Source: Escherichia coli O157 typing phage 4
Sequence record: KP869102
Reading direction: 5' to 3' (one strand)
Length of the DNA: 64,000 bases
Part shown: in pieces, positions 1 to 64,000 of the stretch
Position numbering within the stretch: the first letter of the stretch is position 1
How the letters are laid out: each line of letters begins with the position of its first letter
The notes under the pieces: generated by a model
What the model was told of the DNA's origin: nothing
Database searches by the model: none
Seen by the model: the letters and a program-made list of their open reading frames with translations, nothing else
Translations under genes and position numbers: made by a program

Positions 1-893
1 TGAGCATACTCTTTCTTAAGCTCAATGGTGACTACGTGCAGTGTTTTAGCCACGCCCAGTGGGTCGTCTACCTTAAACCCGCGATCCAGGATGATCTGCA
101 ACGCATTGATGCTATGCCCCGTTTCCACACCGATAGGGTCGTAAGAGGATTTACGCTTGCCACCAGAGCCTTGAGTGCCGTTCTCTGCCTTAGGAGGATA
201 GGCCTTGAAACCACTGATAATGTTTCCGGTGTCTTTGTCAACAATGGCTGCAACACGACCACCTACCACCAGGTCTTTAAGCTGCTCATCAGTTACAACC
301 ATAGCACCTTCGCCAATCTTGTGGTCATTAACAGTAACCACGTTGCCAACAATCTGAGTCACATCACCATAGATGCGTAAAACGTCCTGATTGGCATTCT
401 GCTGAGGTTTCTGCTTCTGGCCTTGTGATTGTGCACCTTGTTGCTGTTTTTGCTGCTGAGTCGCTGCTGGAGCCTCTCCTACACCCAGCTTAACCATCTT
501 AGCCAGTGAGCCTTTGTAATAGGTCTTACCGTTATGCTCGTTTGCCTTCAAAGGAATATTTACGATCCATCCTGGCGTTACGGTTTCCCACTTGTCATCA
601 ATCTTAACAGAGACAGAGTCTTGATGCCCCGGTTTAAGCAGCTTATCACCCATGCTGATCCAGACTTCTTCACCGCCTTGAAGCAGGTTATCAGAGGAAT
701 CCAGTTCAGAAATCAGTAAAGAGATAGTGTGGCTGGATTCAATTTTCTTACCTTGCCACACGGTGGTTTTAATACCTGTTGCAGGATCAGCCCCTTTAAT
801 AGGTTTAATGCTAACACGCTTGATCATGCCGTGAGCCAGTAAAACAGTTTCACGCGGATTCATCGGGTTAGCGAATTGTTGAATAACGCTCAT
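1..893 (-). CDS. hypothetical protein with Gln-rich linker, C-terminus outside window; possible replication-associated DNA-binding protein
   Basis: Manual minus-strand translation from ATG at 893-891 (RBS AAGGAGA upstream) stays open to position 1; absent from ORF track because no stop lies in the window; heads the replication block. Confidence 0.5.
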   Translation of the reverse strand, partial: MSVIQQFANPMNPRETVLLAHGMIKRVSIKPIKGADPATGIKTTVWQGKKIESSHTISLLISELDSSDNLLQGGEEVWISMGDKLLKPGHQDSVSVKIDDKWETVTPGWIVNIPLKANEHNGKTYYKGSLAKMVKLGVGEAPAATQQQKQQQGAQSQGQKQKPQQNANQDVLRIYGDVTQIVGNVVTVNDHKIGEGAMVVTDEQLKDLVVGGRVAAIVDKDTGNIISGFKAYPPKAENGTQGSGGKRKSSYDPIGVETGHSINALQIILDRGFKVDDPLGVAKTLHVVTIELKKEYA

Positions 894-1258
894 TATTTGT
901 CTCCTTGTTCTTCGTTAGTGTTTGCCGTGTGTGCAAACCCTGCTTGAATTAATTTGTCCTGAACTTGAGCCAACAGGCCCATTGCAAAACTTGTGGTCCC
1001 AGAGAGGGCCATCAGCATATCTCGTTGTTGAGCTACCCAACCTAAGGCATAGTCCAAACGACGATATTTTTCTTCTTCACGCAGAGCCTGAAATAATTGT
1101 TCAGCCTCCGGTTGTTGTGTGAGCTCCTGAAGTCTTCCCATGAAAGAAGAAAGCACTAGCAAAAGAGACACTTGATCTTTACTTAACCCTAAGAAAAATT
1201 CTTGAGGTTGTTCTTGCTCGTTCATCGCAACCGACTCTTGATCGTTCATTTGTTCCAT
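893..1258 (-). CDS. hypothetical acidic protein
   Basis: ORF track 121 aa; GGAGA RBS upstream; stop overlaps downstream start. Confidence 0.5.
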   Translation of the reverse strand: MEQMNDQESVAMNEQEQPQEFFLGLSKDQVSLLLVLSSFMGRLQELTQQPEAEQLFQALREEEKYRRLDYALGWVAQQRDMLMALSGTTSFAMGLLAQVQDKLIQAGFAHTANTNEEQGDK

Positions 1259-1341
1259 TATGGAATCTCCGATTTTATTTGAACAACATAGAAGGAGACA
1301 CTATTTTAGCATCCCCTTCTGTAAATTACAATAGGTATTTG

Positions 1342-1587
1342 TTAGCCAATCACTTCGAAAGTTCCCCAATTCCCGTCCAGCAGGCAGGTGATCGGATCCC
1401 CATCGTCGTCAAAGATTTCAAAGTTTTCAGCATCCAGGATGTGGCCCTCGAACACAATACTTTCGTCGCCACCACCAGAGATAACAGCGTATTCCTTACC
1501 TTGAGTCAAGTTTTGACACCCTTTGCCACCAAAACCTACTTCAACACAACGTACTTTCTGTCCTGCGCGAGCAACTACTTCAGTCAT
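1342..1587 (-). CDS. hypothetical small protein (DDDGD motif family)
   Basis: ORF track 81 aa; AGGAGA RBS upstream of ATG. Confidence 0.5.
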   Translation of the reverse strand: MTEVVARAGQKVRCVEVGFGGKGCQNLTQGKEYAVISGGGDESIVFEGHILDAENFEIFDDDGDPITCLLDGNWGTFEVIG

Positions 1588-1604
1588 CTTAAGGTCTCCT
1601 GATA

Positions 1605-1925
1605 TTAATCGTCAAGTTCAAAATAGATTTTAACAGCTTCATCGAAGATTGGAATCCCGATGTTGTTGATAAGCTGCCAAACTACCATATCTTTACCTGG
1701 ATCTGGGAGAATGTCAACCTTTCTCCATGCGCTGTATACCCAGTTCGGACCGCCTTCTGCACTAACTGGCAGATTTTCACCAGCCTCCTGTAGATACTTA
1801 TACAGCAAAAGATATTCTGGATACTCCAGAACACTGTCCTCTGTAGTATATAGCAGTTCACGGTATACTTTTAAGAACCCTGCTGGGGTGATGTTTTCAG
1901 TCTTCATTTGCTGCTTCTCCTGCAT
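1605..1925 (-). CDS. hypothetical protein
   Basis: ORF track 106 aa; internal ATG at 1907 has a better RBS (AGGAGAA) and may be the true start. Confidence 0.5.
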   Translation of the reverse strand: MQEKQQMKTENITPAGFLKVYRELLYTTEDSVLEYPEYLLLYKYLQEAGENLPVSAEGGPNWVYSAWRKVDILPDPGKDMVVWQLINNIGIPIFDEAVKIYFELDD

Positions 1926-2286
1926 TCATCAGATCTGCCATAGCGTCACCCACGAAGAGAACAACCACATCGTTTACCGCGTCAGCATCATCTTTGTTGA
2001 CGTTGCTGAATTTAGGACACACAGCAATAATCATATAGACACCGTTACCCACCTGAACTGTCCGTGTGGTGCACATCATGGCGGTATTTGTGCCTTCTTT
2101 GAAGGCGAAGCCTTGAAGACGCTCCTCTAGAGTGTTACCGGTAGACTTCAGAAGCGCCAGCTCGTCCAAGGCATAGATGATATCTCCGGAAGTTAGTGTT
2201 GCCTTGCCATCAGACACCATAATCACTTCATCAGCACCGTCAAGCTTAGAGGCTTCAAAGATATCAATATCCCAAATATTTTTCAT
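1897..2286 (-). CDS. hypothetical protein
   Basis: ORF track 129 aa; tightly packed in minus-strand operon. Confidence 0.5.
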   Translation of the reverse strand: MKNIWDIDIFEASKLDGADEVIMVSDGKATLTSGDIIYALDELALLKSTGNTLEERLQGFAFKEGTNTAMMCTTRTVQVGNGVYMIIAVCPKFSNVNKDDADAVNDVVVLFVGDAMADLMNAGEAANED

Positions 2287-2618
2287 TACGCTTCCTCGTC
2301 GTCTAAGTAATCATCAAGAGAGGTGAAGATTTCACCGAAGTATTCTAAGATTTCTAGCTCACGTGTGGTGCAGCAAACATAATCGCCTTGGTCGTCCTTA
2401 ATAGTGGCCTCTTTACCCAGAATATCTACTTCAAGTTCATCGTTCAACAGGACGGCCCCTGTGTAAACTTTGTCAGCTGTGCAGTCCCGAAAAGCAGAGT
2501 CCTTCTCCAGATAGTCTGGCTTAACCTTGGCTTTAATTCGTTGGTATTGTTTGGTCATTGTTGTGGTCCCCTTTCGTTTTGATAGGACCATTGTATTAGG
2601 TCCTATCGCTGTTGTCAA
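2286..2618 (-). CDS. hypothetical small protein, paralog of 2622-2876
   Basis: ORF track 110 aa; shares AFRDCT and KDDxGD motifs with the neighbouring ORF. Confidence 0.5.
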   Translation of the reverse strand: MTTAIGPNTMVLSKRKGTTTMTKQYQRIKAKVKPDYLEKDSAFRDCTADKVYTGAVLLNDELEVDILGKEATIKDDQGDYVCCTTRELEILEYFGEIFTSLDDYLDDEEA

Positions 2619-2621
2619 GTA

Positions 2622-2876
2622 TTAATGTTCAGGTTTTACAAAAACGACTTCATTAACAGTGCACCAGACAGAGTCTCCTTCATCATCTTTAAAGGTAAGG
2701 CACTGTGCTGAGTTTTCCAGCTCATCGATCTCTTCTTGTGATAAAGGGGCCCCTTCTTCCAGAAGGGCTTTTACCAGAGGGTTCTCACAAAACTCTGCTT
2801 CATAAATTGCACCGACTGTGCAATCTTTAAAAGCTCGGTCATTTGCAACGCATTCTGGCTTCAAAGTAATTTTCAT
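2622..2876 (-). CDS. hypothetical small protein, paralog of 2286-2618
   Basis: ORF track 84 aa; AFKDCT and KDDEGD motifs. Confidence 0.55.
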   Translation of the reverse strand: MKITLKPECVANDRAFKDCTVGAIYEAEFCENPLVKALLEEGAPLSQEEIDELENSAQCLTFKDDEGDSVWCTVNEVVFVKPEH

Positions 2877-2952
2877 CTTGGCAGTCTCCTTAGTTATTTA
2901 AAAATCACCGATCTGTTTGTGTGAAGCATCTTATATCTAATCTTACTTCTTG

Positions 2953-3351
2953 TCAATGGCTATTTTCAATCAGCCACACAGGGTCGAGGTAAATTTGTTG
3001 GCGTGTTGCCCAATGACAAACTTCATTGTACATCTGAATCTCTTTGTCCGTCAGTTCACGAATAGGCTCATCTATACCCTCATTTTTGTGGTAATCCCAG
3101 TCGGCATCGATTTCCCACAGCCATGACTTGTTGTCACCACGCTTACGCACACAGAAGTCACCGGGACGGCCTGCCAATGCATTTAAGAACTCGTTCTCCG
3201 CTCGCTCTTGGAGAATACTAAGGAGCAAAACGTTAGAACATGACCGTAGAATATGCTTCAGCTCACAATCATCAATCTCAACTTCAATACGTTGTTTGAC
3301 TGTGTGGGTACCTTTTACTAACATCCTACCTCCTCTAAACGAACTCTGCAA
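2953..3351 (-). CDS. hypothetical protein
   Basis: ORF track 132 aa. Confidence 0.5.
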   Translation of the reverse strand: MQSSFRGGRMLVKGTHTVKQRIEVEIDDCELKHILRSCSNVLLLSILQERAENEFLNALAGRPGDFCVRKRGDNKSWLWEIDADWDYHKNEGIDEPIRELTDKEIQMYNEVCHWATRQQIYLDPVWLIENSH

Positions 3352-3529
3352 GGGTTGTGTTGTTCACTGCACCGCAGTAAATGGAGTATCCCAGCCCATT
3401 AGAGTGCAGAAACCACGGCGTGCCGAAATTATCTTTCACGTAGACATCACCGTTGCTTGTAAAGGGCCAATATTCTTCACCAAGGGTGAAATACCTACTC
3501 ATACCCTCAGCCAGATACTTTACTTTCAT
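3335..3529 (-). CDS. hypothetical small protein (paralog family with 3526-3753 and 3750-4124)
   Basis: ORF track 64 aa; shared G..W[FY][IL] and LA[EK]FV motifs. Confidence 0.45.
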   Translation of the reverse strand: MKVKYLAEGMSRYFTLGEEYWPFTSNGDVYVKDNFGTPWFLHSNGLGYSIYCGAVNNTTLAEFV

Positions 3530-3753
3530 AGGCCCTCTTCAACAGCTACAAACTTGGCAAGCAGGGTGGTTCCGTAGATATGATACTCACCGTTTGCCAG
3601 ATGGGAGATAAACCAGGCAATCCCTTCCTCGTCTTTAATCATCTTGTTTGCACGATTTTTATCGTAATAAACCTCGTAGGTCTTTCCTTCTTTAAAGAAT
3701 GACAGGTCTGTCATCTTTTCTTCTACAAAAGTAGCTTTAACCAAAGTTGTCAT
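3526..3753 (-). CDS. hypothetical small protein (paralog family)
   Basis: ORF track 75 aa; KDEEGIAWFI motif. Confidence 0.5.
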   Translation of the reverse strand: MTTLVKATFVEEKMTDLSFFKEGKTYEVYYDKNRANKMIKDEEGIAWFISHLANGEYHIYGTTLLAKFVAVEEGL

Positions 3754-4124
3754 TGATCGGTCTCCTTCTTGTTAAGTCTGAATACTGCAATAATAGCATT
3801 CCCAAGGTGCAGTGTCAAATCATTTCCAAGATACCACAACATTCCACGGTCATCTTTAATGAAAGGGTAACAATCTGGTGCCTTCCAGACATTGTACACT
3901 TTCCCAACCTGAAAGAAATCAGGCCCTGTTGGGATTTTGGTGCCAGGCCACACTTGGGATACCTGAACACACTCCACCTGCATAATAACAGGAATAGTCA
4001 TGGATGTAAATGTTTTTGTTGGTTCTACTACCATAAAAGTCTCCTCTTTGCTTAACAGCACCTCCCTGTGCTGATAGTTTACATTAGTGACAATCACCCC
4101 AGTTACGACCACACAAGTATTCAC
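3750..4124 (-). CDS. hypothetical protein (paralog family)
   Basis: ORF track 124 aa; KDDRGMLWYL motif. Confidence 0.5.
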   Translation of the reverse strand: MNTCVVVTGVIVTNVNYQHREVLLSKEETFMVVEPTKTFTSMTIPVIMQVECVQVSQVWPGTKIPTGPDFFQVGKVYNVWKAPDCYPFIKDDRGMLWYLGNDLTLHLGNAIIAVFRLNKKETDQ

Positions 4125-6861
4125 CTGTGATCTGGAACGGGACTCCCATCATTTTAGAAGCTTGCCAGAAGCAATGTACCACCATCTCGCCCACAGGGCT
4201 CCAGATAAGTTCAAGCTTTCCGTCATCGTTCAGGATAGGATCGTACACCGTGTTTCCGTCTCTGTCAACCACTTCGTTTCCGTTTTCATCCTTGCGTGCC
4301 TTTTTGTACTTATGACCGTCGAACACATGAAGTTTGGCCTCCTGCTCTGCCTTAAATGCTTCCAATTCTTCAATTGTGTCGAAGGTGTACACAGTCTTAT
4401 ACTTCGGTGTGTCAGGTACTTGAAGCTGATATTCGTCATGGTAATAGATAATACGACGAACACCTTCATCGTACCACCCACGCTTCACCATTTGGTGGTG
4501 CATAAGTATCCCAACTAAGTCACACAGCGATGCACCACCATTCTGTTGGTATGCATTAAGTAAAGAGTGTTTAGATCGGGTCCAGATGGCATGACCATCA
4601 AAAGAGTAGATAAACTTCTTACCCGTTGCTTCCCAGAATTTCTCCAGATCCTCTTTACGCCCCTTAAGACCAGGGTTGGCATCCCAAAGTGCATCGATCA
4701 CCCTTTGTCCCAACTCTGGAGAGATGTCCAGCATATCTGCAACTTTATCTTTTTGTGCCCCGTACATAACCCCATACGTGATAGGTTTACCGTCGTTACG
4801 AGACACCTCTCTGCCTGCTACTTTTGTATATGCCTCAGCATTGTTTTGGTGTGCGTCCCCGTTACTTACAACATCATAATACAAGCCGTTGTCGAACTCA
4901 AAGGCACCCCAAGCCCCGATAAGCTGCTCTAAGTTGGACCCGTCAATACCGATCTCAAAGTATCCTGGAGGAACACCCCACAAGCTACGCATCTCTTTAC
5001 CCATAACCACTTTAGGAGAGGGTTTAGGCATGTTTGCACAAATACTGTGTTTCTGTCTGGAAGTGTTTGTTAATCCAGAGCTTTTAGCAGGAAGCTTATG
5101 GTCAATCTTCAAACGTGGGTGATTAAGAAGACCAGTGTCAACCTTATCCTCCTTGATTGGATCAAGTACCGATCTGCGGTTTCGCAATGATAACCATAAG
5201 ACGATATCTTTAGCCATCTCTCCGTTCAATTTTTCAAGATTCGGACACAGGTGTCCAAACGTATCTTTCAGTTGCGGAGAAGTAATAAGTGCCCTAGCTT
5301 TTCTACGTATTTTCCCGAATACTTCCTTTTTAATCCTTTCGGAGTTAGGAAAGCTTCGGAACTTGTGCACGGTTGTCTGGAACTTAGCATCAGTTTTGTT
5401 CCAGAAGTTGATAATTAGGTCACAATACTCTGACTCTAAAAGCTCGTCCATATATGCATATACTCGTGCATCAACATCTGCATCAGGTAGAGCTTTCTTC
5501 TTGCTGTCTTTAGTTACATCCTTAGTTCTCCACATTGTCGGAAGCCAACCAGCACTGATCAGGTATCGCTTAATGTCGTCCTGATTGCTGATTTTCATAG
5601 GTATCTTGCAGTCCGGCATTCGCTTCTGCTGTAGATCACTTATTGCCTGATCCATTAGCTCTTTAGGTAAAGGTTGTGGTGTGGAGGTGCCCTTAATATA
5701 ACCTCTCAAGAAATCAGCCATCTTGTCGGGGTCTTTGCAGCCCATCTCTTCGCACCATTTTATCCCCATCTTGCTGACATCTCCTGTGGAGGTAAATGCT
5801 CGCTTAGGCGGGGCTTTGAACTCTAAAGCGCTCATGTCTACAGGATAGCCAAGCTTATCTTTTAACCATTTCCAACCATTATTGGAGATTGTCCCATCTT
5901 GGTTAAACGGCTTTTCAGGGAACTTGGGCCGCTGAGACATTGACAGCTCTTTTAAAGGTAGTTGTGGTTCAACACGATCAGCTATTTCTTTCATCCACGC
6001 ATCACAACGGTCACGTAAAGCAATAGCTCCATCTATGTCAAAATACACACCCTGACGGGCCTGCAGCTCCATCAGGAAGTGCTGCAGCATGCCTCGGCGT
6101 AGTGCGTTCTTCCAGGTGATCTTCTTGAACCCTTTCGGCTTCTCTTTGGCAGGATCGTACATAAAGTTCTGCATGTCAGATTTGCCGTAGAATACACCTT
6201 TTGATTCCGCTACCAGCTCTTTCCAGAGCAGCTCCTGGATGATAACGTCCTCGAATACACGATCCACATACTTCCACAATGGAAGATCGCGCCAGTCATC
6301 AATTTGAACTTTCTGGTTACCAAGGGCGTAGCCCCATGCCATAAGGCCGTGAGGACCAACAGGCTGCATTTTCTTAGTAACCGGGTTGAATACAGAGTCC
6401 GGACAACCTTTTGGTAAAGGGCGATCAGGCCACAAGATTCGGCTCATCGCCAACGTATCAAACAGATTAACCTGGTGGTCGTTGATAGTCCCCATGCATT
6501 TAGGATCACGGAACATATCAAAATGAATACCGGATAATCTTTCCATCAGCATAAAGTCATAACTGTAGCAGTTATGGCAGTTCAAAGCTGTTGGTGACCA
6601 GTCGGAATTTCCTGTAAGCCAACCTTCCAACTCCGAAAAATCTGCTATGCGAACTTCAAAATCTTTATAAAGAGTTTTCTTTGCCAGAATAAAGTTCTTA
6701 GCCTTCTCTATATCCTCCTCGGAGTAGTGTGTGCGGTCATTTAGAGGAAGGAACAGCATAAAACGGTTCTTATTCAGCTCTTTAAACAGGCCGCAATGAT
6801 AATAAAGATCTGGGTCTTCCAAGAGCCCGGAGGCCTCCAGATCGAAGCACCAATTACTCAT
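4084..6861 (-). CDS. DNA polymerase, family A (Pol I/T7-like) with 3'-5' exonuclease domain
   Basis: 925 aa; exo motif FDLEASG; polymerase motif A-like DGSNLEQL, motif B KPITYGVMYG, motif C YYHDEYQ. Confidence 0.9.
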   Translation of the reverse strand: MSNWCFDLEASGLLEDPDLYYHCGLFKELNKNRFMLFLPLNDRTHYSEEDIEKAKNFILAKKTLYKDFEVRIADFSELEGWLTGNSDWSPTALNCHNCYSYDFMLMERLSGIHFDMFRDPKCMGTINDHQVNLFDTLAMSRILWPDRPLPKGCPDSVFNPVTKKMQPVGPHGLMAWGYALGNQKVQIDDWRDLPLWKYVDRVFEDVIIQELLWKELVAESKGVFYGKSDMQNFMYDPAKEKPKGFKKITWKNALRRGMLQHFLMELQARQGVYFDIDGAIALRDRCDAWMKEIADRVEPQLPLKELSMSQRPKFPEKPFNQDGTISNNGWKWLKDKLGYPVDMSALEFKAPPKRAFTSTGDVSKMGIKWCEEMGCKDPDKMADFLRGYIKGTSTPQPLPKELMDQAISDLQQKRMPDCKIPMKISNQDDIKRYLISAGWLPTMWRTKDVTKDSKKKALPDADVDARVYAYMDELLESEYCDLIINFWNKTDAKFQTTVHKFRSFPNSERIKKEVFGKIRRKARALITSPQLKDTFGHLCPNLEKLNGEMAKDIVLWLSLRNRRSVLDPIKEDKVDTGLLNHPRLKIDHKLPAKSSGLTNTSRQKHSICANMPKPSPKVVMGKEMRSLWGVPPGYFEIGIDGSNLEQLIGAWGAFEFDNGLYYDVVSNGDAHQNNAEAYTKVAGREVSRNDGKPITYGVMYGAQKDKVADMLDISPELGQRVIDALWDANPGLKGRKEDLEKFWEATGKKFIYSFDGHAIWTRSKHSLLNAYQQNGGASLCDLVGILMHHQMVKRGWYDEGVRRIIYYHDEYQLQVPDTPKYKTVYTFDTIEELEAFKAEQEAKLHVFDGHKYKKARKDENGNEVVDRDGNTVYDPILNDDGKLELIWSPVGEMVVHCFWQASKMMGVPFQITGEYLCGRNWGDCH

Positions 6862-7592
6862 ACTGTCTCCTCCTGTGTCTTCTCAGCATTCTTTCTTGCA
6901 GCTATTGCATCGTCCCTGTTCTTGAAATACCCAAGGCATTTCCTTTTACCATCTACATAAATTCTGGCTACCCATCTTTCATGGGTTTTATCCCAATTCA
7001 CCCCTGAGCAACCGCTGGTGTTATTATACTGCACGGCTCTTCCACTCTTGTGCGAAAAACCATTATCTTCGAAGAACTTTCTTGCCCACTCTGCCTCTTC
7101 AAAAGTTCTGTACTGGCCTAGCCAGACCCTTTCACCTACAGAGTCTGTGCCTTGAGCTACCCACGCCTCTCTTTCTTCAGAATAGTGCACCCCGACCCTG
7201 CCAGATTTGTTGTTGCTACGAGGTATCTTGCAACTTTTCTTTTTGTTATCTGTAGGTTCGAGTAGTTGCAAATTTTGAATACTGTTGTCAGCCACACCAC
7301 CTGTTTCCCTTATCTCCTTGATGTGGTCAACCTCATACCCTTCTGGTACAGGACCGTTAAACATTTCCCAGATTATAACGTGGGCACCTTTAGTGCAATG
7401 CTTTCCTAGACTAACCACAGGCCTGCCATCAGCATCTTGCCCCTTGTCAGCTCTGGAGCCTGCTGAAGTTTTAACATATCCTACACCGCTGCCTGCCAGA
7501 ATGTCTATCTTCCAAAAAAGATTTTGACCGTCATACTCCAATATTTCTGACCACAAGTGATTGGCTACACAGTGATCTCTGAACTCGTTCAT
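6858..7592 (-). CDS. HNH homing endonuclease with two AP2 DNA-binding domains
   Basis: 244 aa; HNH_3-like VIIWEMFNGPVPEGYEVDHI...NLQLL; two AP2-like repeats (GVHYSEEREAWVAQ, GVNWDKTHERWVARI); free-standing between pol and primase-helicase. Confidence 0.85.
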   Translation of the reverse strand: MNEFRDHCVANHLWSEILEYDGQNLFWKIDILAGSGVGYVKTSAGSRADKGQDADGRPVVSLGKHCTKGAHVIIWEMFNGPVPEGYEVDHIKEIRETGGVADNSIQNLQLLEPTDNKKKSCKIPRSNNKSGRVGVHYSEEREAWVAQGTDSVGERVWLGQYRTFEEAEWARKFFEDNGFSHKSGRAVQYNNTSGCSGVNWDKTHERWVARIYVDGKRKCLGYFKNRDDAIAARKNAEKTQEETV

Positions 7593-7650
7593 AAAGTGTT
7601 CTCCTTAAAGGGGAGGCGGTTGTACTACCCCTCCCACTCTTTGTTAAACA

Positions 7651-9729
7651 TTAAAAAGGTGTTTCATCATCCTCAAAACCAGGAACATGGTCAGAGGACG
7701 GATCATCGTACTGGAGGTCTTCCTGCGTGTCAACAGGCTTAACAGTAGGAGTTACAACCTTATCAGCCACAACCTTACCCATAGGTGTTTCTACAACTGC
7801 ATGCTCCTGATCCTCAAACATAGCCTGAGGTCTCCAAACAACCTCCCCACCTTCTCCATCTGTAAACATTTGCATTTCTTTGTCCCAGTACCAATTACTG
7901 GCATCATGGAACTTACCTGTATGTGGGTCCATAACCAAAGTGTCTGCAATACCTAAAGTTTTTGCTGGACGGTTTTTAAGACCTACCAGTCGGACACGCC
8001 CACGAGAACGATCCACCATTTCTTCGGCCTCGACACCTATGACTACCCAACTCAACTGTTCAAGCCCAGCCGATCCTCGCAAATTCTCTTTTCGCACAGG
8101 ATACCAGAAAGGTAACGGGTTACCATCCTTGTCCTTAGGAGGCACAATCTCTGTACGTTTGAGGTGAGCGATCACCAAGATAAACACATTGAACTGCTTA
8201 CAAAACGCAGCCAGCTGGGTCATAGCCATGTCCAGTTCTTTTCGCTCATCCTTAACATTAAGCCCCGAAATTACCATGGACAGGTGATCCAGCACAATAT
8301 AACGGCAATGGTACAGGCAAACCATTTGCTTAAGCTTGGTAATCAACTCGTCCACCGGAATAGACCCGAAATGTTTGAACACTTTGATTTTTCCAGCTTT
8401 TGCCCATGATTGGTGAATCTCTGCGTGTTCTTGATCAGTTAAAAACTGGCTAGGATCTTCAACAAACTCTTTAACATCAAACCCTAGCTGGTTTGCATAC
8501 AAGGAGTTAATTGCTTCCTCTGGGTCCTCCTCAAGATGGATCATGCATAGACGATCATCCTCTTCATAGTCATCGGCCTTCGGGCATGTCGGGTCCATCA
8601 AGTATCTTGCAATACAATGTTCCAGTTTTTTAGCTACAGTTGTTTTACCGCCCCCTGATGGCCCTGTAAGCATTACGAGTGTCCCTTTGTGCAAGCCTTT
8701 TAGCATTTTTTGCAGTTTTGGAAACTCTGCGCTGATATCTACCCCGTTGGAAGTCTTTTTCCGCAAAGATTCGATAGAGAAGTCTTCTAAATCCGACACA
8801 GCATCAGGCACATACTTAACAGGATGCCGGAACATGTTTACAATATCTTCCAGCTTTTTAGCCTTTAGCATGTCACGGATATCTTTTACACCGTCAGGAT
8901 CGTTTACCTCACCGGGGTATTCTACGTGGTAAACGTTATCAGCCATCAAAAATGCTGCGATATTGTGCGTGGCCTCAACACCTTTAATGACGTGTTTTTG
9001 CTTCTCTACCTCGTTAGCTGCATCGTTATCCATTGCCAGCACAACTGTTCCATAGCTACGGATAAACTTCTCATTGTTTGCAAAAGTATCTACTGCGTTT
9101 GCACATCCACAGTTAATTCCAACAAAAGGCAGGCATGGTTTTCCTGCCAGATCGCCACCGTTGATAACTGCATCGATCCCGTCCTGGACCTCTTTAGCCC
9201 ACTGTTTCACCTTTGCCGGGGCTTTAGCGTTGGTGAGAATCCCTTTTACTTGTATCTGATATGCAGCCTGCCATGCTGCAATAACATCACCTTCTCCCTC
9301 ACAAACGTTAATCTGCTTACGGTTGTTGGAAGATGCACACAGCTTTTGACCAAACATCTGAGAGTTAGCCTTTACTATGCCAACAACGGAGAAATGGCCT
9401 CTTTGCTCTTTAGGAATCGTCCAGTCACGCTTTTTGAAACCGGACAGATTTCCGTAGCGGTCGTAATATGGGAAATATGTTGCAGTGACTGTCACACCAT
9501 CTTCTTGGGATAATGCTGATCGCACACCAAAATATTGTGCAGCCATCAGACCGATATTTTGTTGTGGGACAGGGACAATTTTAGTATTTTCTAAAACAGT
9601 CTCTACAGTTTCAACTTCTTTTTCATCACGATAGTCTCGTTTCACACTTCCCCCACTTTTATACTTAGTTGCTTTCGGGTTTGGCTCACCGAAACGGTTG
9701 TATGCAGATGCCATAAATTTACTTCCCAT
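7651..9729 (-). CDS. bifunctional primase-helicase (T7 gp4-like: TOPRIM primase + DnaB-family helicase)
   Basis: 692 aa; TOPRIM VCEGEGD and MDNDAANE; Walker A TGPSGGGKT; Walker B IVLDHLSMV; acidic C-terminal tail ending in Phe. Confidence 0.9.
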   Translation of the reverse strand: MGSKFMASAYNRFGEPNPKATKYKSGGSVKRDYRDEKEVETVETVLENTKIVPVPQQNIGLMAAQYFGVRSALSQEDGVTVTATYFPYYDRYGNLSGFKKRDWTIPKEQRGHFSVVGIVKANSQMFGQKLCASSNNRKQINVCEGEGDVIAAWQAAYQIQVKGILTNAKAPAKVKQWAKEVQDGIDAVINGGDLAGKPCLPFVGINCGCANAVDTFANNEKFIRSYGTVVLAMDNDAANEVEKQKHVIKGVEATHNIAAFLMADNVYHVEYPGEVNDPDGVKDIRDMLKAKKLEDIVNMFRHPVKYVPDAVSDLEDFSIESLRKKTSNGVDISAEFPKLQKMLKGLHKGTLVMLTGPSGGGKTTVAKKLEHCIARYLMDPTCPKADDYEEDDRLCMIHLEEDPEEAINSLYANQLGFDVKEFVEDPSQFLTDQEHAEIHQSWAKAGKIKVFKHFGSIPVDELITKLKQMVCLYHCRYIVLDHLSMVISGLNVKDERKELDMAMTQLAAFCKQFNVFILVIAHLKRTEIVPPKDKDGNPLPFWYPVRKENLRGSAGLEQLSWVVIGVEAEEMVDRSRGRVRLVGLKNRPAKTLGIADTLVMDPHTGKFHDASNWYWDKEMQMFTDGEGGEVVWRPQAMFEDQEHAVVETPMGKVVADKVVTPTVKPVDTQEDLQYDDPSSDHVPGFEDDETPF

Positions 9730-10513
9730 TAATTCTGCTCCTTACTACAGGCTCGTTTGCTAAGAATACGGCTTTTGCCCAGCCACGTGGTGTGAGGCTT
9801 CGAATCATCTTCGTTCTTGCACTCTTTCCACCCAGCTTGGCGTGTTGCATGGAATACCCGCTAACCACGTCAACTATTTGCGGGACAGGTTTTGTGGCCG
9901 GGATTATAAATCCATTACCTATCCAGCCGCAAGTTATTTTTGGATAGGCATCACGTGGAGCTATAAATTCAGGAAACCATGGGTTTACATCATCTTCCGG
10001 TAAATACCCGCCATAGTCAGAAGGATGAAAACGGTAATCAGGTTTGCGCCACAGTGTGGACATAACACCTACAGGATTCTCTACATGCCACGGGCAATCG
10101 TAAATCTCTCCCAGCTCTTCCGCAACCCGAGCATCCCTTACAGCATTAATTTGGATCATGGGGTCCTTAGCCAGCTTTTTCTTAAAATGTGCAGCACCTG
10201 ATACCGCTAAATGCGTGCACGGAGGAAATGCAAGAATAAAGTCTGGAGCTGGGTACATGCAAAAAGTTTCCTGAGGGAACCATGGGTCAATCCAATAATC
10301 CACATAGTGAATGTTGGGATGATCGGTTATCACCTCTGCATAACTGCCGTGATCAGCACCTTCTGCATTAAAGCACAGGCACAGATACCCAGCTTTTGCC
10401 CAGTCAATGACTGCACCACCAGATCCGTCAAATAGGCTCCACACAACACCTTTGTGGTAGTGTTCTTTGTAGATAAATTTCAATTTGCTGTCTCCTAATG
10501 CAAAAAGCCCCAC
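9719..10513 (-). CDS. short C5-cytosine methyltransferase-like protein (no obvious target-recognition domain)
   Basis: Motif I-like LFDGSGG, motif IV-like FPPCTHLAVSG, motif VI-like ENPVGV; track start is GTG inside an upstream hairpin, TTG near 10483 with AGGAGA RBS is more likely. Confidence 0.6.
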   Translation of the reverse strand: MGLFALGDSKLKFIYKEHYHKGVVWSLFDGSGGAVIDWAKAGYLCLCFNAEGADHGSYAEVITDHPNIHYVDYWIDPWFPQETFCMYPAPDFILAFPPCTHLAVSGAAHFKKKLAKDPMIQINAVRDARVAEELGEIYDCPWHVENPVGVMSTLWRKPDYRFHPSDYGGYLPEDDVNPWFPEFIAPRDAYPKITCGWIGNGFIIPATKPVPQIVDVVSGYSMQHAKLGGKSARTKMIRSLTPRGWAKAVFLANEPVVRSRINGK

Positions 10514-10534
10514 CCTTTCGGGCAGGGCCTAGTG

Positions 10535-11017
10535 TTAAACCCGGATACCTATTGTATACTCGGTGGATACCAATGTCAAATCTAAATTTAAAATTTCTTG
10601 CATCTCATAATATGCGTCCAGGGTGAGATACATTTCCCCATCCTTTTCTACATACTTGTCCAAGTGCTTGAGGCATTTCGGATAACTATCGAGTGCAGCT
10701 TTCAGACACTCAAACTCTGTGCTGTTGATGAGTCCTTCCATCTTGGCTACCCGTTCTGGGGTAACGATAGCACTGTAGTGAGATTTAGCTTCCTGAATGC
10801 AATGGGTCCAAGCATCAACTTTCTCTTCGAAAAGCCCGAAGAATTTCTTTTTGGTGAGCTTCAGATTCTTTAAGTGCTTAAGCACTCGGTTGCCGATCAC
10901 AGCCACATCACGAAACTTAAGGATCACTTTGTCGATATCCTCGCGGCCTATTTTCACAAAGCAAGCCTCACACATTTCAGGAGCTGCGTAACCTACTTTC
11001 CACATAAAATCTGACAT
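10535..11017 (-). CDS. hypothetical protein
   Basis: ORF track 160 aa. Confidence 0.5.
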   Translation of the reverse strand: MSDFMWKVGYAAPEMCEACFVKIGREDIDKVILKFRDVAVIGNRVLKHLKNLKLTKKKFFGLFEEKVDAWTHCIQEAKSHYSAIVTPERVAKMEGLINSTEFECLKAALDSYPKCLKHLDKYVEKDGEMYLTLDAYYEMQEILNLDLTLVSTEYTIGIRV

Positions 11018-11029
11018 AACACTATCTCC

Positions 11030-11428
11030 TTATTCTTCCTGAAAAGCAACGATATCATATGAACTTGCAGACGATCCTGGTGAAGAATGACTCCAGTCTA
11101 GGTCATCAGAGTAGTCAGCGTACTGTGCACCACTACGTAGTTTATATTTTACCCACTTACCTGGTGCAGGGTTTTCACCACCTTCCCATACTTCCCAGCC
11201 TTCTGGCAGGCCGTCCTGGGAATAGTCATCCACCTCACTAATAATCTTAGGGTTTGGCACCAAGATCCCTGCAGGCTCTTCCTTCCGGATAAGTGTCCAC
11301 ACAACGTAGGTGTCTGAGCAGGCGCATGATAGCAAAGTATATCCACTATTCAGAACTTCTGCAAGCTCTTTTTCAGCATCTTCCAATTTGGTTAAGTGGT
11401 ATTGGAGAATCTTCACACCTGTAATCAT
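11030..11428 (-). CDS. hypothetical protein
   Basis: ORF track 132 aa. Confidence 0.5.
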   Translation of the reverse strand: MITGVKILQYHLTKLEDAEKELAEVLNSGYTLLSCACSDTYVVWTLIRKEEPAGILVPNPKIISEVDDYSQDGLPEGWEVWEGGENPAPGKWVKYKLRSGAQYADYSDDLDWSHSSPGSSASSYDIVAFQEE

Positions 11429-11772
11429 CAGAAACCTCCCACTTCTTCGGCAAATGCAGCTGCTGTCGTCGCTGCATCCAGATAGGACTCTAGTTCACGG
11501 GCTGCACGTTTGTAAATTGAGTGGCGAATATCGTTTGGCAGTTGGTGGAAGTCCACCTCTTCACCGTTGTGGTAAACATGCACATCAGTGATCTGTCTAA
11601 ATCCGTAATAGTCAACATCAGAATCACGGCACTCCGGGTCTGGCAACTGGACAACTGCCTGAGCTTCTACAGTGAACATATCGTCAAGTTCGAAATCGAT
11701 TTCAAAAGTGTATGGTTTATAACGTTTCATCATTTGATTGTACTCTTTATTGATCAGACTTATCTTTCGCAA
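11428..11772 (-). CDS. hypothetical protein
   Basis: ORF track 114 aa. Confidence 0.5.
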   Translation of the reverse strand: MRKISLINKEYNQMMKRYKPYTFEIDFELDDMFTVEAQAVVQLPDPECRDSDVDYYGFRQITDVHVYHNGEEVDFHQLPNDIRHSIYKRAARELESYLDAATTAAAFAEEVGGF

Positions 11773-13072
11773 TTAAGGTCGGGGCAAGTTTGTAATAACG
11801 GAAGCCACCACCACCTTGCCAGTTTACAGACTTAGAAATACCACCTTGATCTTCCCCATCGATCACTTTTTCCAAGCGCGGAATAATATGGGTATGGCAA
11901 TGATCACCAATCTCGATGGAGATCCAACGTCTTTTCATCTTGTGAGCTACAGCGGCAGTAGTTCCCGAACCACCGAATGAATCCAATACCAAATCACCTT
12001 CTCGCGTACACATTTCGAAAATCCGCTTCAAAAGCGCTTCTGGTTTTTTCCCATTTTTGAAACTAACGCCGCCTTCATTTGCTATTCCATTCCAACTAAT
12101 GTCTGTCCAAACATCAGTTATTAGTTCCGCAGGTTGCATATCACCGTCAATTTCCAAAAGCCTGTTGGAGTAAAAGACCATTTGCCTACCATTTGCGATA
12201 TAAAATCCTTCAACATCCTCATTTGGATGTACATAAACCTTATCCCTATCTTTCTTTGACTTCTCTATAGTTTCTTTTCTCTTTATTTTAGCACCACCAC
12301 CAATTGCAACAGATTGAAATACACGTTCTGCATTATCAATTGCAAATTGTGCTAATTCATCATCGAATGTGTCAGGCAGTTTTTTCTTGGCTTCTTTTGC
12401 ATCTTTATAGCCATTGGCCTTTGCAAACGCATCGGCAATACCGCACCACGTCCAATTTTTATAATGATCATCCGGGTTTAATAGGTATTTGTTATATCCG
12501 GTATCATACCCTTTAGGTATATAGATTTTGTTAAGCGGTTTCTGGGTGCGATCTTTTGCATATACAAGCAAAAAGTTTGCTGTGGAGAAAACTGTGGCTC
12601 CTGTTGCCTTAAATCCCGAAGGGGAATTTGTGGTCATCGATATGGTATTTAACTGATTTGCACGACCAAAAATCTCGTCCATCAAAACTTTTAAATACGC
12701 CATTTCGCAATCATCTAAGTGAACGAATATTACCCCGTCATCACTTAGAAGATTACGAATTATTTCTAACCTATCCCTCATTAAGCCCAACCAAATGGAA
12801 TGCTCCAGACTATCATCGTAGTGCTCAAAAGCCCTCCCGGTGTTGAATGGTGGGTCTATGTAAACACACTTCACTTTGCCTGCGTACTCTTGCTCTAGCG
12901 CCTTCAATGCTAATAAGTTATCTCCAAAAATCAGCTTATTATCAAAAATATCGTTTTCGGTAACTCTCTGGCTGTGGTAAGACTTACTCGAATCTTCTAA
13001 CAAAATGTGCGGCTCTAATTTTTTGCGCTCGTTTTTACCTATCCAGGTAAGTTCTAATTTGGTTTTGCTCAT
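11747..13072 (-). CDS. DNA amino-methyltransferase (N6-adenine or N4-cytosine), beta-class motif order
   Basis: 441 aa; motif IV VYIDPPFNTG near N-terminus, motif I DSFGGSGTT near C-terminus. Confidence 0.8.
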   Translation of the reverse strand: MSKTKLELTWIGKNERKKLEPHILLEDSSKSYHSQRVTENDIFDNKLIFGDNLLALKALEQEYAGKVKCVYIDPPFNTGRAFEHYDDSLEHSIWLGLMRDRLEIIRNLLSDDGVIFVHLDDCEMAYLKVLMDEIFGRANQLNTISMTTNSPSGFKATGATVFSTANFLLVYAKDRTQKPLNKIYIPKGYDTGYNKYLLNPDDHYKNWTWCGIADAFAKANGYKDAKEAKKKLPDTFDDELAQFAIDNAERVFQSVAIGGGAKIKRKETIEKSKKDRDKVYVHPNEDVEGFYIANGRQMVFYSNRLLEIDGDMQPAELITDVWTDISWNGIANEGGVSFKNGKKPEALLKRIFEMCTREGDLVLDSFGGSGTTAAVAHKMKRRWISIEIGDHCHTHIIPRLEKVIDGEDQGGISKSVNWQGGGGFRYYKLAPTLIAKDKSDQ

Positions 13073-13133
13073 CGTTTGGTGCTCTCCTTAGTTTTTTGTG
13101 GGGAGGAGGCCTCCCCTTTATACTCACATCTTA

Positions 13134-13475
13134 CTACTCAAGGTCTTCAGAGTCAAGCTCAAAAAGAATCAAACTGTGCATGCCTGCAGAGAGATCAACA
13201 CACCCTGCAACAATAAGGGTCTGATAGTAAGGTTCAGCACCCTCGATGTCTTCGTTAAAATCCACAACAAGGTAGTCACCTTTGTTAAAGGTGTATTTGT
13301 CCGATGTGAATGCAAAACCTGCCCAGTCCCCTACTGCAGGATCTTTATCAGTCACCTTTGTTAGCAGTAGATCTTTTTCACGAGATCTTTTAGTAAAATC
13401 GTGAATCACAACATCCTTCTCTTCAGGAGTTGGATTGCCACACACGTAGTTAACGATATTTCTCCACAAACTCAT
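13134..13475 (-). CDS. hypothetical protein
   Basis: ORF track 113 aa. Confidence 0.5.
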   Translation of the reverse strand: MSLWRNIVNYVCGNPTPEEKDVVIHDFTKRSREKDLLLTKVTDKDPAVGDWAGFAFTSDKYTFNKGDYLVVDFNEDIEGAEPYYQTLIVAGCVDLSAGMHSLILFELDSEDLE

Positions 13476-14842
13476 ACGTCCCCCTCTTCGGCTCTGGTTT
13501 CAAAATCTTTCCTGACAATTTTGTCTAAGTCAGGGAATGTTGTATTGTAAAACTCTACGACTCGCGGGTCAACAATAATGTCAACTTCTCTTAGTGGACG
13601 CAACAAGTTTATTCCTTGTATTGTCTTAACTCTGCTCAAAGCGACATACGTCATCCCAGGAGAGAAAGCTCCGTTCTTTCCAAGGTCTAGGTTGTAACAA
13701 TCTAGCGTAAGTCCTTGACTTTTATGAGATGTTACGGCGTACCCAGATTTCAGAGGAAGTTGCTTGTATGACCCAATCACTACCCTCTCTATAAACTTCT
13801 CCATCTTCCTTTCTGCAATGTTGTATCTCTGAGATGGCTTATACTCGTTATTCTCCCACAACCTCTGCTCTATGTCAACCTGTGTTCCATCTTCAAGCTC
13901 TACCACCACCGCCTTGTTCTTAAATTTAACAATTGTGGCACGTGTTCCGTTAACATAATAAGGTACTTTGTGCGTCGGGTCAACATCGTTGGCGGTTATC
14001 ATAACTTTCATGCCAATTTTCAACTTCATCTCCTGCTCAACTGGCAGGGTGGAGGGAAACTTACCCTTCATTTCCCCAGTGTATACCTTCTCCGGGGCGT
14101 TGATGGCATCATAGAACCTTCTGTTCACTTCCTCTGCTTGTTTGTTGGTGGCGCAAATTGTGAGAGCGTCTGTTGGTACACCGCCTTTGTAACAGCGAGC
14201 ATTAAGTTCTGCTACAACCTCTTTTATGCGACGACCCTCACGAACACAGTTGAGCATTGTGGCAAATCGAATAGACTCCTGTCGGAACTGATCTATTAGG
14301 GCTATGTTGTGGAGGTCAAGCTCTTTCCAAGATTCGGTATAGCAACACAGGTCTGTATGGTAGAAGTTGAAGTAGGCTTCCTTCTCCATAGAAGAGACAA
14401 CAGGAGGTGCCTGGTAAAAATCGCCAAACAATATGACCTGTATGCCTCCGAAAGGTTTGTCATTTTTTCGAAGGAAGCGAAGTTTCCTATCCATCTCTAT
14501 AAACTTATCAGCACGGATCATAGAGATTTCATCGATAATCAGGATGGTAAATGCCTTGCTTTTCAAAGGCTTTGCTGTTTTTGCCCTTATTGCGGTCCAG
14601 TCTGACTCCATGCTCACACCTGCTGCAAGATCGAAGGTTCGGTGTGCTGTTGCTCCATTAACGTTTAAAGCGGCTACCCCTGTCGGGGCAACCGTTATGC
14701 AAGAGTCTCCATACATTGACTGGATCATGTTGATGAGGTACGTCTTCCCACAACCTGCGGGTCCTGAAACGAAGACATTCTCACCGCTCATGATTGCAAC
14801 GAGGGCAGCATCTGTGCCTACATCATACTGCCCTTTTTCCAT
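13472..14842 (-). CDS. SF1 DNA helicase, Dda/Pif1/RecD-like
   Basis: 456 aa; Walker A GPAGCGKT; IIDEISMI; C-terminal YAVTSHKSQGLTLD. Confidence 0.85.
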   Translation of the reverse strand: MEKGQYDVGTDAALVAIMSGENVFVSGPAGCGKTYLINMIQSMYGDSCITVAPTGVAALNVNGATAHRTFDLAAGVSMESDWTAIRAKTAKPLKSKAFTILIIDEISMIRADKFIEMDRKLRFLRKNDKPFGGIQVILFGDFYQAPPVVSSMEKEAYFNFYHTDLCCYTESWKELDLHNIALIDQFRQESIRFATMLNCVREGRRIKEVVAELNARCYKGGVPTDALTICATNKQAEEVNRRFYDAINAPEKVYTGEMKGKFPSTLPVEQEMKLKIGMKVMITANDVDPTHKVPYYVNGTRATIVKFKNKAVVVELEDGTQVDIEQRLWENNEYKPSQRYNIAERKMEKFIERVVIGSYKQLPLKSGYAVTSHKSQGLTLDCYNLDLGKNGAFSPGMTYVALSRVKTIQGINLLRPLREVDIIVDPRVVEFYNTTFPDLDKIVRKDFETRAEEGDV

Positions 14843-16047
14843 TACGCCTCCTCGTAAAGAATGTCGATAGTGTTACCGTCTCGGTCAACCACGTATTCAA
14901 TCGGGTCTCCGTCCTTGCGTGCTTCCGGAGCTACCACAATCTCATAGCGGCATGCACGGCACTTAGCGCTATTGTGTTGGTATGGCACACTAACCACATC
15001 TGCAGGGTCAACCATGACAGTCATTACAGTGCCGTAGCTCTTCGCATACTCTTTGCTGGCGCAGTGTAAGCCATAGGAGCACGCAGCTTCAGGATCATCC
15101 TCTACAAAGTTACGAGGCATGGATACAAAAGCACCTTGGTATTGTGGGACTTTACCACTGTGCCAATCCACCCACTTGCTACCGTTAAACTGAACCCCTT
15201 TGTAGCAAATGATTCGACCATCTTCTGCAATCTGAATATCATTGGCCTGCATAAAATCGTAGAGCATGTTTACAGATTTTGCAGAAGGATTGCGTAGCAG
15301 GCGAACGAGGAATTTCACATAGCGGTCATCCAGCGTTCCGTCTGCATAATCTTTCTCAATTTTCTTTGCAATGGTGGATCGCATCTCTACACCGTAGTAG
15401 TAGAGCTTACCATCTTTCATGATCAGGTTGTCTGCAAGTGTGGTGAACTCATTCTTGCGTTCCAGCCAGACAAGGATTTCACCAATTGCCTCGTCATATT
15501 CCTGAACAGAGATATGGTCGAAGACTTTCTGGTAAACTTCCTCACTTTCGCTGCGGCGAATTTCAAAAATGCCTTCGTTGCAGGTGATCTGGAGGAGTTC
15601 CCCACAAATAACTACCAAAGGCTCGATGCTTCGAGTTTGTTGCTGAGACACACTGCTCACCACCTCCAGCACCGGATCTTTGACTTCTACTAAAGGTTCT
15701 TCTGACTTGATTGCCACCCCAGTGAACCCCACACCGTGAACAACACACAGTGGGTATACCACGCCCCAACGTTTAACGGAACCTTCGCCTAAGTCTAAGA
15801 TCATGGCGTACTTACCATTATCTTCCAATCCATAGCGGAATAAACGGGCCTCTTCGCGGGTTTCAAAATCCTCACGGGTGTAGCAGACGCTGTCACGGTC
15901 AGGATCGAACAACTCTGGGGCACCCACTGCCAGTGTCCAGGTTGTGTCGCCTTTCTCAATGGCACATGTGAAACCCTTCTTCTCAAGTTCTGCACGGCGG
16001 TCTCGTGCTTCTTTACGGGTTTTGAAATGTTCGTAGATGAAAATCAT
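14842..16047 (-). CDS. hypothetical protein, putative rIIB-like (by position next to rIIA-like gene)
   Basis: 401 aa; ATG with AAGGAGA RBS; the contig overlap places it directly downstream of the rIIA-like gene; no diagnostic motif. Confidence 0.5.
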   Translation of the reverse strand: MIFIYEHFKTRKEARDRRAELEKKGFTCAIEKGDTTWTLAVGAPELFDPDRDSVCYTREDFETREEARLFRYGLEDNGKYAMILDLGEGSVKRWGVVYPLCVVHGVGFTGVAIKSEEPLVEVKDPVLEVVSSVSQQQTRSIEPLVVICGELLQITCNEGIFEIRRSESEEVYQKVFDHISVQEYDEAIGEILVWLERKNEFTTLADNLIMKDGKLYYYGVEMRSTIAKKIEKDYADGTLDDRYVKFLVRLLRNPSAKSVNMLYDFMQANDIQIAEDGRIICYKGVQFNGSKWVDWHSGKVPQYQGAFVSMPRNFVEDDPEAACSYGLHCASKEYAKSYGTVMTVMVDPADVVSVPYQHNSAKCRACRYEIVVAPEARKDGDPIEYVVDRDGNTIDILYEEA

Positions 16048-16120
16048 CTTGGTCTCCTTATTTGATGTTATTCTTTGTATCGATCAGTTCACGGTATTCA
16101 ATCATAGCAGGAGTGTCCCA

Positions 16121-16130
16121 NNNNNNNNNN
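16121..16130. other. assembly gap (N10)
   Basis: Run of 10 N. Confidence 0.95.
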
Positions 16131-16440
16131 CTCAATGGTGACTACGTGCAGTGTTTTAGCCACGCCCAGTGGGTCGTCTACCTTAAACCCGCGATCCAGG
16201 ATGATCTGCAACGCATTGATGCTATGCCCCGTTTCCACACCGATAGGGTCGTAAGAGGATTTACGCTTGCCACCGGAGCCTTGAGTGCCGTTCTCTGCCT
16301 TAGGGGGATAGGCTTTGAAACCACTGATAATGTTTCCGGTGTCTTTGTCAACAATGGCTGCAACACGACCACCTACCACCAGATCTTTAAGCTGCTCATC
16401 GGTGACAACCATAGCACCTTCGCCAATCTTGTGGTCATTG
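16131..16440. repeat. 310-bp near-identical copy of window 21-330 (synonymous variant contig)
   Basis: By-eye alignment: about 6-7 substitutions; track translation of 16098-16454 (-) is identical to my translation of 21-330 (-). Confidence 0.85.
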
Positions 16441-16450
16441 NNNNNNNNNN
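16441..16450. other. assembly gap (N10)
   Basis: Run of 10 N. Confidence 0.95.
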
Positions 16451-16605
16451 GCACGATTGCATACCTTTGACAGATAATCTCATTACAGAGCGTTTAAGAG
16501 CTTCCTACAAACAAATCTCTCTTTCGAGCGTAGCGAGAACGCACGTCCGTTTTGACCCAAATCACCATACGCTCGGATTTTAACCAAACCCTCGCGGCGT
16601 TTCTA

Positions 16606-16634
16606 TTGACACATTACCGCTCCAGTGATAATAT
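16606..16634 (+). promoter_or_regulatory. sigma70-type promoter (TTGACA-17-TAATAT)
   Basis: -35 TTGACA at 16606-16611, 17-nt spacer, -10 TAATAT at 16629-16634; ATG at 16667 follows. Confidence 0.5.
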
Positions 16635-16666
16635 CCACACATAGTTTGTAGAATATGGGGTACACT

Positions 16667-16756
16667 ATGAGAACATTGTCCGAAGTTTTGGTGGTGATCC
16701 TGATGATCATTACGTCCATAGCGGCTGTTGCCGGAATACTCACGGGTGGAACATGA
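16667..16756 (+). CDS. hypothetical 29-aa hydrophobic micropeptide
   Basis: Manual ORF MRTLSEVLVVILMIITSIAAVAGILTGGT just downstream of the promoter; weak RBS. Confidence 0.35.
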   Translation: MRTLSEVLVVILMIITSIAAVAGILTGGT

Positions 16757-16965
16757 TAAACACACATGCATCTGAAGAGACATCCAAAGGAGTGACTATA
16801 TGTCCCTTGGCTGAGCCAGTGAAAGAGGAAAACTTCGATTCTGAAGATTCTCCATCTTCGCTCCAGGTAGATCCTGAGGCTGATGACCTAACGTGGGAAG
16901 ACATCGTAGATATCTGGTTCTCTATTATGCCTGAGCACGAAGAGTTCAGGGGTGGTAGACTATGA
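16753..16965 (+). CDS. hypothetical acidic protein
   Basis: ORF track 70 aa; same strand as promoter; no clear RBS. Confidence 0.3.
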   Translation: MINTHASEETSKGVTICPLAEPVKEENFDSEDSPSSLQVDPEADDLTWEDIVDIWFSIMPEHEEFRGGRL

Positions 16966-17086
16966 AGCACCGAGCCCACACAGGTTCCTCATGCTAAAGC
17001 ATGGCCTGAAGAGGCAAACGTGCATAATTCCTGTACATTGGGACGTATAAAACCCTGTTCACATTCTCATTTCCAGAGGAGATTTC

Positions 17087-17302
17087 ATGAAGATAGAAAT
17101 ATTTGGTGGAGCTGACAATACTCGTGGCCTGATTTACCTTGAATTCGATGAATCATACCTGCCAGAGGTGTTAAATATGGACTCTGTTGCTGATGCTTTG
17201 GGAGTAAGTCCTAAAGATCTCTACTCTGGTGCTGAGATTGATGGTTGGGAGGAGACCATGAACATTGATTTCAGTGAAGTAGGTGATGAACCACTGGACT
17301 GA
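17087..17302 (+). CDS. hypothetical acidic protein
   Basis: ORF track 71 aa; RBS AGGAGA upstream of ATG. Confidence 0.5.
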   Translation: MKIEIFGGADNTRGLIYLEFDESYLPEVLNMDSVADALGVSPKDLYSGAEIDGWEETMNIDFSEVGDEPLD

Positions 17303-18142
17303 CACACAATTAGCTACCCGGCTAAAGTGCTGGGAGCACCTATAACACATCTTTCAACTAAATTTCCTACCACCACAATCACTTACCTCCCACACATGAC
17401 TGTTTGCTTGTTTAGTGAGCAGTCATGCCTTGACATTCTTGCCTATCCTGATAAAATTAAGTTCTTCTCTTTTCTTTTACCGAGTAATTCGGGTTTTCTG
17501 TTCTCTTCGGTTTGAAGGGGTATGGAGATACACCTGAGTGAACAGGGTGAACAACCGAACATTTGGCTATGGCATTAGCATGGCGAAGCGGACGGGTGAC
17601 GAAAGAGGGGCCGGAGGACACCAGTCACTGCCATATGGTATATGGGTGATAACCTGAAGAGTCTGAATAAGTGTTTAAGTACCAGTCAGAGGAAAAGGTG
17701 AATGGTAGCCGAAGGGGGAGGGGGGTTTCTTGTATCTTTAATTTGTATATTATGTATACACTTGTAAACCAATCTCATTTGAATTTGTTTACCACACAAA
17801 GTGGATAGAGACAAATATTACCTATTAAACTTGAATTATTTATAGAAAATACCACAACACTACTTAAGTCTTTGATTTTACACACAAATCCTGCAGATAT
17901 TCACCCTCCATATTTAACATACTTGTAACATATTCCATACTCTACCTGCCCGATCAATTCACCCAACTACATCCCCATATTTTCCCTGTCTGTACTACCC
18001 CTGCCCCGCCGGGAGTCCCGTCATATCTGGCTTTCCAGCAAATATCACACCCACAAATATCATTGCCTGAAGAGGGTTTCGTCCCATAATACATGCCTTA
18101 CCTGAAGAGCGCTTCATATACCCCGTAAATTTTTTAATTGAC

Positions 18143-18172
18143 CCCCTCCCCGCCGCCGGAGGGGTCGGCTTT
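18143..18172 (+). terminator. possible intrinsic terminator hairpin (weak T-run)
   Basis: Stem CCCCTCC/GGAGGGG with loop CCGCCGCC followed by TCGGCTTTTCC. Confidence 0.25.
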
Positions 18173-18719
18173 TCCCACACAGACCTGAAGAGTCAGCCAG
18201 AAATATCTGAATGGACCCAATTCTGCCCTGTTATGAGCCGTAGCGACTGGAGTGCTGCCAGGCGGACGAAATGGGAATACTTCTCATTCTTATAACAATT
18301 CTCAAATATCGAGGCAGTGAGGCAAATTAATAGGTAAGGCCGTTCACATAGTGGCACAACATTTGCAGTCTATCTGATGTGGTTGAATGAGAATACCTAT
18401 CATTGTGAGAATAGTTATCATTACGGGCAATTTAACATAATACCCATTATGCGCACCACTGGCGATACATACAGGGATTGATAACATGAGTTACTGTTTA
18501 CGCATATAACAATTATATTTCTTATCATTTGTGTGGGATATAGTTAGCAGCCGATAGATTAGATATTGACCTGCGGACTTCTGACCGTCTAGACGTCTAA
18601 ACGCCCACACAACAAGGCTTATACATACATCGCTGAATGTAAACATGGCCGCAAAAATGCTACCATACAAGATTGTAAATTTTTCATGCAGCACTTGACA
18701 AAGAGGAGAAAAACTTGTC

Positions 18720-18762
18720 TGACACTTTAGACATACTGGTGACACAATATGACACTTTAGAC
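18720..18762. repeat. direct repeat, 2 x TGACACTTTAGAC
   Basis: Identical 13-mers at 18720-18732 and 18750-18762. Confidence 0.8.
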
Positions 18763-18779
18763 TTAATTGACATGCCTGA

Positions 18780-18956
18780 CTGTTTACGCTGTCACTATTC
18801 GCGCTATTACTATTCACTCCCTTTACTGTTCACGCTCTTACTGTTTACATGCTTAATGGTTTACATGCTTAATAGACTGCATGTCTAATAGTTTACATAG
18901 CTAACTGTTCACATACTTATCATTTACATGATTGACTGTTTACACAGAGATGATAA
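18780..18956. repeat. iteron-like array of TGTTTAC(A) motifs, including a tandem 16-bp unit
   Basis: (C)TGTTTAC at 18782, 18843, 18859, 18891, 18948 plus variants CATTTACAT, CTGTTCACAT, CTTTACTG; GTTTACATGCTTAATG twice in tandem at 18843-18874. Confidence 0.75.
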
Positions 18957-18963
18957 GCCATGA

Positions 18964-19234
18964 CATTCGTTTGCATGACAATAATTAACAAGATAACAAT
19001 TGACAAGCTAACAGCCAACAAGCTGACAATTAACTTGTTTACAATAGATGACATAATATAAAAGCAGGGCAACTATTAGAAGATCTATAGTTGCCTTGCT
19101 TGTTATGTCATGATTAACTAAATACAAGGCAACTATGATCTGATTAATAGTTTGCAAACAAACTATCACGGGGGTGATGGTTACTGCTTTTATATTATGT
19201 CGCGACTCCGTCGCGCCATGCCATTCGTTTGCAT
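18964..19234. repeat. 13-bp direct repeats CATTCGTTTGCAT bracketing the palindromic element
   Basis: Copies at 18964-18976 and 19222-19234. Confidence 0.8.
19050..19201. repeat. 152-bp element bounded by perfect 18-bp inverted repeats with nested palindromes (MITE-like or cruciform-forming)
   Basis: GACATAATATAAAAGCAG at 19050-19067 is the exact reverse complement of 19184-19201; internal inverted copies of AGGCAACTAT/ATAGTTGCCT and palindrome ATAGTTTG..CAAACTAT. Confidence 0.75.
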
Positions 19235-19850
19235 AGTTGCCTTATTGTTACAGATAAAATAATTGTATTGTTAATTATTTCTTATCTTTCTATTAGTCAT
19301 CTAATGATTCCAGTCAATATAGTAATGTACAGTAAACATTAGACGACTAAAGATTTATCTGCTTATAATAACTTACCGTGACAATTTCGGACTGTTTACG
19401 AAAAATGTTGGCACCTAAGCTGATTTATGTTATGCAGTTTACACGAATAATTATTTTATGCAGGTATTGACTATTCCATTATTCTATGGTTGGAATAAAT
19501 ACTTAGCAGACTATAGAATGGTGAGCGTACGTAAATTCTGAGATCTGGCGGCTATAGTTATACTCGATTTTTCACGTAGAGCACGCTTTTGTGGTTATGT
19601 AAGTGTATGACTTATAAAGATTTTTAGTTGTTGACAAGACACTGAAGATATGCATCAGGTTAAATTTTGTGCAATAGCTGCATTACGTGCAATTTTGGAA
19701 GGAAAAACGGGTAAAAATAGCCCTGCTACCACACAATGAAAAGTTATGCAATAGTTATTTTACATGTATATTTGTACAGTGTGTGGGGTTGATGGCTCGT
19801 CAATTATTCCACTTGCCAGGTAGGGCCGTTTATGGTAGGGGGAAGATCAG

Positions 19851-19876
19851 ACAAAAAGAAAGGGGCCTAAGCCCCT
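19851..19876 (-). terminator. intrinsic terminator
   Basis: Hairpin AGGGGC-CTAA-GCCCCT preceded on plus strand by an A-run (U-run on minus transcript), just downstream of the 19896 gene end. Confidence 0.55.
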
Positions 19877-19895
19877 TGATAATTCAGTTAAAAAA

Positions 19896-20315
19896 TTATA
19901 ATGATTCGTATATTTCAAAAATCCGATTTGCCAGGTCGTTACGGTACCGGAATTTTTCATCACGTTTGATCATAAGATCTTTATAGCCGTACTCTTTAAG
20001 CACTTCATTAACTTTATGGCGGCACACCTTCATATTATCCTGAGCGTCACCAATAAACCTGTTGCTATGGTGCATGGCTTTAATTTCTTCTTCCAGGACC
20101 AGGGCAACTATGCGGACCGGATCAAGCTGATAGGCGGTAACATCAATGCGGCATTGTAAACGGCTTTTTACGTCTGCCACCGGATATACTGCAACCTCTT
20201 CCCCGTCAACATTGACAATAATTAGTTTACCATCGATTTCGAATCCTTTCGCCGCCGGACCGTGACAAAAAGCGTTATCAAAGCTATATGCCGGATTATT
20301 AGATTTAATGTTCAT
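19896..20315 (-). CDS. hypothetical protein
   Basis: ORF track 139 aa; RBS GAGGTAAAAACACC before ATG. Confidence 0.5.
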   Translation of the reverse strand: MNIKSNNPAYSFDNAFCHGPAAKGFEIDGKLIIVNVDGEEVAVYPVADVKSRLQCRIDVTAYQLDPVRIVALVLEEEIKAMHHSNRFIGDAQDNMKVCRHKVNEVLKEYGYKDLMIKRDEKFRYRNDLANRIFEIYESL

Positions 20316-20354
20316 GGTGTTTTTACCTCTTAGTTAATTTTCTTACAACTTCCC

Positions 20355-20383
20355 TTTAAAAAAGAATATAGCAAAACTGCCGA
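20355..20383 (-). promoter_or_regulatory. sigma70-type promoter (TTGACA-17-TATATT on minus strand)
   Basis: Reverse complement gives TTGACA, 17-nt spacer, TATATT upstream of the 20315 start. Confidence 0.45.
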
Positions 20384-20460
20384 TCCTTGTCAATAAGGAT
20401 AGCATAATTTTTATGTGATCAAGGGGCTTTATTGCCCCCCTGACCATGTAACTTGTTGTA

Positions 20461-20724
20461 TTATTTGTTATTCATCCAGTTTTCCCAAGCTGCCTGATAA
20501 TCTGCTTCACTGCGGCGGATCTCTTCTTGCTCTTCAAGTCGGATCTCTTCTTCCAGGTACCCCAGGATATCGGCTTTTTTGGTCTGGCGTAACATCCAAT
20601 CATCTTTTTTACGGGTAAAGATCTTATATGCTTTCTCGCAAACCTCTTTTTTGCTACCTTTTTGGACTTCAAGAACTTTGTAGGCCATGTACTGAACTAG
20701 TTTGAGCTGATCAAGACGTTTCAT
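20461..20724 (-). CDS. hypothetical protein
   Basis: ORF track 87 aa; RBS AGAGGT; preferred over the overlapping 20472-20672 frame. Confidence 0.5.
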   Translation of the reverse strand: MKRLDQLKLVQYMAYKVLEVQKGSKKEVCEKAYKIFTRKKDDWMLRQTKKADILGYLEEEIRLEEQEEIRRSEADYQAAWENWMNNK

Positions 20725-20784
20725 GATGTTTACCTCTTTATGCGGTTCTGATTAGTGGGCCTTTTGGCCCGTGTCATTATCTTA

Positions 20785-21057
20785 TTACTTATGGCGGCAG
20801 AATTCAAGCGTTTTTAATTGATAATCTTCCTCAGCCTGGAGTACGACCGCCTCGATCATTTCGTTGGCATTGTTAAAGCCATAACCTTTAGCGAAATCAT
20901 CCGCGCCACCTTCGTGATCATGTTCTGCGTTCATCGCTTCCACAAAATGGAATTCCAAATTGTTGAGGTAGGGGCTTGATGTTCCGTCCTCTTTTTCGAT
21001 GAGATCCCAAATAGCATTAAAACGTGATTCTACTTCTTGATTAATCCAGCTTGACAC
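20785..21057 (-). CDS. hypothetical protein
   Basis: ORF track 90 aa. Confidence 0.5.
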   Translation of the reverse strand: MSSWINQEVESRFNAIWDLIEKEDGTSSPYLNNLEFHFVEAMNAEHDHEGGADDFAKGYGFNNANEMIEAVVLQAEEDYQLKTLEFCRHK

Positions 21058-21268
21058 AGTGTTTTCCTCTCTTCTGGTTGTTGTGTGGGCACTTTTGCCC
21101 CTTCAAGATAAATGTTACCCCACCCCATGGCAGATGTCAACGGTTTTTATAGTTCTTATATGACAGGCAGGCCCGGTGATTGTCTCCCCCCGTCGCCAGG
21201 TGCCTGCCGTGAAACAAGTATAACAAAAAACAGGACCATTGCAAGCCCTGTTTTGTAGTTTATAAATA

Positions 21269-21460
21269 TTATATTTTTTCGCCTATGTAGTCCGGTCGGT
21301 TTTTCTCTGTCATGCGCTTTAGCAATTCTTGCATGTTGCTTATGGCTTGTAGTGTATCCCCTTCCAGGCTTGAATCGACATAATCAGGATCGTCTATGAC
21401 CTTTCTATGATTATGATAACGCAGTACCGCCAATACCTTTCTGACTTGTTCGATATTCAT
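21269..21460 (-). CDS. hypothetical protein
   Basis: ORF track 63 aa. Confidence 0.45.
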   Translation of the reverse strand: MNIEQVRKVLAVLRYHNHRKVIDDPDYVDSSLEGDTLQAISNMQELLKRMTEKNRPDYIGEKI

Positions 21461-21472
21461 TTTTACCGCTCT

Positions 21473-21607
21473 TTAAAACAAGGTGCCAACCGTTTCCAAT
21501 AGATCACTGACTGCCAGGACAATACCGATCAGCACATATCTAACCATAAGGGGAAAGAGCGCCAATATTGCCACCACAATCCCCAAGGTGATAATTATCT
21601 TTCTCAT
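21473..21607 (-). CDS. hypothetical 44-aa membrane peptide
   Basis: Manual ORF MRKIIITLGIVVAILALFPLMVRYVLIGIVLAVSDLLETVGTLF; below the track length cutoff; abuts the upstream gene. Confidence 0.35.
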   Translation of the reverse strand: MRKIIITLGIVVAILALFPLMVRYVLIGIVLAVSDLLETVGTLF

Positions 21608-21609
21608 GG

Positions 21610-21903
21610 TTAACGGTTCACGTAAGTTTTCCCGTTCACGGTTATGGGCAGATCCTCCAGGTCTGGATCTTCCTTAAGGTCGCGAGCAAGCTCACCGCAC
21701 CGGATACCCTCGAATCCGTAGTACTCTGTTGTGCCGTCCTTAAAAGTTTTAGCGGCAAGGCATAAGCGATAAGTAACCCCGATTTGATTGACGGCATGAA
21801 TATCCGTTAGATTAACCTCTTTTGCCAGCTCTTTAGCCATTACAGGCGCATTAAGTCCAACAACCAGGGCAACCACTGCGATCATCTTTTTCATTGTGTC
21901 CAT
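21610..21903 (-). CDS. hypothetical secreted protein (N-terminal signal peptide)
   Basis: 97 aa; N-terminus MKKMIAVVALVVGLNAPVMA. Confidence 0.55.
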   Translation of the reverse strand: MDTMKKMIAVVALVVGLNAPVMAKELAKEVNLTDIHAVNQIGVTYRLCLAAKTFKDGTTEYYGFEGIRCGELARDLKEDPDLEDLPITVNGKTYVNR

Positions 21904-21985
21904 CCTCTTTCTGCTACGTTTAAGGCGGCGGTAACCGCCTGTTTATGCTTTGTTGGTTAATTTTCGGGTATAGGTATAAATTAAA

Positions 21986-22201
21986 CTATGCTGTACGCTC
22001 AACTATAACAACGGCTTGAGGGATCTCACCTTCAACCACTATCAAGGCTTTTTTCTGCGTGATAGATATCTTTACCCGCTTCAGCGTGGCGGTAAAATCT
22101 TTCATTTCGTCACGTGGTGTTTTAGTGCAATACCAGATCTCAGGCTTGCCGATCTGTAAGTTGCGTAAAAATTCTGTTTTGCCTGTTTTGTTAGTGATCA
22201 T
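21986..22201 (-). CDS. hypothetical protein
   Basis: ORF track 71 aa. Confidence 0.45.
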   Translation of the reverse strand: MITNKTGKTEFLRNLQIGKPEIWYCTKTPRDEMKDFTATLKRVKISITQKKALIVVEGEIPQAVVIVERTA

Positions 22202-22210
22202 TTGGCAACC

Positions 22211-22315
22211 TCACCCGATACCGTTGGAAGACAAGATCGCATTAGCCATGGTTGCAATCAGGCCAATACCCAGGGCAATAACCAAGATCACTGCATCGAT
22301 TAATTTCTGTTTCAT
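22211..22315 (-). CDS. hypothetical 34-aa membrane peptide
   Basis: Manual ORF MKQKLIDAVILVIALGIGLIATMANAILSSNGIG; weak RBS. Confidence 0.35.
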   Translation of the reverse strand: MKQKLIDAVILVIALGIGLIATMANAILSSNGIG

Positions 22316-22392
22316 GGTGTTTATTCTCTTCTGTTAGTAACCTTATTCATGGGGCCGCTACCACAGCCCCAAGGTAAGGCAGCTATGTGCTT

Positions 22393-22638
22393 TTAGTGTT
22401 TCATTCCAACCATCGCGGCACGGATCGCCGTAGTGCTGTACTTGAAGCCGTCCGGGGTCTTATCTTGTCCGGTTAGCTCCAGAAAAAGCATCATATCCCG
22501 CGCCGCATCATTACGATTAGCATTGGCGTTAATAAAGCCTTGGGCCAACCGGTACAATGACTCATCGTTATTAATCCAAAGGCTTACATTCCAATGAGTT
22601 TTGTTTTTGTAACCGTTATAACCTTTATTGCTTTTCAT
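22393..22638 (-). CDS. hypothetical protein
   Basis: ORF track 81 aa. Confidence 0.5.
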   Translation of the reverse strand: MKSNKGYNGYKNKTHWNVSLWINNDESLYRLAQGFINANANRNDAARDMMLFLELTGQDKTPDGFKYSTTAIRAAMVGMKH

Positions 22639-22729
22639 GGTGTTTACCTCTTCTTTGTTCCAGGTGGCGGATCATTCTACCACCTTATGTATTATGCTTT
22701 GTTAGATGGTTGTTTGTTGTCAAACTATT

Positions 22730-22909
22730 TTACCGATAATCATCATATGCTTTATTTACCTGGCGAATATAACATTCAAAAGCCAAATCAATAGATTTAT
22801 ATTCACGGATATACTCACCATAGGAAACCACATACATTTCTATAGCTTCCTCATATGCGAGGAGAATAGAATCTAAGCCTACGATCTCAGTCTTTGCAAT
22901 AATAGCCAT
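22730..22909 (-). CDS. hypothetical 59-aa protein
   Basis: Manual ORF MAIIAKTEIVGLDSILLAYEEAIEMYVV... with RBS AAGAGGA upstream. Confidence 0.45.
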   Translation of the reverse strand: MAIIAKTEIVGLDSILLAYEEAIEMYVVSYGEYIREYKSIDLAFECYIRQVNKAYDDYR

Positions 22910-22985
22910 GATTTTTTATCCTCTTTGTGGTTGGTGGGGTTCGTTGCCCCCTTTGATTTATATATTACAGTCTTATATGGTCATG

Positions 22986-23219
22986 TCAACTATTTTCAAA
23001 AAATTTTTCTGCTGTGATATTCTTCCCGGTAGGGTTCGCTACTTTCAAAATTTTATCATGCACTGGACGCCCAAAAGAATAAGCGCCGTACACAGTAAAC
23101 CAATAATCGCCGTCAGGTTGTACTATTACTGCCGCATATGGTACGCCTTTTTCGTTTTTGCTGACAAAATAGATCACGTTGCCATTAATAGCCTCGGCGC
23201 GTTTAATTTGTTCCATCAT
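22986..23219 (-). CDS. hypothetical protein
   Basis: ORF track 77 aa. Confidence 0.5.
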   Translation of the reverse strand: MMEQIKRAEAINGNVIYFVSKNEKGVPYAAVIVQPDGDYWFTVYGAYSFGRPVHDKILKVANPTGKNITAEKFFENS

Positions 23220-23275
23220 GATGATTTGCCTCTCTTTATTTTCATAATTGGGGGGCCTTTTCGGCCCCGCCAGGT

Positions 23276-23626
23276 TTATTTATTGATAGCGTGCAGCGGG
23301 AAAGGTACGCCAGGTTGATAGATAACCTTTACAACCTCATCAGGACAAAAGAAGTTGCAGAACTCACCGCAATAGGCCTCATCCTCTTTCAACTCTTCAT
23401 CAACATACTCAAAAAAGTAGTCGATGCTTGGATAATCTTGACCAGGGTTATAATCAACCATAGTGAGGACCAGTTCAAGATCATTGCGGATGATATGCAT
23501 ACCAGCTTTTAAATACTTCGCTTCCATTTTTACTACATCGCCAGCGGTAACAATAGCCATGGTTTTAACTCCTGTTTCTGTTAATGATTGGAGGCATAAC
23601 CCCCCTCGACAACTCTTATTATCCAT
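23276..23626 (-). CDS. hypothetical protein
   Basis: ORF track 116 aa. Confidence 0.5.
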   Translation of the reverse strand: MDNKSCRGGLCLQSLTETGVKTMAIVTAGDVVKMEAKYLKAGMHIIRNDLELVLTMVDYNPGQDYPSIDYFFEYVDEELKEDEAYCGEFCNFFCPDEVVKVIYQPGVPFPLHAINK

Positions 23627-23785
23627 ATTGTAGGGCTTGATGCAAGTACTTCTTTAAAAAATTTTTAAGTGCCTTGGAGGCCGCTGTAACGCCAAAATAA
23701 TAAAGGCCATGCAACCGCATAGCCTTTATGTGATTATATCGCTGCAGGCCCTGCTAGGGGCCTTATTTTGCATCATTTGCCGGAA

Positions 23786-24094
23786 CTATACAGAGAAAAC
23801 ATCGTTCACAATAGCGATCACAATGCCGCCCACCTTGTCACGGTCAACAATGCACAAATCACCATAGATCATGTGGTAGTCTGGATGATCTTTCACGGAA
23901 TAGTCAATGAGCGTTTTCTTGTCGTCCAGCTTTGTAACTTCCATTCTCATAACGATATGAGAATCATCAAAGGCATTATTCCGAAAAGTCATAGCCTGAC
24001 CACCAGGGCACCCAGTGATCTCCACTTCCACACCGTCTACGATCTGACCATCAAAGAAATAAAGATTATTAGCCAGGATAAACATGTTTATCAC
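23786..24094 (-). CDS. hypothetical protein
   Basis: ORF track 102 aa. Confidence 0.5.
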   Translation of the reverse strand: MINMFILANNLYFFDGQIVDGVEVEITGCPGGQAMTFRNNAFDDSHIVMRMEVTKLDDKKTLIDYSVKDHPDYHMIYGDLCIVDRDKVGGIVIAIVNDVFSV

Positions 24095-24177
24095 TCCTTG
24101 TTAACTGCGTGTTATTTTACCACGATTAAAATTTACTTTACTGATGGCCCTGGCGTCAAGGCCATCTAAAAATAAAT

Positions 24178-24378
24178 TTACAGGCCTACAATCTCTTTGA
24201 TTCGTTTAACTGCTGCCTCAGCGCCTTGGGGGTAGAAATTATGGTAACCGATCACGCGAGTGATACTAATCGCAGTTTGATGATCTTCATAATAGCCCTT
24301 GAAGATTTCTTGACCGTCAATCAGCACGGCAATTTTTTCTTCTTTTTTGAAGTTAATAACGCGGATATTGTTGCTCAT
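24178..24378 (-). CDS. hypothetical protein
   Basis: ORF track 66 aa. Confidence 0.45.
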   Translation of the reverse strand: MSNNIRVINFKKEEKIAVLIDGQEIFKGYYEDHQTAISITRVIGYHNFYPQGAEAAVKRIKEIVGL

Positions 24379-24493
24379 TTTGTTTCTCCTTTCTGGTTTT
24401 TGTGTTGGTGGGGATTAGCTCCCCGTTGATTATTATTATCCATATTTCGGACCGGATTGCAACACCCCGGAAGAAAAATTTTTTGAAAAAGTT

Positions 24494-24517
24494 AGGCCCC
24501 CAGGGATCGGGGGCCGT
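24494..24517 (-). terminator. intrinsic terminator
   Basis: Hairpin GGCCCCC-AGGGATC-GGGGGCC preceded on plus strand by an A-rich run. Confidence 0.5.
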
Positions 24518-24519
24518 TA

Positions 24520-24639
24520 TCAGTTACTTACAGCGATAAAATACATCCCTACGCCTAACAATATTTCAAGGGCGATGATCTCAAGCCATACCATAACCCG
24601 GCGCACCTTATCGGTGCGGGGCTTATCCTTGGTTGTCAT
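24520..24639 (-). CDS. hypothetical 39-aa membrane peptide
   Basis: Manual ORF MTTKDKPRTDKVRRVMVWLEIIALEILLGVGMYFIAVSN; strong RBS AGGGGGAGA. Confidence 0.45.
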   Translation of the reverse strand: MTTKDKPRTDKVRRVMVWLEIIALEILLGVGMYFIAVSN

Positions 24640-24881
24640 CGTCTCCCCCTTTCATCCTGGTAGTAGTGACGTGGTTTACAATGGCCCCCAGGAGTACCAT
24701 CACCACGCACATCACAAGAAAAATTATCTCTGTCGTTGTTCGATCCATTGTTATAAAATTCCTTAAGATCAGGCCTGAAAATAAAGCGTTCGTTATTGAA
24801 TCCATCACGCCAGGCGGCTGGCTTCAAATCTTCATCAAAGGGATTAATTAACGTGGTATTATTTAAACGGCTGGCCCACAT
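24636..24881 (-). CDS. hypothetical low-complexity protein
   Basis: ATG at 24881 with GAGAGGAA RBS; preferred over the RBS-less overlapping frame 24623-24808. Confidence 0.4.
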   Translation of the reverse strand: MWASRLNNTTLINPFDEDLKPAAWRDGFNNERFIFRPDLKEFYNNGSNNDRDNFSCDVRGDGTPGGHCKPRHYYQDERGRR

Positions 24882-25263
24882 ATTTTCTATTCCTCTCAAA
24901 TAGGCGATCCGCCTCAGTTAAACAAATCTCATGGGCGTGATCTCTGGTTTTAGCTTCATCGAAAACCTGTTGTGCAAGGCTGCAGCGTAGGGAGACTGGA
25001 AGATCACTATAATAGGCGTTGACAAATGTTTGCGCGTCATACAGGTCGGAAAATACTTTACCCTTTCTATTATCGCCTTTGTCAACAATTGCAAGGATAA
25101 CAAGTACAATAGTTGCAACCACCCCCAGGAAAATAGATATAATAAACCATAAAAAGGCGGATCTACCCATCTTGCCAGCGATCCAGGCGTTAAACAAGGC
25201 AACTAATACGGCCAAAATAATAAATTCCATTCTATGTACCTCTTTTGCAGTTCTGTTTAACAA
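24859..25263 (-). CDS. hypothetical membrane protein
   Basis: 134 aa; two hydrophobic helices (FIILAVLVALFNAWIAG and FLWFIISIFLGVVATIVLVILAIV). Confidence 0.5.
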   Translation of the reverse strand: MLNRTAKEVHRMEFIILAVLVALFNAWIAGKMGRSAFLWFIISIFLGVVATIVLVILAIVDKGDNRKGKVFSDLYDAQTFVNAYYSDLPVSLRCSLAQQVFDEAKTRDHAHEICLTEADRLFERNRKYVGQPFK

Positions 25264-25294
25264 TAAGGCGGCAAATATGCCGCCTGTTACCTGA

Positions 25295-25675
25295 TTAAAA
25301 ATTATCGCCGTAAATCTTTCCGCTTTCTGCCCACACCACCACGCGGGGCATACTATCCCACACGTCTTGTTTTAGATTGAGCGCGTGCAATTCTTCGGTG
25401 GTGCCCATACCAGGCACGGGCTGATTGTATACTGCAAAACGACCACCTGCATAATCATAGGCCAGGGTTAAATCACACTGAATCATCTTTTTGATCATGG
25501 CGTTGAGCATAGCGTTAGCCGCATACTGGTCACGTTTTAAAGGCAACTCTTTGATTAGTTTGCGATAGTTTTCAATGTGATCGCACACTGTTTCACGTGG
25601 AAGATCTTTCATATCCTCGCGAAAGGTAACCAGGTTAAACATAACGGTGTCAATAGCTTTAGTAGTGTTTTTCAT
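25295..25675 (-). CDS. hypothetical protein
   Basis: ORF track 126 aa. Confidence 0.5.
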   Translation of the reverse strand: MKNTTKAIDTVMFNLVTFREDMKDLPRETVCDHIENYRKLIKELPLKRDQYAANAMLNAMIKKMIQCDLTLAYDYAGGRFAVYNQPVPGMGTTEELHALNLKQDVWDSMPRVVVWAESGKIYGDNF

Positions 25676-25766
25676 AATGTTTTCCTCTTTGTTTTGTGTG
25701 GGGCAAACGTCTTGCCCCCCCTTGAGTTTTAATATAGCAAGTTTTTAGATTATTGCAACACTTTAT

Positions 25767-26295
25767 TTATGAAAAACTCATCTCTCCATATTCATCCACA
25801 TCAAACCGCCAATCATTGGCCTCAATAAGGCCGATCAGGTTTTCGGTAGTGAACTGTTCTAGATAGGCCTCCTCCAGGTCTACGTAAACCTTGCGGGATA
25901 GCTCCCGTACCGTCTCGGTGATCAGCTCTTCCAGGTCTTCCACTTTGTTTTCTTGTTTGGCGGTCAGATCTAGCCAGGTGGTATCAATGTATCCGCTTAC
26001 AGTGTTTTCATGGCTGTAATGGCTGTACTTGTCGCGTTCAATACTGGCTGATAACTCGCCATCGTGCATTGTGCCAAACAAGTGACGAATTGATCGGAAC
26101 TTGGTCAGGGCCTTTACTTTACGCAAGAATTTTTCTAAATCCACGTTTTCAGCACTGATTGACGCGCCGTCACCCTGGCACCAAAAGCCGGACCAATGTA
26201 CATCGGTATCTTCAAGGCCGTACTCTGGAAAAACTTGCTCTTTATAATATTCAATTACACTTTCTGCGAAAAAATCCTCTCCGCTGTGTTCTTCT
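25767..26295 (-). CDS. hypothetical protein, N-terminus cut off by the assembly gap
   Basis: Track reports 125 aa from an internal GTG, but the frame stays open upstream to the N-run at 26296. Confidence 0.5.
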
Positions 26296-26305
26296 NNNNN
26301 NNNNN
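26296..26305. other. assembly gap (N10)
   Basis: Run of 10 N. Confidence 0.95.
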
Positions 26306-26448
26306 CTTCTTCTCAAGTTCTGCACGGCGGTCTCGTGCTTCTTTACGGGTTTTGAAATGTTCGTAGATGAAAATCATCTTGGTCTCCTTATTTGATGTTA
26401 TTCTTTGTATCGATCAGTTCACGGTATTCAATCATAGCAGGAGTGTCC
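26306..26448. repeat. exact 143-bp copy of 15977-16119 (contig-end overlap)
   Basis: Identical sequence by eye; contains the start of the 14842-16047 gene and the stop of the rIIA-like gene. Confidence 0.85.
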
Positions 26449-28370
26449 CGATATTTCAAGCCCACATGCTTCAAAAGTGGATATTTCTTTTCCAATCTTG
26501 CAATATAGGCCTTCCCGCACTTAACCCGGTTGGCGATTAAGATTTTGGCACGATGATTTAGCTCACTGTGCTTCCACGCGGTGTTACCTTCCCACTTGTG
26601 GAAATGTGGCCGATAATTTCCAAAATCCTGCATGGGGATAATTTTCCCTAATTGTCTATACAGGCTGTCATATGAAGTTTCATTTGCTGCGCGAGTCAGT
26701 AAGAATTTCCAGGCGTCCTCTTTCAACAAATGTTCCACATTTTTCTCTGTAACATACTGGCAATCAGGATTAGTCCAAAGCAGACGGGATTCTGATACCA
26801 GGTACAGGTCTTCCCCTTCAGGAATCTGGAGTGCCGCACGCACACGGTCATAATTTTGCTGGTAGATGTTACTCAGCTGTCCCAGCCAACAACTTCCACG
26901 TTGGATATCACCCTCATAAGGAATGCAGTGCTTAATCTTCTTGAACTCTGCCTTAGTAATACGTTCACGGCGGAAGTAACCATCCTTCTCAAGCTTTTTA
27001 ACCCAATAACCTGGCTCGTAATGAGTTTTTGTTTCACCTTTCTTCGCAGGTCGGCGAGGGAGCTCTGATAACAATTTGACCGTATCTGCAAAGAACGGGT
27101 GGTGTGCCGCTTCTTTAAACTCTTCCACCAGATCCGTGTTACGGCAATAGAAAACGTTGCGTCCGGTGATCTCGCTTAAGTAGTTACATTTATTTCGGTT
27201 ATATTTGCCGTCTCCGTCGTTAAATACAAGGTATACACCTCGTAAGAACTCCGACTTTCCGTAACGAGCATAGCCTATGCGGCCTTTATTTAAGCCGCCA
27301 GCGAAAATTTCACAATCGCCTAAGTCGCCAAGCCCTGTTTCTTCCCAACGGTTCCACATAAAGTTTTTGCCGAAGATGTGTCCGAACACCCCACTATTCT
27401 TCATCATTTCACGTGCTTCTGCTGAGGTTTTTGCCGTCTCCAGTTCTGCAACAACTTCTGCCCCGCGAAGACGTATACCTTCTTTAACAAAGGCCTCCAG
27501 GCGATCCTGGAATCCACCGTCGTCATGGCCCTCTATGGTCCATTCACGCCCAGGGTTAATATTGCAATCCCCGATAGGAATTTCCACGCAGATTGCAGGG
27601 TAATCGGTCAATGTCTCCAGGAACTTAGAGCGGTAAGGTTGGTGACCCATCACAACACGGCTCTCATCAGAACTGGTATAACCTTTCAGGATGGTCATTT
27701 TCCAGCCATCCTTCTCGTAATGATACTGTGCCTCAACCTTGTCACCTTCTAACATCTTACTGGTCATGGGATCGGTGACGGTGAACGGAAACTTCGCATA
27801 GCGTAAGCACGATGCAATAGCAGTGCGATATTTCAGGACATGCTCTTTCTTAACATGAAACTGAACTTTTACCCCGTTGTGCTCTTCAGTCTTCCGCTCG
27901 CGGATCTTGGTAACGTTTGGGATACCCTGATCCAAGAACAATAGATATGTGCTTTCAACACCATTGTGCACACTGATAACATCGAAAGTGTCCACCATGC
28001 TGAACGGAGCCTTTGAACCAACACCTTTATTACCTACCAGAGCATTACTGTTGCGCTTGGTTGACTCTCCAAGGTTCATGAACGTGTTGCGGACCATCTC
28101 TTCTGACATGCCCAATCCAACGTCCTGCACAAAGAAGTATGGTTCAAGGTCTGTAGGAGAGTGAATGATGATCGGTACATCACCCCGTCCAGACTCAACA
28201 TGGGAGTCTACAGCGTTGAAGATTGGTTCACGGCAGCTTGCCAGCACCTTATCTTCGTAAATCCCTTTAATAATTAGCCCAAAAGTCTCTTTGTTCAGAG
28301 AAATTGAGCCCCTGGTGACCTCCATATTTCCGGTTAGCACTGCTTTAGTTTCATTACTGTTTACAATCAT
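26388..28370 (-). CDS. rIIA: rIIA-like protein with N-terminal GHKL-type ATPase domain
   Basis: 660 aa; GHKL N-box REPIFNAVDSH, G1 box QDVGLGMS, G2 box GNKGVGSKA. Confidence 0.7.
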   Translation of the reverse strand: MIVNSNETKAVLTGNMEVTRGSISLNKETFGLIIKGIYEDKVLASCREPIFNAVDSHVESGRGDVPIIIHSPTDLEPYFFVQDVGLGMSEEMVRNTFMNLGESTKRNSNALVGNKGVGSKAPFSMVDTFDVISVHNGVESTYLLFLDQGIPNVTKIRERKTEEHNGVKVQFHVKKEHVLKYRTAIASCLRYAKFPFTVTDPMTSKMLEGDKVEAQYHYEKDGWKMTILKGYTSSDESRVVMGHQPYRSKFLETLTDYPAICVEIPIGDCNINPGREWTIEGHDDGGFQDRLEAFVKEGIRLRGAEVVAELETAKTSAEAREMMKNSGVFGHIFGKNFMWNRWEETGLGDLGDCEIFAGGLNKGRIGYARYGKSEFLRGVYLVFNDGDGKYNRNKCNYLSEITGRNVFYCRNTDLVEEFKEAAHHPFFADTVKLLSELPRRPAKKGETKTHYEPGYWVKKLEKDGYFRRERITKAEFKKIKHCIPYEGDIQRGSCWLGQLSNIYQQNYDRVRAALQIPEGEDLYLVSESRLLWTNPDCQYVTEKNVEHLLKEDAWKFLLTRAANETSYDSLYRQLGKIIPMQDFGNYRPHFHKWEGNTAWKHSELNHRAKILIANRVKCGKAYIARLEKKYPLLKHVGLKYRDTPAMIEYRELIDTKNNIK

Positions 28371-28867
28371 TTATTGCGCTCCTTGTAGTAGATATGGCTC
28401 CCGAATTGAGCTGTCCTCTGCATCTTTTTTGCCCATTTCGGTCGTACTTTGGTTGTATGGTAGTGTGTTGCTCCACCTGTTATATCCATAGCCATGTATG
28501 CAACATGGTTGTTATTATAGACCTTTAGAAGCATCTTTGCAAGACTTTTAGCGTGATCCCATGAATCTTTTTCTGTCACCTTAAAAGTTTTGCCGTGGTT
28601 TGTCCACGAAAACTGGTTAGGTTGGTAGACAATCTTTCTTATAGTGTCTGGGTATTTAGGGTGAGATTTCCTGTTTAATGTGGCAAACCCAGATGCCAGC
28701 ATACCCATCGTGCCATCCCCTCTAGCTTCCCTGTAGATATTACATGCCAAAATGTTTTCCTTAGTATCTGAGGGCTTGCAAGTATGATATACTTTTTGTT
28801 TTGGTGCTGCAACAACAGGCAGCGATAAAAATGCGCTCAAAATAATAGCAAAGATCTTAATTTTCAC
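28367..28867 (-). CDS. secreted cell-wall hydrolase, SleB/CwlJ (Hydrolase_2) family; endolysin candidate
   Basis: 166 aa; signal peptide MKIKIFAIILSAFLSLPVVAAP; motifs YREARGDG, ATLNRK, QPNQFSW, ATHYHTTKVRPKWA. Confidence 0.75.
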   Translation of the reverse strand: MKIKIFAIILSAFLSLPVVAAPKQKVYHTCKPSDTKENILACNIYREARGDGTMGMLASGFATLNRKSHPKYPDTIRKIVYQPNQFSWTNHGKTFKVTEKDSWDHAKSLAKMLLKVYNNNHVAYMAMDITGGATHYHTTKVRPKWAKKMQRTAQFGSHIYYKERNK

Positions 28868-28878
28868 AATAACTCCAA

Positions 28879-28903
28879 ATAGAAAATCCCCGCCGAAGCG
28901 GGG
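28879..28903 (-). terminator. intrinsic terminator (CCCCGCCGAAGCGGGG hairpin)
   Basis: Perfect stem-loop at 28888-28903 preceded on plus strand by AGAAAAT. Confidence 0.6.
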
Positions 28904-28915
28904 TGGTCTTAGAAA

Positions 28916-29296
28916 TTAATCGTAGTGTGCCAAAATCTCTCCATCGTTGCAAGTTCCCTCTACAAAGTTATGGAGATTCATGCACTCATCTTGATAGAAG
29001 AATTTACCGCTTTTCAGCCGTAAGCCAAACAACTCCGCATCTCCACGATGGCAAGCCTCTACAAGTTCATAGATTTCATACGGCAACTCTCCGTCGTCAT
29101 GGAAGAACCCAGCCTTATCGTTGACATAGATGAAGAAATAATCACTGCTATCGCAAGCGTCCAATATTTTAAACCAGATTTCATCTACATCTTTTTCTCG
29201 GATATCGATCACGCAAGTGGAGCTGCATTCGTACTCCTTCTCCGGCTCCTCGGTCAATACCACCAGGTAGTTTCCCCGCTTACCTACTTTAGCCAT
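28916..29296 (-). CDS. hypothetical protein
   Basis: ORF track 126 aa. Confidence 0.5.
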   Translation of the reverse strand: MAKVGKRGNYLVVLTEEPEKEYECSSTCVIDIREKDVDEIWFKILDACDSSDYFFIYVNDKAGFFHDDGELPYEIYELVEACHRGDAELFGLRLKSGKFFYQDECMNLHNFVEGTCNDGEILAHYD

Positions 29297-29305
29297 ACAA
29301 CCTCC

Positions 29306-30490
29306 TTAAGCTTTAGCCAAAATGGCGCTAAACTCTTCACCAAACTCTTTTACAATCTTCATCAGGTTTGGGTATGCTTTGATCAGCTGAGCAACAATCT
29401 TGTCACGACCTTTACCGATAAGCAAGGCATTTCCTAAGGCATTAGGTTTCATCATCGCCATAAAGACTGAGAATACAAAATCTCGGTTCTCGTCCTTGAA
29501 GTTTTCCCAAAGGAAATCGAGGAAGTTTGCCACACAGCTAACAAGATCTTCGTCGGAGATACTTGCATTTTCCATCATATTACGAATAGCGATACAACCT
29601 TCAGATCCAAGAATCCACAAGATGTCTGGCTGTTTAGGGCCTACGTATTCTTTGCAACCTCCTGCCATAATCCGACCGATTTCCGGTAAGTTGCGTTTCT
29701 TGGTGTGGTAAGTCCAGATCTCTACCGCTGCAGTGTGACCAATAGCACCTTGCAGAAGAACACGGGCCATAGCGTCAGAAATAATACCGCTGTCAAAATC
29801 GTGCAAGATATCAGATGCAGCAACCCAAGATCGCGGTGTGGCAAAAGATGGACAATTAATCTCAGCCATGGCCTCATAATTATCAATAGCTGATGGAACT
29901 CTTTTCAGATATCCAATTACAGAGGAGTGCACCCCATTAAGGAATGCGTAGTCCTCAATAAACACCTCTGCGTTGCTTGTAACTTCTACAATGATAAAGC
30001 GGTTAGCCAGAGGGGCTTCGAGCGCCGAAAGAACAGCACCATCTGTAGAACGGTTACCTGCAGCTACAAAAACAGAGCCCTTAGGGAATGCATAGGTGCC
30101 GCACTTGTGGTCGAGCATAATCTGCATTGCAACCTTTTGCAGGTAGTTATCTGCATGAGTGAGCTCATCCAGAAAGACAATTCCGCTCCAGTCAGGATCC
30201 GCAGGCCAAAATTCTGGGATTGCAAACACTGTACGTGTAGTCCCATCCGCTTCTACAGGGATAGGTAGCCCAGATAAGTCGGCAGGATCTTTATCTGACA
30301 GCCGCACGTCAACCAGGTTGTCATCTCGCTCACCGAACATATTATCAGCGATCTGCTTCATCACCTGACTCTTTCCCACACCCATTGGTCCTAAAATCAG
30401 GACAGATCGGTTATGACGCTGGGCAAACTGAATGATAGCTGGCAACTCACGGACAGTGATTTGACCACTTTCAAATACGTTTCTTGACAT
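29306..30490 (-). CDS. AAA+ ATPase, MoxR/AAA_5-like
   Basis: 394 aa; Walker A GPMGVGKS; Walker B IVFLDELTHA. Confidence 0.85.
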   Translation of the reverse strand: MSRNVFESGQITVRELPAIIQFAQRHNRSVLILGPMGVGKSQVMKQIADNMFGERDDNLVDVRLSDKDPADLSGLPIPVEADGTTRTVFAIPEFWPADPDWSGIVFLDELTHADNYLQKVAMQIMLDHKCGTYAFPKGSVFVAAGNRSTDGAVLSALEAPLANRFIIVEVTSNAEVFIEDYAFLNGVHSSVIGYLKRVPSAIDNYEAMAEINCPSFATPRSWVAASDILHDFDSGIISDAMARVLLQGAIGHTAAVEIWTYHTKKRNLPEIGRIMAGGCKEYVGPKQPDILWILGSEGCIAIRNMMENASISDEDLVSCVANFLDFLWENFKDENRDFVFSVFMAMMKPNALGNALLIGKGRDKIVAQLIKAYPNLMKIVKEFGEEFSAILAKA

Positions 30491-30792
30491 TAGTAAAAGT
30501 CCTCTACTTGTGTGTAAGTGTTTTCAAAGTTTTCCAAAACAGATGTCACATCGGATCTGTCAATATCGTACACAACTTCCCAGTTGTATGCAACCCTTTC
30601 TGCTGTCGCCTCTTCAGGACTTAGCCGCCTGCTGGGGTGAAAGAATGCTGGAGTGCATCTTCTTAGTTGTCTTCCGGTTTTTCCATAACAATATCTGTGG
30701 ATAGCTTTGTCAAAATTTAACTCTTTTTCTGCACAAAGTTCGTGTTTCTGGTATAACATGTTTATTACTCTTTTAAGTGGCATCCTTGCCAC
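30490..30792 (-). CDS. hypothetical protein
   Basis: ORF track 100 aa. Confidence 0.5.
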   Translation of the reverse strand: MARMPLKRVINMLYQKHELCAEKELNFDKAIHRYCYGKTGRQLRRCTPAFFHPSRRLSPEEATAERVAYNWEVVYDIDRSDVTSVLENFENTYTQVEDFY

Positions 30793-30798
30793 TACCTG

Positions 30799-31179
30799 CT
30801 AGAATACAGTCCGAATCCAGACAAGGTTCTTATCTGCCCAATCGTAGAGGCAAGTCATTGCGCTATTAAATTGCTCGCACGGAGGATAATCTTCTTCCAT
30901 CTGGCGCATAGCAGAGCCTTGTGGGTAAAGCTCTCGTGCTGCAAACCACGCATCGTAGTCATCCACGGTATCGAAGTAGTATACAACATCCTCCAACTCA
31001 GGATCGAACTTTGAATTATCAGGATCCAGTTGTTCAGGGAACTTGGAGCGTAACTTGCCAGCCACAATGCTTGCCAACTCGCTAACATGCTTATTGTCCC
31101 ACTCCACTAGTTTCCCGTCTTCAGTGATGCGTCCTAACCACTGATCATGAAGGTCAACTGTTGTCTTCCACCGTGCCAT
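30799..31179 (-). CDS. hypothetical protein
   Basis: ORF track 126 aa. Confidence 0.5.
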   Translation of the reverse strand: MARWKTTVDLHDQWLGRITEDGKLVEWDNKHVSELASIVAGKLRSKFPEQLDPDNSKFDPELEDVVYYFDTVDDYDAWFAARELYPQGSAMRQMEEDYPPCEQFNSAMTCLYDWADKNLVWIRTVF

Positions 31180-31181
31180 TA

Positions 31182-31439
31182 TCAGTCCACCTCTTCTTCT
31201 CGTTGTAGTTCAAGATACCCGTAGGTCTGGACATTTTGAAGGGTGTGGAACTCCCCCTCTGCCGCCAAGGCACGAACAACTTGGCACAAAACCTTATGAG
31301 GAACTTCATCCAGACCCAGATTCAGTGCAGGAAACACCTTATCTAAGTCAACAAAATAAACAAACTGTAGCTCACCAGCTTCAAAAGGTGTATCTTCAAT
31401 AAACATCTTCTCGGCATTAGTCAAGATCTGCACTTTCAT
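31182..31439 (-). CDS. hypothetical protein
   Basis: ORF track 85 aa. Confidence 0.5.
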   Translation of the reverse strand: MKVQILTNAEKMFIEDTPFEAGELQFVYFVDLDKVFPALNLGLDEVPHKVLCQVVRALAAEGEFHTLQNVQTYGYLELQREEEVD

Positions 31440-31816
31440 TATTCTACCTCCTCTTCTTTTTCTTCGACATTAGTTTCAGGGCTGCCCCACTCTGGAGTTT
31501 CAACCTCGATAGTAAACTCACGCACTACACGGTAATTACCCATGAAGCGCTCCACTTCGTCAAGGCTTACGGAGAAGCCATTGGCAACCAGGTCTGCAGC
31601 ACCCTCTTCTACCAGGTAGTCCAGATTGGCTTCCAGAGCTTCAGGCTCAAACCCTGTCAATGCAATCAGATAACCTTCCCCTTCATCAGGTAGGACAATA
31701 CAGCCCAACTGATTTTCTTTAAAAAGGCAGTGACCATCATTATTGATCGGGTGTTCATTGCAGTAAATAGCTGCACGATAAGTAACTTTAGACATAGGTA
31801 AGGCCTCCTTAGGCAA
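31439..31816 (-). CDS. hypothetical protein
   Basis: ORF track 125 aa. Confidence 0.5.
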   Translation of the reverse strand: MPKEALPMSKVTYRAAIYCNEHPINNDGHCLFKENQLGCIVLPDEGEGYLIALTGFEPEALEANLDYLVEEGAADLVANGFSVSLDEVERFMGNYRVVREFTIEVETPEWGSPETNVEEKEEEVE

Positions 31817-32087
31817 TTGTCATTTTACATTCTTGAAATTTTAACACAAGACGGTGATTGTGCCTAGTGTCTAAAAAGATTTTCTCAACCATCAGGCACA
31901 CGGTATAACCGTCCATCTTGTTGATAACAAAATCTCCAGGGTGAGGGAGGATGTCTCCCGGATTGGGGAAACATAGTCCACTCAGAAAGGCATCGTCAGT
32001 GGTGGACTTAATAGATTTCCACACACTGTCTGCCTGAACATGCTCACCGACGTAATATACATTACCACATGCCTTCATCATAGTCAA
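31809..32087 (-). CDS. hypothetical protein
   Basis: ORF track 92 aa. Confidence 0.5.
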   Translation of the reverse strand: MTMMKACGNVYYVGEHVQADSVWKSIKSTTDDAFLSGLCFPNPGDILPHPGDFVINKMDGYTVCLMVEKIFLDTRHNHRLVLKFQECKMTIA

Positions 32088-32983
32088 ATCCCCGCATAAA
32101 TTAAACTTGTATCAGTATACTTCTTTAACGGGTAAATATCCTGTCCGTAGATGTAGTCATTAAACACCTCATCTACCCAAAGACTGCATTTATACCCCAT
32201 CATTTCTAAAACACCCATCTCTTCATCAGTAAATTTATCACCACTTTTGCAGGATGTCAATACCTCATTTTGTACTCTTGCCAGTTCAAAAATGTTGTTA
32301 GCAATGTCACTATTAACGATCAGGTATTCACCTAAAGGGTGTGCGGCATTAAAGATGCACAGTGGGCGGTTGACGTAATAGTCCCCAGGTGTATAGAAAT
32401 TGTTGAGGTCCTTCACTAGAACATTCTTATCAGTCACTTCATTTATAACATCATGCATATCGCACATCTTTATGTGCTTGAGGATTCCATCCCCCATCAC
32501 AAAATAAAAACTTGCTGAGATACTCTCGGCATAGATCTTACTGGACCCGTTGTAGTTGTATTTTACGCGAATGCTCACGGGGGTTTTTCCTGTCGCGTTA
32601 GCCATCATCCAAAGGAACGGAAGTTCAAACTTCTCTTCTGAGGAAACAAAAGGTGAAGTTGCCAGAGATCGGAAACCTCCAGAAAAGTTGAAAGTCACAG
32701 AACCGCTCCGGCGGTATGATACCGCGTATTCTACTTTTATATCGACATACCCGTTGGAATAGGTGTGTCCTTCATTATCTAAATATGTCCACTTATCAGA
32801 CCCCGATACCAATCTACGCTCAATCACCTTCATCACTATAGGAATTAGCGGGTTGGTACAAACCGCTTTTGAAGTAGCTTTAGCATCTAAATCCTCGTAA
32901 ATTGCAGAAAGGATGTCTCCAGCTGAAAGATTGGTTGTTATATCCTGTTGCCACCGCGTACTAAAACTGTTAAGATTTGCCAT
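32084..32983 (-). CDS. hypothetical protein
   Basis: ORF track 299 aa. Confidence 0.55.
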   Translation of the reverse strand: MANLNSFSTRWQQDITTNLSAGDILSAIYEDLDAKATSKAVCTNPLIPIVMKVIERRLVSGSDKWTYLDNEGHTYSNGYVDIKVEYAVSYRRSGSVTFNFSGGFRSLATSPFVSSEEKFELPFLWMMANATGKTPVSIRVKYNYNGSSKIYAESISASFYFVMGDGILKHIKMCDMHDVINEVTDKNVLVKDLNNFYTPGDYYVNRPLCIFNAAHPLGEYLIVNSDIANNIFELARVQNEVLTSCKSGDKFTDEEMGVLEMMGYKCSLWVDEVFNDYIYGQDIYPLKKYTDTSLIYAGI

Positions 32984-33065
32984 GAGTGAGTGCTCCTATG
33001 TTAGTTTTCTTTCGAATGGGTGCACTATATCGGAGATTTAGAGTAAAGTCAACACGTTTTTGATG

Positions 33066-33094
33066 TTGACATCTGTTGAGACAATTGATAAGAT
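33066..33094 (+). promoter_or_regulatory. sigma70-type promoter (TTGACA-17-TAAGAT)
   Basis: -35 at 33066-33071, 17-nt spacer, -10 at 33089-33094; sits inside the track-predicted N-terminus of the next ORF. Confidence 0.45.
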
Positions 33095-33125
33095 TTCTTC
33101 ACTTACAGAGCACGAGAGACAACTC

Positions 33126-34103
33126 ATGAATCTTGAAAAATATTATACACCAGAAGAGTTAGAGCGCCTGCTCAAAAAATATAGACGCAAACAGAATAAT
33201 GCACGGAAACGAGATATAGAGTTCGACCTGTCGTGGGAAGAATACCTACTATTTGGTAAAAAACTTTTAGGGGAAGGGGTATGCGACTACACCCTTATAC
33301 CTTTCGACATGCACACAGATGAAAACGGACTGGGAAATCCTTTCTATCCATCTCTGGAGCGGATAGATGATGAAGGTCCTTACGCAATTGATAATTGTTG
33401 TGTGGTAGGGTTGAGGTGCAACGCTCTGAAGGACTGTCTGGTAGATAAAAAGACTGCAATCTTGATAAAAGACAAAACTGATCGAAAAATTGTCCAGCAG
33501 ATGATGCTCCACCTGAGCGAAGAGCGTATGGAGAAATTGAAAGGTGATTATACTTTTGAAGATTTCATCTTGCAATACGGGACAGAAGAAGATAAACTAG
33601 CACTTTTTGACGAAGAGGAAGAAGATATGTCACCAATGCAGGACTTTAAAAATTTCATGGCTGATCGTGCAGCCAACAAACACATTTCAGATATCGTAAA
33701 CGAAACTGTGACAGAAGAAATTGAAGAACAGAACTCTGAAGAGGAAAAAGAGCCTCAGGAGGTCGAAGAGGAGATTGCAGAAGAGGTTCCTGCACTGCCT
33801 GATGATGTTGAGGTTGCTAAGGCTTACACTTTCTATTGTCAAACGTTCTACGATGCAGGTATGAAAGTTGATCTGTCGTTCAGCCAATTTAAGAGTTCAT
33901 ATATTCGCAAATGCTGTGCTTTAACTGGTGAACGTCTCGGAGCTGGACTTAAACCGCTGTTGGTGACCGACTGGAATAAAGGTTTCACTAAAGGAAACTT
34001 TATGGTAGTATCTCCAATTATGGAAAAAGCCATGACAGATCTTATGAAGACCACTCGCATGACAATGACTGAGTTGGCAGGTATTTTCAAACACGTTAAA
34101 TAA
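33126..34103 (+). CDS. hypothetical protein with internal duplication, degenerate HNH-like motif and acidic linker
   Basis: Track ORF 33060-34103 (347 aa, TTG start); ATG at 33126 lies downstream of the promoter; the two halves resemble each other; HNH-like RIDDEGPYAIDNCCVVGLRCNALK; Glu-rich linker. Confidence 0.5.
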   Translation: MNLEKYYTPEELERLLKKYRRKQNNARKRDIEFDLSWEEYLLFGKKLLGEGVCDYTLIPFDMHTDENGLGNPFYPSLERIDDEGPYAIDNCCVVGLRCNALKDCLVDKKTAILIKDKTDRKIVQQMMLHLSEERMEKLKGDYTFEDFILQYGTEEDKLALFDEEEEDMSPMQDFKNFMADRAANKHISDIVNETVTEEIEEQNSEEEKEPQEVEEEIAEEVPALPDDVEVAKAYTFYCQTFYDAGMKVDLSFSQFKSSYIRKCCALTGERLGAGLKPLLVTDWNKGFTKGNFMVVSPIMEKAMTDLMKTTRMTMTELAGIFKHVK

Positions 34104-34107
34104 TGAC

Positions 34108-34124
34108 AGGGGCCAATGGCCCCT
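34108..34124 (+). other. GC-rich hairpin (AGGGGCC-AAT-GGCCCCT), no T-run
   Basis: Perfect 7-bp stem between the two plus-strand genes; overlaps the track start of the vWA ORF. Confidence 0.4.
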
Positions 34125-34136
34125 TCTGGAGTTTTA

Positions 34137-35597
34137 ATGGATAGCAGAAGTTCAGAAATCGTTGCCTCACAGAAAGATGATGCCCTGAGAATGTTGCAGG
34201 CTGCACGTATGTATCTCCTTGAAAAGCTGCCGTTTTATGGCACACTGCTGTCAGGGTTGCAGTTCGTAGAAAACCACACATGGTGCTCCACCATGGCAAC
34301 CGACCATAAACGCATCTATTACAGCCCTGAGTTCATTATGGGATTGGCTGATGAACGCAAGGCTATTCTTAAGGCTTCTCTAACTGACAAGCAGTTTGAG
34401 ATGGCTGAGGTTTTCTATTCCCCCAAATCTGTGAAAGAGGTGGCCTTTCTTCTGTCGCATGAGGTGGGGCATATTATCTGTGATCACCTGGTCCGTGGTA
34501 AAAGCTTTGAGCCGGAACTGTTCAATATTGCTTGTGATCACGTTATCAACACAGGCCTTGTGGTTGACTTTAGCAAACCTCCTTGTGTTTTCTTCTCGAA
34601 GGGGAAAAGCACTACGTTCGTGAAAGGTAAGCCTTTTGGCTTCTTAGCCAGCTGCTACTGCGACATGAAGTTTCATGGATGGATTGCTGAGAACGTCTAT
34701 GCAGTTCTTGATAAGCAAAGAGATCAGAATAACGGTAAAAGTAAGAGCGGTAAAGGTGAGAACTCTCAAGGAGATAAGCGACAAACCGATGATCACATGA
34801 GCGGGAACGGTGGCACCAGTGATGATCTTGGAAAGGCTATGGGGTATGATCAGCCACAACCTGTAATCAGCCAATCTGATAAAGATCAGGCCATGCAGGA
34901 CTCTGGTGACATGCTGGAGGCAGCAATGCAAGCTTCTGGAGGTCGTTGCCCTGAGGCGGTGCGTGAGTTTGTCAAGAATAGAGGTAAGCCTGTAATCAAT
35001 TATATAGACATCATCAAGCAACGCATGTTGTCTAAAAGAAAGGCCGAACTGACCTACAGAAAACCTGGTCGCCGATCTGGGTCTTTGACCAGCACAATGC
35101 GAAAAGTCGGAGCTATAAACAAGAACCAACACGTTATTGTTCCTGGTCGTAATCCGGAAAACACTATAGATATTGTGGTGGCTTTGGACGTTTCTGGTTC
35201 GATCTCTCAAAGAACTTTAAAGAAAATGTTCAATGAGATCACAGGATTGTGCAATCTGTATAAAGAGTTTAAGGTTACAATGTTCTGTTGGTCAACTGAG
35301 GTTGGAGAGGTTAAAGTATACACTCGCGGCAACATAGACGAGATGATCAACTATGAGGTACACTCAACATGGGGCACAACGGCTGCTTGCGTGTTCGAGT
35401 ATCTGGATGCCAACATACCGAATGCAAAAGATGTCATCGTCCTGACCGACCTATACTTTGAGCATAACTTTGAACAAAAGGCTGTTGACAACAAGTGGAA
35501 AAAGTACGATACTTTATGGGTTCTAACCGAAGGGTATAATAAAAATTATATCCCTAGCTTTGGTAAAACTGTGGAATTAATCGAGTACGCTAAGTAA
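34137..35597 (+). CDS. vWA-domain protein with N-terminal HExxH metallopeptidase-like domain
   Basis: Track ORF 34116-35597 (493 aa); HEVGHIICDH zinc-binding motif; vWA MIDAS motif VVALDVSGSI; second ATG at 34137 avoids the hairpin. Confidence 0.75.
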   Translation: MDSRSSEIVASQKDDALRMLQAARMYLLEKLPFYGTLLSGLQFVENHTWCSTMATDHKRIYYSPEFIMGLADERKAILKASLTDKQFEMAEVFYSPKSVKEVAFLLSHEVGHIICDHLVRGKSFEPELFNIACDHVINTGLVVDFSKPPCVFFSKGKSTTFVKGKPFGFLASCYCDMKFHGWIAENVYAVLDKQRDQNNGKSKSGKGENSQGDKRQTDDHMSGNGGTSDDLGKAMGYDQPQPVISQSDKDQAMQDSGDMLEAAMQASGGRCPEAVREFVKNRGKPVINYIDIIKQRMLSKRKAELTYRKPGRRSGSLTSTMRKVGAINKNQHVIVPGRNPENTIDIVVALDVSGSISQRTLKKMFNEITGLCNLYKEFKVTMFCWSTEVGEVKVYTRGNIDEMINYEVHSTWGTTAACVFEYLDANIPNAKDVIVLTDLYFEHNFEQKAVDNKWKKYDTLWVLTEGYNKNYIPSFGKTVELIEYAK

Positions 35598-35603
35598 GAG
35601 AGG

Positions 35604-35870
35604 ATGTTATTTATGGCAACAGAGGTAGTAATTAAAGCTGAACGCCCAGTTAAAAAAGCTATCAACACGTTCCCTGTGGGAACCATTGTGAGCATGATCA
35701 CAGAGTCAGGTCGTGTATCTACGCTACTGATTGTGAAATCTGCATGTTCTTCTTGTGTGTGGGCTTACGATCTGGACGAGAAAGAACTAAAAGATTTTGT
35801 TGGGGAGCTGAAAGCAACCGAGCTCGATGCTCGTATCGAAGTATTTGGTGAAACTATGGAGGAAGAGTAA
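35604..35870 (+). CDS. hypothetical protein
   Basis: 88 aa; RBS AGAGGA. Confidence 0.5.
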   Translation: MLFMATEVVIKAERPVKKAINTFPVGTIVSMITESGRVSTLLIVKSACSSCVWAYDLDEKELKDFVGELKATELDARIEVFGETMEEE

Positions 35871-36133
35871 TGACCACGAAAATCACTATTGCAGAACCGA
35901 AAGCTAACACACAACCTATCGAAAAGTTTAAATGCGGCGAGGTGGTAACATTCACACCAGATAATGAAGATGCTAAGATTTTCGCTATGGTCACAGCTGA
36001 GTGGATGTGTGACAATACCACACAAGTACTACGTTTCGATACCTACCTCACAGATGAGATCCGAAACGATAAGATCGTGACAGGTGTGGACACTGAAATT
36101 ATTTTCTACAAGAGCTTTTTAGAGGGTTTCTGA
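35870..36133 (+). CDS. hypothetical protein
   Basis: 87 aa; RBS GGAGGAAGAG; ATGA overlap. Confidence 0.5.
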   Translation: MTTKITIAEPKANTQPIEKFKCGEVVTFTPDNEDAKIFAMVTAEWMCDNTTQVLRFDTYLTDEIRNDKIVTGVDTEIIFYKSFLEGF

Positions 36134-36134
36134 T

Positions 36135-36368
36135 ATGGCAAAAATTCGTAAATTATCCAGCAATCAGGTTGTGAAAGACTTTGAATCTGGAGAGATTCTG
36201 TATGTTCGTGATGCAGATGACGAAGGTGAAGATCTTGTTATGTTGGTGGGGCACGCTGAGGACGGATGCATCCAAGCTGTTTTTCTTGAAACAGCCATGG
36301 TGCACTGGATAGAGCTGGACTTGAAAGCACGAAAACCTAAAGCAGAAATCCTGATTTACGAAGATTAA
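36135..36368 (+). CDS. hypothetical protein
   Basis: 77 aa; RBS AGAGGG. Confidence 0.5.
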   Translation: MAKIRKLSSNQVVKDFESGEILYVRDADDEGEDLVMLVGHAEDGCIQAVFLETAMVHWIELDLKARKPKAEILIYED

Positions 36369-36384
36369 CAAAAAGGAGATAGCC

Positions 36385-36834
36385 GTGTTGAGCAAGCGTG
36401 AATGCGACAGCATTAGCCTGAATTCTTATAAGAAACAATGGTTTGGGGTAGAAGTTTGCCGACTGCGGCTAGGCTCCTACCTGAACTTCGTTTATTATGA
36501 GAGCGATAGTCGTATCGTTTCTTATGAAGTGTTCTACACTAAGAACACCTTCGAACTGCGCCGTAAAGTGGATGGTGGGAGAACTACCCCCCAGAATAAT
36601 TGGGAAACTATCCTCCCTACAGATGTTATAGGAAGTCCCCTGAATGTATCTGAAGATGAAAATCTTATGGTTCATGCTATGATGGGACTTGACAGCTTAG
36701 AGCTGGCGATCTATGATATGTCCATCGAAGCAGTTAAGCTGGACTACATCGAAAACACTTTAGAGGAAGGTATCAAGAAGTTTCTCAGTGAGAAATTAAA
36801 AGACCACTTTCATAAGGAGCTATACCTGTTATGA
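36385..36834 (+). CDS. hypothetical protein
   Basis: 149 aa; GTG start with AAGGAGA RBS. Confidence 0.5.
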   Translation: MLSKRECDSISLNSYKKQWFGVEVCRLRLGSYLNFVYYESDSRIVSYEVFYTKNTFELRRKVDGGRTTPQNNWETILPTDVIGSPLNVSEDENLMVHAMMGLDSLELAIYDMSIEAVKLDYIENTLEEGIKKFLSEKLKDHFHKELYLL

Positions 36835-37076
36835 AGACCCGTAAAGAACGTAACAAAATTTTACCAGGAGCTCTCGAACACCTGATGAAGTGCAGGTCTA
36901 TTTGGCACTCTGCCAAGGAAGGGCAGAAGGTGGTTGTGGTTAGTGACAATACCAACCCGTTTGGAGATTATACCACCATGATGGCCCCATATGTCCGTGA
37001 TGGCGTTGTAGAAGTGGTCCCTTACAACGGTCTGCATGAACGGCACTTTGAAAGCACTTTGTTAGTGGAGCTATAG
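36831..37076 (+). CDS. hypothetical protein
   Basis: 81 aa; overlaps the previous stop. Confidence 0.5.
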   Translation: MKTRKERNKILPGALEHLMKCRSIWHSAKEGQKVVVVSDNTNPFGDYTTMMAPYVRDGVVEVVPYNGLHERHFESTLLVEL

Positions 37077-37078
37077 TC

Positions 37079-37645
37079 ATGGCGGTCAATGTGGCTTACA
37101 ACACAGGAAAGCTTGACAGAGACATTGGGTGTCTTGTCCTTTCAGATACAGAAGAATATTGGGGTTATGGGTTGCTGTCAGACCCACACCCGAGCAACCT
37201 TGTATCAACAGTGCTATACCGCTACGACCCTGTGCCAACGGTACACGACAAAGACATTCACGACCTTCGTATCAAGTGCCTGGAAGATCTGCTGAACAAT
37301 GGTTGCAACGATCTGCGGGTAGCCAGGGAGAAGCTTACAAACATTCACAAAGAGGAAGTGATGAGCACCCTCAGTAAGAGATCAGTGCACAAAAAGATGA
37401 TGCTGAACTTTGCAATGGGTATCTACATGGACGGGTATAAGGGAGGTGATCCGATTCTCAAGCTTCGCTGCCCAACACTGTGGGAAAGAGTGGTTGACAG
37501 TAAGGACGGTACTGCCCTGCTCGAACTCCACACTGCAGGTTGGATTTGGCGGTATGTAGACGGATACCCTCTGTGGGCATGTGGACCTGGGGAATTTGTT
37601 GACAGACCTAGTGCGGTGGTGGACTTACTATTGCAGTTTGAATAA
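37079..37645 (+). CDS. hypothetical protein
   Basis: ORF track 188 aa. Confidence 0.5.
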   Translation: MAVNVAYNTGKLDRDIGCLVLSDTEEYWGYGLLSDPHPSNLVSTVLYRYDPVPTVHDKDIHDLRIKCLEDLLNNGCNDLRVAREKLTNIHKEEVMSTLSKRSVHKKMMLNFAMGIYMDGYKGGDPILKLRCPTLWERVVDSKDGTALLELHTAGWIWRYVDGYPLWACGPGEFVDRPSAVVDLLLQFE

Positions 37646-37703
37646 AAAAGGTGAGTTATAAGGTATTCATACACCTACCAACAATACAACAGGAGAGACT
37701 GAG

Positions 37704-37979
37704 ATGACGAAAGAAGAGGCCGACGTATTAGATTTTGCACTAGAGGCTACGCAGGAGGCTTTGGTGTTAGCTTGGAAAATGAACCAGCGTGCTGCAGAAT
37801 GCAACCGTCGCATCAATGAGATTCTGGGCATGTCTATGTATGATTTCACTATGCATGCCGGAGAGATTCCTGAATTAACTGCAGAGATGAATGATCTTGA
37901 CAATAAGATTAATATCATTCTGAAGACAGCAGAAACAACTCACCAAACCGCCCGTAAATTTATCAACGAGAAGGTGTGA
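37704..37979 (+). CDS. hypothetical protein
   Basis: 91 aa; RBS CAGGAGAGA. Confidence 0.5.
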   Translation: MTKEEADVLDFALEATQEALVLAWKMNQRAAECNRRINEILGMSMYDFTMHAGEIPELTAEMNDLDNKINIILKTAETTHQTARKFINEKV

Positions 37980-38455
37980 ATATGGACTACAGCTACTGCG
38001 GGGAAGAAGTTCCTTTTAACTACGGTAATCTTACCACAAGCAATCCATACGAGACTCGCCACGGCACACACATCATTGCCATTGACTTTGATGAAACGTT
38101 TAATGCGAGCCCTTTCATCTTCTCCCGCCTGATCAGGGACCTGAAGAAGGAGAGGTGGACAGTATACCTTGTGACTTCCCGATTCATTACTCAAGACAAT
38201 GTGGACATTGAGTATTGGCGCAAGGAGCTTGATGTTGGTGTGTTTTATACTGGAGGTATTCAGAAGGCAGCCTATCTGGCGCAGTTTGATATCTATCCAG
38301 ATATTTGGATTGATGATTCTCCGGCATGTATTCCGGCTAAAAATCAGTTAGAGTTTGCAATGAAGGAGATCGAGTATAAGTCTGAGGCTAAGCGGAACGG
38401 ATGGCCCTTTATTATTGAAGATTACCCAGATCCTGAACCGGAGAAAGAGCCATGA
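37976..38455 (+). CDS. hypothetical protein, possible HAD-superfamily phosphatase
   Basis: 159 aa; HIIAIDFDETF resembles HAD motif I (DxDxT); weak. Confidence 0.45.
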   Translation: MNMDYSYCGEEVPFNYGNLTTSNPYETRHGTHIIAIDFDETFNASPFIFSRLIRDLKKERWTVYLVTSRFITQDNVDIEYWRKELDVGVFYTGGIQKAAYLAQFDIYPDIWIDDSPACIPAKNQLEFAMKEIEYKSEAKRNGWPFIIEDYPDPEPEKEP

Positions 38456-38622
38456 GGCGAAGATATCATTACCTGATGTGGAAGTTATATCATGGTGCTG
38501 CTAAAGCCTACCGCACCGTGTTTGGTAATGACAATCACTGCATTATGTTACACCTTACCGCCATTGAACATCACAATGAGTGGATTCGTGCAATCGTAAT
38601 AGGTGACAAAGATTTTAAGTAA
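38452..38622 (+). CDS. hypothetical 56-aa protein
   Basis: Manual ORF MRRRYHYLMWKLYHGAAKAYRTVFGNDNHC...; ATGA overlap with the previous stop. Confidence 0.35.
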   Translation: MRRRYHYLMWKLYHGAAKAYRTVFGNDNHCIMLHLTAIEHHNEWIRAIVIGDKDFK

Positions 38623-38652
38623 AGTATTGCTTTCTAGATGGAGACTGATTAA

Positions 38653-39033
38653 ATGTGCAAGTGTAAATCCTATAATTGGAAAGTGAAAGGTGCCAAGCAT
38701 CAAAATGTTATCGTTGATGTGCCTAAAAAGCTCCGTGACGGCAAAAAACGTGTGTGCCTTGATAAGTGCATGGCTAAGCCTATCATGAGTCTATGGGCGG
38801 CAGGATTGAAAACTCTAAACTGCTGCTGTGGTCATAACAAAGATGTTCCAAGTATCATTATCCCAGAGGATGCAGACCCTAAAGCTTATGCCAAAATACT
38901 GACTCGCTACCCCAGCACCTTTCTGATCGGAAAATGGTGTCACGATGAACTTCAATGGTGGGTAGCATACGGTAGTATAGGTACTGCTTTTGGCTTCCCA
39001 GCTTTGTCAGAGCGCTACGTCAAAGTGTCATAA
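38653..39033 (+). CDS. hypothetical Cys-rich protein
   Basis: 126 aa; several Cys pairs (CKCKS, CLDKC, NCCCGH). Confidence 0.5.
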   Translation: MCKCKSYNWKVKGAKHQNVIVDVPKKLRDGKKRVCLDKCMAKPIMSLWAAGLKTLNCCCGHNKDVPSIIIPEDADPKAYAKILTRYPSTFLIGKWCHDELQWWVAYGSIGTAFGFPALSERYVKVS

Positions 39034-39138
39034 CCTATTTTAAGGCCTCAAACGAGGCCTGTGCCTTCATAAATTGCCCTACCCTGTGAGATTACCCTCC
39101 TGAACAAAATACCTCCCCAGAATCGCTTAAAATTAAAC

Positions 39139-39167
39139 TTGACACCAACACCAGATCTATGTATGAT
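39139..39167 (+). promoter_or_regulatory. sigma70-type promoter (TTGACA-17-TATGAT)
   Basis: -35 at 39139-39144, -10 at 39162-39167; overlaps the track start of the next ORF. Confidence 0.45.
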
Positions 39168-39197
39168 TATCTCACCAACCGAACAGAGGAGATCGTC

Positions 39198-39605
39198 ATG
39201 GATAATCTTGCGGATGTAAATGTCGAGATTGTTAAACTAAAGTTCTTGGGCTTTCGAGACCCTTATTCTTTAACAGCTATACTAATGGACACTCACTTCA
39301 CACCAGGTAAAGAGTACCCAGCCTTCCGTTATATTTGTGGAGATCACGAATCAGCTTATAGTGTGAATACAAACCTCGGCGAGGGATATTTCATCAGAGA
39401 TATCACAGATCACTTATGGGGAATGTGGGAGTTGGTGGAAGAAGAGAATAAATCCCTTCCTAAAGAGATTTGGGTGCACACCTTCCACACAGGCAAGTTT
39501 GGAGGTACGGAACATAAGTCTATCCACTATGATGAAGAAAGTGCCATCAAACAACAAGCTGTGCTTGGTGGATCTGTAGAAAAATTTGTTAAATGCGAGG
39601 ACTGA
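39198..39605 (+). CDS. hypothetical protein
   Basis: Track ORF 39159-39605; ATG at 39198 with AGAGGAGA RBS lies downstream of the promoter. Confidence 0.5.
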   Translation: MDNLADVNVEIVKLKFLGFRDPYSLTAILMDTHFTPGKEYPAFRYICGDHESAYSVNTNLGEGYFIRDITDHLWGMWELVEEENKSLPKEIWVHTFHTGKFGGTEHKSIHYDEESAIKQQAVLGGSVEKFVKCED

Positions 39606-39608
39606 GAA

Positions 39609-39809
39609 ATGGCTGATTTTTGTAAAGATTGCTCTGAAGAGTTATTTGGCTTTGACTGCAAAGATTTGGAAGGTCTGATCACTGAGGATCAGTGGAAGGA
39701 AGGCTATGCAGCACCTGTTATTTGTGAAGGCTGTGGTTACACCTATGTCGATCATGAAGGTAAGCGTGTCCAGCCGTCTGAAGATGGGTCGTGTTGGGAA
39801 TACTACTAA
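39609..39809 (+). CDS. hypothetical small Cys-rich protein, possible zinc ribbon
   Basis: 66 aa; CKDCS...CEGCG; RBS GAGGA. Confidence 0.5.
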   Translation: MADFCKDCSEELFGFDCKDLEGLITEDQWKEGYAAPVICEGCGYTYVDHEGKRVQPSEDGSCWEYY

Positions 39810-39813
39810 TTAT

Positions 39814-39850
39814 AAAAAGAAAGGGGCCAAACGGCCCCTTTTTATTTACC
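39814..39850. terminator. bidirectional intrinsic terminator
   Basis: Hairpin GGGGCC-AAAC-GGCCCC at 39824-39839 with an A-run upstream and a T-run downstream, between convergent transcription units. Confidence 0.7.
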
Positions 39851-39855
39851 CCTTG

Positions 39856-42800
39856 TTAACGAGAAAAGGTTGCGTAGGCTTCTAGACGATACTGCTGGTC
39901 ACCAGGGAACATAACACCTATAGAGGCTGTCCCTAGAATCCTGCCTTCCTTTCCAGACTCCATTCTGAACCCTACCCATCCTGAACTTCTTGCAGCCTCG
40001 ATGTTGTCGCTATACCCGAAAGTGGCAAGATCGTCAACACCAGCCCCAAACAGCAACTGAAGCTGACTTCTCGGAAGCCCTATAATTTCAGGAATATACG
40101 CACCAAAGTACACCATCTGCCCTACCTTAGGACCGCTGCCGTACTCCATCGGTTTGCTTGTAGAGAAAGTCTTCATACCAGAAGTACCTGCCGGATTAGG
40201 GTATGCCCCGTTTGTTGCTGTACCTATCCACATTCTCCACTGTGGTGCCATCTGTTTGACAGTAAAAGATGTTGAAGACGTTTTGCGCCCTGCATCATCA
40301 GTAACTACAAACTTTATGGTGACATTCCCAGTAGCTTTAAATGTTACCAGTCCTGTGGTAGCATCTACTGTTGCAATGTTGGTATTACTACTTTCCCAAG
40401 TCTTTCTAATCCCGGCTACGTTGGAAGGGGTAATAGAAGGTTCCTGCATCTGCAGTTTACCACCAACAATCCCTATGCCGTTGCCCGGATTATACAGCAC
40501 ACCAACCTCATCTATAATGTTCCCTGCTTTGAGAATATACTTCCTTGAGAAGTTGTAAGTTCCGTTATAAGTGTGTGTCCCTGAGAAGGTGACATCTGCT
40601 TTTCCGTAAGAGATGCAAACCAAAGCATACTTCCTGTCAGGCAACGTTGCTCCCGTCTCCGGGTGAGTTTTACCAACCTGGAACACGCTGGGGTCAGTAG
40701 AATCGTGGCTATCGCTGACAGAGCTTGGACCACCCATCAACTGAGGTAAGCAATTCCTTACCCACGTCCAGTTATTGTCACTAGAGAAGTCAACAGCCAG
40801 ATCAAATACAACCCACTCATTTGGCTTCCATACAGGTGTTGCAATGGATTTACCTACACCACCTCCTTGAAGTGTTGCCGACTGTTCAGTGATCAGGGCC
40901 GCATAGGCCAGAGTTCCTAAACTCAGAGTCTGGCTTGCTGTCCTCACTACCTTAGAATCAGCATCTGTGAAGTTGTTGATGATCTGGAATGTGCCATAAG
41001 TGTTTTTACAGGTAATTCTGGCGTTCAGCGTGTCAATCTTCCTCACATCTGCCATAGCAGTGTTAGACACAGAGAAGTCAGAAGCTTTAGCTGAGTTTGC
41101 CGCAACAGCAGGATCAACGTTAAGAGTTGCGTTGAACTGACAGGCAGGGGTAACCAGCAGCTTGTTATCACCTATTTGTTTCCATGAAACACTTTGAACA
41201 GGAAGATTCCATTTAATACCTGAGAAAACTTTAGCAACCCTTGGCCCCAAAGCTCCAGTCCTGTTGTCTTTACAGCACATGGACATGGTGATCGTTGACG
41301 GAGTGGCCTGACCAAATAATTGCTGTGCTTTTGCAGAGGACATAATATAGAAATTGTCCTTAACAAACTCATCAGCAGCTAAAGATCCATCAGCTCCCCA
41401 CCACTGAACCTGATACCCTGTTTTGTCCCAACCACCGACCTGCTTCAAGTCCTCCCAGGAGATTTCCAGATCCCCAGTGGTAGGGTTGATTGCAGCAGTT
41501 CCCGGTGTTCCAGAGGACCATAATGGGATATCGAACCACGCTGGTTTAACAGATTGTACTGCGTTCGGTCCTATTGCAGCAGCAAGTTGCTGACCCATCA
41601 ACACACGAGCATCTTTTACCAAGCCCCATTCAATCATGGACCCGGAGTAGCCTTCTTTCTTATAGGCCGAAGATCCGTTCAAATGGATAAGCCTGCTGCA
41701 GTCGAAACCATACGCCCCGCCACCGTTAGGATCTGCAAAGTTAGTTATGATTCTATCCCTTATATTTTTCCATGCCCTGCCTCCAATCTCATAGTCATGG
41801 TCATAACATCTCTGCAGCGTTGTCCAGCAAATGATTGCCATTCTTCTGCCACCAGTAAACCCGAAAGCGCCGTCATTCAACTCTTTCCACAGATAGCAGT
41901 TAGTTGCCCACATAGCTCTGTGGATATTGAACCAGTTTATAGACTTAGCAGAATTGTCCCACTGAGTTCCCGGTAATTCAGGCCACACCGCATTCACCAG
42001 CATATCCTCTGTGCCAGCATCGACCAAGAAGCCTCTTACCTTCCTACCCATCCCTTCTCTGTCTTTAGCAATCCAATTGCCAAACAGCCTCAGTTTTGGA
42101 CCATAAACAACATCTTCAGGGTGCTCAAAAGAGACATACTTCAAGTATACCGTAGGATCACCGTAGGTGCCATCACAAACACTTTTATGCATGTTCTCAC
42201 CCAGGTCTAGACGAAGTCCTGTCACCACTTTAGATGTGTCGGTGAATTTGTCTGTTAAATCAAATTCATACCACCACCATCCGCCACCAAGCATAAATTT
42301 CTTGCACCGCGCAGTGTCTGTATCTGATATTCTCTTATCCCCTGCAAAAGGTGAATCAGCAAACTGATAGTGCAGAGCAGTCTCAAATAGATGTGTTGAG
42401 GTTCCGTTTTCTGCAAGAACTTGCTTACCTATTAAGTCGCACTTAATGATCATCACAACACGCTTGTAGCCGTTTGTTATCGGAACCTGCATAGATATGG
42501 ATGTTCCGTCCATGTTCGATCTTAGTGCGGTCATGATGATGTAAGGATCAACAGCATTACCCAAAGTTTCAGGTCCTGGAATTATCTTGTACTTCTTGAC
42601 CTGCCCCATGAATCTGTCACTGGCGTAAGTTGCAGCCTCGAAGCAAGACCCACCACCAGGTAGTTCCCCCGGACCCCAGAAAAATGCGCCATAACAGTTA
42701 TAAAACCACTTGTTAGGGTCATATTTATTCTTGAAGGTCTGAACCTCGTTGGCCTGTTTTGTCAAGAAAACCTGCGTATCTGTGAAGATTGCAGGGTTTA

Positions 42801-45492
42801 CTCTCGCCTGTCTTGGAGGGTAACCTGTTGATTGGTTAAACCACTGATTGCAAGAGATATCCCTCATATAGTCATAATCAGAGTATTTGTTTACATCTTC
42901 GTTCCAACACATGTTCAGGTTGGTACCGCCCATGCATACAATATACTCTGCGACATACTTATCACTTCTGGTAGGAATACCTATGAACCATCTGTTAACA
43001 GGCTCATCCCAAGCTGTGCGCTCATCTTTAACGCAGATAGCAATCCAGTCATGTGTTCCTGTTTTCTTGCACACATCTCGCTTCATACCATAGTAGAACT
43101 CTTTAGTATTCGGCTCGGGTGCATTTATCAGGTAACTCCATGCCTGATTTGCATAAGTTCCATTGGTGCGCGGATCATGATCAAAGGCATACATGATGAT
43201 CCTTTCCCCACCAAGATGTTCGCCAAGAGTAACTTTGACATTCACATCGCCGTAACCATTGCGAACAACATCCATATTGTCAATAGAGATACCTCTGGGC
43301 GTGTAGGCAATTTTCAGTGAGTTATCTTCACTAGTGCCGCCAAGTGTAATCCCTATGTTGTTTGTTGTCCCGTCGGCATATCTTACTGTAGCTTCCCAGC
43401 GTATTCCGAAATATCCTGCATCATGGCTGACAATTTTCAGTGTACGAGCGCCAGGGTGAGGTTTTCCAGGATCAGGCCAAGGGTCTGGGTGTTCGTGGAC
43501 AGTTAACGACGTTCCGTTTTGCTCGTTAACCTGCAACATTTTACCACCTCTGCCGTTAGGGTTGAACTCCCATACGGCCTGTGTCTGCACCAAGTTGTTG
43601 TAGGTATTTCTTCTCTGATCATAAATCTCTTGGGTAACATCATAAGTGACTGATCCAGCATCCATTCTGTGGAGTCGGACCATATACGATGTATCCCCTT
43701 CTACTGCAGGCTGAGTACCATTCAGCCCAAAGTATACAGTATCGTTAACATGGAACTGCTTGCTTCTACCAACGGTATGCCACTTGCCGTTAGACGGATA
43801 CGCAGGAACTATAGTGTTCCAGTTCAAAGTCCTTGTTGTGTGAGTTCTGCCTGTGCCATGCTTGTCATGATAGGTTATTTTTACAGAGTACAGGCCACGT
43901 CTGTTAACATTTCTGTTATACTGGGTAACAACAACTTCGTTGGCCCCACCGTGGTTCCAGTTGGTGGAGAATTGATAATTTGCATCTGTAACAACCGTAC
44001 CTGCAGCATTTACCAGTTCAATCTTGTCAATAATGAACGTAGCCCCCTCTGGCTGAGGCTTCAATTTCATCTTGACCGTGTCGCCAATGTAAATATTGCT
44101 AACGCTGCTAACACCGTTGACGTCGAAAATATCATCAACACCCCAACTGTCTACCGGGACATTTTTATACCAATTCTCAGGAACCTCTGTGAACCCCTGA
44201 CTATTAAGTCTGCCGCCAAACAGGTTGTTAGAGCCTGCAAAACTTCCCCTTGGGATGCCTGACCACCAAAGTTTGCCATTAACAACAGTAAAGGTTCCTA
44301 AGAAACCTTCCCTGTGGATGCCTTGGAAATAAACACTCTCTGTCCAGCTAACTGGCAGGCGTTGCTCAACATATTTAGCTGTAGCAAGAGCCTGATAGTG
44401 GATAAAATTGGCCCTAGGGCTATTGTTTGCAGATTGTGCACCAATATCATTACACAAGTTGCGAGAGAATCCACGATACTGTTTAGTGCCATTATTGAAG
44501 AAAATGCCACTTGTGCCGTATCCACGAGCCATTATCACCTCATGGGTGTAGGTGATATTTAAGGAACGCCATGTGTCATCTCCCCAAACGTCTTGCCCGT
44601 AGAATACGTTAACAAGCTGCTGGTCATTGGGTTTGTGCATCCTCTGCGTGGCAATTATTGCCCCGTTAGGACCACACATAAACCCTTTCCACTCCTCATC
44701 TGCAGGAATGCCCCTCAAATCGTTACGAGTAATCTGCACAGGAGGCCAAACAAGGTCGTTTCTACTGTTATTTCTCAGAAAGTCGTATCCAGCAATCCAG
44801 AAACCTCTAGGACCACCGAAAATAACAGAGTTGTCATGCACCTCACAGTTAATGCTTGGGTTTTTCCAAGGGCCTGTTTCAGGATTTTCCGATGTCTCAC
44901 CAATCTTTACAGGGGTTGCATGCTGATTTTTATCTACATGCAAAGATCCGTAGGTGTTGTTACCAGATCCATACAGGTTAAGTATGCCAGTGCCTTCTGC
45001 TTCTGCAATAACCCAGACCGTGTTGTTAATACCACCCATCACCTCAATAAGGCGCTCTGGGTGGGTGTCAAGGTGCAACCCTTTAACGATCTGTTCAGGA
45101 AGAGGTGTCCACTCTCTTACACAAACATCATTACCGCCTGCAGCATCAGACCCGATAAGCCCTGCAGTGCAGCCGATGTAGAAAAACTGGTTATCAAAAG
45201 TTCGGATCACAAACGCGCGGTCTGCTCTCCACACATGATCAACGTTCCAGGCAGCCTCGTTGGGGTAGTTTATCGTGTCAAGATCCCCAGTGCGGCACTC
45301 TCCGAACCTGTTATAGCCCGTGATATTAAGTTGACCATCATCAAAAAGTATAGCTAAGCTATTTACATAGGATACTGTAGTACTTGTGCCATCACTGTTG
45401 TCTATTGGGTATGACAGAACAGCAAGTTCCTTAATTCCACCCCTCTTATCGAGGAAATGACGACCAAGTTTTAGCAAAGGGATTGGAAGCAT
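39856..45492 (-). CDS. very large beta-rich structural protein with C-terminal Big_2-like Ig domain
   Basis: 1878 aa; last gene of the minus-strand late operon; Big_2-like segment NIATVDATTGLVTFKATGNVTIKFVVTDDAG; Gly/Thr/Asn/Trp-rich. Confidence 0.7.
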   Translation of the reverse strand: MLPIPLLKLGRHFLDKRGGIKELAVLSYPIDNSDGTSTTVSYVNSLAILFDDGQLNITGYNRFGECRTGDLDTINYPNEAAWNVDHVWRADRAFVIRTFDNQFFYIGCTAGLIGSDAAGGNDVCVREWTPLPEQIVKGLHLDTHPERLIEVMGGINNTVWVIAEAEGTGILNLYGSGNNTYGSLHVDKNQHATPVKIGETSENPETGPWKNPSINCEVHDNSVIFGGPRGFWIAGYDFLRNNSRNDLVWPPVQITRNDLRGIPADEEWKGFMCGPNGAIIATQRMHKPNDQQLVNVFYGQDVWGDDTWRSLNITYTHEVIMARGYGTSGIFFNNGTKQYRGFSRNLCNDIGAQSANNSPRANFIHYQALATAKYVEQRLPVSWTESVYFQGIHREGFLGTFTVVNGKLWWSGIPRGSFAGSNNLFGGRLNSQGFTEVPENWYKNVPVDSWGVDDIFDVNGVSSVSNIYIGDTVKMKLKPQPEGATFIIDKIELVNAAGTVVTDANYQFSTNWNHGGANEVVVTQYNRNVNRRGLYSVKITYHDKHGTGRTHTTRTLNWNTIVPAYPSNGKWHTVGRSKQFHVNDTVYFGLNGTQPAVEGDTSYMVRLHRMDAGSVTYDVTQEIYDQRRNTYNNLVQTQAVWEFNPNGRGGKMLQVNEQNGTSLTVHEHPDPWPDPGKPHPGARTLKIVSHDAGYFGIRWEATVRYADGTTNNIGITLGGTSEDNSLKIAYTPRGISIDNMDVVRNGYGDVNVKVTLGEHLGGERIIMYAFDHDPRTNGTYANQAWSYLINAPEPNTKEFYYGMKRDVCKKTGTHDWIAICVKDERTAWDEPVNRWFIGIPTRSDKYVAEYIVCMGGTNLNMCWNEDVNKYSDYDYMRDISCNQWFNQSTGYPPRQARVNPAIFTDTQVFLTKQANEVQTFKNKYDPNKWFYNCYGAFFWGPGELPGGGSCFEAATYASDRFMGQVKKYKIIPGPETLGNAVDPYIIMTALRSNMDGTSISMQVPITNGYKRVVMIIKCDLIGKQVLAENGTSTHLFETALHYQFADSPFAGDKRISDTDTARCKKFMLGGGWWWYEFDLTDKFTDTSKVVTGLRLDLGENMHKSVCDGTYGDPTVYLKYVSFEHPEDVVYGPKLRLFGNWIAKDREGMGRKVRGFLVDAGTEDMLVNAVWPELPGTQWDNSAKSINWFNIHRAMWATNCYLWKELNDGAFGFTGGRRMAIICWTTLQRCYDHDYEIGGRAWKNIRDRIITNFADPNGGGAYGFDCSRLIHLNGSSAYKKEGYSGSMIEWGLVKDARVLMGQQLAAAIGPNAVQSVKPAWFDIPLWSSGTPGTAAINPTTGDLEISWEDLKQVGGWDKTGYQVQWWGADGSLAADEFVKDNFYIMSSAKAQQLFGQATPSTITMSMCCKDNRTGALGPRVAKVFSGIKWNLPVQSVSWKQIGDNKLLVTPACQFNATLNVDPAVAANSAKASDFSVSNTAMADVRKIDTLNARITCKNTYGTFQIINNFTDADSKVVRTASQTLSLGTLAYAALITEQSATLQGGGVGKSIATPVWKPNEWVVFDLAVDFSSDNNWTWVRNCLPQLMGGPSSVSDSHDSTDPSVFQVGKTHPETGATLPDRKYALVCISYGKADVTFSGTHTYNGTYNFSRKYILKAGNIIDEVGVLYNPGNGIGIVGGKLQMQEPSITPSNVAGIRKTWESSNTNIATVDATTGLVTFKATGNVTIKFVVTDDAGRKTSSTSFTVKQMAPQWRMWIGTATNGAYPNPAGTSGMKTFSTSKPMEYGSGPKVGQMVYFGAYIPEIIGLPRSQLQLLFGAGVDDLATFGYSDNIEAARSSGWVGFRMESGKEGRILGTASIGVMFPGDQQYRLEAYATFSR

Positions 45493-45540
45493 TGTGTTCT
45501 CCAGATAAGAAAACCGCCCCGTCAGGAGCGGTTAGATATA

Positions 45541-47286
45541 TTAACGTTGTGCAATTACTACGTCTACGATATCACCAACACCACAATACGTTAATTGCAG
45601 CAAGGTAACACTGTTAGCCTTGTTGTTAATAACAGGTGTTGCCGACAGGATAGCATACTTATCGTGCAAAGTCACGTTGTGACCTACAGCATCCTGAATG
45701 ACATAGATAACTGCAGTGAATGGATAAGGTTTATCTTCAGCTGATGTCCCAGGCCACTGACCTATTGTAAAATCCCCCTTAGCGTGGACAACATACATAC
45801 TGGCCTGCCCGTTAGGTGTCCATGTCCCACTAGACGCGTCAACCTCCTCTAAATCAAAATCTACCTTTCCTGCGTGGAAAGTAGGGGCAGTAATGGTTTT
45901 ACCTGCCTCAATTTCTTGAGAGGTGGTTATCTTACCGCTGGAGTTAATGCCATTACAAACAAAGTTGACATTAGAGAAGTCTGGCAGCCACCCAGTCACT
46001 GTGCCGGATATTTCAAGGTTGTGAAGGTAGGTGGTGCCCGTACCTGCTGCGTTTAAACTAACATCCCCATTTACCTGCAAGTTTCTGGTAACGTTGCAGT
46101 TTTCAGAGTTTGCAGTTGTTGCAGTTAAAGTAGTTGTTGTCAGCTCGGTAATTATGCCTTTGTTGGCTGTAAGCCCTTCCCCTTCAAAAGTTGCACGCTC
46201 ATTGACTCTCAGGGTATTCAGAGCTATGTTTTGGATAGAGGCTGTGCCTCGAATAACTACAGACCCACCAACCTCTAAATCGCCATTTATCAATGCATCA
46301 CCCGTGCTTTCAATATAGCTAGGGTAGATCATGGTGCCATCGACAGAGTAGGTTATCCCTGTAACGGTGCCTGTCACCTCAAGGTTCTTAACCCTGGTGG
46401 TCCCATCGACCTGCAATGTCGGTTCGGTTGCTGCCTTCATGGCATTACCACGAATGTACACGTAGTCAAAAAAGTTATTACCCAGACCATCAAAATGTAC
46501 ATCGTTATTATTAGCCACTGGTTTCCCAGAAGTTATAGTGTCAGCTATAACCCTGTGGGTGGACACTTCATGAGGTTGCAGCTCTGTGCTTCTCCAGTCT
46601 GCATGCTTAGGATCGCTCCACGCAAAAGTAAGTGTAGAAGTATTTGCCGTGAGGATTAGGTTCCTGAAGCGTGCAGTAGAATCTGCTCCATTAACAGGTC
46701 CATGTAAGGTAAGGGTGCCCCCAACTATGGTGTTGGCGAGTTCTGTAAGACCTTTTACCACCAAAGACCCTACAGTAACTTTCATCCCCTCCATGGCTTC
46801 AAATATGCTATCAACATAGTCAACAACAAACTCTGTGTTTGCTATGGACTCTGACTTATCGTCCATTGGAGGTGTAGGTACTCGCGGGTCACCTTCGAAC
46901 CTTGGGCTGTTAAGTTTTGCGTAGTATTTTGCCATTACTGCAGAGTCGGTGTATAATCTCCAGTTTGGAGATTGTGAAGGATCTGCTGGCATTCTAACCG
47001 GGTTAGATTTTGATGCTGCGGGAGCGTACCACCACTGAGGGCCTGTATCCCCTTTAAACTCATACAGCTGGTTAAAAACTGTTGTGGATGCACCATACGC
47101 CCAAGGGATCGGTGGCGTTTTAAAATAAAGGGTGTCAAGCATGGCTTTTCGTACCGTAGGGATGGTGGTCCCATCCTCTACGACAACTTCATCCACAGCG
47201 TTACCGTTGACAATCAGGTGCAAACGTTCAGAATCAACAATTACTTGATCTACCGCCTGCTCAAAGCTTGTCATGTCTTGCGCCAT
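45541..47286 (-). CDS. tail fibre or tail-associated beta-helix-like protein
   Basis: 581 aa; Thr/Gly/Asn-rich repeats typical of fibre or beta-helix proteins; late-operon position. Confidence 0.6.
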   Translation of the reverse strand: MAQDMTSFEQAVDQVIVDSERLHLIVNGNAVDEVVVEDGTTIPTVRKAMLDTLYFKTPPIPWAYGASTTVFNQLYEFKGDTGPQWWYAPAASKSNPVRMPADPSQSPNWRLYTDSAVMAKYYAKLNSPRFEGDPRVPTPPMDDKSESIANTEFVVDYVDSIFEAMEGMKVTVGSLVVKGLTELANTIVGGTLTLHGPVNGADSTARFRNLILTANTSTLTFAWSDPKHADWRSTELQPHEVSTHRVIADTITSGKPVANNNDVHFDGLGNNFFDYVYIRGNAMKAATEPTLQVDGTTRVKNLEVTGTVTGITYSVDGTMIYPSYIESTGDALINGDLEVGGSVVIRGTASIQNIALNTLRVNERATFEGEGLTANKGIITELTTTTLTATTANSENCNVTRNLQVNGDVSLNAAGTGTTYLHNLEISGTVTGWLPDFSNVNFVCNGINSSGKITTSQEIEAGKTITAPTFHAGKVDFDLEEVDASSGTWTPNGQASMYVVHAKGDFTIGQWPGTSAEDKPYPFTAVIYVIQDAVGHNVTLHDKYAILSATPVINNKANSVTLLQLTYCGVGDIVDVVIAQR

Positions 47287-47295
47287 GATTTCTCC

Positions 47296-47562
47296 TTAAG
47301 CTTTTTGCTCTTCGTTTTTAACGTGGTCAGGGTGCTGGCAACCCCACCGGAGCGAGATGAATTTGCTAATAAGCTGGGGGCAAGCTACCGAAGGCGCGTA
47401 TATCCACGCATACCATTCAGGAAGCGTATCATTATACCCCATATGAATAAACACCCCAGTCATTACCGCCATGCCTATGTTCGACCATAGCTTAGATTGG
47501 GACACTTTCGTAGGGTCATCAGATGCCGCAACCAATCCCCATAAAAACTGAGTTAGTTTCAT
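47296..47562 (-). CDS. small membrane protein, holin candidate
   Basis: 88 aa; hydrophobic helix WSNIGMAVMTGVFIHM; lies between fibre genes. Confidence 0.4.
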   Translation of the reverse strand: MKLTQFLWGLVAASDDPTKVSQSKLWSNIGMAVMTGVFIHMGYNDTLPEWYAWIYAPSVACPQLISKFISLRWGCQHPDHVKNEEQKA

Positions 47563-47573
47563 TTACCCTCTTT

Positions 47574-48617
47574 TTAAGCATAAGATATAGTGATCCATTG
47601 ACCGTTTACAAGTTTTTGGATAGCACCTGTCCAGTAATCACCTTGATAAGGGTGTTTATAAGCGTAGTTACCAGAGCACATCACATGTCCAGGGTAGACT
47701 CTTGACTCTCTGTAGGTGGTTTTGAAACGGTTTGCTATCCTTACATCGTCAACCCCTCTACTAGGCATAGGGATAGTAAGGTTACCACTACCGTCTGCGC
47801 TGTTACCATTTACCCTGCGGACCACGTTTCTTCCACCAACTGTTGCATATTGGCCTCTAACGGTTTCATCGTTACAATCAACTCTTCCACCTATTTGAGC
47901 GCTTCCGCAGGATTGTTGTCCGTTAACAGTGGCTCTTGGTATCGTGACCGCATTGGCATTTGCAGAGGAACTTTTTGCATCGTTGCATTCAAGATTTCCT
48001 TGGATAGCCAGTCTTGCACGGTTGGCAGTTATAGCATTGAGCTTCATAGCCGAAAACACAGGCTGCCCACCAGAAGGCTGAAATCTCCAACGGAACCCGT
48101 CTATTTGGTGAGAAGGATCATCAAGATCTGTGCCGTCAGCACCACCAATGTTGTCCATAATCCAGAAATCCATCATCGTCTTGTCTGAGGTTATGGTGGT
48201 ATATATTGCCGCATTGTCTGTTGACGCAGATGCAAACTCGATTCTTTGAAGGCCCAAAGTTTGAGTCTGAGTCATTATGTCTCCAGACTTGTCAACATAC
48301 AGATCGTCCATTTCTTCAGGCGAGTATACATTGAGAACTTGACGTGCAGCAGCTTTGTCTGGAACGTCTGCTAGATTATTAGTAACCCTTAAGAATCTAT
48401 TATCCCATCCTGGGACAACATCTTCTGTTAGATGCTTTAACCACGCAGAAAGCATGTGAAGTTCAAAGTTAACAACTTCACATGCCACTCTTTGTGTCAT
48501 ATCCCAACCTTTCAATCTCTCTTCTTTTTTTGGTTGAGACTTATTCAACTCTCCCGTATTTTCAAGCACAACATCCTGATTGGCCCAAATATCAAGAGGG
48601 ATAACTGGTTTAGTCAT
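47574..48617 (-). CDS. tail fibre protein (paralog of 49632-50672)
   Basis: 347 aa; N-terminus MTKPVIPLDIWANQD and C-terminus QKLVNGQWITISYA shared with the paralog; C-terminus resembles P2 gpH. Confidence 0.7.
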   Translation of the reverse strand: MTKPVIPLDIWANQDVVLENTGELNKSQPKKEERLKGWDMTQRVACEVVNFELHMLSAWLKHLTEDVVPGWDNRFLRVTNNLADVPDKAAARQVLNVYSPEEMDDLYVDKSGDIMTQTQTLGLQRIEFASASTDNAAIYTTITSDKTMMDFWIMDNIGGADGTDLDDPSHQIDGFRWRFQPSGGQPVFSAMKLNAITANRARLAIQGNLECNDAKSSSANANAVTIPRATVNGQQSCGSAQIGGRVDCNDETVRGQYATVGGRNVVRRVNGNSADGSGNLTIPMPSRGVDDVRIANRFKTTYRESRVYPGHVMCSGNYAYKHPYQGDYWTGAIQKLVNGQWITISYA

Positions 48618-48706
48618 CGCGTTCTCCTGAGAAAATTCCTTAGGACTATTTTAACACTTTAGAGAACAAAATGCAAGAACGGAGTCCTTTCCGTTCTGAC
48701 CTTTGT

Positions 48707-49021
48707 TTACCTTTTACTATGCTCTACGAGCATGTGCAAAATCTTTTGTACATCAGCTCGGATACCGGAGACATCTGTCCTGACATCCTGCTTAAGGTCG
48801 TTAATATCGGCCTCTAGCTTGCTTAACCGGGTCTCGATAACGGAATCAAGTTTATCTTTTGTAACCATACTGTTTTTCACTAAGATGAGGTCTTTCTCCA
48901 GTTCATCCAACCTCTTGGAAATGCCTTTCCATTTGGTGTGCCACTGGTTGAAAGCCCATACACAGATCGGGACAACGGTACCCATGCAGATACCGTACAA
49001 TGCCGCCAAATCCAACTCCAC
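48707..49021 (-). CDS. small membrane and coiled-coil protein (holin or spanin-like candidate)
   Basis: 104 aa; N-terminal hydrophobic segment then charged coiled-coil. Confidence 0.4.
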   Translation of the reverse strand: MELDLAALYGICMGTVVPICVWAFNQWHTKWKGISKRLDELEKDLILVKNSMVTKDKLDSVIETRLSKLEADINDLKQDVRTDVSGIRADVQKILHMLVEHSKR

Positions 49022-49032
49022 AACACCTCCTC

Positions 49033-49617
49033 TTAGAGGGTAGGTCGCTCCGGGAAGAAAATGTCAGGGGCTTTAGATGTATCTATTTCAAGAAGTTTTA
49101 CCCTGTACATTTTCAAATCTCTGATGTTACGTTTCTGGTCATCAGTAAGATCATATTCAAGGTCAATCATGTCTTGATAGGCACCAATTCTAGCAGTAGC
49201 CCAAGCAAGTTCTGTCTCTATGACACCCTCTGCCTGTTGAACAAAGAATTCATTATCTGTGACAAATTCATCACCAACTAAACGCAAAGCGTCGTGGTGA
49301 AGCATAATGTTTTCTGGTACCTCTTCTTTTTTGGCGATAACCACACGAAGACCTGGAGCAGGCCATAAGGCATCAGGTTCTTCTGTAGATGTCTTAAGAA
49401 TTCCCTTCTCGTCAACAAGTAGGAAGATACAACCCGGATTTTCTTGTCGTAATGTTCGTGACTGCACATACCAATCGCCATCATCATTACGTAAAAAATA
49501 CCCAGTGTATGCGGTGTAATCCTCAACCTCTTGGGGGGTCAGCTCCTTGGTTTCCTTGTTGGCGTGGTATTCGCCAGATCCCGGTTGGTAAAGTTTAAAC
49601 TCTTGAAGTATTTTCAT
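49033..49617 (-). CDS. tail fibre assembly chaperone (Tfa/gpG-like)
   Basis: 194 aa; C-terminus YRVKLLEIDTSKAPDIFFPERP matches the conserved Tfa C-terminal motif; directly downstream of a fibre gene. Confidence 0.7.
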   Translation of the reverse strand: MKILQEFKLYQPGSGEYHANKETKELTPQEVEDYTAYTGYFLRNDDGDWYVQSRTLRQENPGCIFLLVDEKGILKTSTEEPDALWPAPGLRVVIAKKEEVPENIMLHHDALRLVGDEFVTDNEFFVQQAEGVIETELAWATARIGAYQDMIDLEYDLTDDQKRNIRDLKMYRVKLLEIDTSKAPDIFFPERPTL

Positions 49618-49631
49618 GCTAGTCCTCCGAT

Positions 49632-50672
49632 CTATGCATAATTAACAGTGATCCATTGACCATTTACAAGTTTTTGTAAAGGTCCTGCCCAGTAGGTTGA
49701 ACCACGCATCTCTTTTTTGTCACCGAAATGCCAGCCTGTGACAACGTAGCCGTTGCGAATTGGAGATTCAGAAACGCCGTCAACAAGTCTTGCACCGATT
49801 CTGATGTCTTGCACACCTGTCTGCGGGATAGTGATTGTTACATCACCGTTACCGTTAGCCGTCACTCCATTCACAGAGCGCACCACATTTCTGTTACCGA
49901 CAACACAGTGCTGACTTCTTACAACCATACTGTCACAACTTGCACCACTATTAACATACACTGACCCAGTCGTCAACTGACTAGCCACATTACAGTTGGT
50001 GAATGTTGCTGTATTGCTGATAGTAAGGTTATTACACCTCATGTTATCGACAACTTCAACATTGCCGACCACTTTCAACAGCGCACGGTTAGCCGTGATC
50101 GCGTTAAGGTACATCAAAGTGAACTCTGGATTAATATCCGGCTGAGTTGGCTGGAATCTCCAACGAAACGCATCTACTGTAGATGTACCACCATCATCAA
50201 ACGACCCGGTATTATCACTTAACCCAAAGTCGAGAGTTGTCTTATCTGGGCCAATAGTTGTCTCTATCCAAGCCTTATCTGTCTCGGCAGCTTTAAAGTT
50301 GATACGTTGCAAACCCAATGGGCCTGTCATTGTATCACCTGTAACTTTTACATACCTGGCGTCTGCCTCTTCCTTAGTAATAATCCCAAGGTTTCTACGG
50401 GCAACAGGAATGTTCAAAAGATCACTCAAGTTATTATCACGTACCAGATAACGGCCTTCTTGAGCGGGGATCTGCTCGTCAGCAATGTATTTTGCCCAAG
50501 TTCCGAGCATATTGAAAATATAGTTAAGTTCTTCACATGAGGGCTTTTGACCAAGATCCCAACCTTTTCTCCACAAATCATCAATCGGGCGTAGCCTGTT
50601 CTGTCTGTGGGTGTTAGGCAGAACCTGATCCTCCTCTGCCCAAATCTCTAATGGAAAACTAGGTTTTGACAT
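49632..50672 (-). CDS. tail fibre protein (paralog of 47574-48617)
   Basis: 346 aa; N-terminus MSKPSFPLEIWAEED and C-terminus QKLVNGQWITVNYA. Confidence 0.7.
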   Translation of the reverse strand: MSKPSFPLEIWAEEDQVLPNTHRQNRLRPIDDLWRKGWDLGQKPSCEELNYIFNMLGTWAKYIADEQIPAQEGRYLVRDNNLSDLLNIPVARRNLGIITKEEADARYVKVTGDTMTGPLGLQRINFKAAETDKAWIETTIGPDKTTLDFGLSDNTGSFDDGGTSTVDAFRWRFQPTQPDINPEFTLMYLNAITANRALLKVVGNVEVVDNMRCNNLTISNTATFTNCNVASQLTTGSVYVNSGASCDSMVVRSQHCVVGNRNVVRSVNGVTANGNGDVTITIPQTGVQDIRIGARLVDGVSESPIRNGYVVTGWHFGDKKEMRGSTYWAGPLQKLVNGQWITVNYA

Positions 50673-50684
50673 TTTATCTCCTGA

Positions 50685-52757
50685 TTATGAGAAGTCTGGC
50701 GGGACAACATCCTCTACATACCCTTTCAGAGCAACCTGCCCCATATGAAGCACGGTAGAATCTCTAGCGGTAACAGTGATGCTGTCAGACATTACTTGCG
50801 GGTATGCCCACACATACTGTTTTACCTCAGGGTATCTATACTCTATAGTTGCCATGTTTCCGCAAATACATCTCCATAAAAATTCTTGGTAATTCCTAGT
50901 TGGGTCGTAGCCATATACCGGAGCAAGCTCTTTACTAGGAACGAACCCTGCAAGGTATTGTATTTCAGACGGTTGCCAACCTAACTTAACGATAGGTATG
51001 TTTACAGACTCTTTTGCCTTTTCAATACCCCCCTGCATTACCCAATCGTAGCACTCGGTGCAGAAGAAATCAAGAGCACCTGCTTCTTTTTTATATTGGT
51101 CAGCAAGGTTCAGCTTTTGCGTAAGCTCGGTTTCCATAATGGTTGGGAAAAACAGCAGAGCTGTCATCTGAGCTGATGCAGCGTGTGCCTTTATTGCCTT
51201 TGAAATAGCCGCAATACGAGCGCCAAGCTTACCACGACAAAATGCTACATACTTGTCGTAAACACCGCCAGTTTTAGGATCGTCAATAGTCCCAATATCT
51301 AATGCATACTCACCTGTCTCATCATAAAACGCCTGCTTTGTAGGGTAATCATAAATACAAGGTCTACGAGTATCGGTATTGTACCACCACCATGGTTCAC
51401 CAACCTGCATAATCACTGGCAGGTTGTTTCTCATGGCGGCTGATGCAAAATTCTTAAATACTGCAGTAAGGAAATTCATACCCTCTTCAATGGTTGGAGA
51501 CAGGAGGTAGCTACAAGGTGTATACCCTGTTTTAGCGTAGTTATCGTTCCAGTCTCTTTGGGTCCATTCCAACGGACAGGCATCGCTGTAAAGCTCAAAA
51601 CTTACAGACTGCATAACGTCGAAGTTATGTCGTTTGGCATTGTACATAAAATCATCATGCCATTTATAAGCTGCAGCGTTTAGCGCTCCTGTTCTGTTTA
51701 TAGACCATTGGGTTCCTGACCATGTGTAGTCATAATAATGACTCATACCAACATAATGGTTTATGGTTCCGGTATAGCCCAGACGCTTGATATTGTTCAA
51801 CACCCTTAAAGGAGATACGTTCCACATATCGTCATATGCGGTGCAGATCCCAACGTCGTGCTCTTTAACCTGAATATTGTTAAGTTGCATCATTTTCCAG
51901 CCCGTGTCTGGCTGAAGCAGATCTAGGCGCAACTCACACTCTACATTTTCCGTTCTCGGGTCTGTGCTATTACTTACCCAATCTTTAGGCATAAGCGGTA
52001 TTAAAATCCTTCTCACCTGGCGAGGATCAACACCCATCATGTTGTTGTTCTGATCCATCCCGACGCAGTCCTCGAAATCAATATGAATCTCTGCAACATT
52101 CTTATCCTCTGAGATGCTGGCAGCATATTGAGCTAAAGGAACATAGATGATTGTGCCATCAACAAGGTCTACAGTCATAATCATCTTTTCAGGGGTGGAG
52201 AAGTTGCTGGCATTGGTTATTGACATTCTGAACCAAAGCTTGGTGTTTCTCATCTCATAGTGATCATCAAACCCAATACCGAAATGGTCATACTTATCAA
52301 CTGTTTCCCAAATGCACCCGGCCATACCTCCATATGTTCTTGACACTAAACGGTTAATACAACAGTTGTTATCTGCAACAATACAGGTACTTTCAGTCTG
52401 CTGAGTGGTTGTAACCCAATATCTTGGGTGAAACATTCTCTCCTCAACAGTATCCCAAGATATCCTGTCAAGATTCTCATCTGAAACTATTGTACATTTC
52501 GCCCTTTGTGTTCCAATCATTACCCCTTGGGATTTTGATGAAAACTCCATGAAGAAGCTTCGTGGCAACCTGTTGGGTAATTTGTCAACAATTTCCACGG
52601 GGATCTCAATACTGGTTGCCCCAACTGGGATAGTTATATCGCCCTCAACATGATCATAATCCCTACCAGGAACGGCAGTATCCTGAACTGTGCGGTAATG
52701 AAACCGTGCAGCCATTGTAGAGTAATCACGGTAAGGTTTAAAAACAGCTGTTGCCAT
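50685..52757 (-). CDS. tail-associated structural protein, function unknown
   Basis: 690 aa; late operon between J-like and fibre genes; Trp/Tyr-rich. Confidence 0.55.
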   Translation of the reverse strand: MATAVFKPYRDYSTMAARFHYRTVQDTAVPGRDYDHVEGDITIPVGATSIEIPVEIVDKLPNRLPRSFFMEFSSKSQGVMIGTQRAKCTIVSDENLDRISWDTVEERMFHPRYWVTTTQQTESTCIVADNNCCINRLVSRTYGGMAGCIWETVDKYDHFGIGFDDHYEMRNTKLWFRMSITNASNFSTPEKMIMTVDLVDGTIIYVPLAQYAASISEDKNVAEIHIDFEDCVGMDQNNNMMGVDPRQVRRILIPLMPKDWVSNSTDPRTENVECELRLDLLQPDTGWKMMQLNNIQVKEHDVGICTAYDDMWNVSPLRVLNNIKRLGYTGTINHYVGMSHYYDYTWSGTQWSINRTGALNAAAYKWHDDFMYNAKRHNFDVMQSVSFELYSDACPLEWTQRDWNDNYAKTGYTPCSYLLSPTIEEGMNFLTAVFKNFASAAMRNNLPVIMQVGEPWWWYNTDTRRPCIYDYPTKQAFYDETGEYALDIGTIDDPKTGGVYDKYVAFCRGKLGARIAAISKAIKAHAASAQMTALLFFPTIMETELTQKLNLADQYKKEAGALDFFCTECYDWVMQGGIEKAKESVNIPIVKLGWQPSEIQYLAGFVPSKELAPVYGYDPTRNYQEFLWRCICGNMATIEYRYPEVKQYVWAYPQVMSDSITVTARDSTVLHMGQVALKGYVEDVVPPDFS

Positions 52758-53443
52758 TAACCCTCCTGTCTAGTTGCGTTTACTGTAATACTTTCACAAT
52801 AAATGGTTGTGGTGTCCCAATCAGGTCTTACGTCAGGAACATATAGCAAAGTAGCCAGCCCACCAACTCCGAATTGGTTTTCTTCCCACACTGATCCGAA
52901 GCCAAGAGCTGTAGAGTCCCCTTCAAAACCAAAAGCTTGCCCTTGCGATTCTGTAAGACGCAAATGACAAGGCAATGGTAGCATATCTAAGATCTGATCG
53001 ATAGACTGCAATATGTCAAAGCAAGTTTTTCTAATATTTATGTCAAACCTGAAGTTGTCTCCTTTCCACGTATCGAAATTGTCTCTTCCGAACAATTGTC
53101 GCAAGGTGGAGATGACATCTTCGCGAGTCCCGCCCCTTGATGCTGCGGCCTGCTGAATAATTAGTGTGGCACGAAAATCAGCATCTGAAAGTCCATTCCT
53201 AAGAATACCAAGTTGATTACCAACTTCGTCGAGGTATCTTCCGCTGGCATTGTTAAGCAATCTTCCTTCAGCCAAACCTACCAGCATCTTATCAACATCC
53301 TCCAACCTTTTAAGGTATACGGTTAAGAATGTGACTAAATTAACCTTCTCAGCCAGAAAATCTCCAGGTAGGTAGTCAAGACCTCCCTGAACAAAATCTG
53401 GCAGAGTGTGGATGTGGTTAACATCCGACTTAATCTCTGCCAT
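52757..53443 (-). CDS. tail-associated protein, function unknown
   Basis: ORF track 228 aa; late operon. Confidence 0.5.
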   Translation of the reverse strand: MAEIKSDVNHIHTLPDFVQGGLDYLPGDFLAEKVNLVTFLTVYLKRLEDVDKMLVGLAEGRLLNNASGRYLDEVGNQLGILRNGLSDADFRATLIIQQAAASRGGTREDVISTLRQLFGRDNFDTWKGDNFRFDINIRKTCFDILQSIDQILDMLPLPCHLRLTESQGQAFGFEGDSTALGFGSVWEENQFGVGGLATLLYVPDVRPDWDTTTIYCESITVNATRQEG

Positions 53444-53454
53444 ATCTCACCGCC

Positions 53455-54945
53455 TTAAATAGTTTGTTGGAAAGTTATATTACTTTCGTCGAGGTCAAAC
53501 ACCTCGGTCATGTTCGCAACAATGTCGTTTGTGGTGTAAGCTTCATCAGAAGCTCCTACTGGTTTAACTTGAATTACCAGTCTATTAAATCTACCTATTG
53601 ACACAGCAGCAGATGCAGCACCGACCAATTGGATATTATACAACGTATCTGCAACATCCAGTCCGTTAACAACCTGCAAAAGAGCCTCTACAATGGCATC
53701 TTTTTCGGTTGTGGAAAGCGCAGCACCAGAGTAGGTAATTCTTACATCCAAGCGGTAGGTATTTGCCTTGGAGTAATAAATTCTTTCAGTTTGACCGTCA
53801 GATGTAGTGACATCGTAGAAAATATTACCATAAGTCCTGTTCGTACAGGCTATAGTTTGGTAAAGTGCTTGGCAAATGTCCTCCGTTGCACCACCAAACA
53901 CAACCACTTGGAACTTGTAAGGAGGTATACCTTTAGCATCAGTTTTATCAGTGTTGTTGGAGAACACTCTCACTTTCTCAACACCTTTCACCTCGCTTAC
54001 AGCGCTAAGGATTGCAGGACGGGTAGCCTTCGATGTTAACTGTTTTGTGCTGGAAGCTCTTAAGCGATACTCGGAATCTTTCTCAACATCCCTGCCCTCG
54101 TTGAATCTTTCTCGGTTGGTAAGCTTGATAAATCCGCTGGGAGTAGGTGACATTGTTGTCACGGTCTCTGCCTCTCTTGACAGCTCACCAGCCTCGTTAG
54201 CTATAACATCTAGGGTGATAGTTCTTTCCCCTACAATCGGGGATACTCTGAAATCTACCCTGCTATTAAGTCCAACTTGATCAAGATTAGAATTGTACCC
54301 TATCCACAACGTTCCTGTCAACATATCGATCTGAATCAGATCGTCGTTCAATAGAGTTGTATTATCGACAATGAATTGCTTAATCTCTCCGTAAAAGCTT
54401 GGCAGATCAGAAGAGTCCAGAGCCTTATCTGTTAAAACCAGACTTTTTGTTTTGATACTTCCATCTGTCTGGTTGGTAATTTGAAAGTTGTATTTCCCAA
54501 TTCTTAGATCTGGAGCGTTTATCCTGTGAGCAATAAGATTCCCTGCTACCTGCACGTCATTGCTAAGAACAAAGTTCCCACTGTCTAATGTGTAAGTTTT
54601 GGAATCGTAAATCATGTTGTACGGCACAGTTGTGTTGATCGTCAACTGGCAGGTACCTGATGATTTAGAACGGCCTCTTCGGTAAATACCCTGTCTTCCA
54701 AGAAGTTCATCTAGGTAAATACCTTCTGCCCCATACAGCGTCTGCGATGCGTATACAGATGCTGCCATAAGAATAAGTTGATACTCTCGCTCGTTGAAGA
54801 TAGTGGTCAGCTTATCTGCAACGGAGTTACTCTGTACGTTGAAGTTTTCGCCAAAAGCACGGATCAGGCTTTGCTTAGTTTCAACGATTAGGTCATTTAG
54901 GGTTGGTATAACGAAACCAGCCTCTGTCAATCCATACTTAGCCAC
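53455..54945 (-). CDS. tail-associated structural protein (weak resemblance to baseplate-J-type N-termini)
   Basis: 496 aa; N-terminal pattern GLTEAGFVIPTLNDLIVE...AFG only loosely resembles baseplate J/gp47 starts. Confidence 0.45.
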   Translation of the reverse strand: MAKYGLTEAGFVIPTLNDLIVETKQSLIRAFGENFNVQSNSVADKLTTIFNEREYQLILMAASVYASQTLYGAEGIYLDELLGRQGIYRRGRSKSSGTCQLTINTTVPYNMIYDSKTYTLDSGNFVLSNDVQVAGNLIAHRINAPDLRIGKYNFQITNQTDGSIKTKSLVLTDKALDSSDLPSFYGEIKQFIVDNTTLLNDDLIQIDMLTGTLWIGYNSNLDQVGLNSRVDFRVSPIVGERTITLDVIANEAGELSREAETVTTMSPTPSGFIKLTNRERFNEGRDVEKDSEYRLRASSTKQLTSKATRPAILSAVSEVKGVEKVRVFSNNTDKTDAKGIPPYKFQVVVFGGATEDICQALYQTIACTNRTYGNIFYDVTTSDGQTERIYYSKANTYRLDVRITYSGAALSTTEKDAIVEALLQVVNGLDVADTLYNIQLVGAASAAVSIGRFNRLVIQVKPVGASDEAYTTNDIVANMTEVFDLDESNITFQQTI

Positions 54946-55012
54946 GTCACTCCTCCGGTATGAAAATCTCTACAAGGTATTTTACCAAATTTTGTAACAA
55001 TAGTCAATCTGA

Positions 55013-55041
55013 GCATAAAAATAAACCCCGCCGAAGCGGGG
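55013..55041 (-). terminator. intrinsic terminator (CCCCGCCGAAGCGGGG hairpin)
   Basis: Same hairpin as at 28888; preceded on plus strand by an A-rich run; immediately after the 1279-aa gene stop. Confidence 0.6.
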
Positions 55042-55050
55042 CTTTAAAGG

Positions 55051-58000
55051 TTAGTCGTGAGACTCGTTCCAAGGTCCTTGGAAGCTTGAGTTAGAACGGC
55101 TTACCACAACAGTAGGACAGGATATTGCGACCCCTGTTACAGAAGACGTTGACCATGGTGTGTAGATTTCAACAACAATATCTATGGTTTGTTCACCAAG
55201 ACCTGTTATCCCTACCGCACACATGCCGTTGTTGTCGTTTCCGTACTTCTTCCCTGCAAGGATTTGATGTCCGGCTATCCAAACGTTGAGCTGGGAGCCA
55301 GACAAGGTTCCGTTTAGTTTAAAGAAGAATGTTACGTTCTTACCTTGTCCTGAAACGTTGTCCACATATCTCCACCTCCAACGGCAAACCCTCTGCTGCG
55401 AGTTATATACTGGAGGACAGTCACCGTAGGTTCTGTGTGCAACTATTGCACCTTCGAACTGGTTAGCACGGATAACAGAAGCTTCTACACGCCCACGGAA
55501 GGTACCTCCGGTTGCATCTATGGTGCCCCTAAAGCTACCATTATTGGCATAAACATCCCCACGGAAGGTACCACTAGTGGCGTTAACTGCCCCTGTGAAG
55601 TTACCAGAACTAGCGTTGATGTTGCCTTTCACCCACACATCCATAAATTGGGCGTGCCCGTTCTTGTTAATATACCAACCGTATTTATGGTACCCGTTGC
55701 CATCGTAGTTGTTTGACGAGATTTCTTGTGCGATCTTGGCAGAGGAGATCGTGCCATTCTCTATAAAAGCGTCTTTCAAGAACGCTTGGTTGTTCTTGAT
55801 TGCGAAAGCAAGGGTTGCTGTTCCATTTCCTGGGTTGTATACCGCAAAATTGTTTGCACTAACCATGAAGTAGGATTGAACTTGGCCTCCAGACCCTTCC
55901 ATCCCCAACTGAATACCTGCAACATATTTATTCCCTGCGGAGTCTACCTGTATTTTTGTGCCCCATTGAGCATTTACTTTACCCTCTAAGTCGGTTACAG
56001 CCTTAGATGTTGTAGCTACTGCAGCCCTGATCTCAGACACATCCCCAACATCATCCATGATCTCCTGCTTAGCAACAGCAAGTTCTTGACGAATAGCTGA
56101 CGCTGTGCCGTTGATAAGGTCCACAGTGGCTTTGTTGGTATCGGAAATTGTAGCATCCAGCGCTGTTTTTGTGGAGGTCAGTTTTCCATCCAAAGCATCA
56201 ATCGCTTGCTTGTTGGTAGAAATCTCCCCACGTGCAGAAGTTATCTGCTCTGACAGTGCAGATGTTTTCTGATTCAGCAGGTCAGTGGTGGCCTTGTTGG
56301 TATTGGCAATCAAGGTGTTGAGGTCAGTTTTTGCGGTAGTTATCTTTCCGTCAAGGGTGGTATAGTTTTTAGATACCGTCGCGTTTGTCTGACTAATCTT
56401 TTGATCCAGAGTTTCAGATGTCCTGTTCAAAAGATCCACAGTGGCTTGGTTAGTGCTCAAGATGCTTGCGTCAAGTTCTGTTCTCTGAGTATTGATCTTA
56501 CCATCTAGAGTTTTATCTCCGGCTAAATACCCGCTCTCAACTCCCTCTAGCTGCTCTACCAGTTCACCTTTGGCGGCAACCAATTTCTCATCTAAAGCCT
56601 CTGTCTTTTTGTTCAGAAGATCAGTAGTTGCTTTATTGGTTGTCTCAATCAGAGATGCCAATCTTCCACTTTCAGTGTTCAGATCGTTGGTGAACTTGTT
56701 CTGTGCAGCAACAAGTTTCCTATCCAGCGCTGTGATATTGCCATTGACATCCTCAAACTTCTGAGTTGTCTCTGTAACTACCGCACCTATTCTGTCCCCA
56801 AGTTGCTGGAATGCCTCATCTACCCTACCATCCATGTATTTATTAAGCTCTGTGACACGATTTTCAACCTCTTCAATAGAGGAATCCAAAGTGCTCATCA
56901 ACTCTTTATAAGTTTCTGTCTTTTTGAATTCAGCATCTATCTGAGGCATCAAATCCTCGATAGAGGTGTAGCAGTGTGCAGCGCATTCTACAAACTGAGA
57001 GCTACCAAAAGCGTTTGTGGTTCGAATATACCAATAATAAACCTTATCGTTCTGCAGGCCTTCAGATGTCCAAGTTGAACCAACACCCATACGGGTGGCG
57101 TTTGAAGTAACGGTTGCATCACTGGTGTCTGGCAACCTTGTCATACCAGATGTCCAAAAGTCATACTGGGTGCTAACACTTGCTAAATCCCTACTATGCG
57201 GAATCAAGGTGATAGCAAAGTATCCTTGCTTAACCTCTACAGAAACCGGAGCTTCAGGTGCCTGAATGTTAAACTCACAGTACGCTTCTGGAGATACACC
57301 ACCTTTATAGGATGTTGCAACCACGGTTGCTGTGTATGACCCTTTGGTCAAGCCTTCTACTCGGACAAACTGCTCAACTGTCTGTGCTGTCCAAACAATC
57401 TCTCCGTTCTTTCTTACCTGCACAATATTTTGAGCGTAAGTCCCAACGTTGTCCCAAGCCAAAACACCGTGAGTTACTTCCCCAGCTTGGAGAACGGAAT
57501 ATCTGAAGTTTTGCGGTTGAGCTACACCAGATGGAGATATTGGAATATCTACATCGCCAGAATCCGGAAGTTGTCCTGTGGCATCATTCCACTCTTTAGC
57601 ATCTTGACGAAGTTTTACCTTGACACCACCCTTTTTGGTAAACTCCCATTCAAGAACTCTCATTTCTTGGCCCACTATACCAATACTTGGGAGGTCCATT
57701 GTAACGTAACGACCAGGTTTAAATTTGAAACCTCGCATATTGCAGGTGACTTCAATAATCCTGCCAGCTCTGGCACGTCTTAGGAAGATTGCAGAAACAC
57801 GCTGAGCTTGATAAGGACTGGTAACAAAGCGATAGTCTATATCGATTATCTTTCTTTCTCCATCCTTCTCTATCCACTCTGGGACAAACACTGATGGAAA
57901 ATCTGTTTCAGAATACCCTTTGGTAGGACTGGTGAATCTGCCAGTTATTGTGTTGGATCTTTTGTCAAATGAGGCTTCCGGATAGATCTTGACCTCACCA

Positions 58001-58890
58001 CAGACACAATCCTCACTCAGTGTCATTGTTGCCGGGCCATAGTATGCACCAACCAGCAAACCATACTTACCAGCTACATAGCTGAGATCTGCGCCACAAG
58101 CTTTCAGCATTTCTGCCATAATACTTGCTGGGGCCTCATCCATATCGAACTCGCCATTAATTGTGTAACGGCGCTCACTGGTTCCGTCTGCGTTTTTTAC
58201 CGCCTCGTCGCATATGTTGGCAGCCTCCTTGAAGGACTCCCAGTTGATGGTTTCGTCAGGACATTTAAGGTACGTTCTTAAATAGTCTAGAATCACCAAG
58301 GCTGCGTTATTGGTGTACACCTCTTTACTGATACGAGGATCATAGCATTTTTTACCAACCTTAACGAGTGTAACGTTTGGCAACCCAAAAGGAAACTTGT
58401 TAGGGTCAAACTTGAAGCTGGCACGTAGCCAACTGATCCCTCTACCTATCATGTCTGGTGACCACGATGGGCAGTGTGTCCCCATGAAAGGATCAGCTGT
58501 TTTTCTGTCGTTATGTAGCTCCCACGATACCAAATCCCCATATGAGGAAATAGGATTACCGTCGATAAGTATATCCTCTATACCTTCCAAAGGGTGATTG
58601 GCAAGAACAATAGCACAATGGAGAGTTCTGTCTCTATCCTGCTCCAAAAACGCAAGCAATCCGGATGTGCGTGTCTTCCCATACACTACAGAGCAAGGTG
58701 CAGCAGAAGATCTGAGAAGCTTTTGTCTATCTTGCTGACTTCTGTAAGATTTGTTGCCCTCAAAAATCTTATCCAGAGTTCTGGTGGTAACAGTGTTCAG
58801 GCTGTCAGCCAGAGCTGCCTTGGATGCGTTCCAGTCATAACTTGAAGATCTTGCAGAAGCAACGATGTTATCAATCATTGCAATTGGCAT
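55051..58890 (-). CDS. lambda J-like tail tip / host-specificity protein with expanded coiled-coil repeat array
   Basis: 1279 aa; segments QGYFAITLIPH...YDFW...YYWYIRTTNAFGSSQFVE and NKYVAGIQLGMEG...FMVSANNFAVYNPGNG recalled as matching lambda J; central heptad repeats of about 300 aa. Confidence 0.75.
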   Translation of the reverse strand: MPIAMIDNIVASARSSSYDWNASKAALADSLNTVTTRTLDKIFEGNKSYRSQQDRQKLLRSSAAPCSVVYGKTRTSGLLAFLEQDRDRTLHCAIVLANHPLEGIEDILIDGNPISSYGDLVSWELHNDRKTADPFMGTHCPSWSPDMIGRGISWLRASFKFDPNKFPFGLPNVTLVKVGKKCYDPRISKEVYTNNAALVILDYLRTYLKCPDETINWESFKEAANICDEAVKNADGTSERRYTINGEFDMDEAPASIMAEMLKACGADLSYVAGKYGLLVGAYYGPATMTLSEDCVCGEVKIYPEASFDKRSNTITGRFTSPTKGYSETDFPSVFVPEWIEKDGERKIIDIDYRFVTSPYQAQRVSAIFLRRARAGRIIEVTCNMRGFKFKPGRYVTMDLPSIGIVGQEMRVLEWEFTKKGGVKVKLRQDAKEWNDATGQLPDSGDVDIPISPSGVAQPQNFRYSVLQAGEVTHGVLAWDNVGTYAQNIVQVRKNGEIVWTAQTVEQFVRVEGLTKGSYTATVVATSYKGGVSPEAYCEFNIQAPEAPVSVEVKQGYFAITLIPHSRDLASVSTQYDFWTSGMTRLPDTSDATVTSNATRMGVGSTWTSEGLQNDKVYYWYIRTTNAFGSSQFVECAAHCYTSIEDLMPQIDAEFKKTETYKELMSTLDSSIEEVENRVTELNKYMDGRVDEAFQQLGDRIGAVVTETTQKFEDVNGNITALDRKLVAAQNKFTNDLNTESGRLASLIETTNKATTDLLNKKTEALDEKLVAAKGELVEQLEGVESGYLAGDKTLDGKINTQRTELDASILSTNQATVDLLNRTSETLDQKISQTNATVSKNYTTLDGKITTAKTDLNTLIANTNKATTDLLNQKTSALSEQITSARGEISTNKQAIDALDGKLTSTKTALDATISDTNKATVDLINGTASAIRQELAVAKQEIMDDVGDVSEIRAAVATTSKAVTDLEGKVNAQWGTKIQVDSAGNKYVAGIQLGMEGSGGQVQSYFMVSANNFAVYNPGNGTATLAFAIKNNQAFLKDAFIENGTISSAKIAQEISSNNYDGNGYHKYGWYINKNGHAQFMDVWVKGNINASSGNFTGAVNATSGTFRGDVYANNGSFRGTIDATGGTFRGRVEASVIRANQFEGAIVAHRTYGDCPPVYNSQQRVCRWRWRYVDNVSGQGKNVTFFFKLNGTLSGSQLNVWIAGHQILAGKKYGNDNNGMCAVGITGLGEQTIDIVVEIYTPWSTSSVTGVAISCPTVVVSRSNSSFQGPWNESHD

Positions 58891-59327
58891 TAATACCTCC
58901 AGACATCAACAACGATAGAATCTTTCATGTCGAACATAAAGACCCCTTTATCACCTTTCGCCCAAATCTGGTTGTTCCAGAACACACCAGCGGTGAGCCC
59001 GTTCAGACCTTCGAAAATGACAATATCTCCACGCTGAACCTGTTTAGGAGTGTCCAGGCGAGTCATAAAGAAATCAAAAATAGTGGGCAAATGTGTGGTT
59101 TTGAAATGAAGCATGCACCATCTCTTGCTTTCCAACTCTGTTTTATACGTTCCTTCGAAGTTAGAAAGAAAATCTGTTCCGTATTGGGCATCAACACACT
59201 TAGCCGCAAAAGTGCAACAATCGTGGAATCCCCATTCAAAAGGTATGGTGGCCTCTTCGTCAAATACTTTCCACAACCTTTCTTGCCAGTCCACTAGACG
59301 AGGATGTGTGCTCATTAAACCTCCCAA
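58890..59327 (-). CDS. minor tail protein, possible NlpC/P60-like
   Basis: 145 aa; directly upstream of the J-like gene; Cys-containing FHDCCTFAAKC. Confidence 0.5.
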   Translation of the reverse strand: MGGLMSTHPRLVDWQERLWKVFDEEATIPFEWGFHDCCTFAAKCVDAQYGTDFLSNFEGTYKTELESKRWCMLHFKTTHLPTIFDFFMTRLDTPKQVQRGDIVIFEGLNGLTAGVFWNNQIWAKGDKGVFMFDMKDSIVVDVWRY

Positions 59328-59881
59328 ATGATCGGGCGGCTCGCCACCTGATCCACATATTTAAAAAATCTGTCATTATCGTTTCTTGAGCTGTGGCTTT
59401 CCTCCGTGTACCGATAAGGAAAACCTCTTAACCAACTGTTGAAGATGGAAGAGATGGATATGGACAAAGCACTATTCTCACCCGTCTGAATAGCCATATC
59501 TGTTATAAGTCCGTCAAACAAGCCATTAGTTGTAACAGGCAGACCATTCTCCATAGCGGTAATGTACAACGTGGCACGACAACCAGAATACTCCGTCTTC
59601 AGCAGATCACCCACATACTTAGGATCAAACCCGTTTAATGTTGCTACCACAGATCCGAAGTTGGTGGCATCTTTCTCAGACACAGCAGTTAATGTTGCTG
59701 ATCCACCTATCCCTATAAAATGTTGTCCCTCAATTACTACAACACCAGTACCTGAGCACACCCTGACAGTTCCTGTCGGGAGCTCCAGTTTTGCAGCAAT
59801 CAAGATCTCAACACCATCAAGCTCCAGTTTTTCAAGAAATAAATTATCTAATGGCGCTCTAATCATCTTAGAAATCCTCAA
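59315..59881 (-). CDS. minor tail protein
   Basis: 188 aa; position in the tail-tip cassette. Confidence 0.5.
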   Translation of the reverse strand: MRISKMIRAPLDNLFLEKLELDGVEILIAAKLELPTGTVRVCSGTGVVVIEGQHFIGIGGSATLTAVSEKDATNFGSVVATLNGFDPKYVGDLLKTEYSGCRATLYITAMENGLPVTTNGLFDGLITDMAIQTGENSALSISISSIFNSWLRGFPYRYTEESHSSRNDNDRFFKYVDQVASRPIIWEV

Positions 59882-60458
59882 AGAAGTTGATAACTATATT
59901 ATCACCTTTTTGCATAGCATCGACTTTTTGCTTAATTTTATAAATATCTCTGATATGAAACCTGCCCTTCGGAGATTGAGTTATTATCTTCATAGTGTCC
60001 CCTGCGGCAATAGGTTTTCTAAGTCTTGGAGATATGCTTATAACAGCAGACCCAACACCATCGCTACGCACTGGAGCTGTTACCACTTTCAATTCATCAT
60101 TGACAGATATTTTATCTCCGGCTCTGGCTATGTCTCTGTTTGGCTCCCACCCAACCGTCTTCAAAAAATCGTCGTTACCAGTAGGCCCAAGGGCGATTGG
60201 CTCATTAGCTGTTACTGAGTGACCGTAAGTTTTAATAAGAAAGATGTTCCCATCTTTATACACCTGATCAACAAAACTCTTAAGCTCTAGCAACTGTGAC
60301 TCGCTGATATTGGAGACCGTCAAAGTGCCTTTCCAGTTAGGTGTGGCATAGGTTACTTTTTGCGTTTTACCTGTAAACGGACTTTTAAACGTAACAATAT
60401 CTGCCAACAGCTCCAATCTAATATCTGGAAGGTATCTAGGCCTTTCCCATAAAAACAT
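59868..60458 (-). CDS. minor tail protein
   Basis: 196 aa; position in the tail-tip cassette. Confidence 0.5.
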   Translation of the reverse strand: MFLWERPRYLPDIRLELLADIVTFKSPFTGKTQKVTYATPNWKGTLTVSNISESQLLELKSFVDQVYKDGNIFLIKTYGHSVTANEPIALGPTGNDDFLKTVGWEPNRDIARAGDKISVNDELKVVTAPVRSDGVGSAVISISPRLRKPIAAGDTMKIITQSPKGRFHIRDIYKIKQKVDAMQKGDNIVINFFEDF

Positions 60459-60520
60459 TGTGCCTCCAGGTTAAACAATCATGATAGTTATTTTACCAGA
60501 TTTTGAGTTAATACGCAATA

Positions 60521-60550
60521 CAAACAAAAAGCCCCCGCCGAAGCGAGGGC
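60521..60550 (-). terminator. intrinsic terminator (imperfect CCCCGCCGAAGCGAGGG hairpin)
   Basis: 8-bp stem with one mismatch, preceded on plus strand by CAAACAAAAA. Confidence 0.5.
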
Positions 60551-60556
60551 AATACT

Positions 60557-60889
60557 TTAAAGTACTTCCAAGGTGGATACTGATGGGTCGAACATGTTCA
60601 ACCTTATCGGATCTACAACTTTTCCGCTTTTAGAGATGATGTTTTCTGCATCCTCGTCCAGAGCCAGAACGTTAACATAAAACAATTCACTTTTCTCGCA
60701 AACTGGGTAGACAACCATGTTGCCAAACTCATCTTCGGCCTCATAAGTATCTCCAGTCTCTGTGTAAATGAACCCGACAACCTCTACAAGAAGGGTGTTT
60801 TGCAACACCTCATTCTCGTAAAAGCCGATTTCGTCCATGAAACCATTAAAATCCTCCCTGTCAGTAAACCCAAGGGTAAAAGTATTCAT
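60557..60889 (-). CDS. hypothetical acidic protein
   Basis: ORF track 110 aa; followed by a terminator. Confidence 0.5.
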   Translation of the reverse strand: MNTFTLGFTDREDFNGFMDEIGFYENEVLQNTLLVEVVGFIYTETGDTYEAEDEFGNMVVYPVCEKSELFYVNVLALDEDAENIISKSGKVVDPIRLNMFDPSVSTLEVL

Positions 60890-63800
60890 TATTCAACACT
60901 CTCCATCATAAGCTGGGTGTCTGTCAGTGCAGAGTTCCAAACCCTTATGTCCTTAATATGACCAAATAAGTGTCTTTCACCTGTCGCCGTTTGACCACCA
61001 ATGCGGATGAAAGCGCCTCCTGCCAGGAATTCCCAAGAAGACTGCGTTTCCGTGCTCACCAGTCCGTTAGCAAAAGAGCAGGTTTTACCATCATCTTTTA
61101 TCCTGAACCCAATTTTCAATTTACGGGCTTTAGCCATCTCGTAAACACGTCTGTTTGACCCTCCAATATCACAGTATGGGTGACCATCATCCGCAATATT
61201 TGTTGCAGAGCCAAATCCCATGATAAATGCAGCACCGGATTGATGACCTTCTGTATCAATAACCCTAGGAGCTGCGTTAGGAGCTTTGCCCCAGCCTCTC
61301 CAGTTGGCATCAACCGTAGCGGCGATAGTGAACGGTCTGGGCGCTAGGTTATCCGTCATTGGAAATTTACAAAGATCTGCCGCCCTGGTTACAGGTGAAG
61401 ACCCTGTAGGGATAAACGAGGACTCACAAGATCCTAACTCAAACTGAGGTATTGCAACGTCAACCCAATCTCCTACGGCATGTTGAGAACTCTTCGGCGG
61501 GACAATCTGGAATTGGCACCCGATATTCCTGTCAGAGGCCACTGCCTCAAACGTAGCAACAACCCTTGTCCAAGCAGGTCCGGCTGTTTGCCATCTCTCA
61601 GCTTTTACTTTAATTCTCCCCGCTGCACCACCTGTTGTTTCCACTTCAAGTGTTGACAGGTTAACATAAGCATCGCCTTGAAATGTTGTGGTGGATCCGT
61701 CGTACATGTCGAATCTTATACGCAGTCTCTGGTGAGCTTTACCGCCTCTTGCAAGGATAGACCCAGTACAGAATTTCTCAGCACCTGTTACATCGGCACC
61801 TCTGGTGGCTGGAACTACAGCCAAGTTTAACGCCGTTGTTTCTACACCGGACGTGGTGTTTACTGTAAATCTTGCACCTTTTGTGCCGTTGGTGTTTGTT
61901 ACAGTGCTACCGACAGTAATCGCCTGCTGTGCACCCCATTTACTCGGGTCTTCACTGTTAAGCATCAGGTTTGTCCTTTGCCCCTCAATAAGCAACCCAT
62001 CTCTTTCAAAACGTGGTTGGTTTGCTTGTGCAACAGCCATAACACCGCGCTTAGTGAAATAGGTTGCTGTAGAAGGTCTGGAGAAGACCATCTCACCTTC
62101 ACCCAGTGCAGGTTTTAGGTTAGAGGTTAAAGGCAACCACAAGTCAGGCATAACTGGAGCGGTGGTGTTTTCTGGGAAGCTTGTTCTCTTCCAAGGGCTC
62201 CAAGCCATTCCGCTGCCAAGGTTATTGTAATACCTTTCCCATGTTCCGCCAAGATACATTTTATATATCTGGATACAACCTGTTCCTTCGTTAGCGGAGT
62301 TTCTAAGCACGATCAGCGTACCTGCCATCTGCTGACCTGGTGGGTAATTTCTTTCCGCTGTGGCGTTGGCATTCGCCTCTTGATGGTAAATCCCTTCACG
62401 ATCTGCCTTGTAGTCGTTAAGGTCATTAGTTCCCAACCCTTGACCACGGTGCTGAATAACTTTGTTCCACGCTCTGTGGTTTCCTTGCTCTATGGAACGA
62501 GTGTATAGCTGGTCTAAACGACCTGCCATCTGGAAAGCGTAGTTTCCAGAAAATGCCACAGACAACCCGCCAACAACCATGGAACCTTCAGGTCCGTTGA
62601 CGTTACCAGCCATTATTTTAGAAGGGTTGTTATTCCCGAACTGGTTGTTCCAGTCTGCACCTGTGTGGCATACAAAACCACCAGGAGCTGAGAAAGTGCC
62701 ATCTTTGTTGAAGTTGTAGAATCTATGGGCTGAACCAACAACATCTCTAACAATGACCTGACCCGCCTCTGGGGTAGATCTGAACTCGGCCTGTCCTTTG
62801 AGACCAGCACCATTACCGCATTTAGAGGTAAATGTACCGTTAGTTAAATCCTCTGTTCCATCTGATGCACACTGGAATCCTGCATTAGAGAATAACGCCT
62901 TTCTAGGACTGCCGTAACACAAATAGTCAAGACCGTCTGCCCATAGCTCGACTTTTGGCATATTCATTTTGCTCATCACAGCATAGCGTTCAGCAGTGCC
63001 TATATAGTGCCACTGTGTGCCGCCGCCAGTGTAGAACCCAGAGGTACCTTTGAAGTCAACAATAGGTCTGGTATTGGTGTTGTTATCTCCAAGAACAGCG
63101 AGATTCAAATCTGCTGACTGGAGAGGTGCAACGAACTTAACACCGTCCTGATTGTTTGTTACAGAGCCGACCTGGTAATCTTGCTCTCTGGTAAACACTT
63201 CGACAACATTTCTACTTGCGTATATGCTGACAGGGAAAGCACGAGCCTCTACATAGAAAGCAACATACTCTTGTTTACCCCTTGTTGGAGCAACCATCCC
63301 AAGAAGTGCTTTTTCATTCTGGTAGAAATTTACTACCCCGTAGAAAGAGTCTCCTCTGTCTGTCCAACCACCAGTCCTATAGTGACACTGTAAGGTAGCA
63401 CAGTTCATAGGGTCATTTCCAGATGACGATCTGGTAACTATGGTAATATCAGTACCAGTTGCTGGAGCATAGTACGGATCTGTTCTAACGATGATCGGGT
63501 AGTATTTCCCATCTTCCATCCCTGCGGTTCTTGGCAGTGTTAAGAAGTCTTTCACACCTGCTGCTATAGGAACTTTGAACAGATTCTGAGCATCTGCTAA
63601 AGTTGTAGCCCCAGTACCACCTGCGGCTTGAGGTAAAGGTTCCCACTTGGCCTTCCGGTTGTTATAAACACCCCATTCCAGAGTGCCGTTACCGGATTCG
63701 TCCATCCCACCATCCCAGACAACCATCTTGGCGGCTTTCTTGGACCCCCAGAAGCCTCTTTCTGCCCCTGAACTACGGATCCATTCTCCAAGACCCCAGT

Positions 63801-64000
63801 TTGTCAGCTGACCAGTAAGATCCCCAACCTGCATGTATTTAGGGCAGTCTAACACGCCATCTTCGCGGAAACCTAAATATCTATGAGTTTCAGATCCTTT
63901 TGCACCTTTGTGCAGGTGGATTGTCAACCAAGCCTTATTGTCGTTTCTTACCTCAGAGTAGATCCTATATCCATGCTCAAGGACACCGTCAGCGCTGTAT
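60889..64000 (-). CDS. large beta-rich tail fibre/spike-like protein with C-terminal LamG-like lectin domain; N-terminus outside window
   Basis: Track starts at TTG 63927, but the frame stays open to position 64000; C-terminal HLFGHIKDIRVWNSALTDTQL resembles LamG domains; Gly/Thr/Asn-rich. Confidence 0.7.
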   Translation of the reverse strand, partial: YSADGVLEHGYRIYSEVRNDNKAWLTIHLHKGAKGSETHRYLGFREDGVLDCPKYMQVGDLTGQLTNWGLGEWIRSSGAERGFWGSKKAAKMVVWDGGMDESGNGTLEWGVYNNRKAKWEPLPQAAGGTGATTLADAQNLFKVPIAAGVKDFLTLPRTAGMEDGKYYPIIVRTDPYYAPATGTDITIVTRSSSGNDPMNCATLQCHYRTGGWTDRGDSFYGVVNFYQNEKALLGMVAPTRGKQEYVAFYVEARAFPVSIYASRNVVEVFTREQDYQVGSVTNNQDGVKFVAPLQSADLNLAVLGDNNTNTRPIVDFKGTSGFYTGGGTQWHYIGTAERYAVMSKMNMPKVELWADGLDYLCYGSPRKALFSNAGFQCASDGTEDLTNGTFTSKCGNGAGLKGQAEFRSTPEAGQVIVRDVVGSAHRFYNFNKDGTFSAPGGFVCHTGADWNNQFGNNNPSKIMAGNVNGPEGSMVVGGLSVAFSGNYAFQMAGRLDQLYTRSIEQGNHRAWNKVIQHRGQGLGTNDLNDYKADREGIYHQEANANATAERNYPPGQQMAGTLIVLRNSANEGTGCIQIYKMYLGGTWERYYNNLGSGMAWSPWKRTSFPENTTAPVMPDLWLPLTSNLKPALGEGEMVFSRPSTATYFTKRGVMAVAQANQPRFERDGLLIEGQRTNLMLNSEDPSKWGAQQAITVGSTVTNTNGTKGARFTVNTTSGVETTALNLAVVPATRGADVTGAEKFCTGSILARGGKAHQRLRIRFDMYDGSTTTFQGDAYVNLSTLEVETTGGAAGRIKVKAERWQTAGPAWTRVVATFEAVASDRNIGCQFQIVPPKSSQHAVGDWVDVAIPQFELGSCESSFIPTGSSPVTRAADLCKFPMTDNLAPRPFTIAATVDANWRGWGKAPNAAPRVIDTEGHQSGAAFIMGFGSATNIADDGHPYCDIGGSNRRVYEMAKARKLKIGFRIKDDGKTCSFANGLVSTETQSSWEFLAGGAFIRIGGQTATGERHLFGHIKDIRVWNSALTDTQLMMESVE

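Follow-up and report, generated by a model that had tools for sequence, protein, structure and literature searches.

Phages of the T7 and T3 type package chromosomes whose ends are exact, non-permuted and marked by a short direct repeat. The junction between successive genomes in their replicating DNA holds a single copy of this repeat, which is duplicated before packaging. Arrays of short repeats reportedly flank the terminal repeat of T7, and its phiOR promoter fires toward the junction, which contains a pause site. Duplication of the T7 repeat has been described as passing through a hairpin intermediate (PMC4281155).

Among large myoviruses, the phages Gotham, HdK5 and EdH4 of the genus Vequintavirus reportedly have terminal repeats of 458-459 bp, the length being 459 bp in Gotham and HdK5 (PMC7471380, PMC6563267). 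For Klebsiella phage KPP-1 (Mydovirus), a 514-bp repeat has been reported in an equivalent gene-sparse convergent gap, with support from twofold read coverage and PhageTerm; PhageTerm called this phage "T7 type." The rV5 genome paper marks a box of 2,604 bp as "non-coding," and the corresponding region of Murica is given as 2,554 bp. The accessible sections of the papers on rV5, Murica, Gotham, HdK5 and EdH4 draw no link between this box and the repeat length and describe no internal elements. The terminal repeat is a feature already known in this phage group but little dissected, and its anatomy, presented here, is new detail.

We analyzed positions 17303-19860 of a 64,000-nucleotide stretch of typing phage 4 of Escherichia coli O157 (KP869102; the whole stretch is referred to as the window). 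By sequence comparison, this locus is the box marked "non-coding" in the rV5 genome paper and also in Murica. It shares with the region of rV5, Murica, Gotham, HdK5 and EdH4 the same convergent transcription units, and the repeat boundaries are identical in sequence. The locus resembles a T7/T3-type junction in having exact, non-permuted ends with a short direct repeat (here established from relatives), one repeat copy per junction with duplication needed before packaging, arrays of short repeats flanking the repeat, and a promoter that fires toward the junction. It differs in belonging to a 137-kb myovirus rather than a 40-kb podovirus and in the length of the repeat (459 bp versus 160 bp). 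In T7, all genes run rightward, whereas here they run toward both ends. The promoter is of the host sigma-70 type, and we know of no phage RNA polymerase in the rV5-like group.

RESULTS

A gene-free gap between convergent transcription units

The window comes from a Vequintavirus ~99.8% identical to Escherichia phage JES2013. It is a scaffold whose contigs are linked by 10-N runs in a non-native order, and the surroundings of the locus are meaningful only inside 16451-26295. Within this contig, transcription converges on the locus, as had been proposed in an earlier note made from the sequence of the window. A plus-strand gene of 71 aa ends at 17302 and a minus-strand gene of 139 aa ends at 19896; each matches a PHROG family. 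The minus-strand unit closes with an intrinsic terminator (19860-19877, minus strand; RNA fold of -12.9 kcal/mol, z = -2.5, followed by UUUCUUUUU).

The earlier note had also described the stretch between these genes as devoid of credible reading frames, and both this description and its coordinates, 17303-19860, proved correct: no ORF with a coding signature was found. Among nine Vequintavirus sequences, the two flanking genes, used as controls, displayed strong third-codon-position variation, with 6/3/26 and 8/4/39 variable columns at the successive codon positions. This bias was absent in all 22 ORFs of at least 30 aa that lie wholly inside the region; a 23rd ORF, 19687-19986, overlaps the flanking gene and hence falls outside this set. 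Most of the 22 ORFs are disrupted in relatives, and the small ORFs annotated at the locus by some depositors are not consistent between records.

At ~2.5 kb, the gap is indeed by far the largest intergenic one, as opposed to ~640 bp for the runner-up in Escherichia phage JES2013, the closest annotated genome. The locus is 99.8% identical to that of JES2013 and 90-95% identical to that of most of the 121 rV5-like records. GC content is 35% in 19001-20000 compared to ~44% elsewhere.

The physical ends of related chromosomes map inside the gap

We consider it probable, with good confidence, that the locus represents the end region of the chromosome of this phage and, in replicating DNA, the concatemer junction. 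The Gotham record carries annotated 459-bp repeats at both of its ends, and the HdK5 record begins and ends with an identical 459 bp. Both repeats map to 18261-18719 (plus strand), which aligns with them end to end at 92-93% identity and is called here the direct terminal repeat (DTR). The left physical end of virion DNA, transferred from these relatives, would be at 18261, reading GGCGGACGAAATGGG..., and the right physical end at 18719, reading ...AAAAACTTGTC. The start of the DTR, GGCGGACGAAATGGG, is exact in HdK5 and differs by one base in Gotham; its end, CTTGACAAAGAGGAGAAAAACTTGTC, is identical in both. The record of bov10K2 opens exactly at the site equivalent to 18261 and that of Pr121LW exactly at the site equivalent to 18719, both records coming from other laboratories.

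As shown through relatives that are 92-93% identical over the DTR, from which the ends of this phage are transferred, the packaged DNA would be linear and non-permuted, running from 18261 to 18719 with the 459 bp present at both tips. Read across a head-to-tail junction, the same comparison gives the order as the right-end arm (17303-18260), one copy of the DTR, and the left-end arm (18720-19860). The absence of genes from the region follows from the layout of the two flanking transcription units, which are directed toward the ends and terminate short of the junction.

A packaging or terminal role, one of several candidates in the earlier note, is thus upheld by the physical ends and the 459-bp DTR of relatives, which map inside the locus. 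The comparison with related phages suggested there also revealed end sequences conserved across genera; a joint lack of termini and of repeats conserved in relatives, the outcome named there as contrary, was not what we observed.

Motifs at the termini and an invariant core

At least six related genera share a common layout, made up of a core, motifs at both termini, arrays of short repeats beside the DTR, and a palindrome. Each of the two terminus motifs, like the core, occurs only once in the genome, and their spacing is kept across lineages.

The motif associated with the left terminus is AAATATC. In the right-end arm, it is found on the plus strand at 18040-18046 and 18055-18061 and again at 18201-18207, near a box described below (CCTGAAGAG, copy 4). 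The proximal box, also on the plus strand, occupies 18304-18310, 43 nt inside the left terminus. Twelve of 14 lineages have AAATATC in the upstream arm, with 29 copies in total, and the copies in this zone are nearly all on the plus strand. In 15 of 17 sequences, the left terminus, whether known or inferred, is situated 43-44 nt upstream of the proximal box (it is physically defined in Vequintavirus, KPP-1 and Erwinia phage Hena1); the proximal box is missing in the remaining two, L018 and L024.

The right-terminus motif (18694-18719, plus strand) consists of CTTGACA, 17-18 purine-rich nucleotides, and the cut. Twelve of 15 lineages have CTTGACA-N17-18 followed by (T/C)TAGCA or TGACA. In Gotham, HdK5, KPP-1 and Hena1, the physical right end is located 18-19 nt past the TTGACA hexamer.

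Between the termini lies an invariant 27-nt sequence, ATTTAACATAATACCCATTATGCGCAC, with an internal CATAAT/ATTATG inverted repeat (18430-18456, plus strand). This core is a candidate terminase-recognition site or origin element. It was found at 21 IMG/VR loci of the phage group, which were selected for having it since the search pattern was built from three genomes; two of these loci are both ends of one contig. The core-bearing contigs include Hena1 and putative contigs of PVP-SE1, CR3, phiTE and Ro1. In all lineages with AAATATC boxes, the orientation of the core is constant and its distance to both termini is similar. The roles proposed here for the core, the boxes and the palindrome of the left-end arm are drawn from their position and conservation.

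Two further elements lie within the DTR. An 18-nt tandem repeat, TGAGAATACCTATCATTG, is present in 1.9 copies (18388-18422, plus strand; Tandem Repeats Finder). It is weakly Fur-box-like, its best match to the 19-nt Fur consensus having five mismatches, and Fur-box-like sites are clearer in KPP-1 and Hena1 than here. The records of Naswa, magaca and Alma annotate a repeat_region at the equivalent of 18388-18422. At the right edge of the DTR, the minus strand bears a promoter-like site (TTGTCA, 18-nt spacer, TACAAT; 18672-18701) that points toward the core. Its hexamers and spacer length, with a varying spacer sequence, are kept in Vequintavirus, Mydovirus and PVP-SE1, and the site is not conserved in the Hena1 or CR3 groups.

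The right-end arm contains a promoter and an ultraconserved block

A near-consensus sigma-70 promoter (TTGACA, 16-nt spacer, TG-n-TAAAAT; 17430-17457, plus strand) is directed toward the DTR. Eleven of its 12 positions fit the consensus, and the -10 element is extended; no gene lies downstream. Sites of this quality number only 28 in the 137-kb genome, this one included, most of them agreeing with the local direction of genes. Abutting the -35 hexamer is a hairpin with a 14-bp stem (17395-17427, plus strand; RNA fold of -19.1 kcal/mol, z = -5.3), which falls in a conserved bin and may terminate the plus-strand unit upstream of it or serve as an operator.

An ultraconserved, ORF-free block (17401-18200, plus strand) extends from the promoter to a hairpin with a U-run. 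In nine genomes, the fraction of invariant columns was 0.86-1.00 over 17401-17900, and this segment was at least 95% identical in 119 of 119 records, whereas neighboring coding DNA was less than 95% identical in 65 of 117. An nhmmer search for the block found no homolog outside the genus Vequintavirus. The distal hairpin is GC-rich, is followed by GGCUUUUCCC, and is moderately similar to an intrinsic terminator (18138-18178, plus strand; RNA fold of -16.1 kcal/mol). It is located ~85 nt before the left terminus; the conserved block stops there, giving way to 50 nt of variable sequence with insertions and deletions. The block is a candidate for a ~715-nt non-coding transcript or for a signal acting via transcription into the junction.

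The CCTGAAGAG box occurs four times upstream of the left terminus, each time on the plus strand (17653-17661, 18066-18074, 18101-18109 and 18184-18192), compared to five in the rest of the genome on both strands. CCTGAAG occurs in the same arm in 7 of 14 lineages, and a 17-mer, GACCTGAAGAGTCAGCC, matches KPP-1 at 16 of 17 positions.

The left-end arm contains variable arrays and a conserved palindrome

Just inside the left end lie hypervariable arrays of short direct repeats (18720-19034, plus strand). They comprise TGACAC boxes (18720-18790), about nine units of the ACTGTTTAC type with a 15-16-bp period (18779-18945), and 3.5 ACAAGnTnAC units with a 15-bp period (18983-19034). Tandem Repeats Finder delimited arrays with a 15-16-bp period at 18779-18845, 18843-18898 and 18983-19034. 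The richness in direct repeats remarked on in the earlier note is far above chance: ACTGTTTAC has five copies in the region but a single one in the remaining 134 kb, counting both strands (p ~2e-11), and ACCTGAAGA occurs three times in the region and nowhere else in the genome. The copy number of the short repeats varies within the genus, with many insertions and deletions and a gap fraction of 0.2-0.5.

A 20-nt direct repeat, GCCATGACATTCGTTTGCAT, is present in two copies of 95% identity (18957-18976 and 19215-19234, plus strand), which flank a branched palindromic element (19050-19201) on both sides; A5-4 and KPP-1 show a comparable repeat in the flanking position. The palindrome has perfect 18-bp outer arms (19050-19067 and 19184-19201) with nested hairpins inside, and 19030-19260, folded as single-stranded DNA, yields -47.8 kcal/mol (z = -9.0). 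Within the genus, the palindrome is ultraconserved, with an invariant fraction of 0.86-1.0. Beyond the genus, every Vequintavirinae-type lineage examined has, in the same relative place, a perfect inverted repeat of 16-22 bp with a loop of 71-204 nt. When 10 lineages are compared, each of the 18 pairs shows changes on both sides, and G-T pairs are absent. The proportion of paired cells in the arms, 99.4%, is partly a matter of construction, the arms having been found by a search for perfect inverted repeats; the evidence consists in the presence of palindromes of different sequence at a homologous site. Covariation by Watson-Crick pairs only favors pairing at the DNA level.

Directly after the 3' arm of the palindrome is a GC-rich element, GCGACTCCGTCGCGCC (19202-19217, plus strand), and TCGCGCC is found in the downstream arm of 8 of 14 lineages. 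The AT-rich remainder of the left-end arm (19260-19859) is moderately conserved (0.62-0.92) and has no homolog outside the genus.

Terminal regions of other genera

The contig of Hena1 begins and ends with the same 519 bp. In KPP-1 and Hena1, as here, a gene-sparse convergent gap contains the 27-nt core, the right end follows CTTGACA-N17/18, and the left end, (G/A)CGGAC, lies 43-44 nt before an AAATATC box. Both also have a perfect covarying palindrome followed by a GC-rich element. The right arm is ~335 bp in KPP-1 as opposed to 958 bp here, and the ultraconserved block, 17401-18200, is lacking in both KPP-1 and Hena1. The boxes beside the right terminus also differ, being TTAGCAA in KPP-1 and Hena1 and TGACAC and ACTGTTTAC here.

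DISCUSSION

A role as the replication start of the phage, borne by the arrays, palindrome and AT-rich DNA of the left-end arm (18720-19860) and possibly by the core, could coexist with the terminal-repeat function, and we regard it, a further candidate of the earlier note, as a tentative possibility. The locus shares with iteron-type origins of plasmids and phages its regular, same-strand direct repeats, here strongly over-represented, as well as low GC content (35% in 19001-20000) and a structure-forming palindrome, whose conserved Watson-Crick-only covariation points to a structure in DNA. It differs from them in that no initiator gene is recognizable next to it, the flanking proteins having no known domains, and in that its iteron-type arrays, which differ in copy number, are less conserved than any other part of it. 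In its 3' half, TTATGCGCA, the core departs by one mismatch from the DnaA-box consensus, TTATNCACA, and in an unrelated lineage (L018/L033) the core lies among eight same-strand DnaA boxes; here, however, the 2.5 kb contain a single weak DnaA-box match and no DnaA-box cluster, and GATC is under-represented (5 sites versus ~14 expected). Replication and transcription are usually codirectional at origins. Transcription converges on this locus, the opposite of that setting. In favor of an origin, the promoter-like site inside the DTR is aimed at the core. A change in skew at the locus, noted in the rV5 paper, is confounded with the switch in gene orientation.

The readings other than an origin concern an RNA, a different mode of packaging, or no function at all. 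That the right-end arm encodes a functional RNA of ~715 nt (~17464-18178) expressed from the promoter at 17430, such as a regulator or a decoy, appears rather unlikely. A non-coding RNA had been among the candidates of the earlier note, and a non-coding transcript is conceivable: a promoter of this quality is followed by no ORF, and the conserved block coincides with the span from the promoter to the U-run hairpin and is more conserved than neighboring genes across 119 genomes. The standard tests for a structured RNA gave it no support. The Rfam scan proposed there gave no match at the gathering threshold over the whole window and, at E values up to 10, only chance-level microRNA and snoRNA matches. 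Folding was no better than that of shuffled sequences (a z of -1.2 over 279 nt and of +0.55 over 715 nt; variation of the block within the genus is too low for a covariation test), the terminator is only moderate, and the block has no homolog outside the genus. Initiation of headful packaging at a pac site in the locus, with imprecise ends and circularly permuted genomes, is very improbable. The papers on PVP-SE1 and phiTE describe terminally redundant and circularly permuted genomes, and PhageTerm is reported to have called BpE1AUH headful (from a phage-cocktail assembly). However, four Vequintavirus sources from different laboratories agree on the same two exact ends, KPP-1 (514 bp) and Hena1 (519 bp) have exact repeats, and the putative PVP-SE1 and phiTE contigs bear the same terminus motifs at the same spacing. 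Imprecise, permuted ends lacking exact boundaries were thus not seen in the relatives through which this reading was assessed. Least credible of all, with hardly any probability, is a neutral spacer or a remnant of decayed genes. The lack of ORFs, the AT-richness and the commonness of low-complexity repeats agree with it, but it is already contradicted by the conservation data, since parts of the region are more conserved than adjacent genes, and motifs and spacing are kept across genera.

A mimic of a type III antitoxin, which would carry ToxI-like 36-nt repeats and was modeled on the pseudo-ToxI of phiTE, was considered separately and rejected, as the phiTE terminal locus has no ToxI-like match. 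The phiTE pseudo-ToxI occupies 106714-106772, flanked by tRNA genes and lying upstream of the terminase gene, outside the terminal region.

For the preferred reading, a chromosome terminus with a concatemer junction, we infer that terminase would recognize unique sites at the junction, for which the 27-nt core at 18430-18456 and the same-strand AAATATC boxes are candidates. Its two cuts would be made at fixed positions, the first 43-44 nt upstream of the proximal AAATATC box and the second 18-19 nt past the TTGACA hexamer at 18695. Because there is one copy of the DTR per junction and two per packaged genome, the DTR must be duplicated by DNA synthesis, presumably as in T7-type phages. More tentatively, the palindrome ~330 bp inside the left arm may act at the DNA level, perhaps as a hairpin or cruciform intermediate for duplication of the DTR or for the start of replication. 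With similar caution, the variable arrays beside the DTR might bind a phage protein that evolves with each genus, and the promoter at 17430 might send host RNA polymerase toward the junction, akin to T7 transcription into the junction.

It is conceivable, though on balance we doubt it, that the junction combines two undescribed modules: one family-wide and acting on DNA, the other a Vequintavirus-specific unit of ~715 nt from promoter to terminator. The DNA-level module would consist of the core, the same-strand AAATATC boxes and the covarying palindrome with the direct repeats that bracket it. Its task would be either to duplicate the DTR via a hairpin intermediate or to double as the replication origin. 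The ~715-nt unit would license packaging through host-polymerase transcription into the junction, or its RNA would act in trans. Such licensing would be, by analogy, a host-polymerase version of the T7 mechanism that combines phiOR with a pause in the junction.

These findings explain the hitherto unexplained "non-coding" box of rV5-type genomes and give exact, checkable positions for the chromosome ends. Phages of this type are widely used in E. coli O157 typing, biocontrol and therapy. The opening point is arbitrary in most of the ~120 genomes deposited, and spurious small ORFs are annotated at the locus in many of them. The motifs shared across genera predict exact terminal repeats in genera that have been called circularly permuted, e.g., PVP-SE1 and phiTE, and the predicted exact ends bear on the claimed capacity of these two phages for generalized transduction. 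The core, the boxes, the palindrome arms and the promoter at 17430 offer mutational targets for studying how ends are recognized, cut and duplicated in a large myovirus with a short DTR.

Chromosome ends of relatives map inside the gene-free region

In a distant blastn search with the gene-free region at 17303-19860, several records started or stopped within the query. Gotham, a Vequintavirus relative, has repeats annotated at 1-459 and 136567-137025 that are identical to each other, and the record of HdK5, from the same genus, has an identical 459 bp at each end. Both repeats align to window positions 18261-18719, starting with GGCGGACG and ending with AAAAACTTGTC. Two further records open exactly at these sites, bov10K2 (Hungary) at the left one (18261) and Pr121LW (USA) at the right one (18719).

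Since the ends of relatives map inside the region, the locus is a concatemer junction. With the ends transferred from these relatives, it consists of a right-end arm (17303-18260), a direct terminal repeat (DTR; 18261-18719), and a left-end arm (18720-19860). It is through relatives that the exact ends, the 459-bp repeat, and the cis motifs at conserved distances from the ends are shown. Of the three roles offered in the earlier note (replication origin, packaging or terminal region, and non-coding RNA locus), that of a terminal region has been borne out. The locus belongs to a known class of features, short direct terminal repeats with their junctions, and a short terminal repeat was already reported for sister phages (PMC7471380, PMC6563267). 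The rV5 genome paper shows a grey "non-coding" box with no function assigned at the homologous locus and notes a change of skew at 104425-105475, and the Murica announcement sets its own 2,554-bp gap against the 2,604-bp gap of rV5. In the portions of the literature searched on this phage group, the internal anatomy of the junction is not described.

The region is devoid of genes and rich in repeats

The earlier note had seen no credible open reading frame (ORF) here, and comparison of nine Vequintavirus sequences agrees. Variable columns in the flanking genes fall mostly at third codon positions (6/3/26 and 8/4/39 by codon position); this bias is absent from all 22 ORFs (at least 30 aa) wholly inside the region, and most of them are disrupted in relatives, so that missed small genes were rejected. 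The small ORFs annotated by depositors vary between records, and JES2013 ORF155 (17995-18117, minus strand), Murica gene 150, Gotham F10B_0172, and Alma gene 186 are probably spurious gene calls.

The note was also right that the region is far larger than other intergenic gaps, the next in JES2013 being about 640 bp, and that it is packed with repeats, palindromes, and AT-rich stretches. ACTGTTTAC is present in five copies in the region and one in the other 134 kb (both strands), ACCTGAAGA in three copies and none elsewhere, and CCTGAAGAG in four copies and five elsewhere, an enrichment far above chance. Arrays with a 15- to 16-bp period occupy 18779-18898 and 18983-19034, the palindromes of 19030-19260 fold as single-stranded DNA with a z-score of -9.0, and GC content falls to 35% in 19001-20000. 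The Rfam scan that the note had proposed returned no credible match to known RNA families, whether at the gathering threshold in the window or at E values up to 10 in the region. No tRNA or tmRNA genes were found. Chi sites were absent near the chromosome ends, and protection of the ends by Chi was rejected.

The region is 99.8% identical to that of Escherichia phage JES2013 and 90-95% identical to most of 121 rV5-like (Vequintavirus) records. When aligned locally to the complete JES2013 genome, the window proved to be a scaffold, with pieces in non-native order and runs of 10 Ns at the joints (16121-16130, 16441-16450, and 26296-26305). The piece at 1-16120 matches JES2013 120854-136910 plus 1-63, that at 16131-16439 is a 309-bp contig duplicating window 21-329 at 98% identity, that at 16451-26295, which carries the region, matches JES2013 101851-111695, and that at 26306-64000 matches JES2013 136829-136910 plus 1-36437. 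Gene neighborhoods spanning the joints are artifacts. The immediate context of the region is genuine because the region sits well within a single contig; there, plus-strand genes on its left and minus-strand genes on its right both run into it, the convergent arrangement that the note had described.

The minus-strand gene adjoining the terminal region (19896-20315, 139 aa) belongs to PHROG 12277, whose function is unknown. It behaves like an accessory gene located at the end of the chromosome: it is missing in five of the nine Vequintavirus sequences compared, Gotham and HdK5 among them, and is shared with the unclassified phage A5-4 at 77.6% nucleotide identity. Nineteen GenBank records (MG0656xx) titled "Campylobacter phage" with Campylobacter jejuni as the host, many of them lacking annotation, share 90-94% identity with the present rV5-like phage of E. 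coli; their host labels look doubtful.

Terminus motifs are shared across genera

For Klebsiella phage KPP-1, which belongs to another genus, the published description gives a 514-bp repeat of the "T7 type," based on twofold coverage and PhageTerm. As here, this repeat lies within the equivalent gene-sparse convergent gap. Inspection by eye and word-7 blastn identified a short block common to the window, KPP-1, and E. coli phage A5-4, which includes an invariant 27-nt core located in the DTR (18430-18456) and single-copy in the genome. A search pattern built from this block, ATTTAACATAAWACNNNTTATRCGCAC, retrieved 21 IMG/VR loci, two of which were both ends of one contig; by our own estimate from the information content of the pattern, a chance match is very unlikely. 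The loci include the Hena1 contig and contigs putatively corresponding to PVP-SE1, CR3, phiTE, and Ro1. Distant blastn with the region gave no match outside Vequintavirus, and word-7 blastn and nhmmer reliably recovered the core alone beyond the genus. Two proteins were rejected as anchors for other genera: the gene of the PVP-SE1 gp115-like protein lies 36 kb from the junction in KPP-1, and an 87-aa neighbor worked no further than A5-4, A73, and Alma.

Each end of the Hena1 contig has the same 519 bp, starting with GACGGACAACC and ending with CTTGACAGGAAGATAGAAAAGTGTT. When lineages were aligned on whichever AAATATC box is closest to the core, the left terminus, which reads GCGGAC, GACGGAC, or GCATGGC, was found 43-44 nt upstream of the box in 15 of 17 sequences examined; the two others, core-search lineages L018 and L024, have no such box. 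There are two to four AAATATC boxes per lineage, nearly all on the plus strand. In phages with measured ends, the right terminus lies 18-19 nt past the hexamer of CTTGACA, and 12 of 15 lineages carry the motif CTTGACA-N17/18-(T/C)TAGCA or TGACA.

Across related genera, sequences resembling Fur boxes reach a density in the terminal zone about six times that of flanking DNA. Some come close to a perfect match, such as GATAATGATTCTCATTATC, with one mismatch, and sites were located in the putative phiTE contig (L027) at core+355, in two contigs of the CR3 group (L022 and L035) at core+31, and in KPP-1 (L012) at core+765. The window holds weak versions only (18388-18425). With 5 mismatches out of 19 at the best site and weak enrichment, Fur boxes were rejected in the window, the signal being clearer in other genera.

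Packaging mode and origin of replication

Headful packaging, stated for PVP-SE1, phiTE, and BpE1AUH, conflicts with the exact ends, which come from four sources in different laboratories; the same terminus motifs, moreover, are present in the putative PVP-SE1 and phiTE contigs. A literature lead on the pseudo-ToxI of phiTE was abandoned, as this locus occupies a different part of the phiTE genome and the phiTE terminal locus has no repeat resembling ToxI.

A replication origin in the left arm could coexist with a terminal function, and some support comes from two IMG/VR metagenome contigs, L018 and L033, where the core lies among eight same-strand DnaA boxes. However, the region itself has one weak DnaA box and depleted, unclustered GATC, so that neither DnaA boxes nor GATC clusters mark an origin here; it has no recognizable initiator gene, and transcription converges on the site. 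In L018 and L033, the core and two partial copies are interspersed with the DnaA boxes between -142 and +251 relative to the core, an origin-like arrangement in an apparently unrelated lineage. The gene context of L033 was uninformative, with an AlgH-like protein alone identified. GC skew flips sign at a divergent promoter region at 32983-33060, corresponding to rV5 genes 10 and 11. Because genes run outward from it, this is a more natural place for an origin than the convergent terminal region.

A palindrome in the left arm and a conserved block in the right arm

The 330 bp directly past the DTR are the least conserved part of the region in the genus, being rich in indels and varying in repeat copy number. 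The stretch at 19051-19250 is almost invariant in the genus and forms a branched palindrome whose outer arms match perfectly over 18 bp. A perfect 16- to 22-bp inverted repeat with a 71- to 204-nt loop is present in the same relative place in every Vequintavirinae-type lineage examined, followed in 8 of 14 lineages by a GC-rich element with TCGCGCC. When the arms of ten lineages were aligned, each of the 18 pairs varied on both sides and 99.4% of cells were paired, a percentage that is partly by construction since the arms were located by an inverted-repeat search; none of 500 shuffles reached the observed values, and no G-T pair occurs. The weight of the evidence is in the recurrence of the palindrome at a homologous site with differing sequences. 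The exclusively Watson-Crick pairing favors a DNA-level structure over RNA. An invertible segment was rejected, as the inverted orientation was seen in none of nine genomes and the flanking proteins scanned have no recombinase domain.

The right arm contains a block, 17401-18200, whose conservation exceeds that of the adjacent genes. Over 17401-17900, identity is at least 95% in all 119 records; for neighboring coding DNA, 65 of 117 fall below 95%. The block begins with a near-consensus sigma-70 promoter (17430-17457) and ends with a hairpin and U-run (18138-18178). Only 28 promoter sites of this quality exist genome-wide, and most of them match the local gene direction. The block has no coding signature and no Rfam match, and nhmmer found no homolog outside Vequintavirus. 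Fold z-scores of -1.2, -0.2, and +0.55 give no stability signal for a structured RNA in the right arm, and a literature search on Vequintavirus transcriptomics yielded nothing usable. The block is a candidate for a non-coding transcript or for a signal acting via transcription toward the junction.

A model for processing of the junction

We propose that the terminase would recognize the unique core together with the boxes and cut at the two termini. DNA synthesis would duplicate the repeat, of which each junction has one copy, as in T7, for which an intermediate with a hairpin is known (PMC4281155), and the covarying palindrome is a candidate hairpin in this duplication. The variable arrays may be binding sites for a protein that co-evolves with each genus.

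Follow-up and report, generated by a model that had tools for sequence, protein, structure and literature searches.

What does a nonamer that recurs five times, letter for letter and in one orientation, do in phage DNA that carries hardly a gene? The question is posed by Escherichia coli O157 typing phage 4 (sequence record KP869102), of which a stretch of 64,000 nucleotides, here called the window, was analysed. The window represents a Vequintavirus in scaffolded draft form, with pieces that stand out of reference order and are joined by runs of ten N (16121-16130, 16441-16450 and 26296-26305); the repeats fall inside a single intact contig, 16451-26295, equivalent to JES2013 101851-111695. 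The stretch that holds them shares 98.8% identity with Escherichia phage JES2013; of the 121 records that match the region, nearly all are from Vequintavirus, the rV5-like E. coli myophages.

In the reference genomes the + strand genes stop at window position 17302 and the convergent - strand genes at 19896, and the gene-free interval of about 2.6 kb between them houses the cluster of nonamers. The original prediction had called this DNA non-coding, a description upheld by the rV5 genome paper, which draws the interval as a "non-coding" box without ORFs, by indels that are not multiples of three and by substitutions that are mostly non-synonymous. A coding repeat or micro-ORF was considered and rejected: copies 3 and 4 of the nonamer, being spaced 35 nt apart, are out of frame with each other, and the substitutions in an ORF at 17538-17657 are non-synonymous. 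A search of 5,426 E. coli genomes for a host-derived origin gave no match to 17400-18260. The base composition is uneven, with 32% GC at 17700-17900, between copies 2 and 3, and a + strand that is strongly C-rich and G-poor over 17800-18100 (GC skew about -0.5). The pyrimidine-rich context that had been claimed for every copy is thus present in the C-rich part but fails at 17653, where the upstream sequence is rich in G and A.

Table 1. Positions in the window of the nonamer copies and of the conserved and terminal elements around them
Feature	Position	Strand	Characteristics
CCTGAAGAG copy 1	17005..17013	+	Gap between ORF153 and ORF154 homologues (last two + strand genes)
Ultra-conserved non-coding block	17403..17725	+	323 bp, 95.7% invariant columns; holds copy 2
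Strong sigma-70 promoter	17430..17457	+	TTGACA-16-TAAAAT with upstream TG; 11 of 12 matches
CCTGAAGAG copy 2	17653..17661	+	Within the ultra-conserved block; TCTGAAT directly after; invariant in 12 of 12 genomes
Conserved terminus-proximal module	18028..18215	+	82% invariant columns
CCTGAAGAG copy 3	18066..18074	+	Invariant in 12 of 12 genomes; two preceding bases vary
CCTGAAGAG copy 4	18101..18109	+	Offset of exactly 35 bp from copy 3 in 12 of 12 genomes
CCTGAAGAG copy 5	18184..18192	+	Nearest to the genome end; 68 bp from the terminal repeat
Variable-length spacer	18216..18260		33-50 bp insertions in relatives; ends in the conserved cut-site context, GGAGYGCTGCCA before the cut and GGCGGACG after it
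459-bp direct terminal repeat	18261..18719		Single copy here, as in a concatemer junction
Different short repeats, right flank	18720..18950	+	TGACAC units, then a TTTACA-type array, period about 16 bp

Number and conservation of the nonamers

Exact + strand copies of CCTGAAGAG are present at all four positions named in the original prediction (17653, 18066, 18101 and 18184), and a fifth, which it had overlooked, lies at 17005 (Table 1). Successive copies are separated by 648, 413, 35 and 83 bp, all in the same orientation. The hexamer CTGAAT, said to follow the word twice, is found at 17663-17668 and 18207-18212. On both strands of the window the word is seen 7 times against 0.52 expected, and the shuffle comparison that had been proposed as a check gave 7 copies in 0 of 100 dinucleotide-preserving shuffles of the window; for the cluster, the five exact copies within 1.2 kb compare with an expectation of about 0.01. 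The complete, near-identical genome of JES2013 (136.9 kb) has 9 copies, 5 of them within 1.2 kb, and just four 9-mers in that genome attain at least 4 same-strand copies per 1.2 kb, CCTGAAGAG tying for the top. Its four dispersed copies read as in-frame CCT GAA GAG (Pro-Glu-Glu) within genes, with no common context; coding copies occur on both strands, and near the cluster there is no build-up of variants with one or two mismatches. Since the dispersed copies are all coding and share no context, and the mismatch copies are not clustered, the cluster is specific to this locus. A similar frequency in coding DNA, named beforehand as the observation that should count against a meaningful repeat, is not what the genome contains, the dispersed copies being rare and all of them in-frame Pro-Glu-Glu.

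Conservation in relatives was assessed in an alignment of twelve Vequintavirus genomes with 88-99% identity over this region. All five copies are in place, and 44 of the 45 motif columns are invariant, compared with 85 of 100 flank columns; positions -1 and +1 of the nonamer vary among the twelve genomes. The sole change is in copy 1, invariant in 11 of the 12 genomes and reading CCTGAAGGG in ECP32. With the scaffolded record A116, which has TCTGAAGAG at copy 5, this completes the list of single-copy variants found. Random 9-mers drawn from the same region are as invariant as the three proximal copies (copies 3 to 5) with P = 0.006. Because no relationship exists between the sequences that flank the five copies, it is the word itself that is maintained, and a recent duplication does not account for it. 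Two representatives of related genera, Septuagintavirus A73 and Phapecoctavirus Ro121c4YLVW, are without the cluster, which makes the motif genus-specific; such an absence in the closest other genera is as expected if the word co-evolves with a genus-specific protein. The repetition of CCTGAAGAG is real, non-random and conserved across the rV5-like genus.

These numbers bear directly on the proposal that the copies have no function of their own, having arisen by chance or local sequence turnover and having been conserved through regional constraint. Their surroundings are themselves highly conserved, with 82% invariant columns in the terminus-proximal module and 96% in the block around copy 2, and the genomes compared diverge by just 5-12%. 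Five exact copies in 1.2 kb are nevertheless hard to obtain in this way, as are motif columns that stay invariant while the adjacent positions vary and a distance between copies 3 and 4 that is fixed in 12 of 12 genomes, and we regard this explanation as very unlikely.

Transcription, RNA and replication

The gene-free interval contains a strong sigma-70 promoter at 17430, conserved in 12 of 12 genomes and gene-less downstream, which aims at the genome end, so that its transcript would span copies 2 to 5; it is of the same class as the early promoters of rV5 (Table S4, PMC3606486). It lies in the ultra-conserved block at 17403-17725, which is more invariant than the neighbouring genes and closes with a GGGGGAGGGGGG run (17714-17725; G5AG6), beyond which the DNA is AT-rich and variable. 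Its substitutions being non-synonymous, the block does not code for protein; it has no Rfam match and folds barely better than shuffled sequence (z-score only -1.8).

A function at the level of RNA, with the copies serving as a protein-binding motif, seed or sponge in a long early non-coding RNA, would agree with several of these features. All five copies are on the strand transcribed from strong sigma-70 promoters at 16606 and 17430, copy 2 is within the promoter-driven, ultra-conserved block, and five identical copies suit recognition by base pairing. Several results speak against it. The probability that the nine nucleotides of CCTGAAGAG are unpaired is at the 10th to 55th percentile, alignment folding detects no conserved local structure shared among the copies, no compensatory changes preserve the putative GC-rich terminator hairpin at 18142-18175, and the fold score of the ultra-conserved block is low, as given above. 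The accessible seed and conserved intrinsic terminator of an Hfq-type small RNA are thus not found here. A search of the whole window against Rfam at gathering score gave no support, relaxing the threshold to E <= 10 on 16900-20000 yielded chance-level miRNA and snoRNA matches only, all outside the cluster, and ARAGORN found no tRNA or tmRNA in its scan. Two specific RNA candidates were also rejected. The sequence CUGAAGA fits the CUGANGA core of the hammerhead ribozyme; no Rfam hammerhead model scores even at E <= 10, on inspection 4 of the 5 copies lack the GAAA element and a closed stem II, and in copy 2 there is a G-G clash where stem II has its base. The same CUGAAGA matches the anticodon loop of tRNA-Phe, and the flanks form no stem. 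Because all five copies could be transcribed from early sigma-70 promoters, these results only weaken a role in RNA, which we consider unlikely. Between the two functions suggested in the original prediction, a protein-binding site fits the evidence best, and a shared element of small transcripts is unsupported.

The copies could alternatively control transcription, as activator or repressor boxes located at about -30 of non-canonical promoters that would drive the last gene and small non-coding transcripts. Copy 1, 73 nt upstream of the ATG of ORF154, has CATAAT (in some genomes TATAAT) 9 nt downstream; behind copy 3 a CATAAT comes after 10 nt, as part of a weak sigma-70-like site called as TTGCCT-16-CATAAT (9 of 12 matches) that copy 3 overlaps. 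Both copies lack a good -35, as is the case for activator-dependent promoters, and a 9-bp box with a -10-like hexamer about 10 nt further on recalls the 9-bp MotA box, the activator site at -30 of T4 middle promoters. The resemblance does not extend to the other three copies, since no conserved -10 stands at the corresponding distance from copies 2, 4 and 5. In three genomes, key positions of the hexamer behind copy 3 are mutated. Unlike MotA boxes, moreover, CCTGAAGAG does not precede genes genome-wide, the copies outside the cluster being inside coding sequence, and the rV5 analysis gave ordinary sigma-70 and T4-late-like promoters, not CCTGAAGAG. On balance a transcriptional role appears improbable. 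Candidate sigma-32 and sigma-54 promoters were rejected, as partial matches are confined to single copies and are not conserved.

The same promoter and the AT-rich DNA beyond the block invite a comparison with replication origins, those of T7 and T4 being of the promoter-plus-AT-rich type. In such a model the copies would be initiator or helicase-loader sites, similar to DnaA boxes, around an AT-rich unwinding element (17726-17900), and transcription from the gene-less promoter at 17430 would form an R-loop or a primer that stops at the G5AG6 run. Two boxes lie to the left and three to the right of the 32% GC stretch, the promoter is strong, conserved and without a downstream gene, the ultra-conserved transcribed block terminates in GGGGGAGGGGGG before AT-rich DNA, and the skew analysis in the rV5 paper flags the interval. 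Other observations count against an origin. The rV5 authors themselves noted that the skew changes where transcription switches direction; the AT-rich centre is the least conserved part (61% invariant columns) and is replaced in two genomes; the three proximal boxes lie close against the terminal repeat, not the AT-rich stretch; and a promoter/R-loop mechanism needs no boxes, the initiator itself being hypothetical. An origin is, in our estimation, not a likely explanation of the repeats.

Position of the copies beside the terminal repeat

Terminal repeats of 459 and 458 bp have been described for Vequintavirus, in Gotham (PMC7471380) and in EdH4 and HdK5 (PMC6563267); the genome end next to the boxes has been located by experiment in relatives. 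In the Gotham record, and likewise in that of EdH4, the two ends carry a 100%-identical 459-bp duplication, and these ends map to window positions 18261, where the repeat begins with GGCGGACG, and 18719, where it finishes with AAACTTGTC. From left to right, the window therefore has the unique right-end sequence with its five boxes, a variable spacer, the terminal repeat and a set of different short repeats, in which the number of TGACAC units differs between genomes. The boxes are missing inside the terminal repeat and on its right flank: with up to 2 mismatches allowed, 18193-19900 contains no CCTGAAGAG other than one chance-level 2-mismatch match at 19641. Copies 3 to 5 are 68-195 bp from the cut, and the distance from copy 5 to the terminus, 68 bp here, is 100-102 or 118 bp in relatives that bear insertions. 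These three copies belong to the terminus-proximal module, which also comprises a 34-nt invariant run (18030-18063), an invariant GTAAATTTTTTAATTGAC and a near-invariant CAGCCAGAAATATCTGAA.

This location, in a non-coding control region just outside the 459-bp terminal repeat, suggests that the boxes most likely serve the handling of the genome end. Our preferred interpretation, advanced tentatively, is that the CCTGAAGAG set consists of same-orientation DNA boxes for a putative phage protein that packages or processes that end. We infer that the boxes act as DNA and not as RNA, that a protein binds them and that its role is in packaging or end processing. Specifically, a sequence-specific phage protein, for which the recognition (small) subunit of terminase or an accessory end-processing factor is a candidate, would bind the three proximal boxes (18066, 18101 and 18184). 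Binding would mark, at the one copy of the 459-bp repeat in the junction, which side is the "right end", and the mark would direct a precise cut between 18260 and 18261 as well as the direction of packaging, an action resembling that of T7/T3 pacB with its CCTAAAG arrays, of lambda cosB and of P1 pac. Arguing for this interpretation are the non-random count, the conservation of the exact word, the restriction of all other copies to coding sequence, the proximity to the terminus, the similar architectures in other phages and the lack of support for the RNA readings; the single orientation of the five copies suits a signal that gives direction. The distal boxes at 17005 and 17653, about 1250 and 600 bp from the end, fit a packaging role less well, and the variable gap between boxes and cut (68, 100-102 or 118 bp) argues against it, as do the lack of boxes within the repeat and to its right, where T7 has heptamers, and the presence of five identical copies with no degenerate member, a stricter set than most helix-turn-helix site sets. 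As the module at 18028-18215 is conserved as a whole, the boxes may form just part of a larger signal.

One of the closest parallels in layout is T7, likewise an E. coli phage with a short direct terminal repeat, in which same-orientation short repeats lie in unique sequence by the boundary and a gene-less promoter stands upstream of the repeats (phiOR in T7, the 17430 promoter here). The CCTAAAG heptamers of T7 occupy both flanks of its 160-bp repeat and its interior, and their units include CCTAAAGAG and CATAAAGAG, an 8/9 match to CCTGAAGAG. They are degenerate and spaced at about 13 bp, whereas the present copies are five exact, widely spaced 9-mers on one flank only; same-orientation repeats next to the boundary are thus common to both phages, and tandem arrays on both flanks and inside the repeat are not. 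The similarity of the junctions is not significant, with 33 of 500 shuffles scoring as well in best local alignment, so the parallel is one of analogy, not homology. The T7 arrays were reportedly named SRL and SRR by Dunn and Studier in 1983; to our knowledge their function is not established, and our literature searches returned nothing usable on T7 flanking-repeat function or on Vequintavirus transcriptomes. A further instance of short repeats near a terminal repeat is found in Phapecoctavirus Mt1B1_P17, with four copies of ATGGCAA within about 260 bp to the left of a verified 328-bp repeat.

Lambda cosB, with its R sites for gpNu1, and P1 pac, with its hexamer arrays, have multiple short sites at most some 200 bp from a terminase cut that is precise or semi-precise; these sites set the direction of packaging. 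Copies 3 to 5 likewise form several conserved elements near the cut. The systems differ in that the distance from box to cut varies by 33-50 bp between Vequintavirus genomes, against the fixed cosB-cosN geometry of lambda; in that two of the copies here are 0.6-1.25 kb away and binding is putative; and in the ends themselves, which in Vequintavirus are terminal repeats instead of cohesive or headful ones. An IMG/VR scan for two copies of the word 16-46 nt apart returned, among the matches listed, only unrelated contigs without similarity to the window, most of the matches having lengths in multiples of three.

The restriction of the cluster to one strand also raises the possibility of a target for a strand-specific enzyme, either nick sites, as in T5, phiKMV and tf, or Chi-like signals for a helicase-nuclease entering the right end. 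An exact 9-mer on one strand recalls the TACTRTGMC of phage tf, which occurs 14 times, always on the top strand. A Chi-type signal needs to be oriented on the 3'-ending strand (RecBCD), and the + strand does end 3' at the right terminus, with the copies 0.5-1.7 kb from that end. The nick sites of tf, phiKMV and T5 are, however, dispersed along their genomes, whereas the non-coding copies of CCTGAAGAG are confined to 1.2 kb and its coding copies are on both strands, which does not correspond to a dispersed one-strand nick consensus; CCTGAAGAG is not the E. coli Chi, and the left end has no matching set. We consider such a target highly improbable. Scarcely less so is a broader conception of the strand-locked 9-mers as single-stranded or strand-specific signals, whether a phage-specific Chi-like or nickase signal on the 3'-ending strand 0.5-1.7 kb from the right end, or repeats in an early sigma-70-driven non-coding RNA that would include the ultra-conserved block with its G5AG6 run and would couple transcription to end processing or replication priming.

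Significance for Vequintavirus

Short repeats beside terminal repeats are an already known kind of feature, and the CCTGAAGAG set is a newly found one in Vequintavirus. Few E. coli phages are isolated as often as Vequintaviruses, which have been widely put forward for therapy. If the boxes do mark the genome end for packaging or end processing, DNA recognition in terminal-repeat myophages could be studied at concrete sites that are easy to mutate; the same reading, if true, would delimit the smallest junction needed in packaging or transduction vectors and would aid annotators in placing the true genome ends. Should the boxes turn out to belong to an origin or to act in RNA, the 2.6-kb region would nonetheless have gained its first functional landmarks.

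A conserved non-coding block and its AT-rich border

Among the 12 aligned Vequintavirus genomes, 95.7% of the columns are invariant in a non-coding block at 17403–17725, a degree of conservation that exceeds that of the flanking genes. A predicted consensus sigma-70 promoter that no gene follows drives the block. At its far end the block closes with GGGGGAGGGGGG (17714–17725), beyond which the DNA is AT-rich; this terminal G-run may resemble mitochondrial CSBII. A search of Rfam with the block gave no match, and a sequence search detected no counterpart in E. coli. The block is a candidate for an early non-coding RNA or for the primer of an R-loop origin.

The + strand is G-rich at 17500–17800 (GC skew about +0.3), and this stretch directly precedes one of extreme strand asymmetry at 17800–18100, in which the same strand is C-rich and G-poor (skew about −0.5), the two flanking a centre of 32% GC. 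Within the least conserved AT-rich stretch, TGTATATTATGTATACA (17735–17760) includes an 11-nt string, GTATATTATGT, that is presumably common to the E. coli dif site, a match that is probably coincidental.

The terminus and its flanks

The direct terminal repeat of the genus is arranged here as in a concatemer junction (Table). Many genomes, including the relatives recorded as L006, L009, L011 and L012, carry insertions of 33–50 bp in the equivalent of the spacer that precedes the terminus. These insertions duplicate GGAGnGCTGCC, the box adjoining the cut site, and therefore some genomes possess two copies of the sequence preceding the physical end. On the other side, identity between genomes collapses directly right of 18724, near the end of the terminal repeat. 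This right flank (18720–18950) has repeats of its own, namely TGACAC units spaced by about 10 nt, which differ in number among genomes, and beyond them an array resembling iterons, in which a motif of the (A/T)CTGTTTACA type recurs about ten times at a period of 15–16 bp.

Scaffold structure

The window is a scaffold whose contig order differs from that of the JES2013 reference genome, so that gene neighbourhoods across the contig joins are not real. Two of the N runs enclose a 309-bp mini-contig (16131–16439) that is 98% identical to 21–329; this second copy is probably an assembly variant, not a true duplication.

Table. Terminal and scaffold features of the window
Feature	Window	JES2013	Remark
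Direct terminal repeat	18261–18719		459 bp; single copy
Spacer preceding terminus	18216–18260		
Run of ten N	16121–16130		
Run of ten N	16441–16450		
Run of ten N	26296–26305		
Contig	1–16057	120854–136910	
Contig	16451–26295	101851–111695	
Contig	26388–56035	1–29664	

Short repeats beside other terminal repeats

In T7, the right-end repeat units (L139 820–915, T7 39619–39714) include CCTAAAGAG and CATAAAGAG, one base from the 9-mer CCTGAAGAG, and a AAAAATCTGAGTG stretch shortly before the T7 repeat resembles AAATATCTGAATG, located 3' of the fifth copy of the 9-mer; the overall similarity between the T7 right end and the junction in the window is without statistical significance. Phapecoctavirus Mt1B1_P17, which belongs to a different subfamily, has four ATGGCAA and one variant ATGGCGC within about 260 bp (L141, about 2390–2672). 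This cluster lies to the left of, and directly outside, a verified 328-bp terminal repeat, a position equivalent to that of the 9-mer cluster in the window.

Follow-up and report, generated by a model that had tools for sequence, protein, structure and literature searches.

The tandem GTTYAC array examined here, located in a stretch of 64,000 nucleotides from Escherichia coli O157 typing phage 4 (record KP869102; the whole stretch is hereafter the window, numbered from its first letter), looks more like the short-repeat array adjacent to the genome end of bacteriophage T7 than like the core of a replication origin. The explanation that we favour, tentatively and while leaving more room for the others together than for itself, is that the array constitutes a dispensable and expandable cluster of GTTTAC-type putative protein-binding sites at the genome terminus, as suggested by sequence comparison and by analogy. 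This explanation is carried by the position of the array relative to the genome ends (placed by homology), its non-randomness, its conserved core and period, its hypervariable copy number, and the conserved single boxes around it; from these features we infer that a protein binds there, which kind of protein it would be, and that processing of the terminus rather than replication would be the process served.

The 1.5 kb around the array are 100% identical to Escherichia phage JES2013 (NC_022323; genus Vequintavirus, rV5-like myoviruses), and ~120 vequintavirus records match them at 88-95% identity. The array is held in a gene-free gap of ~2.6 kb (window 17303-19895), equally found in JES2013 and rV5, which is flanked by + strand genes ending at 17302 on its left and by - strand genes ending at 19896 on its right, transcription from both flanks converging on it. 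In the rV5 genome paper this gap was drawn as a 'non-coding' box, the origin could not be placed, and the GC-skew change at the gap was ascribed to the switch in transcription direction (PMC3606486). Our literature search found no discussion of these repeats, of an origin, or of transcription of the region. Regarding the gene immediately to the right, which encodes 139 residues (19896-20315), it is absent from the annotations of EdH4, Gotham, FV3, slur12, pangalan, and Alma, and its annotated presence shows no correspondence with the size of the array.

The vequintaviruses EdH4 and HdK5 (PMC6563267) and Gotham (PMC7471380) are reported to have direct terminal repeats, 458-459 bp in length. The exact 459-bp repeat that occurs at both ends of the EdH4 record maps to 18261-18719 of the window, Gotham carries an annotated repeat_region at 1-459 whose base 1 corresponds to window position 18261, and the records of several further relatives begin at 18261 or finish at 18719. 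By homology (~93% identity), the same segment is taken to be the terminal repeat of JES2013 as well, and the gap is thereby delimited by the following features:

18261-18719, no strand assigned: direct terminal repeat of 459 bp, by homology to EdH4 and Gotham, present as a single copy in the collapsed representation

18261 and 18719: physical left end of the genome, and position after which the right end is cut, both by homology to phages with mapped ends

19860-19877, - strand: intrinsic terminator closing the leftward gene block and right limit of the gene-free region, its equivalent being annotated in EdH4 and Gotham

Because the terminal repeat maps at 18261-18719, the converging gap is where the two ends of the genome meet, and not an anonymous intergenic origin. 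By the same homology, the array would begin 59 bp inside the left genome end, within the concatemer-junction region, and it extends over 59-231 bp from the inferred terminase cut after 18719. Headful packaging has been inferred for one vequintavirus from cocktail metagenome data (PMC13211470), to which we give less weight than to the three phages with defined ends. When the terminal repeat and its right flank were used as query in a sensitive blastn search, matches were obtained only in the genus Vequintavirus (119 records), while an exact 20-mer scan of IMG/VR for more relatives provided one contig only.

The array itself, read directly and from motif enrichment, is described as follows:

18778-18950, + strand: GTTYAC array, in which a 15-16 bp unit with the core A-c-t-GTTYAC is repeated ~11 times

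Its 11 units are arranged head to tail, all on the + strand, with cores at 18782, 18797, 18812, 18828, 18843, 18859, ~18877, 18891, 18907, 18922, and 18938, and a mean period of 15.6 bp. Eight of them are strict (GTTYAC/ATTTAC) and three degenerate (ATTCGC, ATTCAC, and CTGCAT), the units being 60-75% alike. Enumeration confirms that these repeats, proposed in the sequence-only reading as iteron-like, are real and commoner than base composition would predict. Exact TGTTTAC is found 25 times in the window versus 10.7 ± 3.3 expected, with 9/25 occurrences within 18495-19399, and five of the eight ACTGTTYAC copies in the window fall in the 241 bp of 18720-18960, where the remainder of the window would predict 0.01 (Poisson P = 1.5e-12). 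The tandem of 16-bp units that had been described as perfect does exist, but the two units are identical at 15/16 positions (GTTTACATGCTTAATG at 18843 and GTTTACATGCTTAATA at 18859). Two copies reported further downstream are indeed present (GACTGTTTACG at 19390-19400 and AGTTTAC at 19436-19442), and additional ones that had been overlooked appear at 18495 (+), 18639 (-), 19036 (+), and 19332 (-). Within the units, position -3 (A) carries 1.8 bits despite not having been used for unit selection, while positions +8 to +10 carry ~0 bits. The array is non-coding, because length differences between relatives are not multiples of 3; units also alternate between 15 and 16 bp, and the open reading frames running across it (18491-18817 on the - strand and 18715-18888 on the + strand) were rejected as genes.

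The array is flanked on either side by further elements, all located rightward of the terminal repeat:

18720-18776, + strand: TGACAY repeats recurring every ~10 bp and immediately adjoining the terminal repeat on its right; ~5-7 units by eye, a visual count that depends on how loosely the unit is defined

18957-18976, + strand: first copy of a conserved 20-bp box, GCCATGMCATTCGTTTGCAT, with 95% identity to the second copy

18983-19042, + strand: second variable repeat, AATTRACAAGCTRAC, comprising ~3.5 copies of a 15-bp unit, which relatives either lack or conserve poorly

19050-19201, no strand assigned: branched palindrome of 152 bp, closed by an 18-bp perfect inverted repeat

19215-19234: second copy of the conserved 20-bp box, the two copies bracketing the palindrome

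19242-19331, no strand assigned: AT-rich segment with 21% GC, the lowest of any 90-bp stretch of the 64 kb

Exact TGACAY occurs four times in 18720-18960 versus 0.26 expected (P = 1.5e-4), and repeats of this type, in varying number, were found in every relative examined, V18 included. The 20-bp box is kept in all relatives but V18, which lost its first copy together with the array. Folding of the palindrome yields z-scores of -12.0 and -12.5 on either strand; its hairpin at 19062-19101 reads as an intrinsic terminator on the - strand, where Murica and Alma have a terminator annotated, and its hairpin at 19161-19182, on the + strand, is followed by a T run. The AT-rich stretch is likewise real and stronger than originally stated, since 19240-19330 has 23% GC in a window of 44% GC, but it does not directly follow the array: ~290 bp lie between them, containing a copy of the conserved 20-bp box, the second variable repeat, and the 152-bp branched palindrome.

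Regional identity was then evaluated in an alignment of 16 phages, and unit counts and spacings in 23 phages. Nowhere in the gap is variation greater than at 18720-19040, where identity is 0.2-0.6 and alignment gaps are many (16 phages); across the same phages, identity is 0.86-0.98 for the terminal repeat and 0.90-1.00 for the palindrome and the AT-rich segment. Strict units range from none in V18, one in FFH2 and MaxTheCat, two in LL12, and three in typing phage 14, to 4-6 in most phages and eight in JES2013 and rV5. Absence of the array from close relatives had been named at the outset as an observation that would speak against an origin, and this is partly what is found, with 0 strict units in V18 and 1-8 in the others. 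The fact that phages with 0-1 strict units (V18, FFH2, and MaxTheCat) were isolated and sequenced suggests that the array is dispensable or accessory. Regarding its internal organization, every core-to-core spacing in the 23 phages (76/76) is a multiple of 15-16 bp, three array lineages have the core and period in common, and the five positions 3' of the core show chance-level identity against lineage C (0.23-0.25).

GTTTAC boxes are also found singly, in the terminal repeat and to the right of the palindrome:

18496-18501, + strand: single box in the terminal repeat, core invariant in 16/16 relatives, 6/16 flanking columns variable

18639-18644, - strand: single, inverted box in the terminal repeat, core invariant in 16/16 relatives, 6/16 flanking columns variable

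19332-19337, - strand: single box at the right edge of the AT-rich segment, invariant in 16/16 relatives

19394-19399, + strand: single box, core invariant in 16/16 relatives, 7/16 flanking columns variable

19437-19442, + strand: single box, conserved in 14/16 relatives

The 11-mer GACTGTTTACG that contains the fourth of these boxes is identical to the first array unit (18778-18788). When the single boxes of the 16 phages are considered together, 2/30 columns are variable in the cores versus 23/80 in the immediate flanks, a modest footprint statistic (Fisher P = 0.01). V18 keeps its single boxes despite having no strict array units. A conserved core and period, accompanied by invariant single boxes, is the pattern that would be expected of recognition sites for a DNA-binding protein.

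These data also bear on whether the array might simply be a neutral minisatellite, namely slippage-prone junk in a gene-free terminal region that has no sequence-specific function. Neutrality would be consistent with the extreme variation in copy number and the complete loss in V18, with the array being the most variable segment of the region, with a second and unrelated variable repeat adjoining it (18983-19042), and with its absence from another genus of the subfamily. Nonetheless, neutral repeats would be expected to decay uniformly, whereas here the core is retained together with one position upstream of it, 3-4 other positions being devoid of information; core and period are also shared by lineages whose downstream sequences are unrelated, and isolated GTTTAC boxes do not vary although their flanks do. 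We thus regard pure neutrality as quite unlikely.

On the left of the terminal repeat the composition differs, with a single TGTTTAC (17786) and five copies of CCTGAAGAG, all on the + strand, a motif found seven times in the window versus 0.52 expected. Conserved blocks are present there at 17360-17750 and 17990-18080, and, judging from this conservation, they and the CCTGAAGAG copies would be better candidates than the array for an essential packaging signal. RNA folding of the ultra-conserved block at 17462-17750 was no better than that of shuffled sequence (z = -1.1). Known terminase sites, such as the R sites of lambda cosB, the SPP1 pacL boxes, and the P1 pac hexamers, resemble the array in being short repeats at most a few hundred bp away from the cut, on the side where the packaged genome will begin. 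On the contrary, lambda cosB, SPP1 pacL, and P1 pac are conserved within their phage groups and needed for packaging, while the array is hypervariable and absent in V18. This constitutes an argument against our preferred explanation too, as conservation would be anticipated for elements on whose recognition the terminase depends, and the array is the least conserved element of the region. The packaging mechanism of phages with direct terminal repeats is described as poorly understood (PMC13595956).

A second genus allows the relative age of these elements to be considered. Klebsiella phage KPP-1 (Mydovirus) has a 514-bp terminal repeat at 116,316-116,829, determined by PhageTerm (PMC9862379), which also sits in a converging gap. 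The repeat starts with GACGGAC in KPP-1 and with GGCGGAC in JES2013, and ends with CTTGACAAGGAGAGAGAATTGTG and CTTGACAAAGAGGAGAAAAACTTGTC, respectively, a similarity of boundaries that fits sequence-specific cutting of the ends in this subfamily. Approximately 310 bp to the right of its repeat, KPP-1 has a branched palindrome of unrelated sequence, again with an 18-bp perfect closing stem (z = -10.8), and in this phage no GTTYAC array was found, the right side of its repeat containing only one TGACAGTTTACAC. Since KPP-1 has the repeat and the palindrome without the array, the latter is a genus-level feature, a specificity that also counts against our preferred explanation, and, from this comparison, the palindrome and the repeat boundaries appear to be older than the array.

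The order of elements in the region matches that around the terminal-repeat-adjacent array of T7, as an analogue and not as a homologue. In T7, whose layout was inspected directly for this comparison, the terminal repeat occupies 1-160 and is followed at 175-341 by twelve units in the same orientation, which recur every 12-13 bp and have CCTAAAG as their core; additional copies of the core occur within the repeat (ACCTAAAGT at 16 and 59) and before the right-hand repeat, and the phiOL promoter and then an AT-rich segment come after the array. These T7 arrays are named SRL and SRR. Similarities with the region here studied include (i) an array placed just inside the left direct terminal repeat, at 15 bp in T7 and at 59 bp here, (ii) some 11-12 units in the same orientation, with a conserved core and a short variable spacer, (iii) extra copies of the core in the terminal repeat, here GTTTAC at 18496 (+) and 18639 (-), and (iv) an AT-rich segment after the array. 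On the contrary, there is no sequence similarity (CCTAAAG every 12-13 bp versus ACTGTTYAC every 15-16 bp), the T7 motif is found on both repeat sides while the other side is occupied here by the five CCTGAAGAG copies, and the present phage, a myovirus of 137 kb, has no RNA polymerase of its own. The analogy gives an architecture and not a mechanism, because, to our knowledge, the function of the T7 short-repeat array itself has not been established. Copy-number-variable tandem arrays also lie beside concatemer cleavage or resolution signals in the herpesvirus 'a' sequence and at poxvirus ends; as both viruses and sequences are unrelated, this resemblance is architectural only.

The most direct competitor is the iteron-type origin, in which a phage initiator would bind the GTTTAC boxes and melt the AT-rich segment at 19242-19331; under this reading, the origin would work through the boxes next to the AT-rich segment, with the variable array serving as a control cluster that can be dispensed with. 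Iterons of lambda ori, P1 oriR/incA, and RK2 oriV share with the array the direct repeats with a conserved core, an AT-rich segment in the wider vicinity, and the possible dispensability of accessory clusters, extra clusters of this kind existing in P1 (incA) and RK2. Reiterated sites with a conserved core are certainly present, the most AT-rich 90 bp of the 64 kb are well conserved and have boxes on their right (19332, 19394, and 19437) and the array on their left, and a large palindrome is adjacent. In T7, moreover, the phiOL promoter and the AT-rich segment constitute a secondary origin that lies in the same position relative to its array. Against these features, classical iterons are sites of ~17-22 bp phased at ~11 or 22 bp, that is at one or two helical turns, while the 15.6-bp period amounts to an atypical 1.5 turns, and the AT-rich segment is ~290 bp away from the array. 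The array is reduced to 0-2 strict units in V18, FFH2, MaxTheCat, and LL12, being lost entirely in the first of these close relatives, and the locus is a physical genome end between converging transcription units.

The search for an initiator gave no support to an origin either. A Pfam scan of six proteins, encoded by five neighbour genes (three to the right and two to the left) and by the annotated regulator located ~3 kb leftward, detected no initiator-like domain, with no family reaching its curated cut-off; the sensitivity of the scan is limited, since most genes of the phage have no known relatives. DnaA boxes, counted with at most one mismatch, showed no enrichment in the array, in the terminal repeat, or over the gap as a whole (P = 0.12-0.69), with one perfect box at 17876. 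T7-like replisomes start from transcripts or recombination, and are not known to use iterons. The replisome here is of this T7-like type (Pol A and a gp4-type primase-helicase; PMC3606486), and the rV5 paper that reports it describes no initiator and explains the GC-skew change by gene orientation. Thus, of the proposal that iterons beside an AT-rich element make up an origin, the reiterated sites and the nearby AT-rich segment hold, while the phasing, the loss of the array, and the failure to find an initiator among the six proteins scanned argue against it, and we consider an origin at this place unlikely.

Some features of the core might alternatively point to a host DNA-binding protein, either a regulator of the OmpR/PhoB family or DnaA, recruited or titrated at the incoming genome end. 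Half-sites of PhoP, CpxR, and OmpR resemble TGTTTA or TTTAC, the core being similar to the PhoP half-site (T/G)GTTTA and to the reverse of the CpxR half-site GTAAA, and some units read GTTTACACA, which agrees with the DnaA box TTWTNCACA at 8/9 positions. However, regulators of the OmpR/PhoB family need direct repeats 10-11 bp apart, and boxes for PhoP, CpxR, and OmpR were rejected on the 15-16 bp spacing of the array; as for DnaA, the lack of enrichment reported above extends to the 2.6-kb region. Recruitment of a host protein is therefore judged very unlikely.

A precedent within the Vequintavirinae suggests still another possibility, namely that the array encodes a repetitive non-coding RNA directed against host defence, since the tandem pseudo-ToxI repeats of phage phiTE expand under selection by a type III toxin-antitoxin system (PMC3475682), and copy number is hypervariable here too. 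The positions are nonetheless not equivalent, the phiTE locus being situated upstream of the terminase gene, with a tRNA gene on one side and phiTE_203 on the other. In addition, the units are 15-16 nt long and 60-75% alike, versus ToxI repeats of 36 nt (PMC3475682), whereas an RNA of the pseudo-ToxI kind would require longer units with less degeneracy, no convincing promoter was found upstream of the array, and an Rfam scan of 16800-20400 with E-values up to 5 gave two chance-level eukaryotic matches only, with no RNA family match in the region. The conserved single boxes are found on either strand, which speaks for recognition of DNA, and the RNA alternative appears extremely improbable.

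Returning to the accessory cluster of binding sites that we tentatively prefer, a sequence-specific DNA-binding protein acting at the genome terminus would recognise the GTTTAC sites, with the array expanding and contracting over time. In replicating concatemers, the array would fall on the left-end side of the junction cut by the terminase, where it may raise the local concentration of a protein that would also occupy the single boxes, that is, the two oppositely oriented ones in the terminal repeat and the three located 600-700 bp rightward. The resulting nucleoprotein complex might mark or shape the junction for end processing or packaging, in a role that would be accessory rather than essential. 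Under this proposal, copy number would be free to drift because only occupancy would matter. A more specific variant, which we see as rather doubtful, considers the GTTTAC boxes as the cis half of a dedicated terminus-marking system, in which a putative phage protein would bridge the boxes of the repeat, the array, and the three boxes beyond the palindrome, such bridging determining both the site and the direction of junction processing by the terminase in concatemers.

The array is a new example of end-adjacent short-repeat arrays, and not a demonstrated origin. As candidates for therapy and biocontrol, vequintaviruses are widely isolated; the genome is opened arbitrarily in most of their GenBank records, and the 2.6-kb stretch has been regarded as a non-coding box without explanation (PMC3606486). 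Once the terminal repeat is placed in it, the sequences at the true genome ends are identified and a set of candidate cis elements is obtained, namely the conserved terminal-repeat boundaries, the GTTTAC boxes together with the variable array, a branched palindrome shared by two genera, and the most AT-rich segment. Natural variants with 0 to ~11 units constitute a ready-made experiment on the processing of ends in phages with direct terminal repeats. For genome engineering, these observations suggest that the phage can do without the array, but probably not without the single boxes and the palindrome.

In vequintaviruses, insertions and deletions make a mosaic of the region that holds the GTTYAC array (about 11 units of 15-16 bp at 18778-18950) and the 20-bp box and extends to the branched palindrome. 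In V18 (locus L017, NC_041937), both the entire array and copy 1 of the 20-bp box are missing; at ~1720-1990 their place is taken by 12 consecutive A and by a short hairpin rich in GC, GGTCACCCCTTCAGGTG. Part of this hairpin sequence is common to rV5, Murica, LL12, phiWec196, MaxTheCat, HMD-6 and I29, and in these seven relatives it sits between the 20-bp box and the palindrome.

The window and the GenBank record are not collinear. Two runs of 10 N, at 16121-16130 and 16441-16450, flank a 310-bp piece of the window, and the counterpart of 9000-16058 is the final 7 kb (129853-136910) in the record of JES2013, an rV5-like vequintavirus. The window therefore has the appearance of separate pieces joined into a scaffold; the array region, from 16451 rightwards, is unaffected by the non-collinearity. 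In the record of I29 (locus L021, ON286975), sequence from within the terminal repeat and from its left side is partly duplicated, with locus positions 1-517 and 566-1357 each matching window 17936-18724; faulty assembly at the repeat is the probable cause. In addition, 18-19 records labelled 'Campylobacter phage' (MG0656xx), found among the matches in the phage collection, share 92-96% identity with E. coli vequintaviruses across the region; the one inspected among them, A142, is marked UNVERIFIED, and the Campylobacter host label of these records is doubtful.

The branched palindrome at 19050-19201 lies ~330 bp inside the left end and is closed by a perfect 18-bp stem. Klebsiella phage KPP-1, a Mydovirus with a 514-bp terminal repeat of its own, carries a counterpart at positions 2838-3048 of its locus (L025), the folds reaching z = -12 in the Vequintavirus window and z = -10.8 in KPP-1. 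Between Vequintavirus and KPP-1 the architecture is kept, but the sequence is not. The palindrome may act as a back-to-back terminator pair shielding the terminus from transcription; alternatively, end duplication may make use of it as a hairpin or a cruciform.

Short elements were also found inside the terminal repeat (18261-18719) and on its left side, as listed below.

Candidate elements inside the terminal repeat and in its left flank (window coordinates)
17005, 17653, 18066, 18101 and 18184, plus strand: flank copies of CCTGAAGAG
17430-17457: promoter close to the consensus (TTGACA, 16 bp, TAAAAT; a TG lies upstream)
17480-17502: hairpin followed by a T run, downstream of the preceding promoter
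18388-18422: two tandem 18-bp units, TGAGAATACCTATCATTG and TGAGAATAGTTATCATTG, within the terminal repeat
18586-18603: overlapping palindromes CGTCTAGACGTC and GACGTCTAAACG, including AGACGTCT, within the terminal repeat
18672-18701, minus strand: promoter-like site (TTGTCA, 18 bp, TACAAT; 10 of 12 matches)

The tandem units at 18388-18422, also annotated as a repeat in the record of phage Alma, resemble a Fur box in sequence, and similar AATGAGAAT elements appear in the terminal repeat of KPP-1. AGACGTCT, in turn, corresponds to the MetJ operator consensus, its presence here being possibly a chance occurrence. The promoter-like site, at the terminal repeat's right edge, is directed leftwards into the repeat, similarly to T7, where a leftward E. 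coli promoter (A0) is found within the short-repeat array.

Regarding the left flank of the terminal repeat, CCTGAAGAG occurs seven times in the window versus 0.52 expected, with five of the copies in this flank (span 17005-18192), all on the plus strand. KPP-1 shows similar copies, CCTGAAGTG and TCTGAAGGG, left of its own terminal repeat. Motifs of this family are a specific feature of the right genome end. In AT content, a 90-bp stretch of the same flank (17762-17851, 24% GC) ranks second in the whole window, after 19242-19331; since the two lie on opposite sides of the terminal repeat, an extreme AT-rich segment is present in both terminal flanks.

Two blocks of this flank are conserved at ~100% in the alignment. 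The shorter, 17990-18080, contains a direct repeat of AAATATCA (18040-18062, 15 bp apart), a word not enriched within the window that also appears twice, at similar spacing, left of the KPP-1 terminal repeat. The longer, 17360-17750, is a non-coding stretch of 390 bp, 500-900 bp from the terminal repeat, and keeps its ~100% identity across 16 vequintaviruses whose overall likeness is ~90-95%. It encloses the near-consensus promoter at 17430-17457. The block matched no RNA family, and the RNA fold of 17462-17750 was no better than that of shuffled sequence (z = -1.1). As a candidate essential cis element or unknown RNA of these phages, the 17360-17750 block is a better one than the GTTYAC array.

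Follow-up and report, generated by a model that had tools for sequence, protein, structure and literature searches.

A fixed, single-copy folded element beside the direct terminal repeat of rV5-like phages: a candidate structured RNA

Introduction

What is the role of a 152-bp stretch with perfect terminal inverted repeats in an otherwise gene-free part of an rV5-like phage genome? A preliminary description of this locus, made from the letters of the window (the whole 64-kb stretch of DNA that was analysed), had offered three answers, namely a MITE-like insertion, a cruciform-forming origin element or a structured RNA. Between positions 18400 and 19900 the window is 100% identical to Escherichia phage JES2013 (KC690136; Vequintavirus, rV5-like), and window positions correspond to positions in the JES2013 record minus 85400. 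The element lies inside a gap of about 2.6 kb (17303-19895), on the left of which plus-strand genes end at 17302 and on the right of which minus-strand genes end at 19896. In the rV5 genome paper this stretch was labelled 'non-coding', bidirectional terminators were expected between genes 163 and 164 and were not located, and a local change in GC skew was put down to the direction of transcription (PMC3606486). Vequintaviruses are reported to have terminal repeats of 458/459 bp and a fixed packaging start (PMC6563267, PMC7471380). For phages with short exact terminal repeats, the start of replication and the cutting and regeneration of the repeat are less understood than the corresponding steps in cos and headful phages (2026 review, PMC13595956).

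Results

A perfect inverted repeat encloses a stably folding interior

The inverted repeat proved to be exactly as first described: the left arm at 19050-19067 (GACATAATATAAAAGCAG) is complementary to the right arm at 19184-19201 (CTGCTTTTATATTATGTC) at 18 of 18 positions, with 116 nt between the arms and an overall length of 152 bp. Matches to the arm with three or fewer mismatches occur at these two places only in the 64 kb, against an expectation of 0.05 from shuffled sequence, and none of 100 shuffles reached two. When the whole window was scanned for inverted repeats (seed 12, arms within 300 nt), six were recovered in total and three of them fell in 18980-19279. The dyad symmetry noticed within the element is also real, with AGGCAACTAT at 19127-19136 finding its complement at 19087-19096 and 19233-19242, and with ATAGTTTG/CAAACTAT located at 19147-19167. 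The motif GGCAACTAT has exactly six copies in 64 kb, four of which lie within the 174 nt of 19068-19241; we considered this motif as a dispersed operator and rejected the idea, since the copies cluster locally instead of lying scattered in front of genes. When folded, the 152 nt form one long, nearly uninterrupted hairpin with side hairpins, and this fold is far more stable than those of shuffled sequences (z = -12.0 for plus-strand RNA and -11.3 for minus-strand RNA; the values for either strand, as RNA or DNA, were -12.0, -11.3 and -12.4).

Read on the plus strand, the inverted repeat would be the closing stem of a multi-hairpin non-coding element, with the left arm as its 5' side and the right arm as its 3' side. 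Inner hairpin A (19062-19101) has a 15-bp stem with one G·T and a 10-nt loop; its variation among relatives sits in the loop, and one change converts the G·T to G-C. On the minus strand it is followed by TTTTATATTATG and looks terminator-like, and the annotators of phage Murica call a minus-strand terminator here. A variable linker at the tip of the long fold (19102-19124) is the site of a 33-nt insertion in TP5, phita32 and LL12. Inner hairpin B (19125-19156) pairs GGCAACTAT with ATAG(T)TTGC around a bulge whose base varies between T and A; in an alternative fold, it joins hairpin A in a single long helix. Inner hairpin C (19161-19182) has 9 bp including one T·G and a GGGG loop; it is terminator-like on the plus strand, with 5 nt between it and the T-run of the right arm. 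Directly after the right arm, a GC-rich hairpin (GCGAC-TCC-GTCGC, 19202-19214) corresponds to a covarying post-arm hairpin in the sister family described below.

The preliminary description had further reported a 13-bp direct repeat bracketing the element. We confirmed that CATTCGTTTGCAT is exact at 18964 and 19222, and the similarity extends to 20 nt with 19 of 20 identical positions, giving DR1 (GCCATGACATTCGTTTGCAT, 18957-18976, plus strand) and DR2 (GCCATGCCATTCGTTTGCAT, 19215-19234, plus strand), the latter overlapping the fourth GGCAACTAT copy (19233-19241, minus strand). The 13-nt core of DR1 is invariant in 13 of the 13 phages checked, and both arms and both direct-repeat copies are likewise invariant in 13 phages. 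The repeats do flank the element on both sides; they do not, however, abut the arms as target-site duplications would. The left arm begins 73 nt after the end of DR1 and 86 nt after its start in this window, and the start-to-start distance varies from 41 to 134 nt between relatives, whereas the gap between the right arm and the 20-nt form of DR2 is a constant 13 nt (13 phages in both cases).

The element lies at a defined place beside the genome end

To place the element relative to the physical genome end, we used the records of phages HdK5 and YN3, which carry exact repeats of 459 and 458 bp at both ends. These map to window positions 18261-18719, which we take as the equivalent of the 459-bp direct terminal repeat. 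The element starts 330 bp inward of the terminal repeat in the window and JES2013, 200 bp in HdK5 and 292 bp in YN3, and these offsets differ because arrays of short repeats that lie in between change their copy number. The arrays occupy 18720-18950 (plus strand), directly after the terminal repeat, and consist of TGACACTTTAGAC in two copies followed by (T)GTTTACA/GTTCACA units at a spacing of about 16/31 nt; their copy number differs among relatives, and indels between relatives fall here. The motif TGTTTACA was observed 11 times in the window where 3.6 occurrences were expected. We rejected an array of promoters in 18720-18950, as no acceptable -35/-10 pairs were seen by eye and a scan stayed close to what shuffles give (17 against 10.7 +/- 3.4). 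Between DR1 and the left arm lies a hypervariable spacer (18977-19047, plus strand) of 24-nt TGACAA-phased units, starting at 18977, 19001 and 19025, whose length varies between relatives. The TGACAA units are in phase with TGACAT at 19049, at the start of the left arm, and T19049 together with the left arm reads TGaCATAAT, an extended -10-like motif.

Within the window's own clade, referred to here as clade A, no stretch of the 2.6-kb gap is better conserved than 19050-19250: all 16 relatives align there at 98-100% identity, and the 19200-19249 bin reaches 99.9% across the 16. The left arm and the TGaCATAAT motif are each conserved in 17 of 17 clade-A copies; the AT preceding the left arm is conserved too. 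The stretch immediately to the left is the least conserved of the gap (5-11 of the 16 relatives align, at 66-85% identity), and near-identical similarity to many relatives begins at 19048. The few variable sites within the element are confined to loops, bulges and the tip (19102-19124). A protein-coding role was tried and dropped: small ORFs across the element are broken in relatives by 1-nt indels, such as one in the G-run of hairpin C in Murica, and the element is therefore not coding. A search for tRNA or tmRNA genes returned none, and no Rfam family matched the window at gathering thresholds, the only matches being chance-level ones to eukaryotic miRNA and snoRNA families with E above 0.4. 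An invertible switch was also rejected, as all aligned relatives are collinear and none has an inverted interior.

The element is single-copy and has no empty site

The first idea put forward for this locus was a MITE-like insertion. Searching for additional copies, we found the element at one place per genome in 117 phage records, its position being the same across all 117-119 relatives, and at none in 5,426 complete E. coli genomes; the sole match labelled as a plasmid is a 137.5-kb record that is evidently a mislabelled vequintavirus genome. For the empty-site search we constructed an artificial empty site by removing everything between the two direct-repeat copies, which gave a 220-nt query. 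The best 60 of the 119 matching records all align with it in two pieces spanning 420-514 nt, with 200-290 nt of extra sequence between the pieces; since none of these 60 aligns in one piece, there is no empty allele among them. Single copy, fixed place and lack of an empty site are what the preliminary description itself had named as arguing against a mobile origin, and on these grounds the idea is refuted.

Elements of the same design occur in other phage groups

Searches with the flanking genes led us to further phage groups, which show no BLAST similarity in this region. A group of unclassified Vequintavirinae (A5-4, UPEC06, A7_1, W70, LTH01 and A73; clade B) carries an element of 103-114 bp with perfect and invariant arms (GACACTATAAAACGAG/CTCGTTTTATAGTGTC), followed by GTCGC...GTCGCGCCA, which matches JES2013, and flanked by the direct repeat CCATACTCTGGCAAT. 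As in clade A, the left spacer is hypervariable and the right side conserved. The complementarity of the arms survives their change between the two clades (AAAAGCAG/CTGCTTTT in clade A, AAAACGAG/CTCGTTTT in clade B), and the inner hairpin of clade B exists in three tip variants, all of which retain the hairpin. UPEC06 has an exact terminal repeat of 462 bp, and its element starts 237 bp inward of it.

In Phapecoctavirus (Stephanstirmvirinae; clade C) the element measures 146 bp, and its arms comprise a perfect inner part of 15 nt and an outer part of 5 nt. Its plus strand, too, folds far more stably than shuffled sequence (z = -10.7). In phage Schickermooser of this clade we found an exact terminal repeat of 329 bp (328 bp in the Schickermooser paper), with the element starting 200 bp inward. 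Homologous copies are present in phi92-like Justusliebigvirus and in Klebsiella phages, whose sequences can be aligned with clade C over the interior and right arm of the element, at about 80%, and nowhere else in the region. Among the phages whose termini were checked, the element thus lies 200-330 bp inward of the terminal repeat in Vequintavirus, in the A5-4/UPEC06 clade and in Phapecoctavirus, and a small gene downstream of the element is shared by all three. Clades A and B both keep their flanking direct repeats, and similar GCTAATG repeats are visible at the flanks in clade C. In Klebsiella phage KP13-26 the arm motif GCTAATAATA is present three times as upstream direct repeats. Pattern scans for a third clade, based on the right flank shared by clades A and B, returned vequintaviruses only; the 15-nt arm pattern gave only chance single matches in IMG/VR, and a scan of genome contigs gave one chance match, in a Gemmatimonadaceae MAG.

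Covariation and wobble pairs in the sister family indicate selection on the fold of one strand

There is almost no variation within clade A, so that evidence on the selected strand has to be borrowed from the sister family. We aligned nine copies (eight distinct) from Phapecoctavirus, Justusliebigvirus, Klebsiella phage KP13-26 and IMG/VR contigs. Their consensus comprises the closing arm helix, one helix in a first inner hairpin, two (a lower and an apical stem) in a second inner hairpin, and the post-arm GC hairpin, which makes five helices in all. Across the 53 base pairs, of which 14 have changed on both sides, 421 of 421 cells are standard pairs, compared with 92.6% in shuffles (0 of 500 as high), and the covariation score is 0.251 compared with 0.105 in shuffles (0 of 500). 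Sliding the partners against each other lowers pairing to 23-53%. The arms alone occur in four variants, all complementary (AAGCCA/TGGCTT, AACGCA/TGCGTT, ACCGCA/TGCGGT and AACACA/TGTGTT). In the sister branch, compensatory substitutions keep every helix intact. Within the Vequintavirinae, compensatory change is seen in the arms only, between clades A and B.

The types of pairs distinguish the two strands. Read inward from the genome end, the sister-family alignment contains G·U in 42 cells, spread over 10 pair columns, and A·C in none; each of these 42 cells would become a mismatch on the opposite strand. When the reverse-complement alignment was folded independently, it reached -54.3 kcal/mol with 48 pairs, compared with -66.2 kcal/mol and 53 pairs, had broken cells in three columns and contained one G·U column. 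This asymmetry is a signature of selection on the single-stranded fold of one strand. Within the window, hairpins A and C read from the sequence contain two G·T and no A·C. The confinement of wobble pairs to the inward-reading strand argues that the element acts as the single-stranded fold of that strand, the plus strand of the window. Folding energies alone do not carry this distinction: we tried them and rejected them for this purpose, as the strand preference vanishes after correction for composition (z = -12.6 and -11.8 for the two strands in clade A, favouring neither) and is clear only from the pair types in diverged copies. The arm helix differs from the others in having G·U in none of its 14 columns, compared with 10 of 39 columns in the other helices; as the arms never use G·U, they may carry a separate constraint on both strands.

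We built a covariance model from the nine sister-family copies only and searched the window with it. On either strand of the 64 kb, it has one match, at 19049-19221 on the plus strand, which covers the full length of this model of Phapecoctavirus/phi92-type elements at 27.2 bits (E ~4e-5). With the model filters off, plus-strand scores of the clade-A loci are 24-27 bits throughout, compared with 9-16 bits on the minus strand; the window's element scores about 11 bits better on the right strand, and clade B gives weak best-in-locus matches of 8-12 bits at the right place and on the right strand. In the window's row of the model-fitted alignment, which mixed both strands and was used row by row only, all 14 arm pairs, eight pairs of one inner hairpin and five of eight post-arm pairs are formed; the post-arm hairpin is aligned to model helix H3, which has three compensatory pairs in the sister family. 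The remaining two model helices are replaced in the window by its own hairpins A and B. Reverse-strand self-matches of the sister palindromes score 22-39 bits, a range that includes the 27 bits of the window, and the score is therefore evidence for a related design and partial sequence similarity rather than proof of homology. Considering the model match together with the identical placement, orientation and neighbouring gene, we regard common ancestry of the window and sister elements as probable, and the element appears to be the Vequintavirus version of an undescribed family, or else a very close structural parallel to it.

Discussion

Of the three answers initially offered for this locus, the structured RNA is the best supported, through the covariation in the sister family, the strand-specific G·U pairs and the covariance-model match. 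Our leading reading, which we hold tentatively and at close to an even chance, is that of a fixed, single-copy, strand-specific folded non-coding element that is most likely a structured RNA tied to the biology of the genome end. The fold, its conservation, its immobility and its position beside the terminus are observed here, as are covariation and strand asymmetry in the sister family; that the element is transcribed, and that it serves the genome end, is what we infer. Its likely form would be a structured RNA of about 150-175 nt that host RNA polymerase transcribes from the genome end inward, and its job may be to prime or license replication or to mark the concatemer junction for terminase.

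Signals for such a transcript are uneven. A TATAAT, TACAAT or TAGAAT hexamer abuts the arm in three of five sister lineages, and VEcB and KP13-26 have no -10-like hexamer beside the arm; the -35 is weak or variable, and promoter signals as a whole are inconsistent across clades. If the -10-like motif inside the left arm of the window were the promoter, most of the arm would lie outside the RNA and the perfect 18-bp stem would be left unexplained. Terminator signals are inconsistent across clades as well, with clades B and C lacking a clean terminator. In Murica-type phages the left arm is immediately preceded by a terminator-like hairpin, and the element would then form a separate transcription unit.

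The pRNA of phage phi29 is encoded near the genome end and has a closing helix and two hairpins. Phage RNAs of this type are about as long as the element (about 150 nt) and, like it, have ends that pair into a closing helix, two to three inner hairpins and a place no more than a few hundred bases from a genome end. Covariation with strand-specific G·U, seen here in the sister family, is a further likeness; we take the resemblance to pRNA as a lead only. The element differs from phi29 pRNA in that there is no sequence or Rfam match, and in that its phages are myoviruses which package from concatemers with terminal repeats and are not protein-primed. In the literature on these phages we found neither a transcriptome nor a description of the element.

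Covariation is blind to the difference between RNA and single-stranded DNA. The strongest competing reading is therefore a cis-acting DNA signal at the genome end, in which the palindrome and the repeat arrays would form part of a replication origin or a terminase recognition region; we judge this somewhat unlikely. In one version, the arrays would act as iterons and a hairpin on the displaced plus strand as a priming site, similar to RSF1010 oriV/ssi, and in another the region would be a cosB/pacB-like recognition site. G·T is the best-tolerated mismatch in DNA hairpins, and the strand asymmetry consequently also fits a single-stranded DNA of the plus strand. A DNA signal would also account for the conserved distance to the terminal repeat in three phage groups, for the short-repeat arrays between terminal repeat and element (TGACAC, TGTTTACA and the 24-nt TGACAA units), for the recurrence of the arm motif upstream (the in-phase TGACAA units, and GCTAATAATA in KP13-26) and for flanking direct repeats that are conserved in clades A and B and similar in clade C, and it suits the lack of a convincing promoter common to all clades. 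Weighing against it, the repeat arrays form the least conserved portion of the gap, and we know of no binding protein or initiation site for the element, nor of an initiator for an iteron-type origin here. The cruciform or origin element of the preliminary description survives in part: the adjoining arrays, with the terminal repeat about 330 bp away, and the strictly Watson-Crick arms in every clade speak for it, while the uneven use of wobble pairs in the inner helices of the sister family, with 42 G·U cells and no A·C cell, contradicts a symmetric, double-stranded or cruciform role of the whole element. Local GC-skew changes, which might have pointed to an origin, are explained by the direction of transcription, and these phages encode a T7-like primase-helicase and Pol A, in keeping with a DNA signal (PMC3606486).

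Two known systems bear on this rival. Iteron origins with ssi hairpins (ssiA/ssiB of RSF1010 oriV, and G4-type sites) have direct-repeat arrays beside a large palindrome, with hairpins expected in the single-stranded state, and the T7-like primase-helicase encoded here would extend the analogy; the two hairpins of RSF1010, however, are on opposite strands, unlike the present element, in which the fold of one strand is selected. T7 and T3 concatemer junctions combine a short exact terminal repeat with short tandem-repeat arrays, as do the 459-bp repeat and the arrays at 18720-18950. In T7, CCTAAAG units spaced 13 nt apart (positions 175-340) come after a repeat of 160 bp, so that T7 likewise has a repeat array immediately inside its terminal repeat. 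T7/T3 concatemer processing is linked to transcription, with a model of polymerase pausing, and Chung, Nardone and Hinkle reportedly described a 'hairpin end' intermediate of T7 in 1990. On the other hand, T7 is without a comparable palindrome: we found no long perfect one at its ends, only inverted repeats of 18-22 nt at 72-78%. The fixed packaging end of Vequintaviruses is a further likeness to T7 (PMC7471380).

We consider it improbable that the locus consists of back-to-back intrinsic terminators which insulate the convergent units and stop transcription from entering the terminal repeat and antisense genes in concatemers, with the arm as a shared U-rich tail. Bidirectional terminators were anticipated in this gap by the rV5 paper (PMC3606486), the arms have the A-tract/U-tract form of such terminators, in which A-rich and U-rich tracts flank GC-containing stems between convergent units, and there is a candidate in each direction: on the minus strand, hairpin A with TTTTATATTATG, which the Murica annotation lists as a terminator, and on the plus strand, hairpin C with the T-run, which our scan picked up. 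Each flanking unit, however, has a terminator of its own beside its last gene (19877-19860 on the minus strand and 17480-17492 on the plus strand), and hairpin C and the T-run are separated by 5 nt. The arms enclose 116 nt of conserved structure and not a short loop, the conservation exceeds what a terminator needs, and one would not normally expect the best-conserved 200 bp of a region to be terminators. Clean terminators are missing at the arms in clades B and C, making the feature inconsistent in the sister clades; the covarying post-arm hairpin lies beyond the supposed plus-strand stop, and the strand asymmetry shows that one strand's fold is selected.

A MITE-like mobile insertion with target-site duplications has a negligible chance of being correct: it draws on the perfect 18-bp terminal inverted repeats, the flanking direct repeat, a length of about 150 bp and the onset of similarity to many relatives exactly at the left arm, and it fails on the single copy per genome, with two arm matches only in the window, on the absence of host copies and of an empty allele (best 60 of 119 matching records), on 20-nt direct repeats that do not abut the arms and stand at variable left spacing, on the recurrence of this layout, in different sequence, at the corresponding locus of other clades, and on the absence of a transposase.

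We return to the strand-specific folded element, most likely a structured RNA. It would be a new family of a familiar kind, the conserved structured non-coding element, and what is unusual about it is its fixed place beside the direct terminal repeat in two subfamilies. Selection on one strand preserves its helices, and Rfam has no entry for it. A stronger proposal, which we regard as unlikely, is that genome-end metabolism in phages with short direct terminal repeats depends on the element as an essential, strand-specific nucleic-acid cofactor, common to Vequintavirinae and Stephanstirmvirinae, either as a replication primer or R-loop RNA or as a mark of the concatemer junction, in the form of an RNA or a single-stranded hairpin. 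If the primer or R-loop version were true, replication would start from the entering end; if the junction-mark version were true, terminase would be guided to cut and regenerate the repeat. The 'non-coding' box of rV5 appears not to be inert. It contains a discrete and tractable element of about 170 nt beside the terminal repeat, present in two subfamilies whose E. coli and Klebsiella phages are in therapeutic use, which may offer a handle on their genome-end biology.

Variation and symmetry around the folded element

In JES2013, a 22-nt outer inverted repeat with 82% complementarity (18980-19001 and 19258-19279) encloses the spacer (18977-19047), the 152-bp folded inverted-repeat element (19050-19201) and the right copy of the flanking direct repeat (19215-19234), and the dyad symmetry thus reaches past the element itself. 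Both the tip of the fold and the spacer vary among relatives. At the tip (site 19102), TP5, phita32 and LL12 (loci L009, L011 and L014) have gained 33 nt, TTAACATCCTCGAGACGAAGGCTATGCCTGAGT, as an insertion. Murica-type relatives (L008, L009, L011, L013, L014 and L024) have the TGACAA spacer units left of the left arm replaced by GGTGACC-TTT-GGTCACC and CACCC-CTTC-GGGTG, followed by TTTCTAT; these hairpins resemble terminators and lie immediately upstream of the element.

In clade B, the A5-4/UPEC06/A73-type Vequintavirinae with their own version of the element, the UPEC06 record (MW250786; loci L018 and L028) is labelled 'partial genome' and appears to be terminus-complete, because an exact 462-bp repeat is present at each of its ends. 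Of the two flanking direct-repeat copies in this clade, the left one falls within the terminal repeat. In A73 (L023) the direct repeat of clade B, CCATACTCTGGCAAT, is present three times rather than twice, at 1102, 1205 and 1623, and the third copy implies that roughly 100 nt were duplicated locally.

Two further matches bear on how related records are labelled. Eighteen MG0656xx phage records are named 'Campylobacter phage', with C. jejuni as host, and share about 92% identity with E. coli vequintaviruses across the region; this host label looks doubtful. PLSDB lists CP057073.1, 137.5 kb long, as an E. coli 'non-mobilizable plasmid', and given this size and a 99% match to the element, the entry is evidently the genome of a vequintavirus that was classed as a plasmid.

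The gene-free gap and its adjoining ORF

Just past the last plus-strand gene, we found a near-consensus promoter-like site on the plus strand (TTGACA, 16 nt, TG, TAAAAT; 11/12) within 17430-17492; a terminator-like hairpin (17480-17492) comes no more than about 25 nt after it, and together the two could specify a tiny transcript or an attenuator. Close to the left edge of the terminal-repeat equivalent (18261-18719) there is a second, GC-rich hairpin (CCCCTCC...GGAGGGG, then CTTTTCC; about 18143-18175), which resembles a plus-strand terminator. The gene-free stretch on this side, corresponding to the right genome end, also holds four copies of ACCTGAAGAG (17654, 18066, 18101 and 18185), which may correspond to the repeat arrays found across the terminal-repeat equivalent.

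The gap is adjoined by a 139-aa ORF on the minus strand (19896-20315), which is missing from HdK5/EdH4. Homologs that are 89% identical to it in amino acids and 84% in nucleotides occupy the same terminus-proximal place in Phapecoctavirus, a genus of a different subfamily, Stephanstirmvirinae. The non-coding DNA around the ORF does not align. This combination suggests that the gene has been exchanged between subfamilies.
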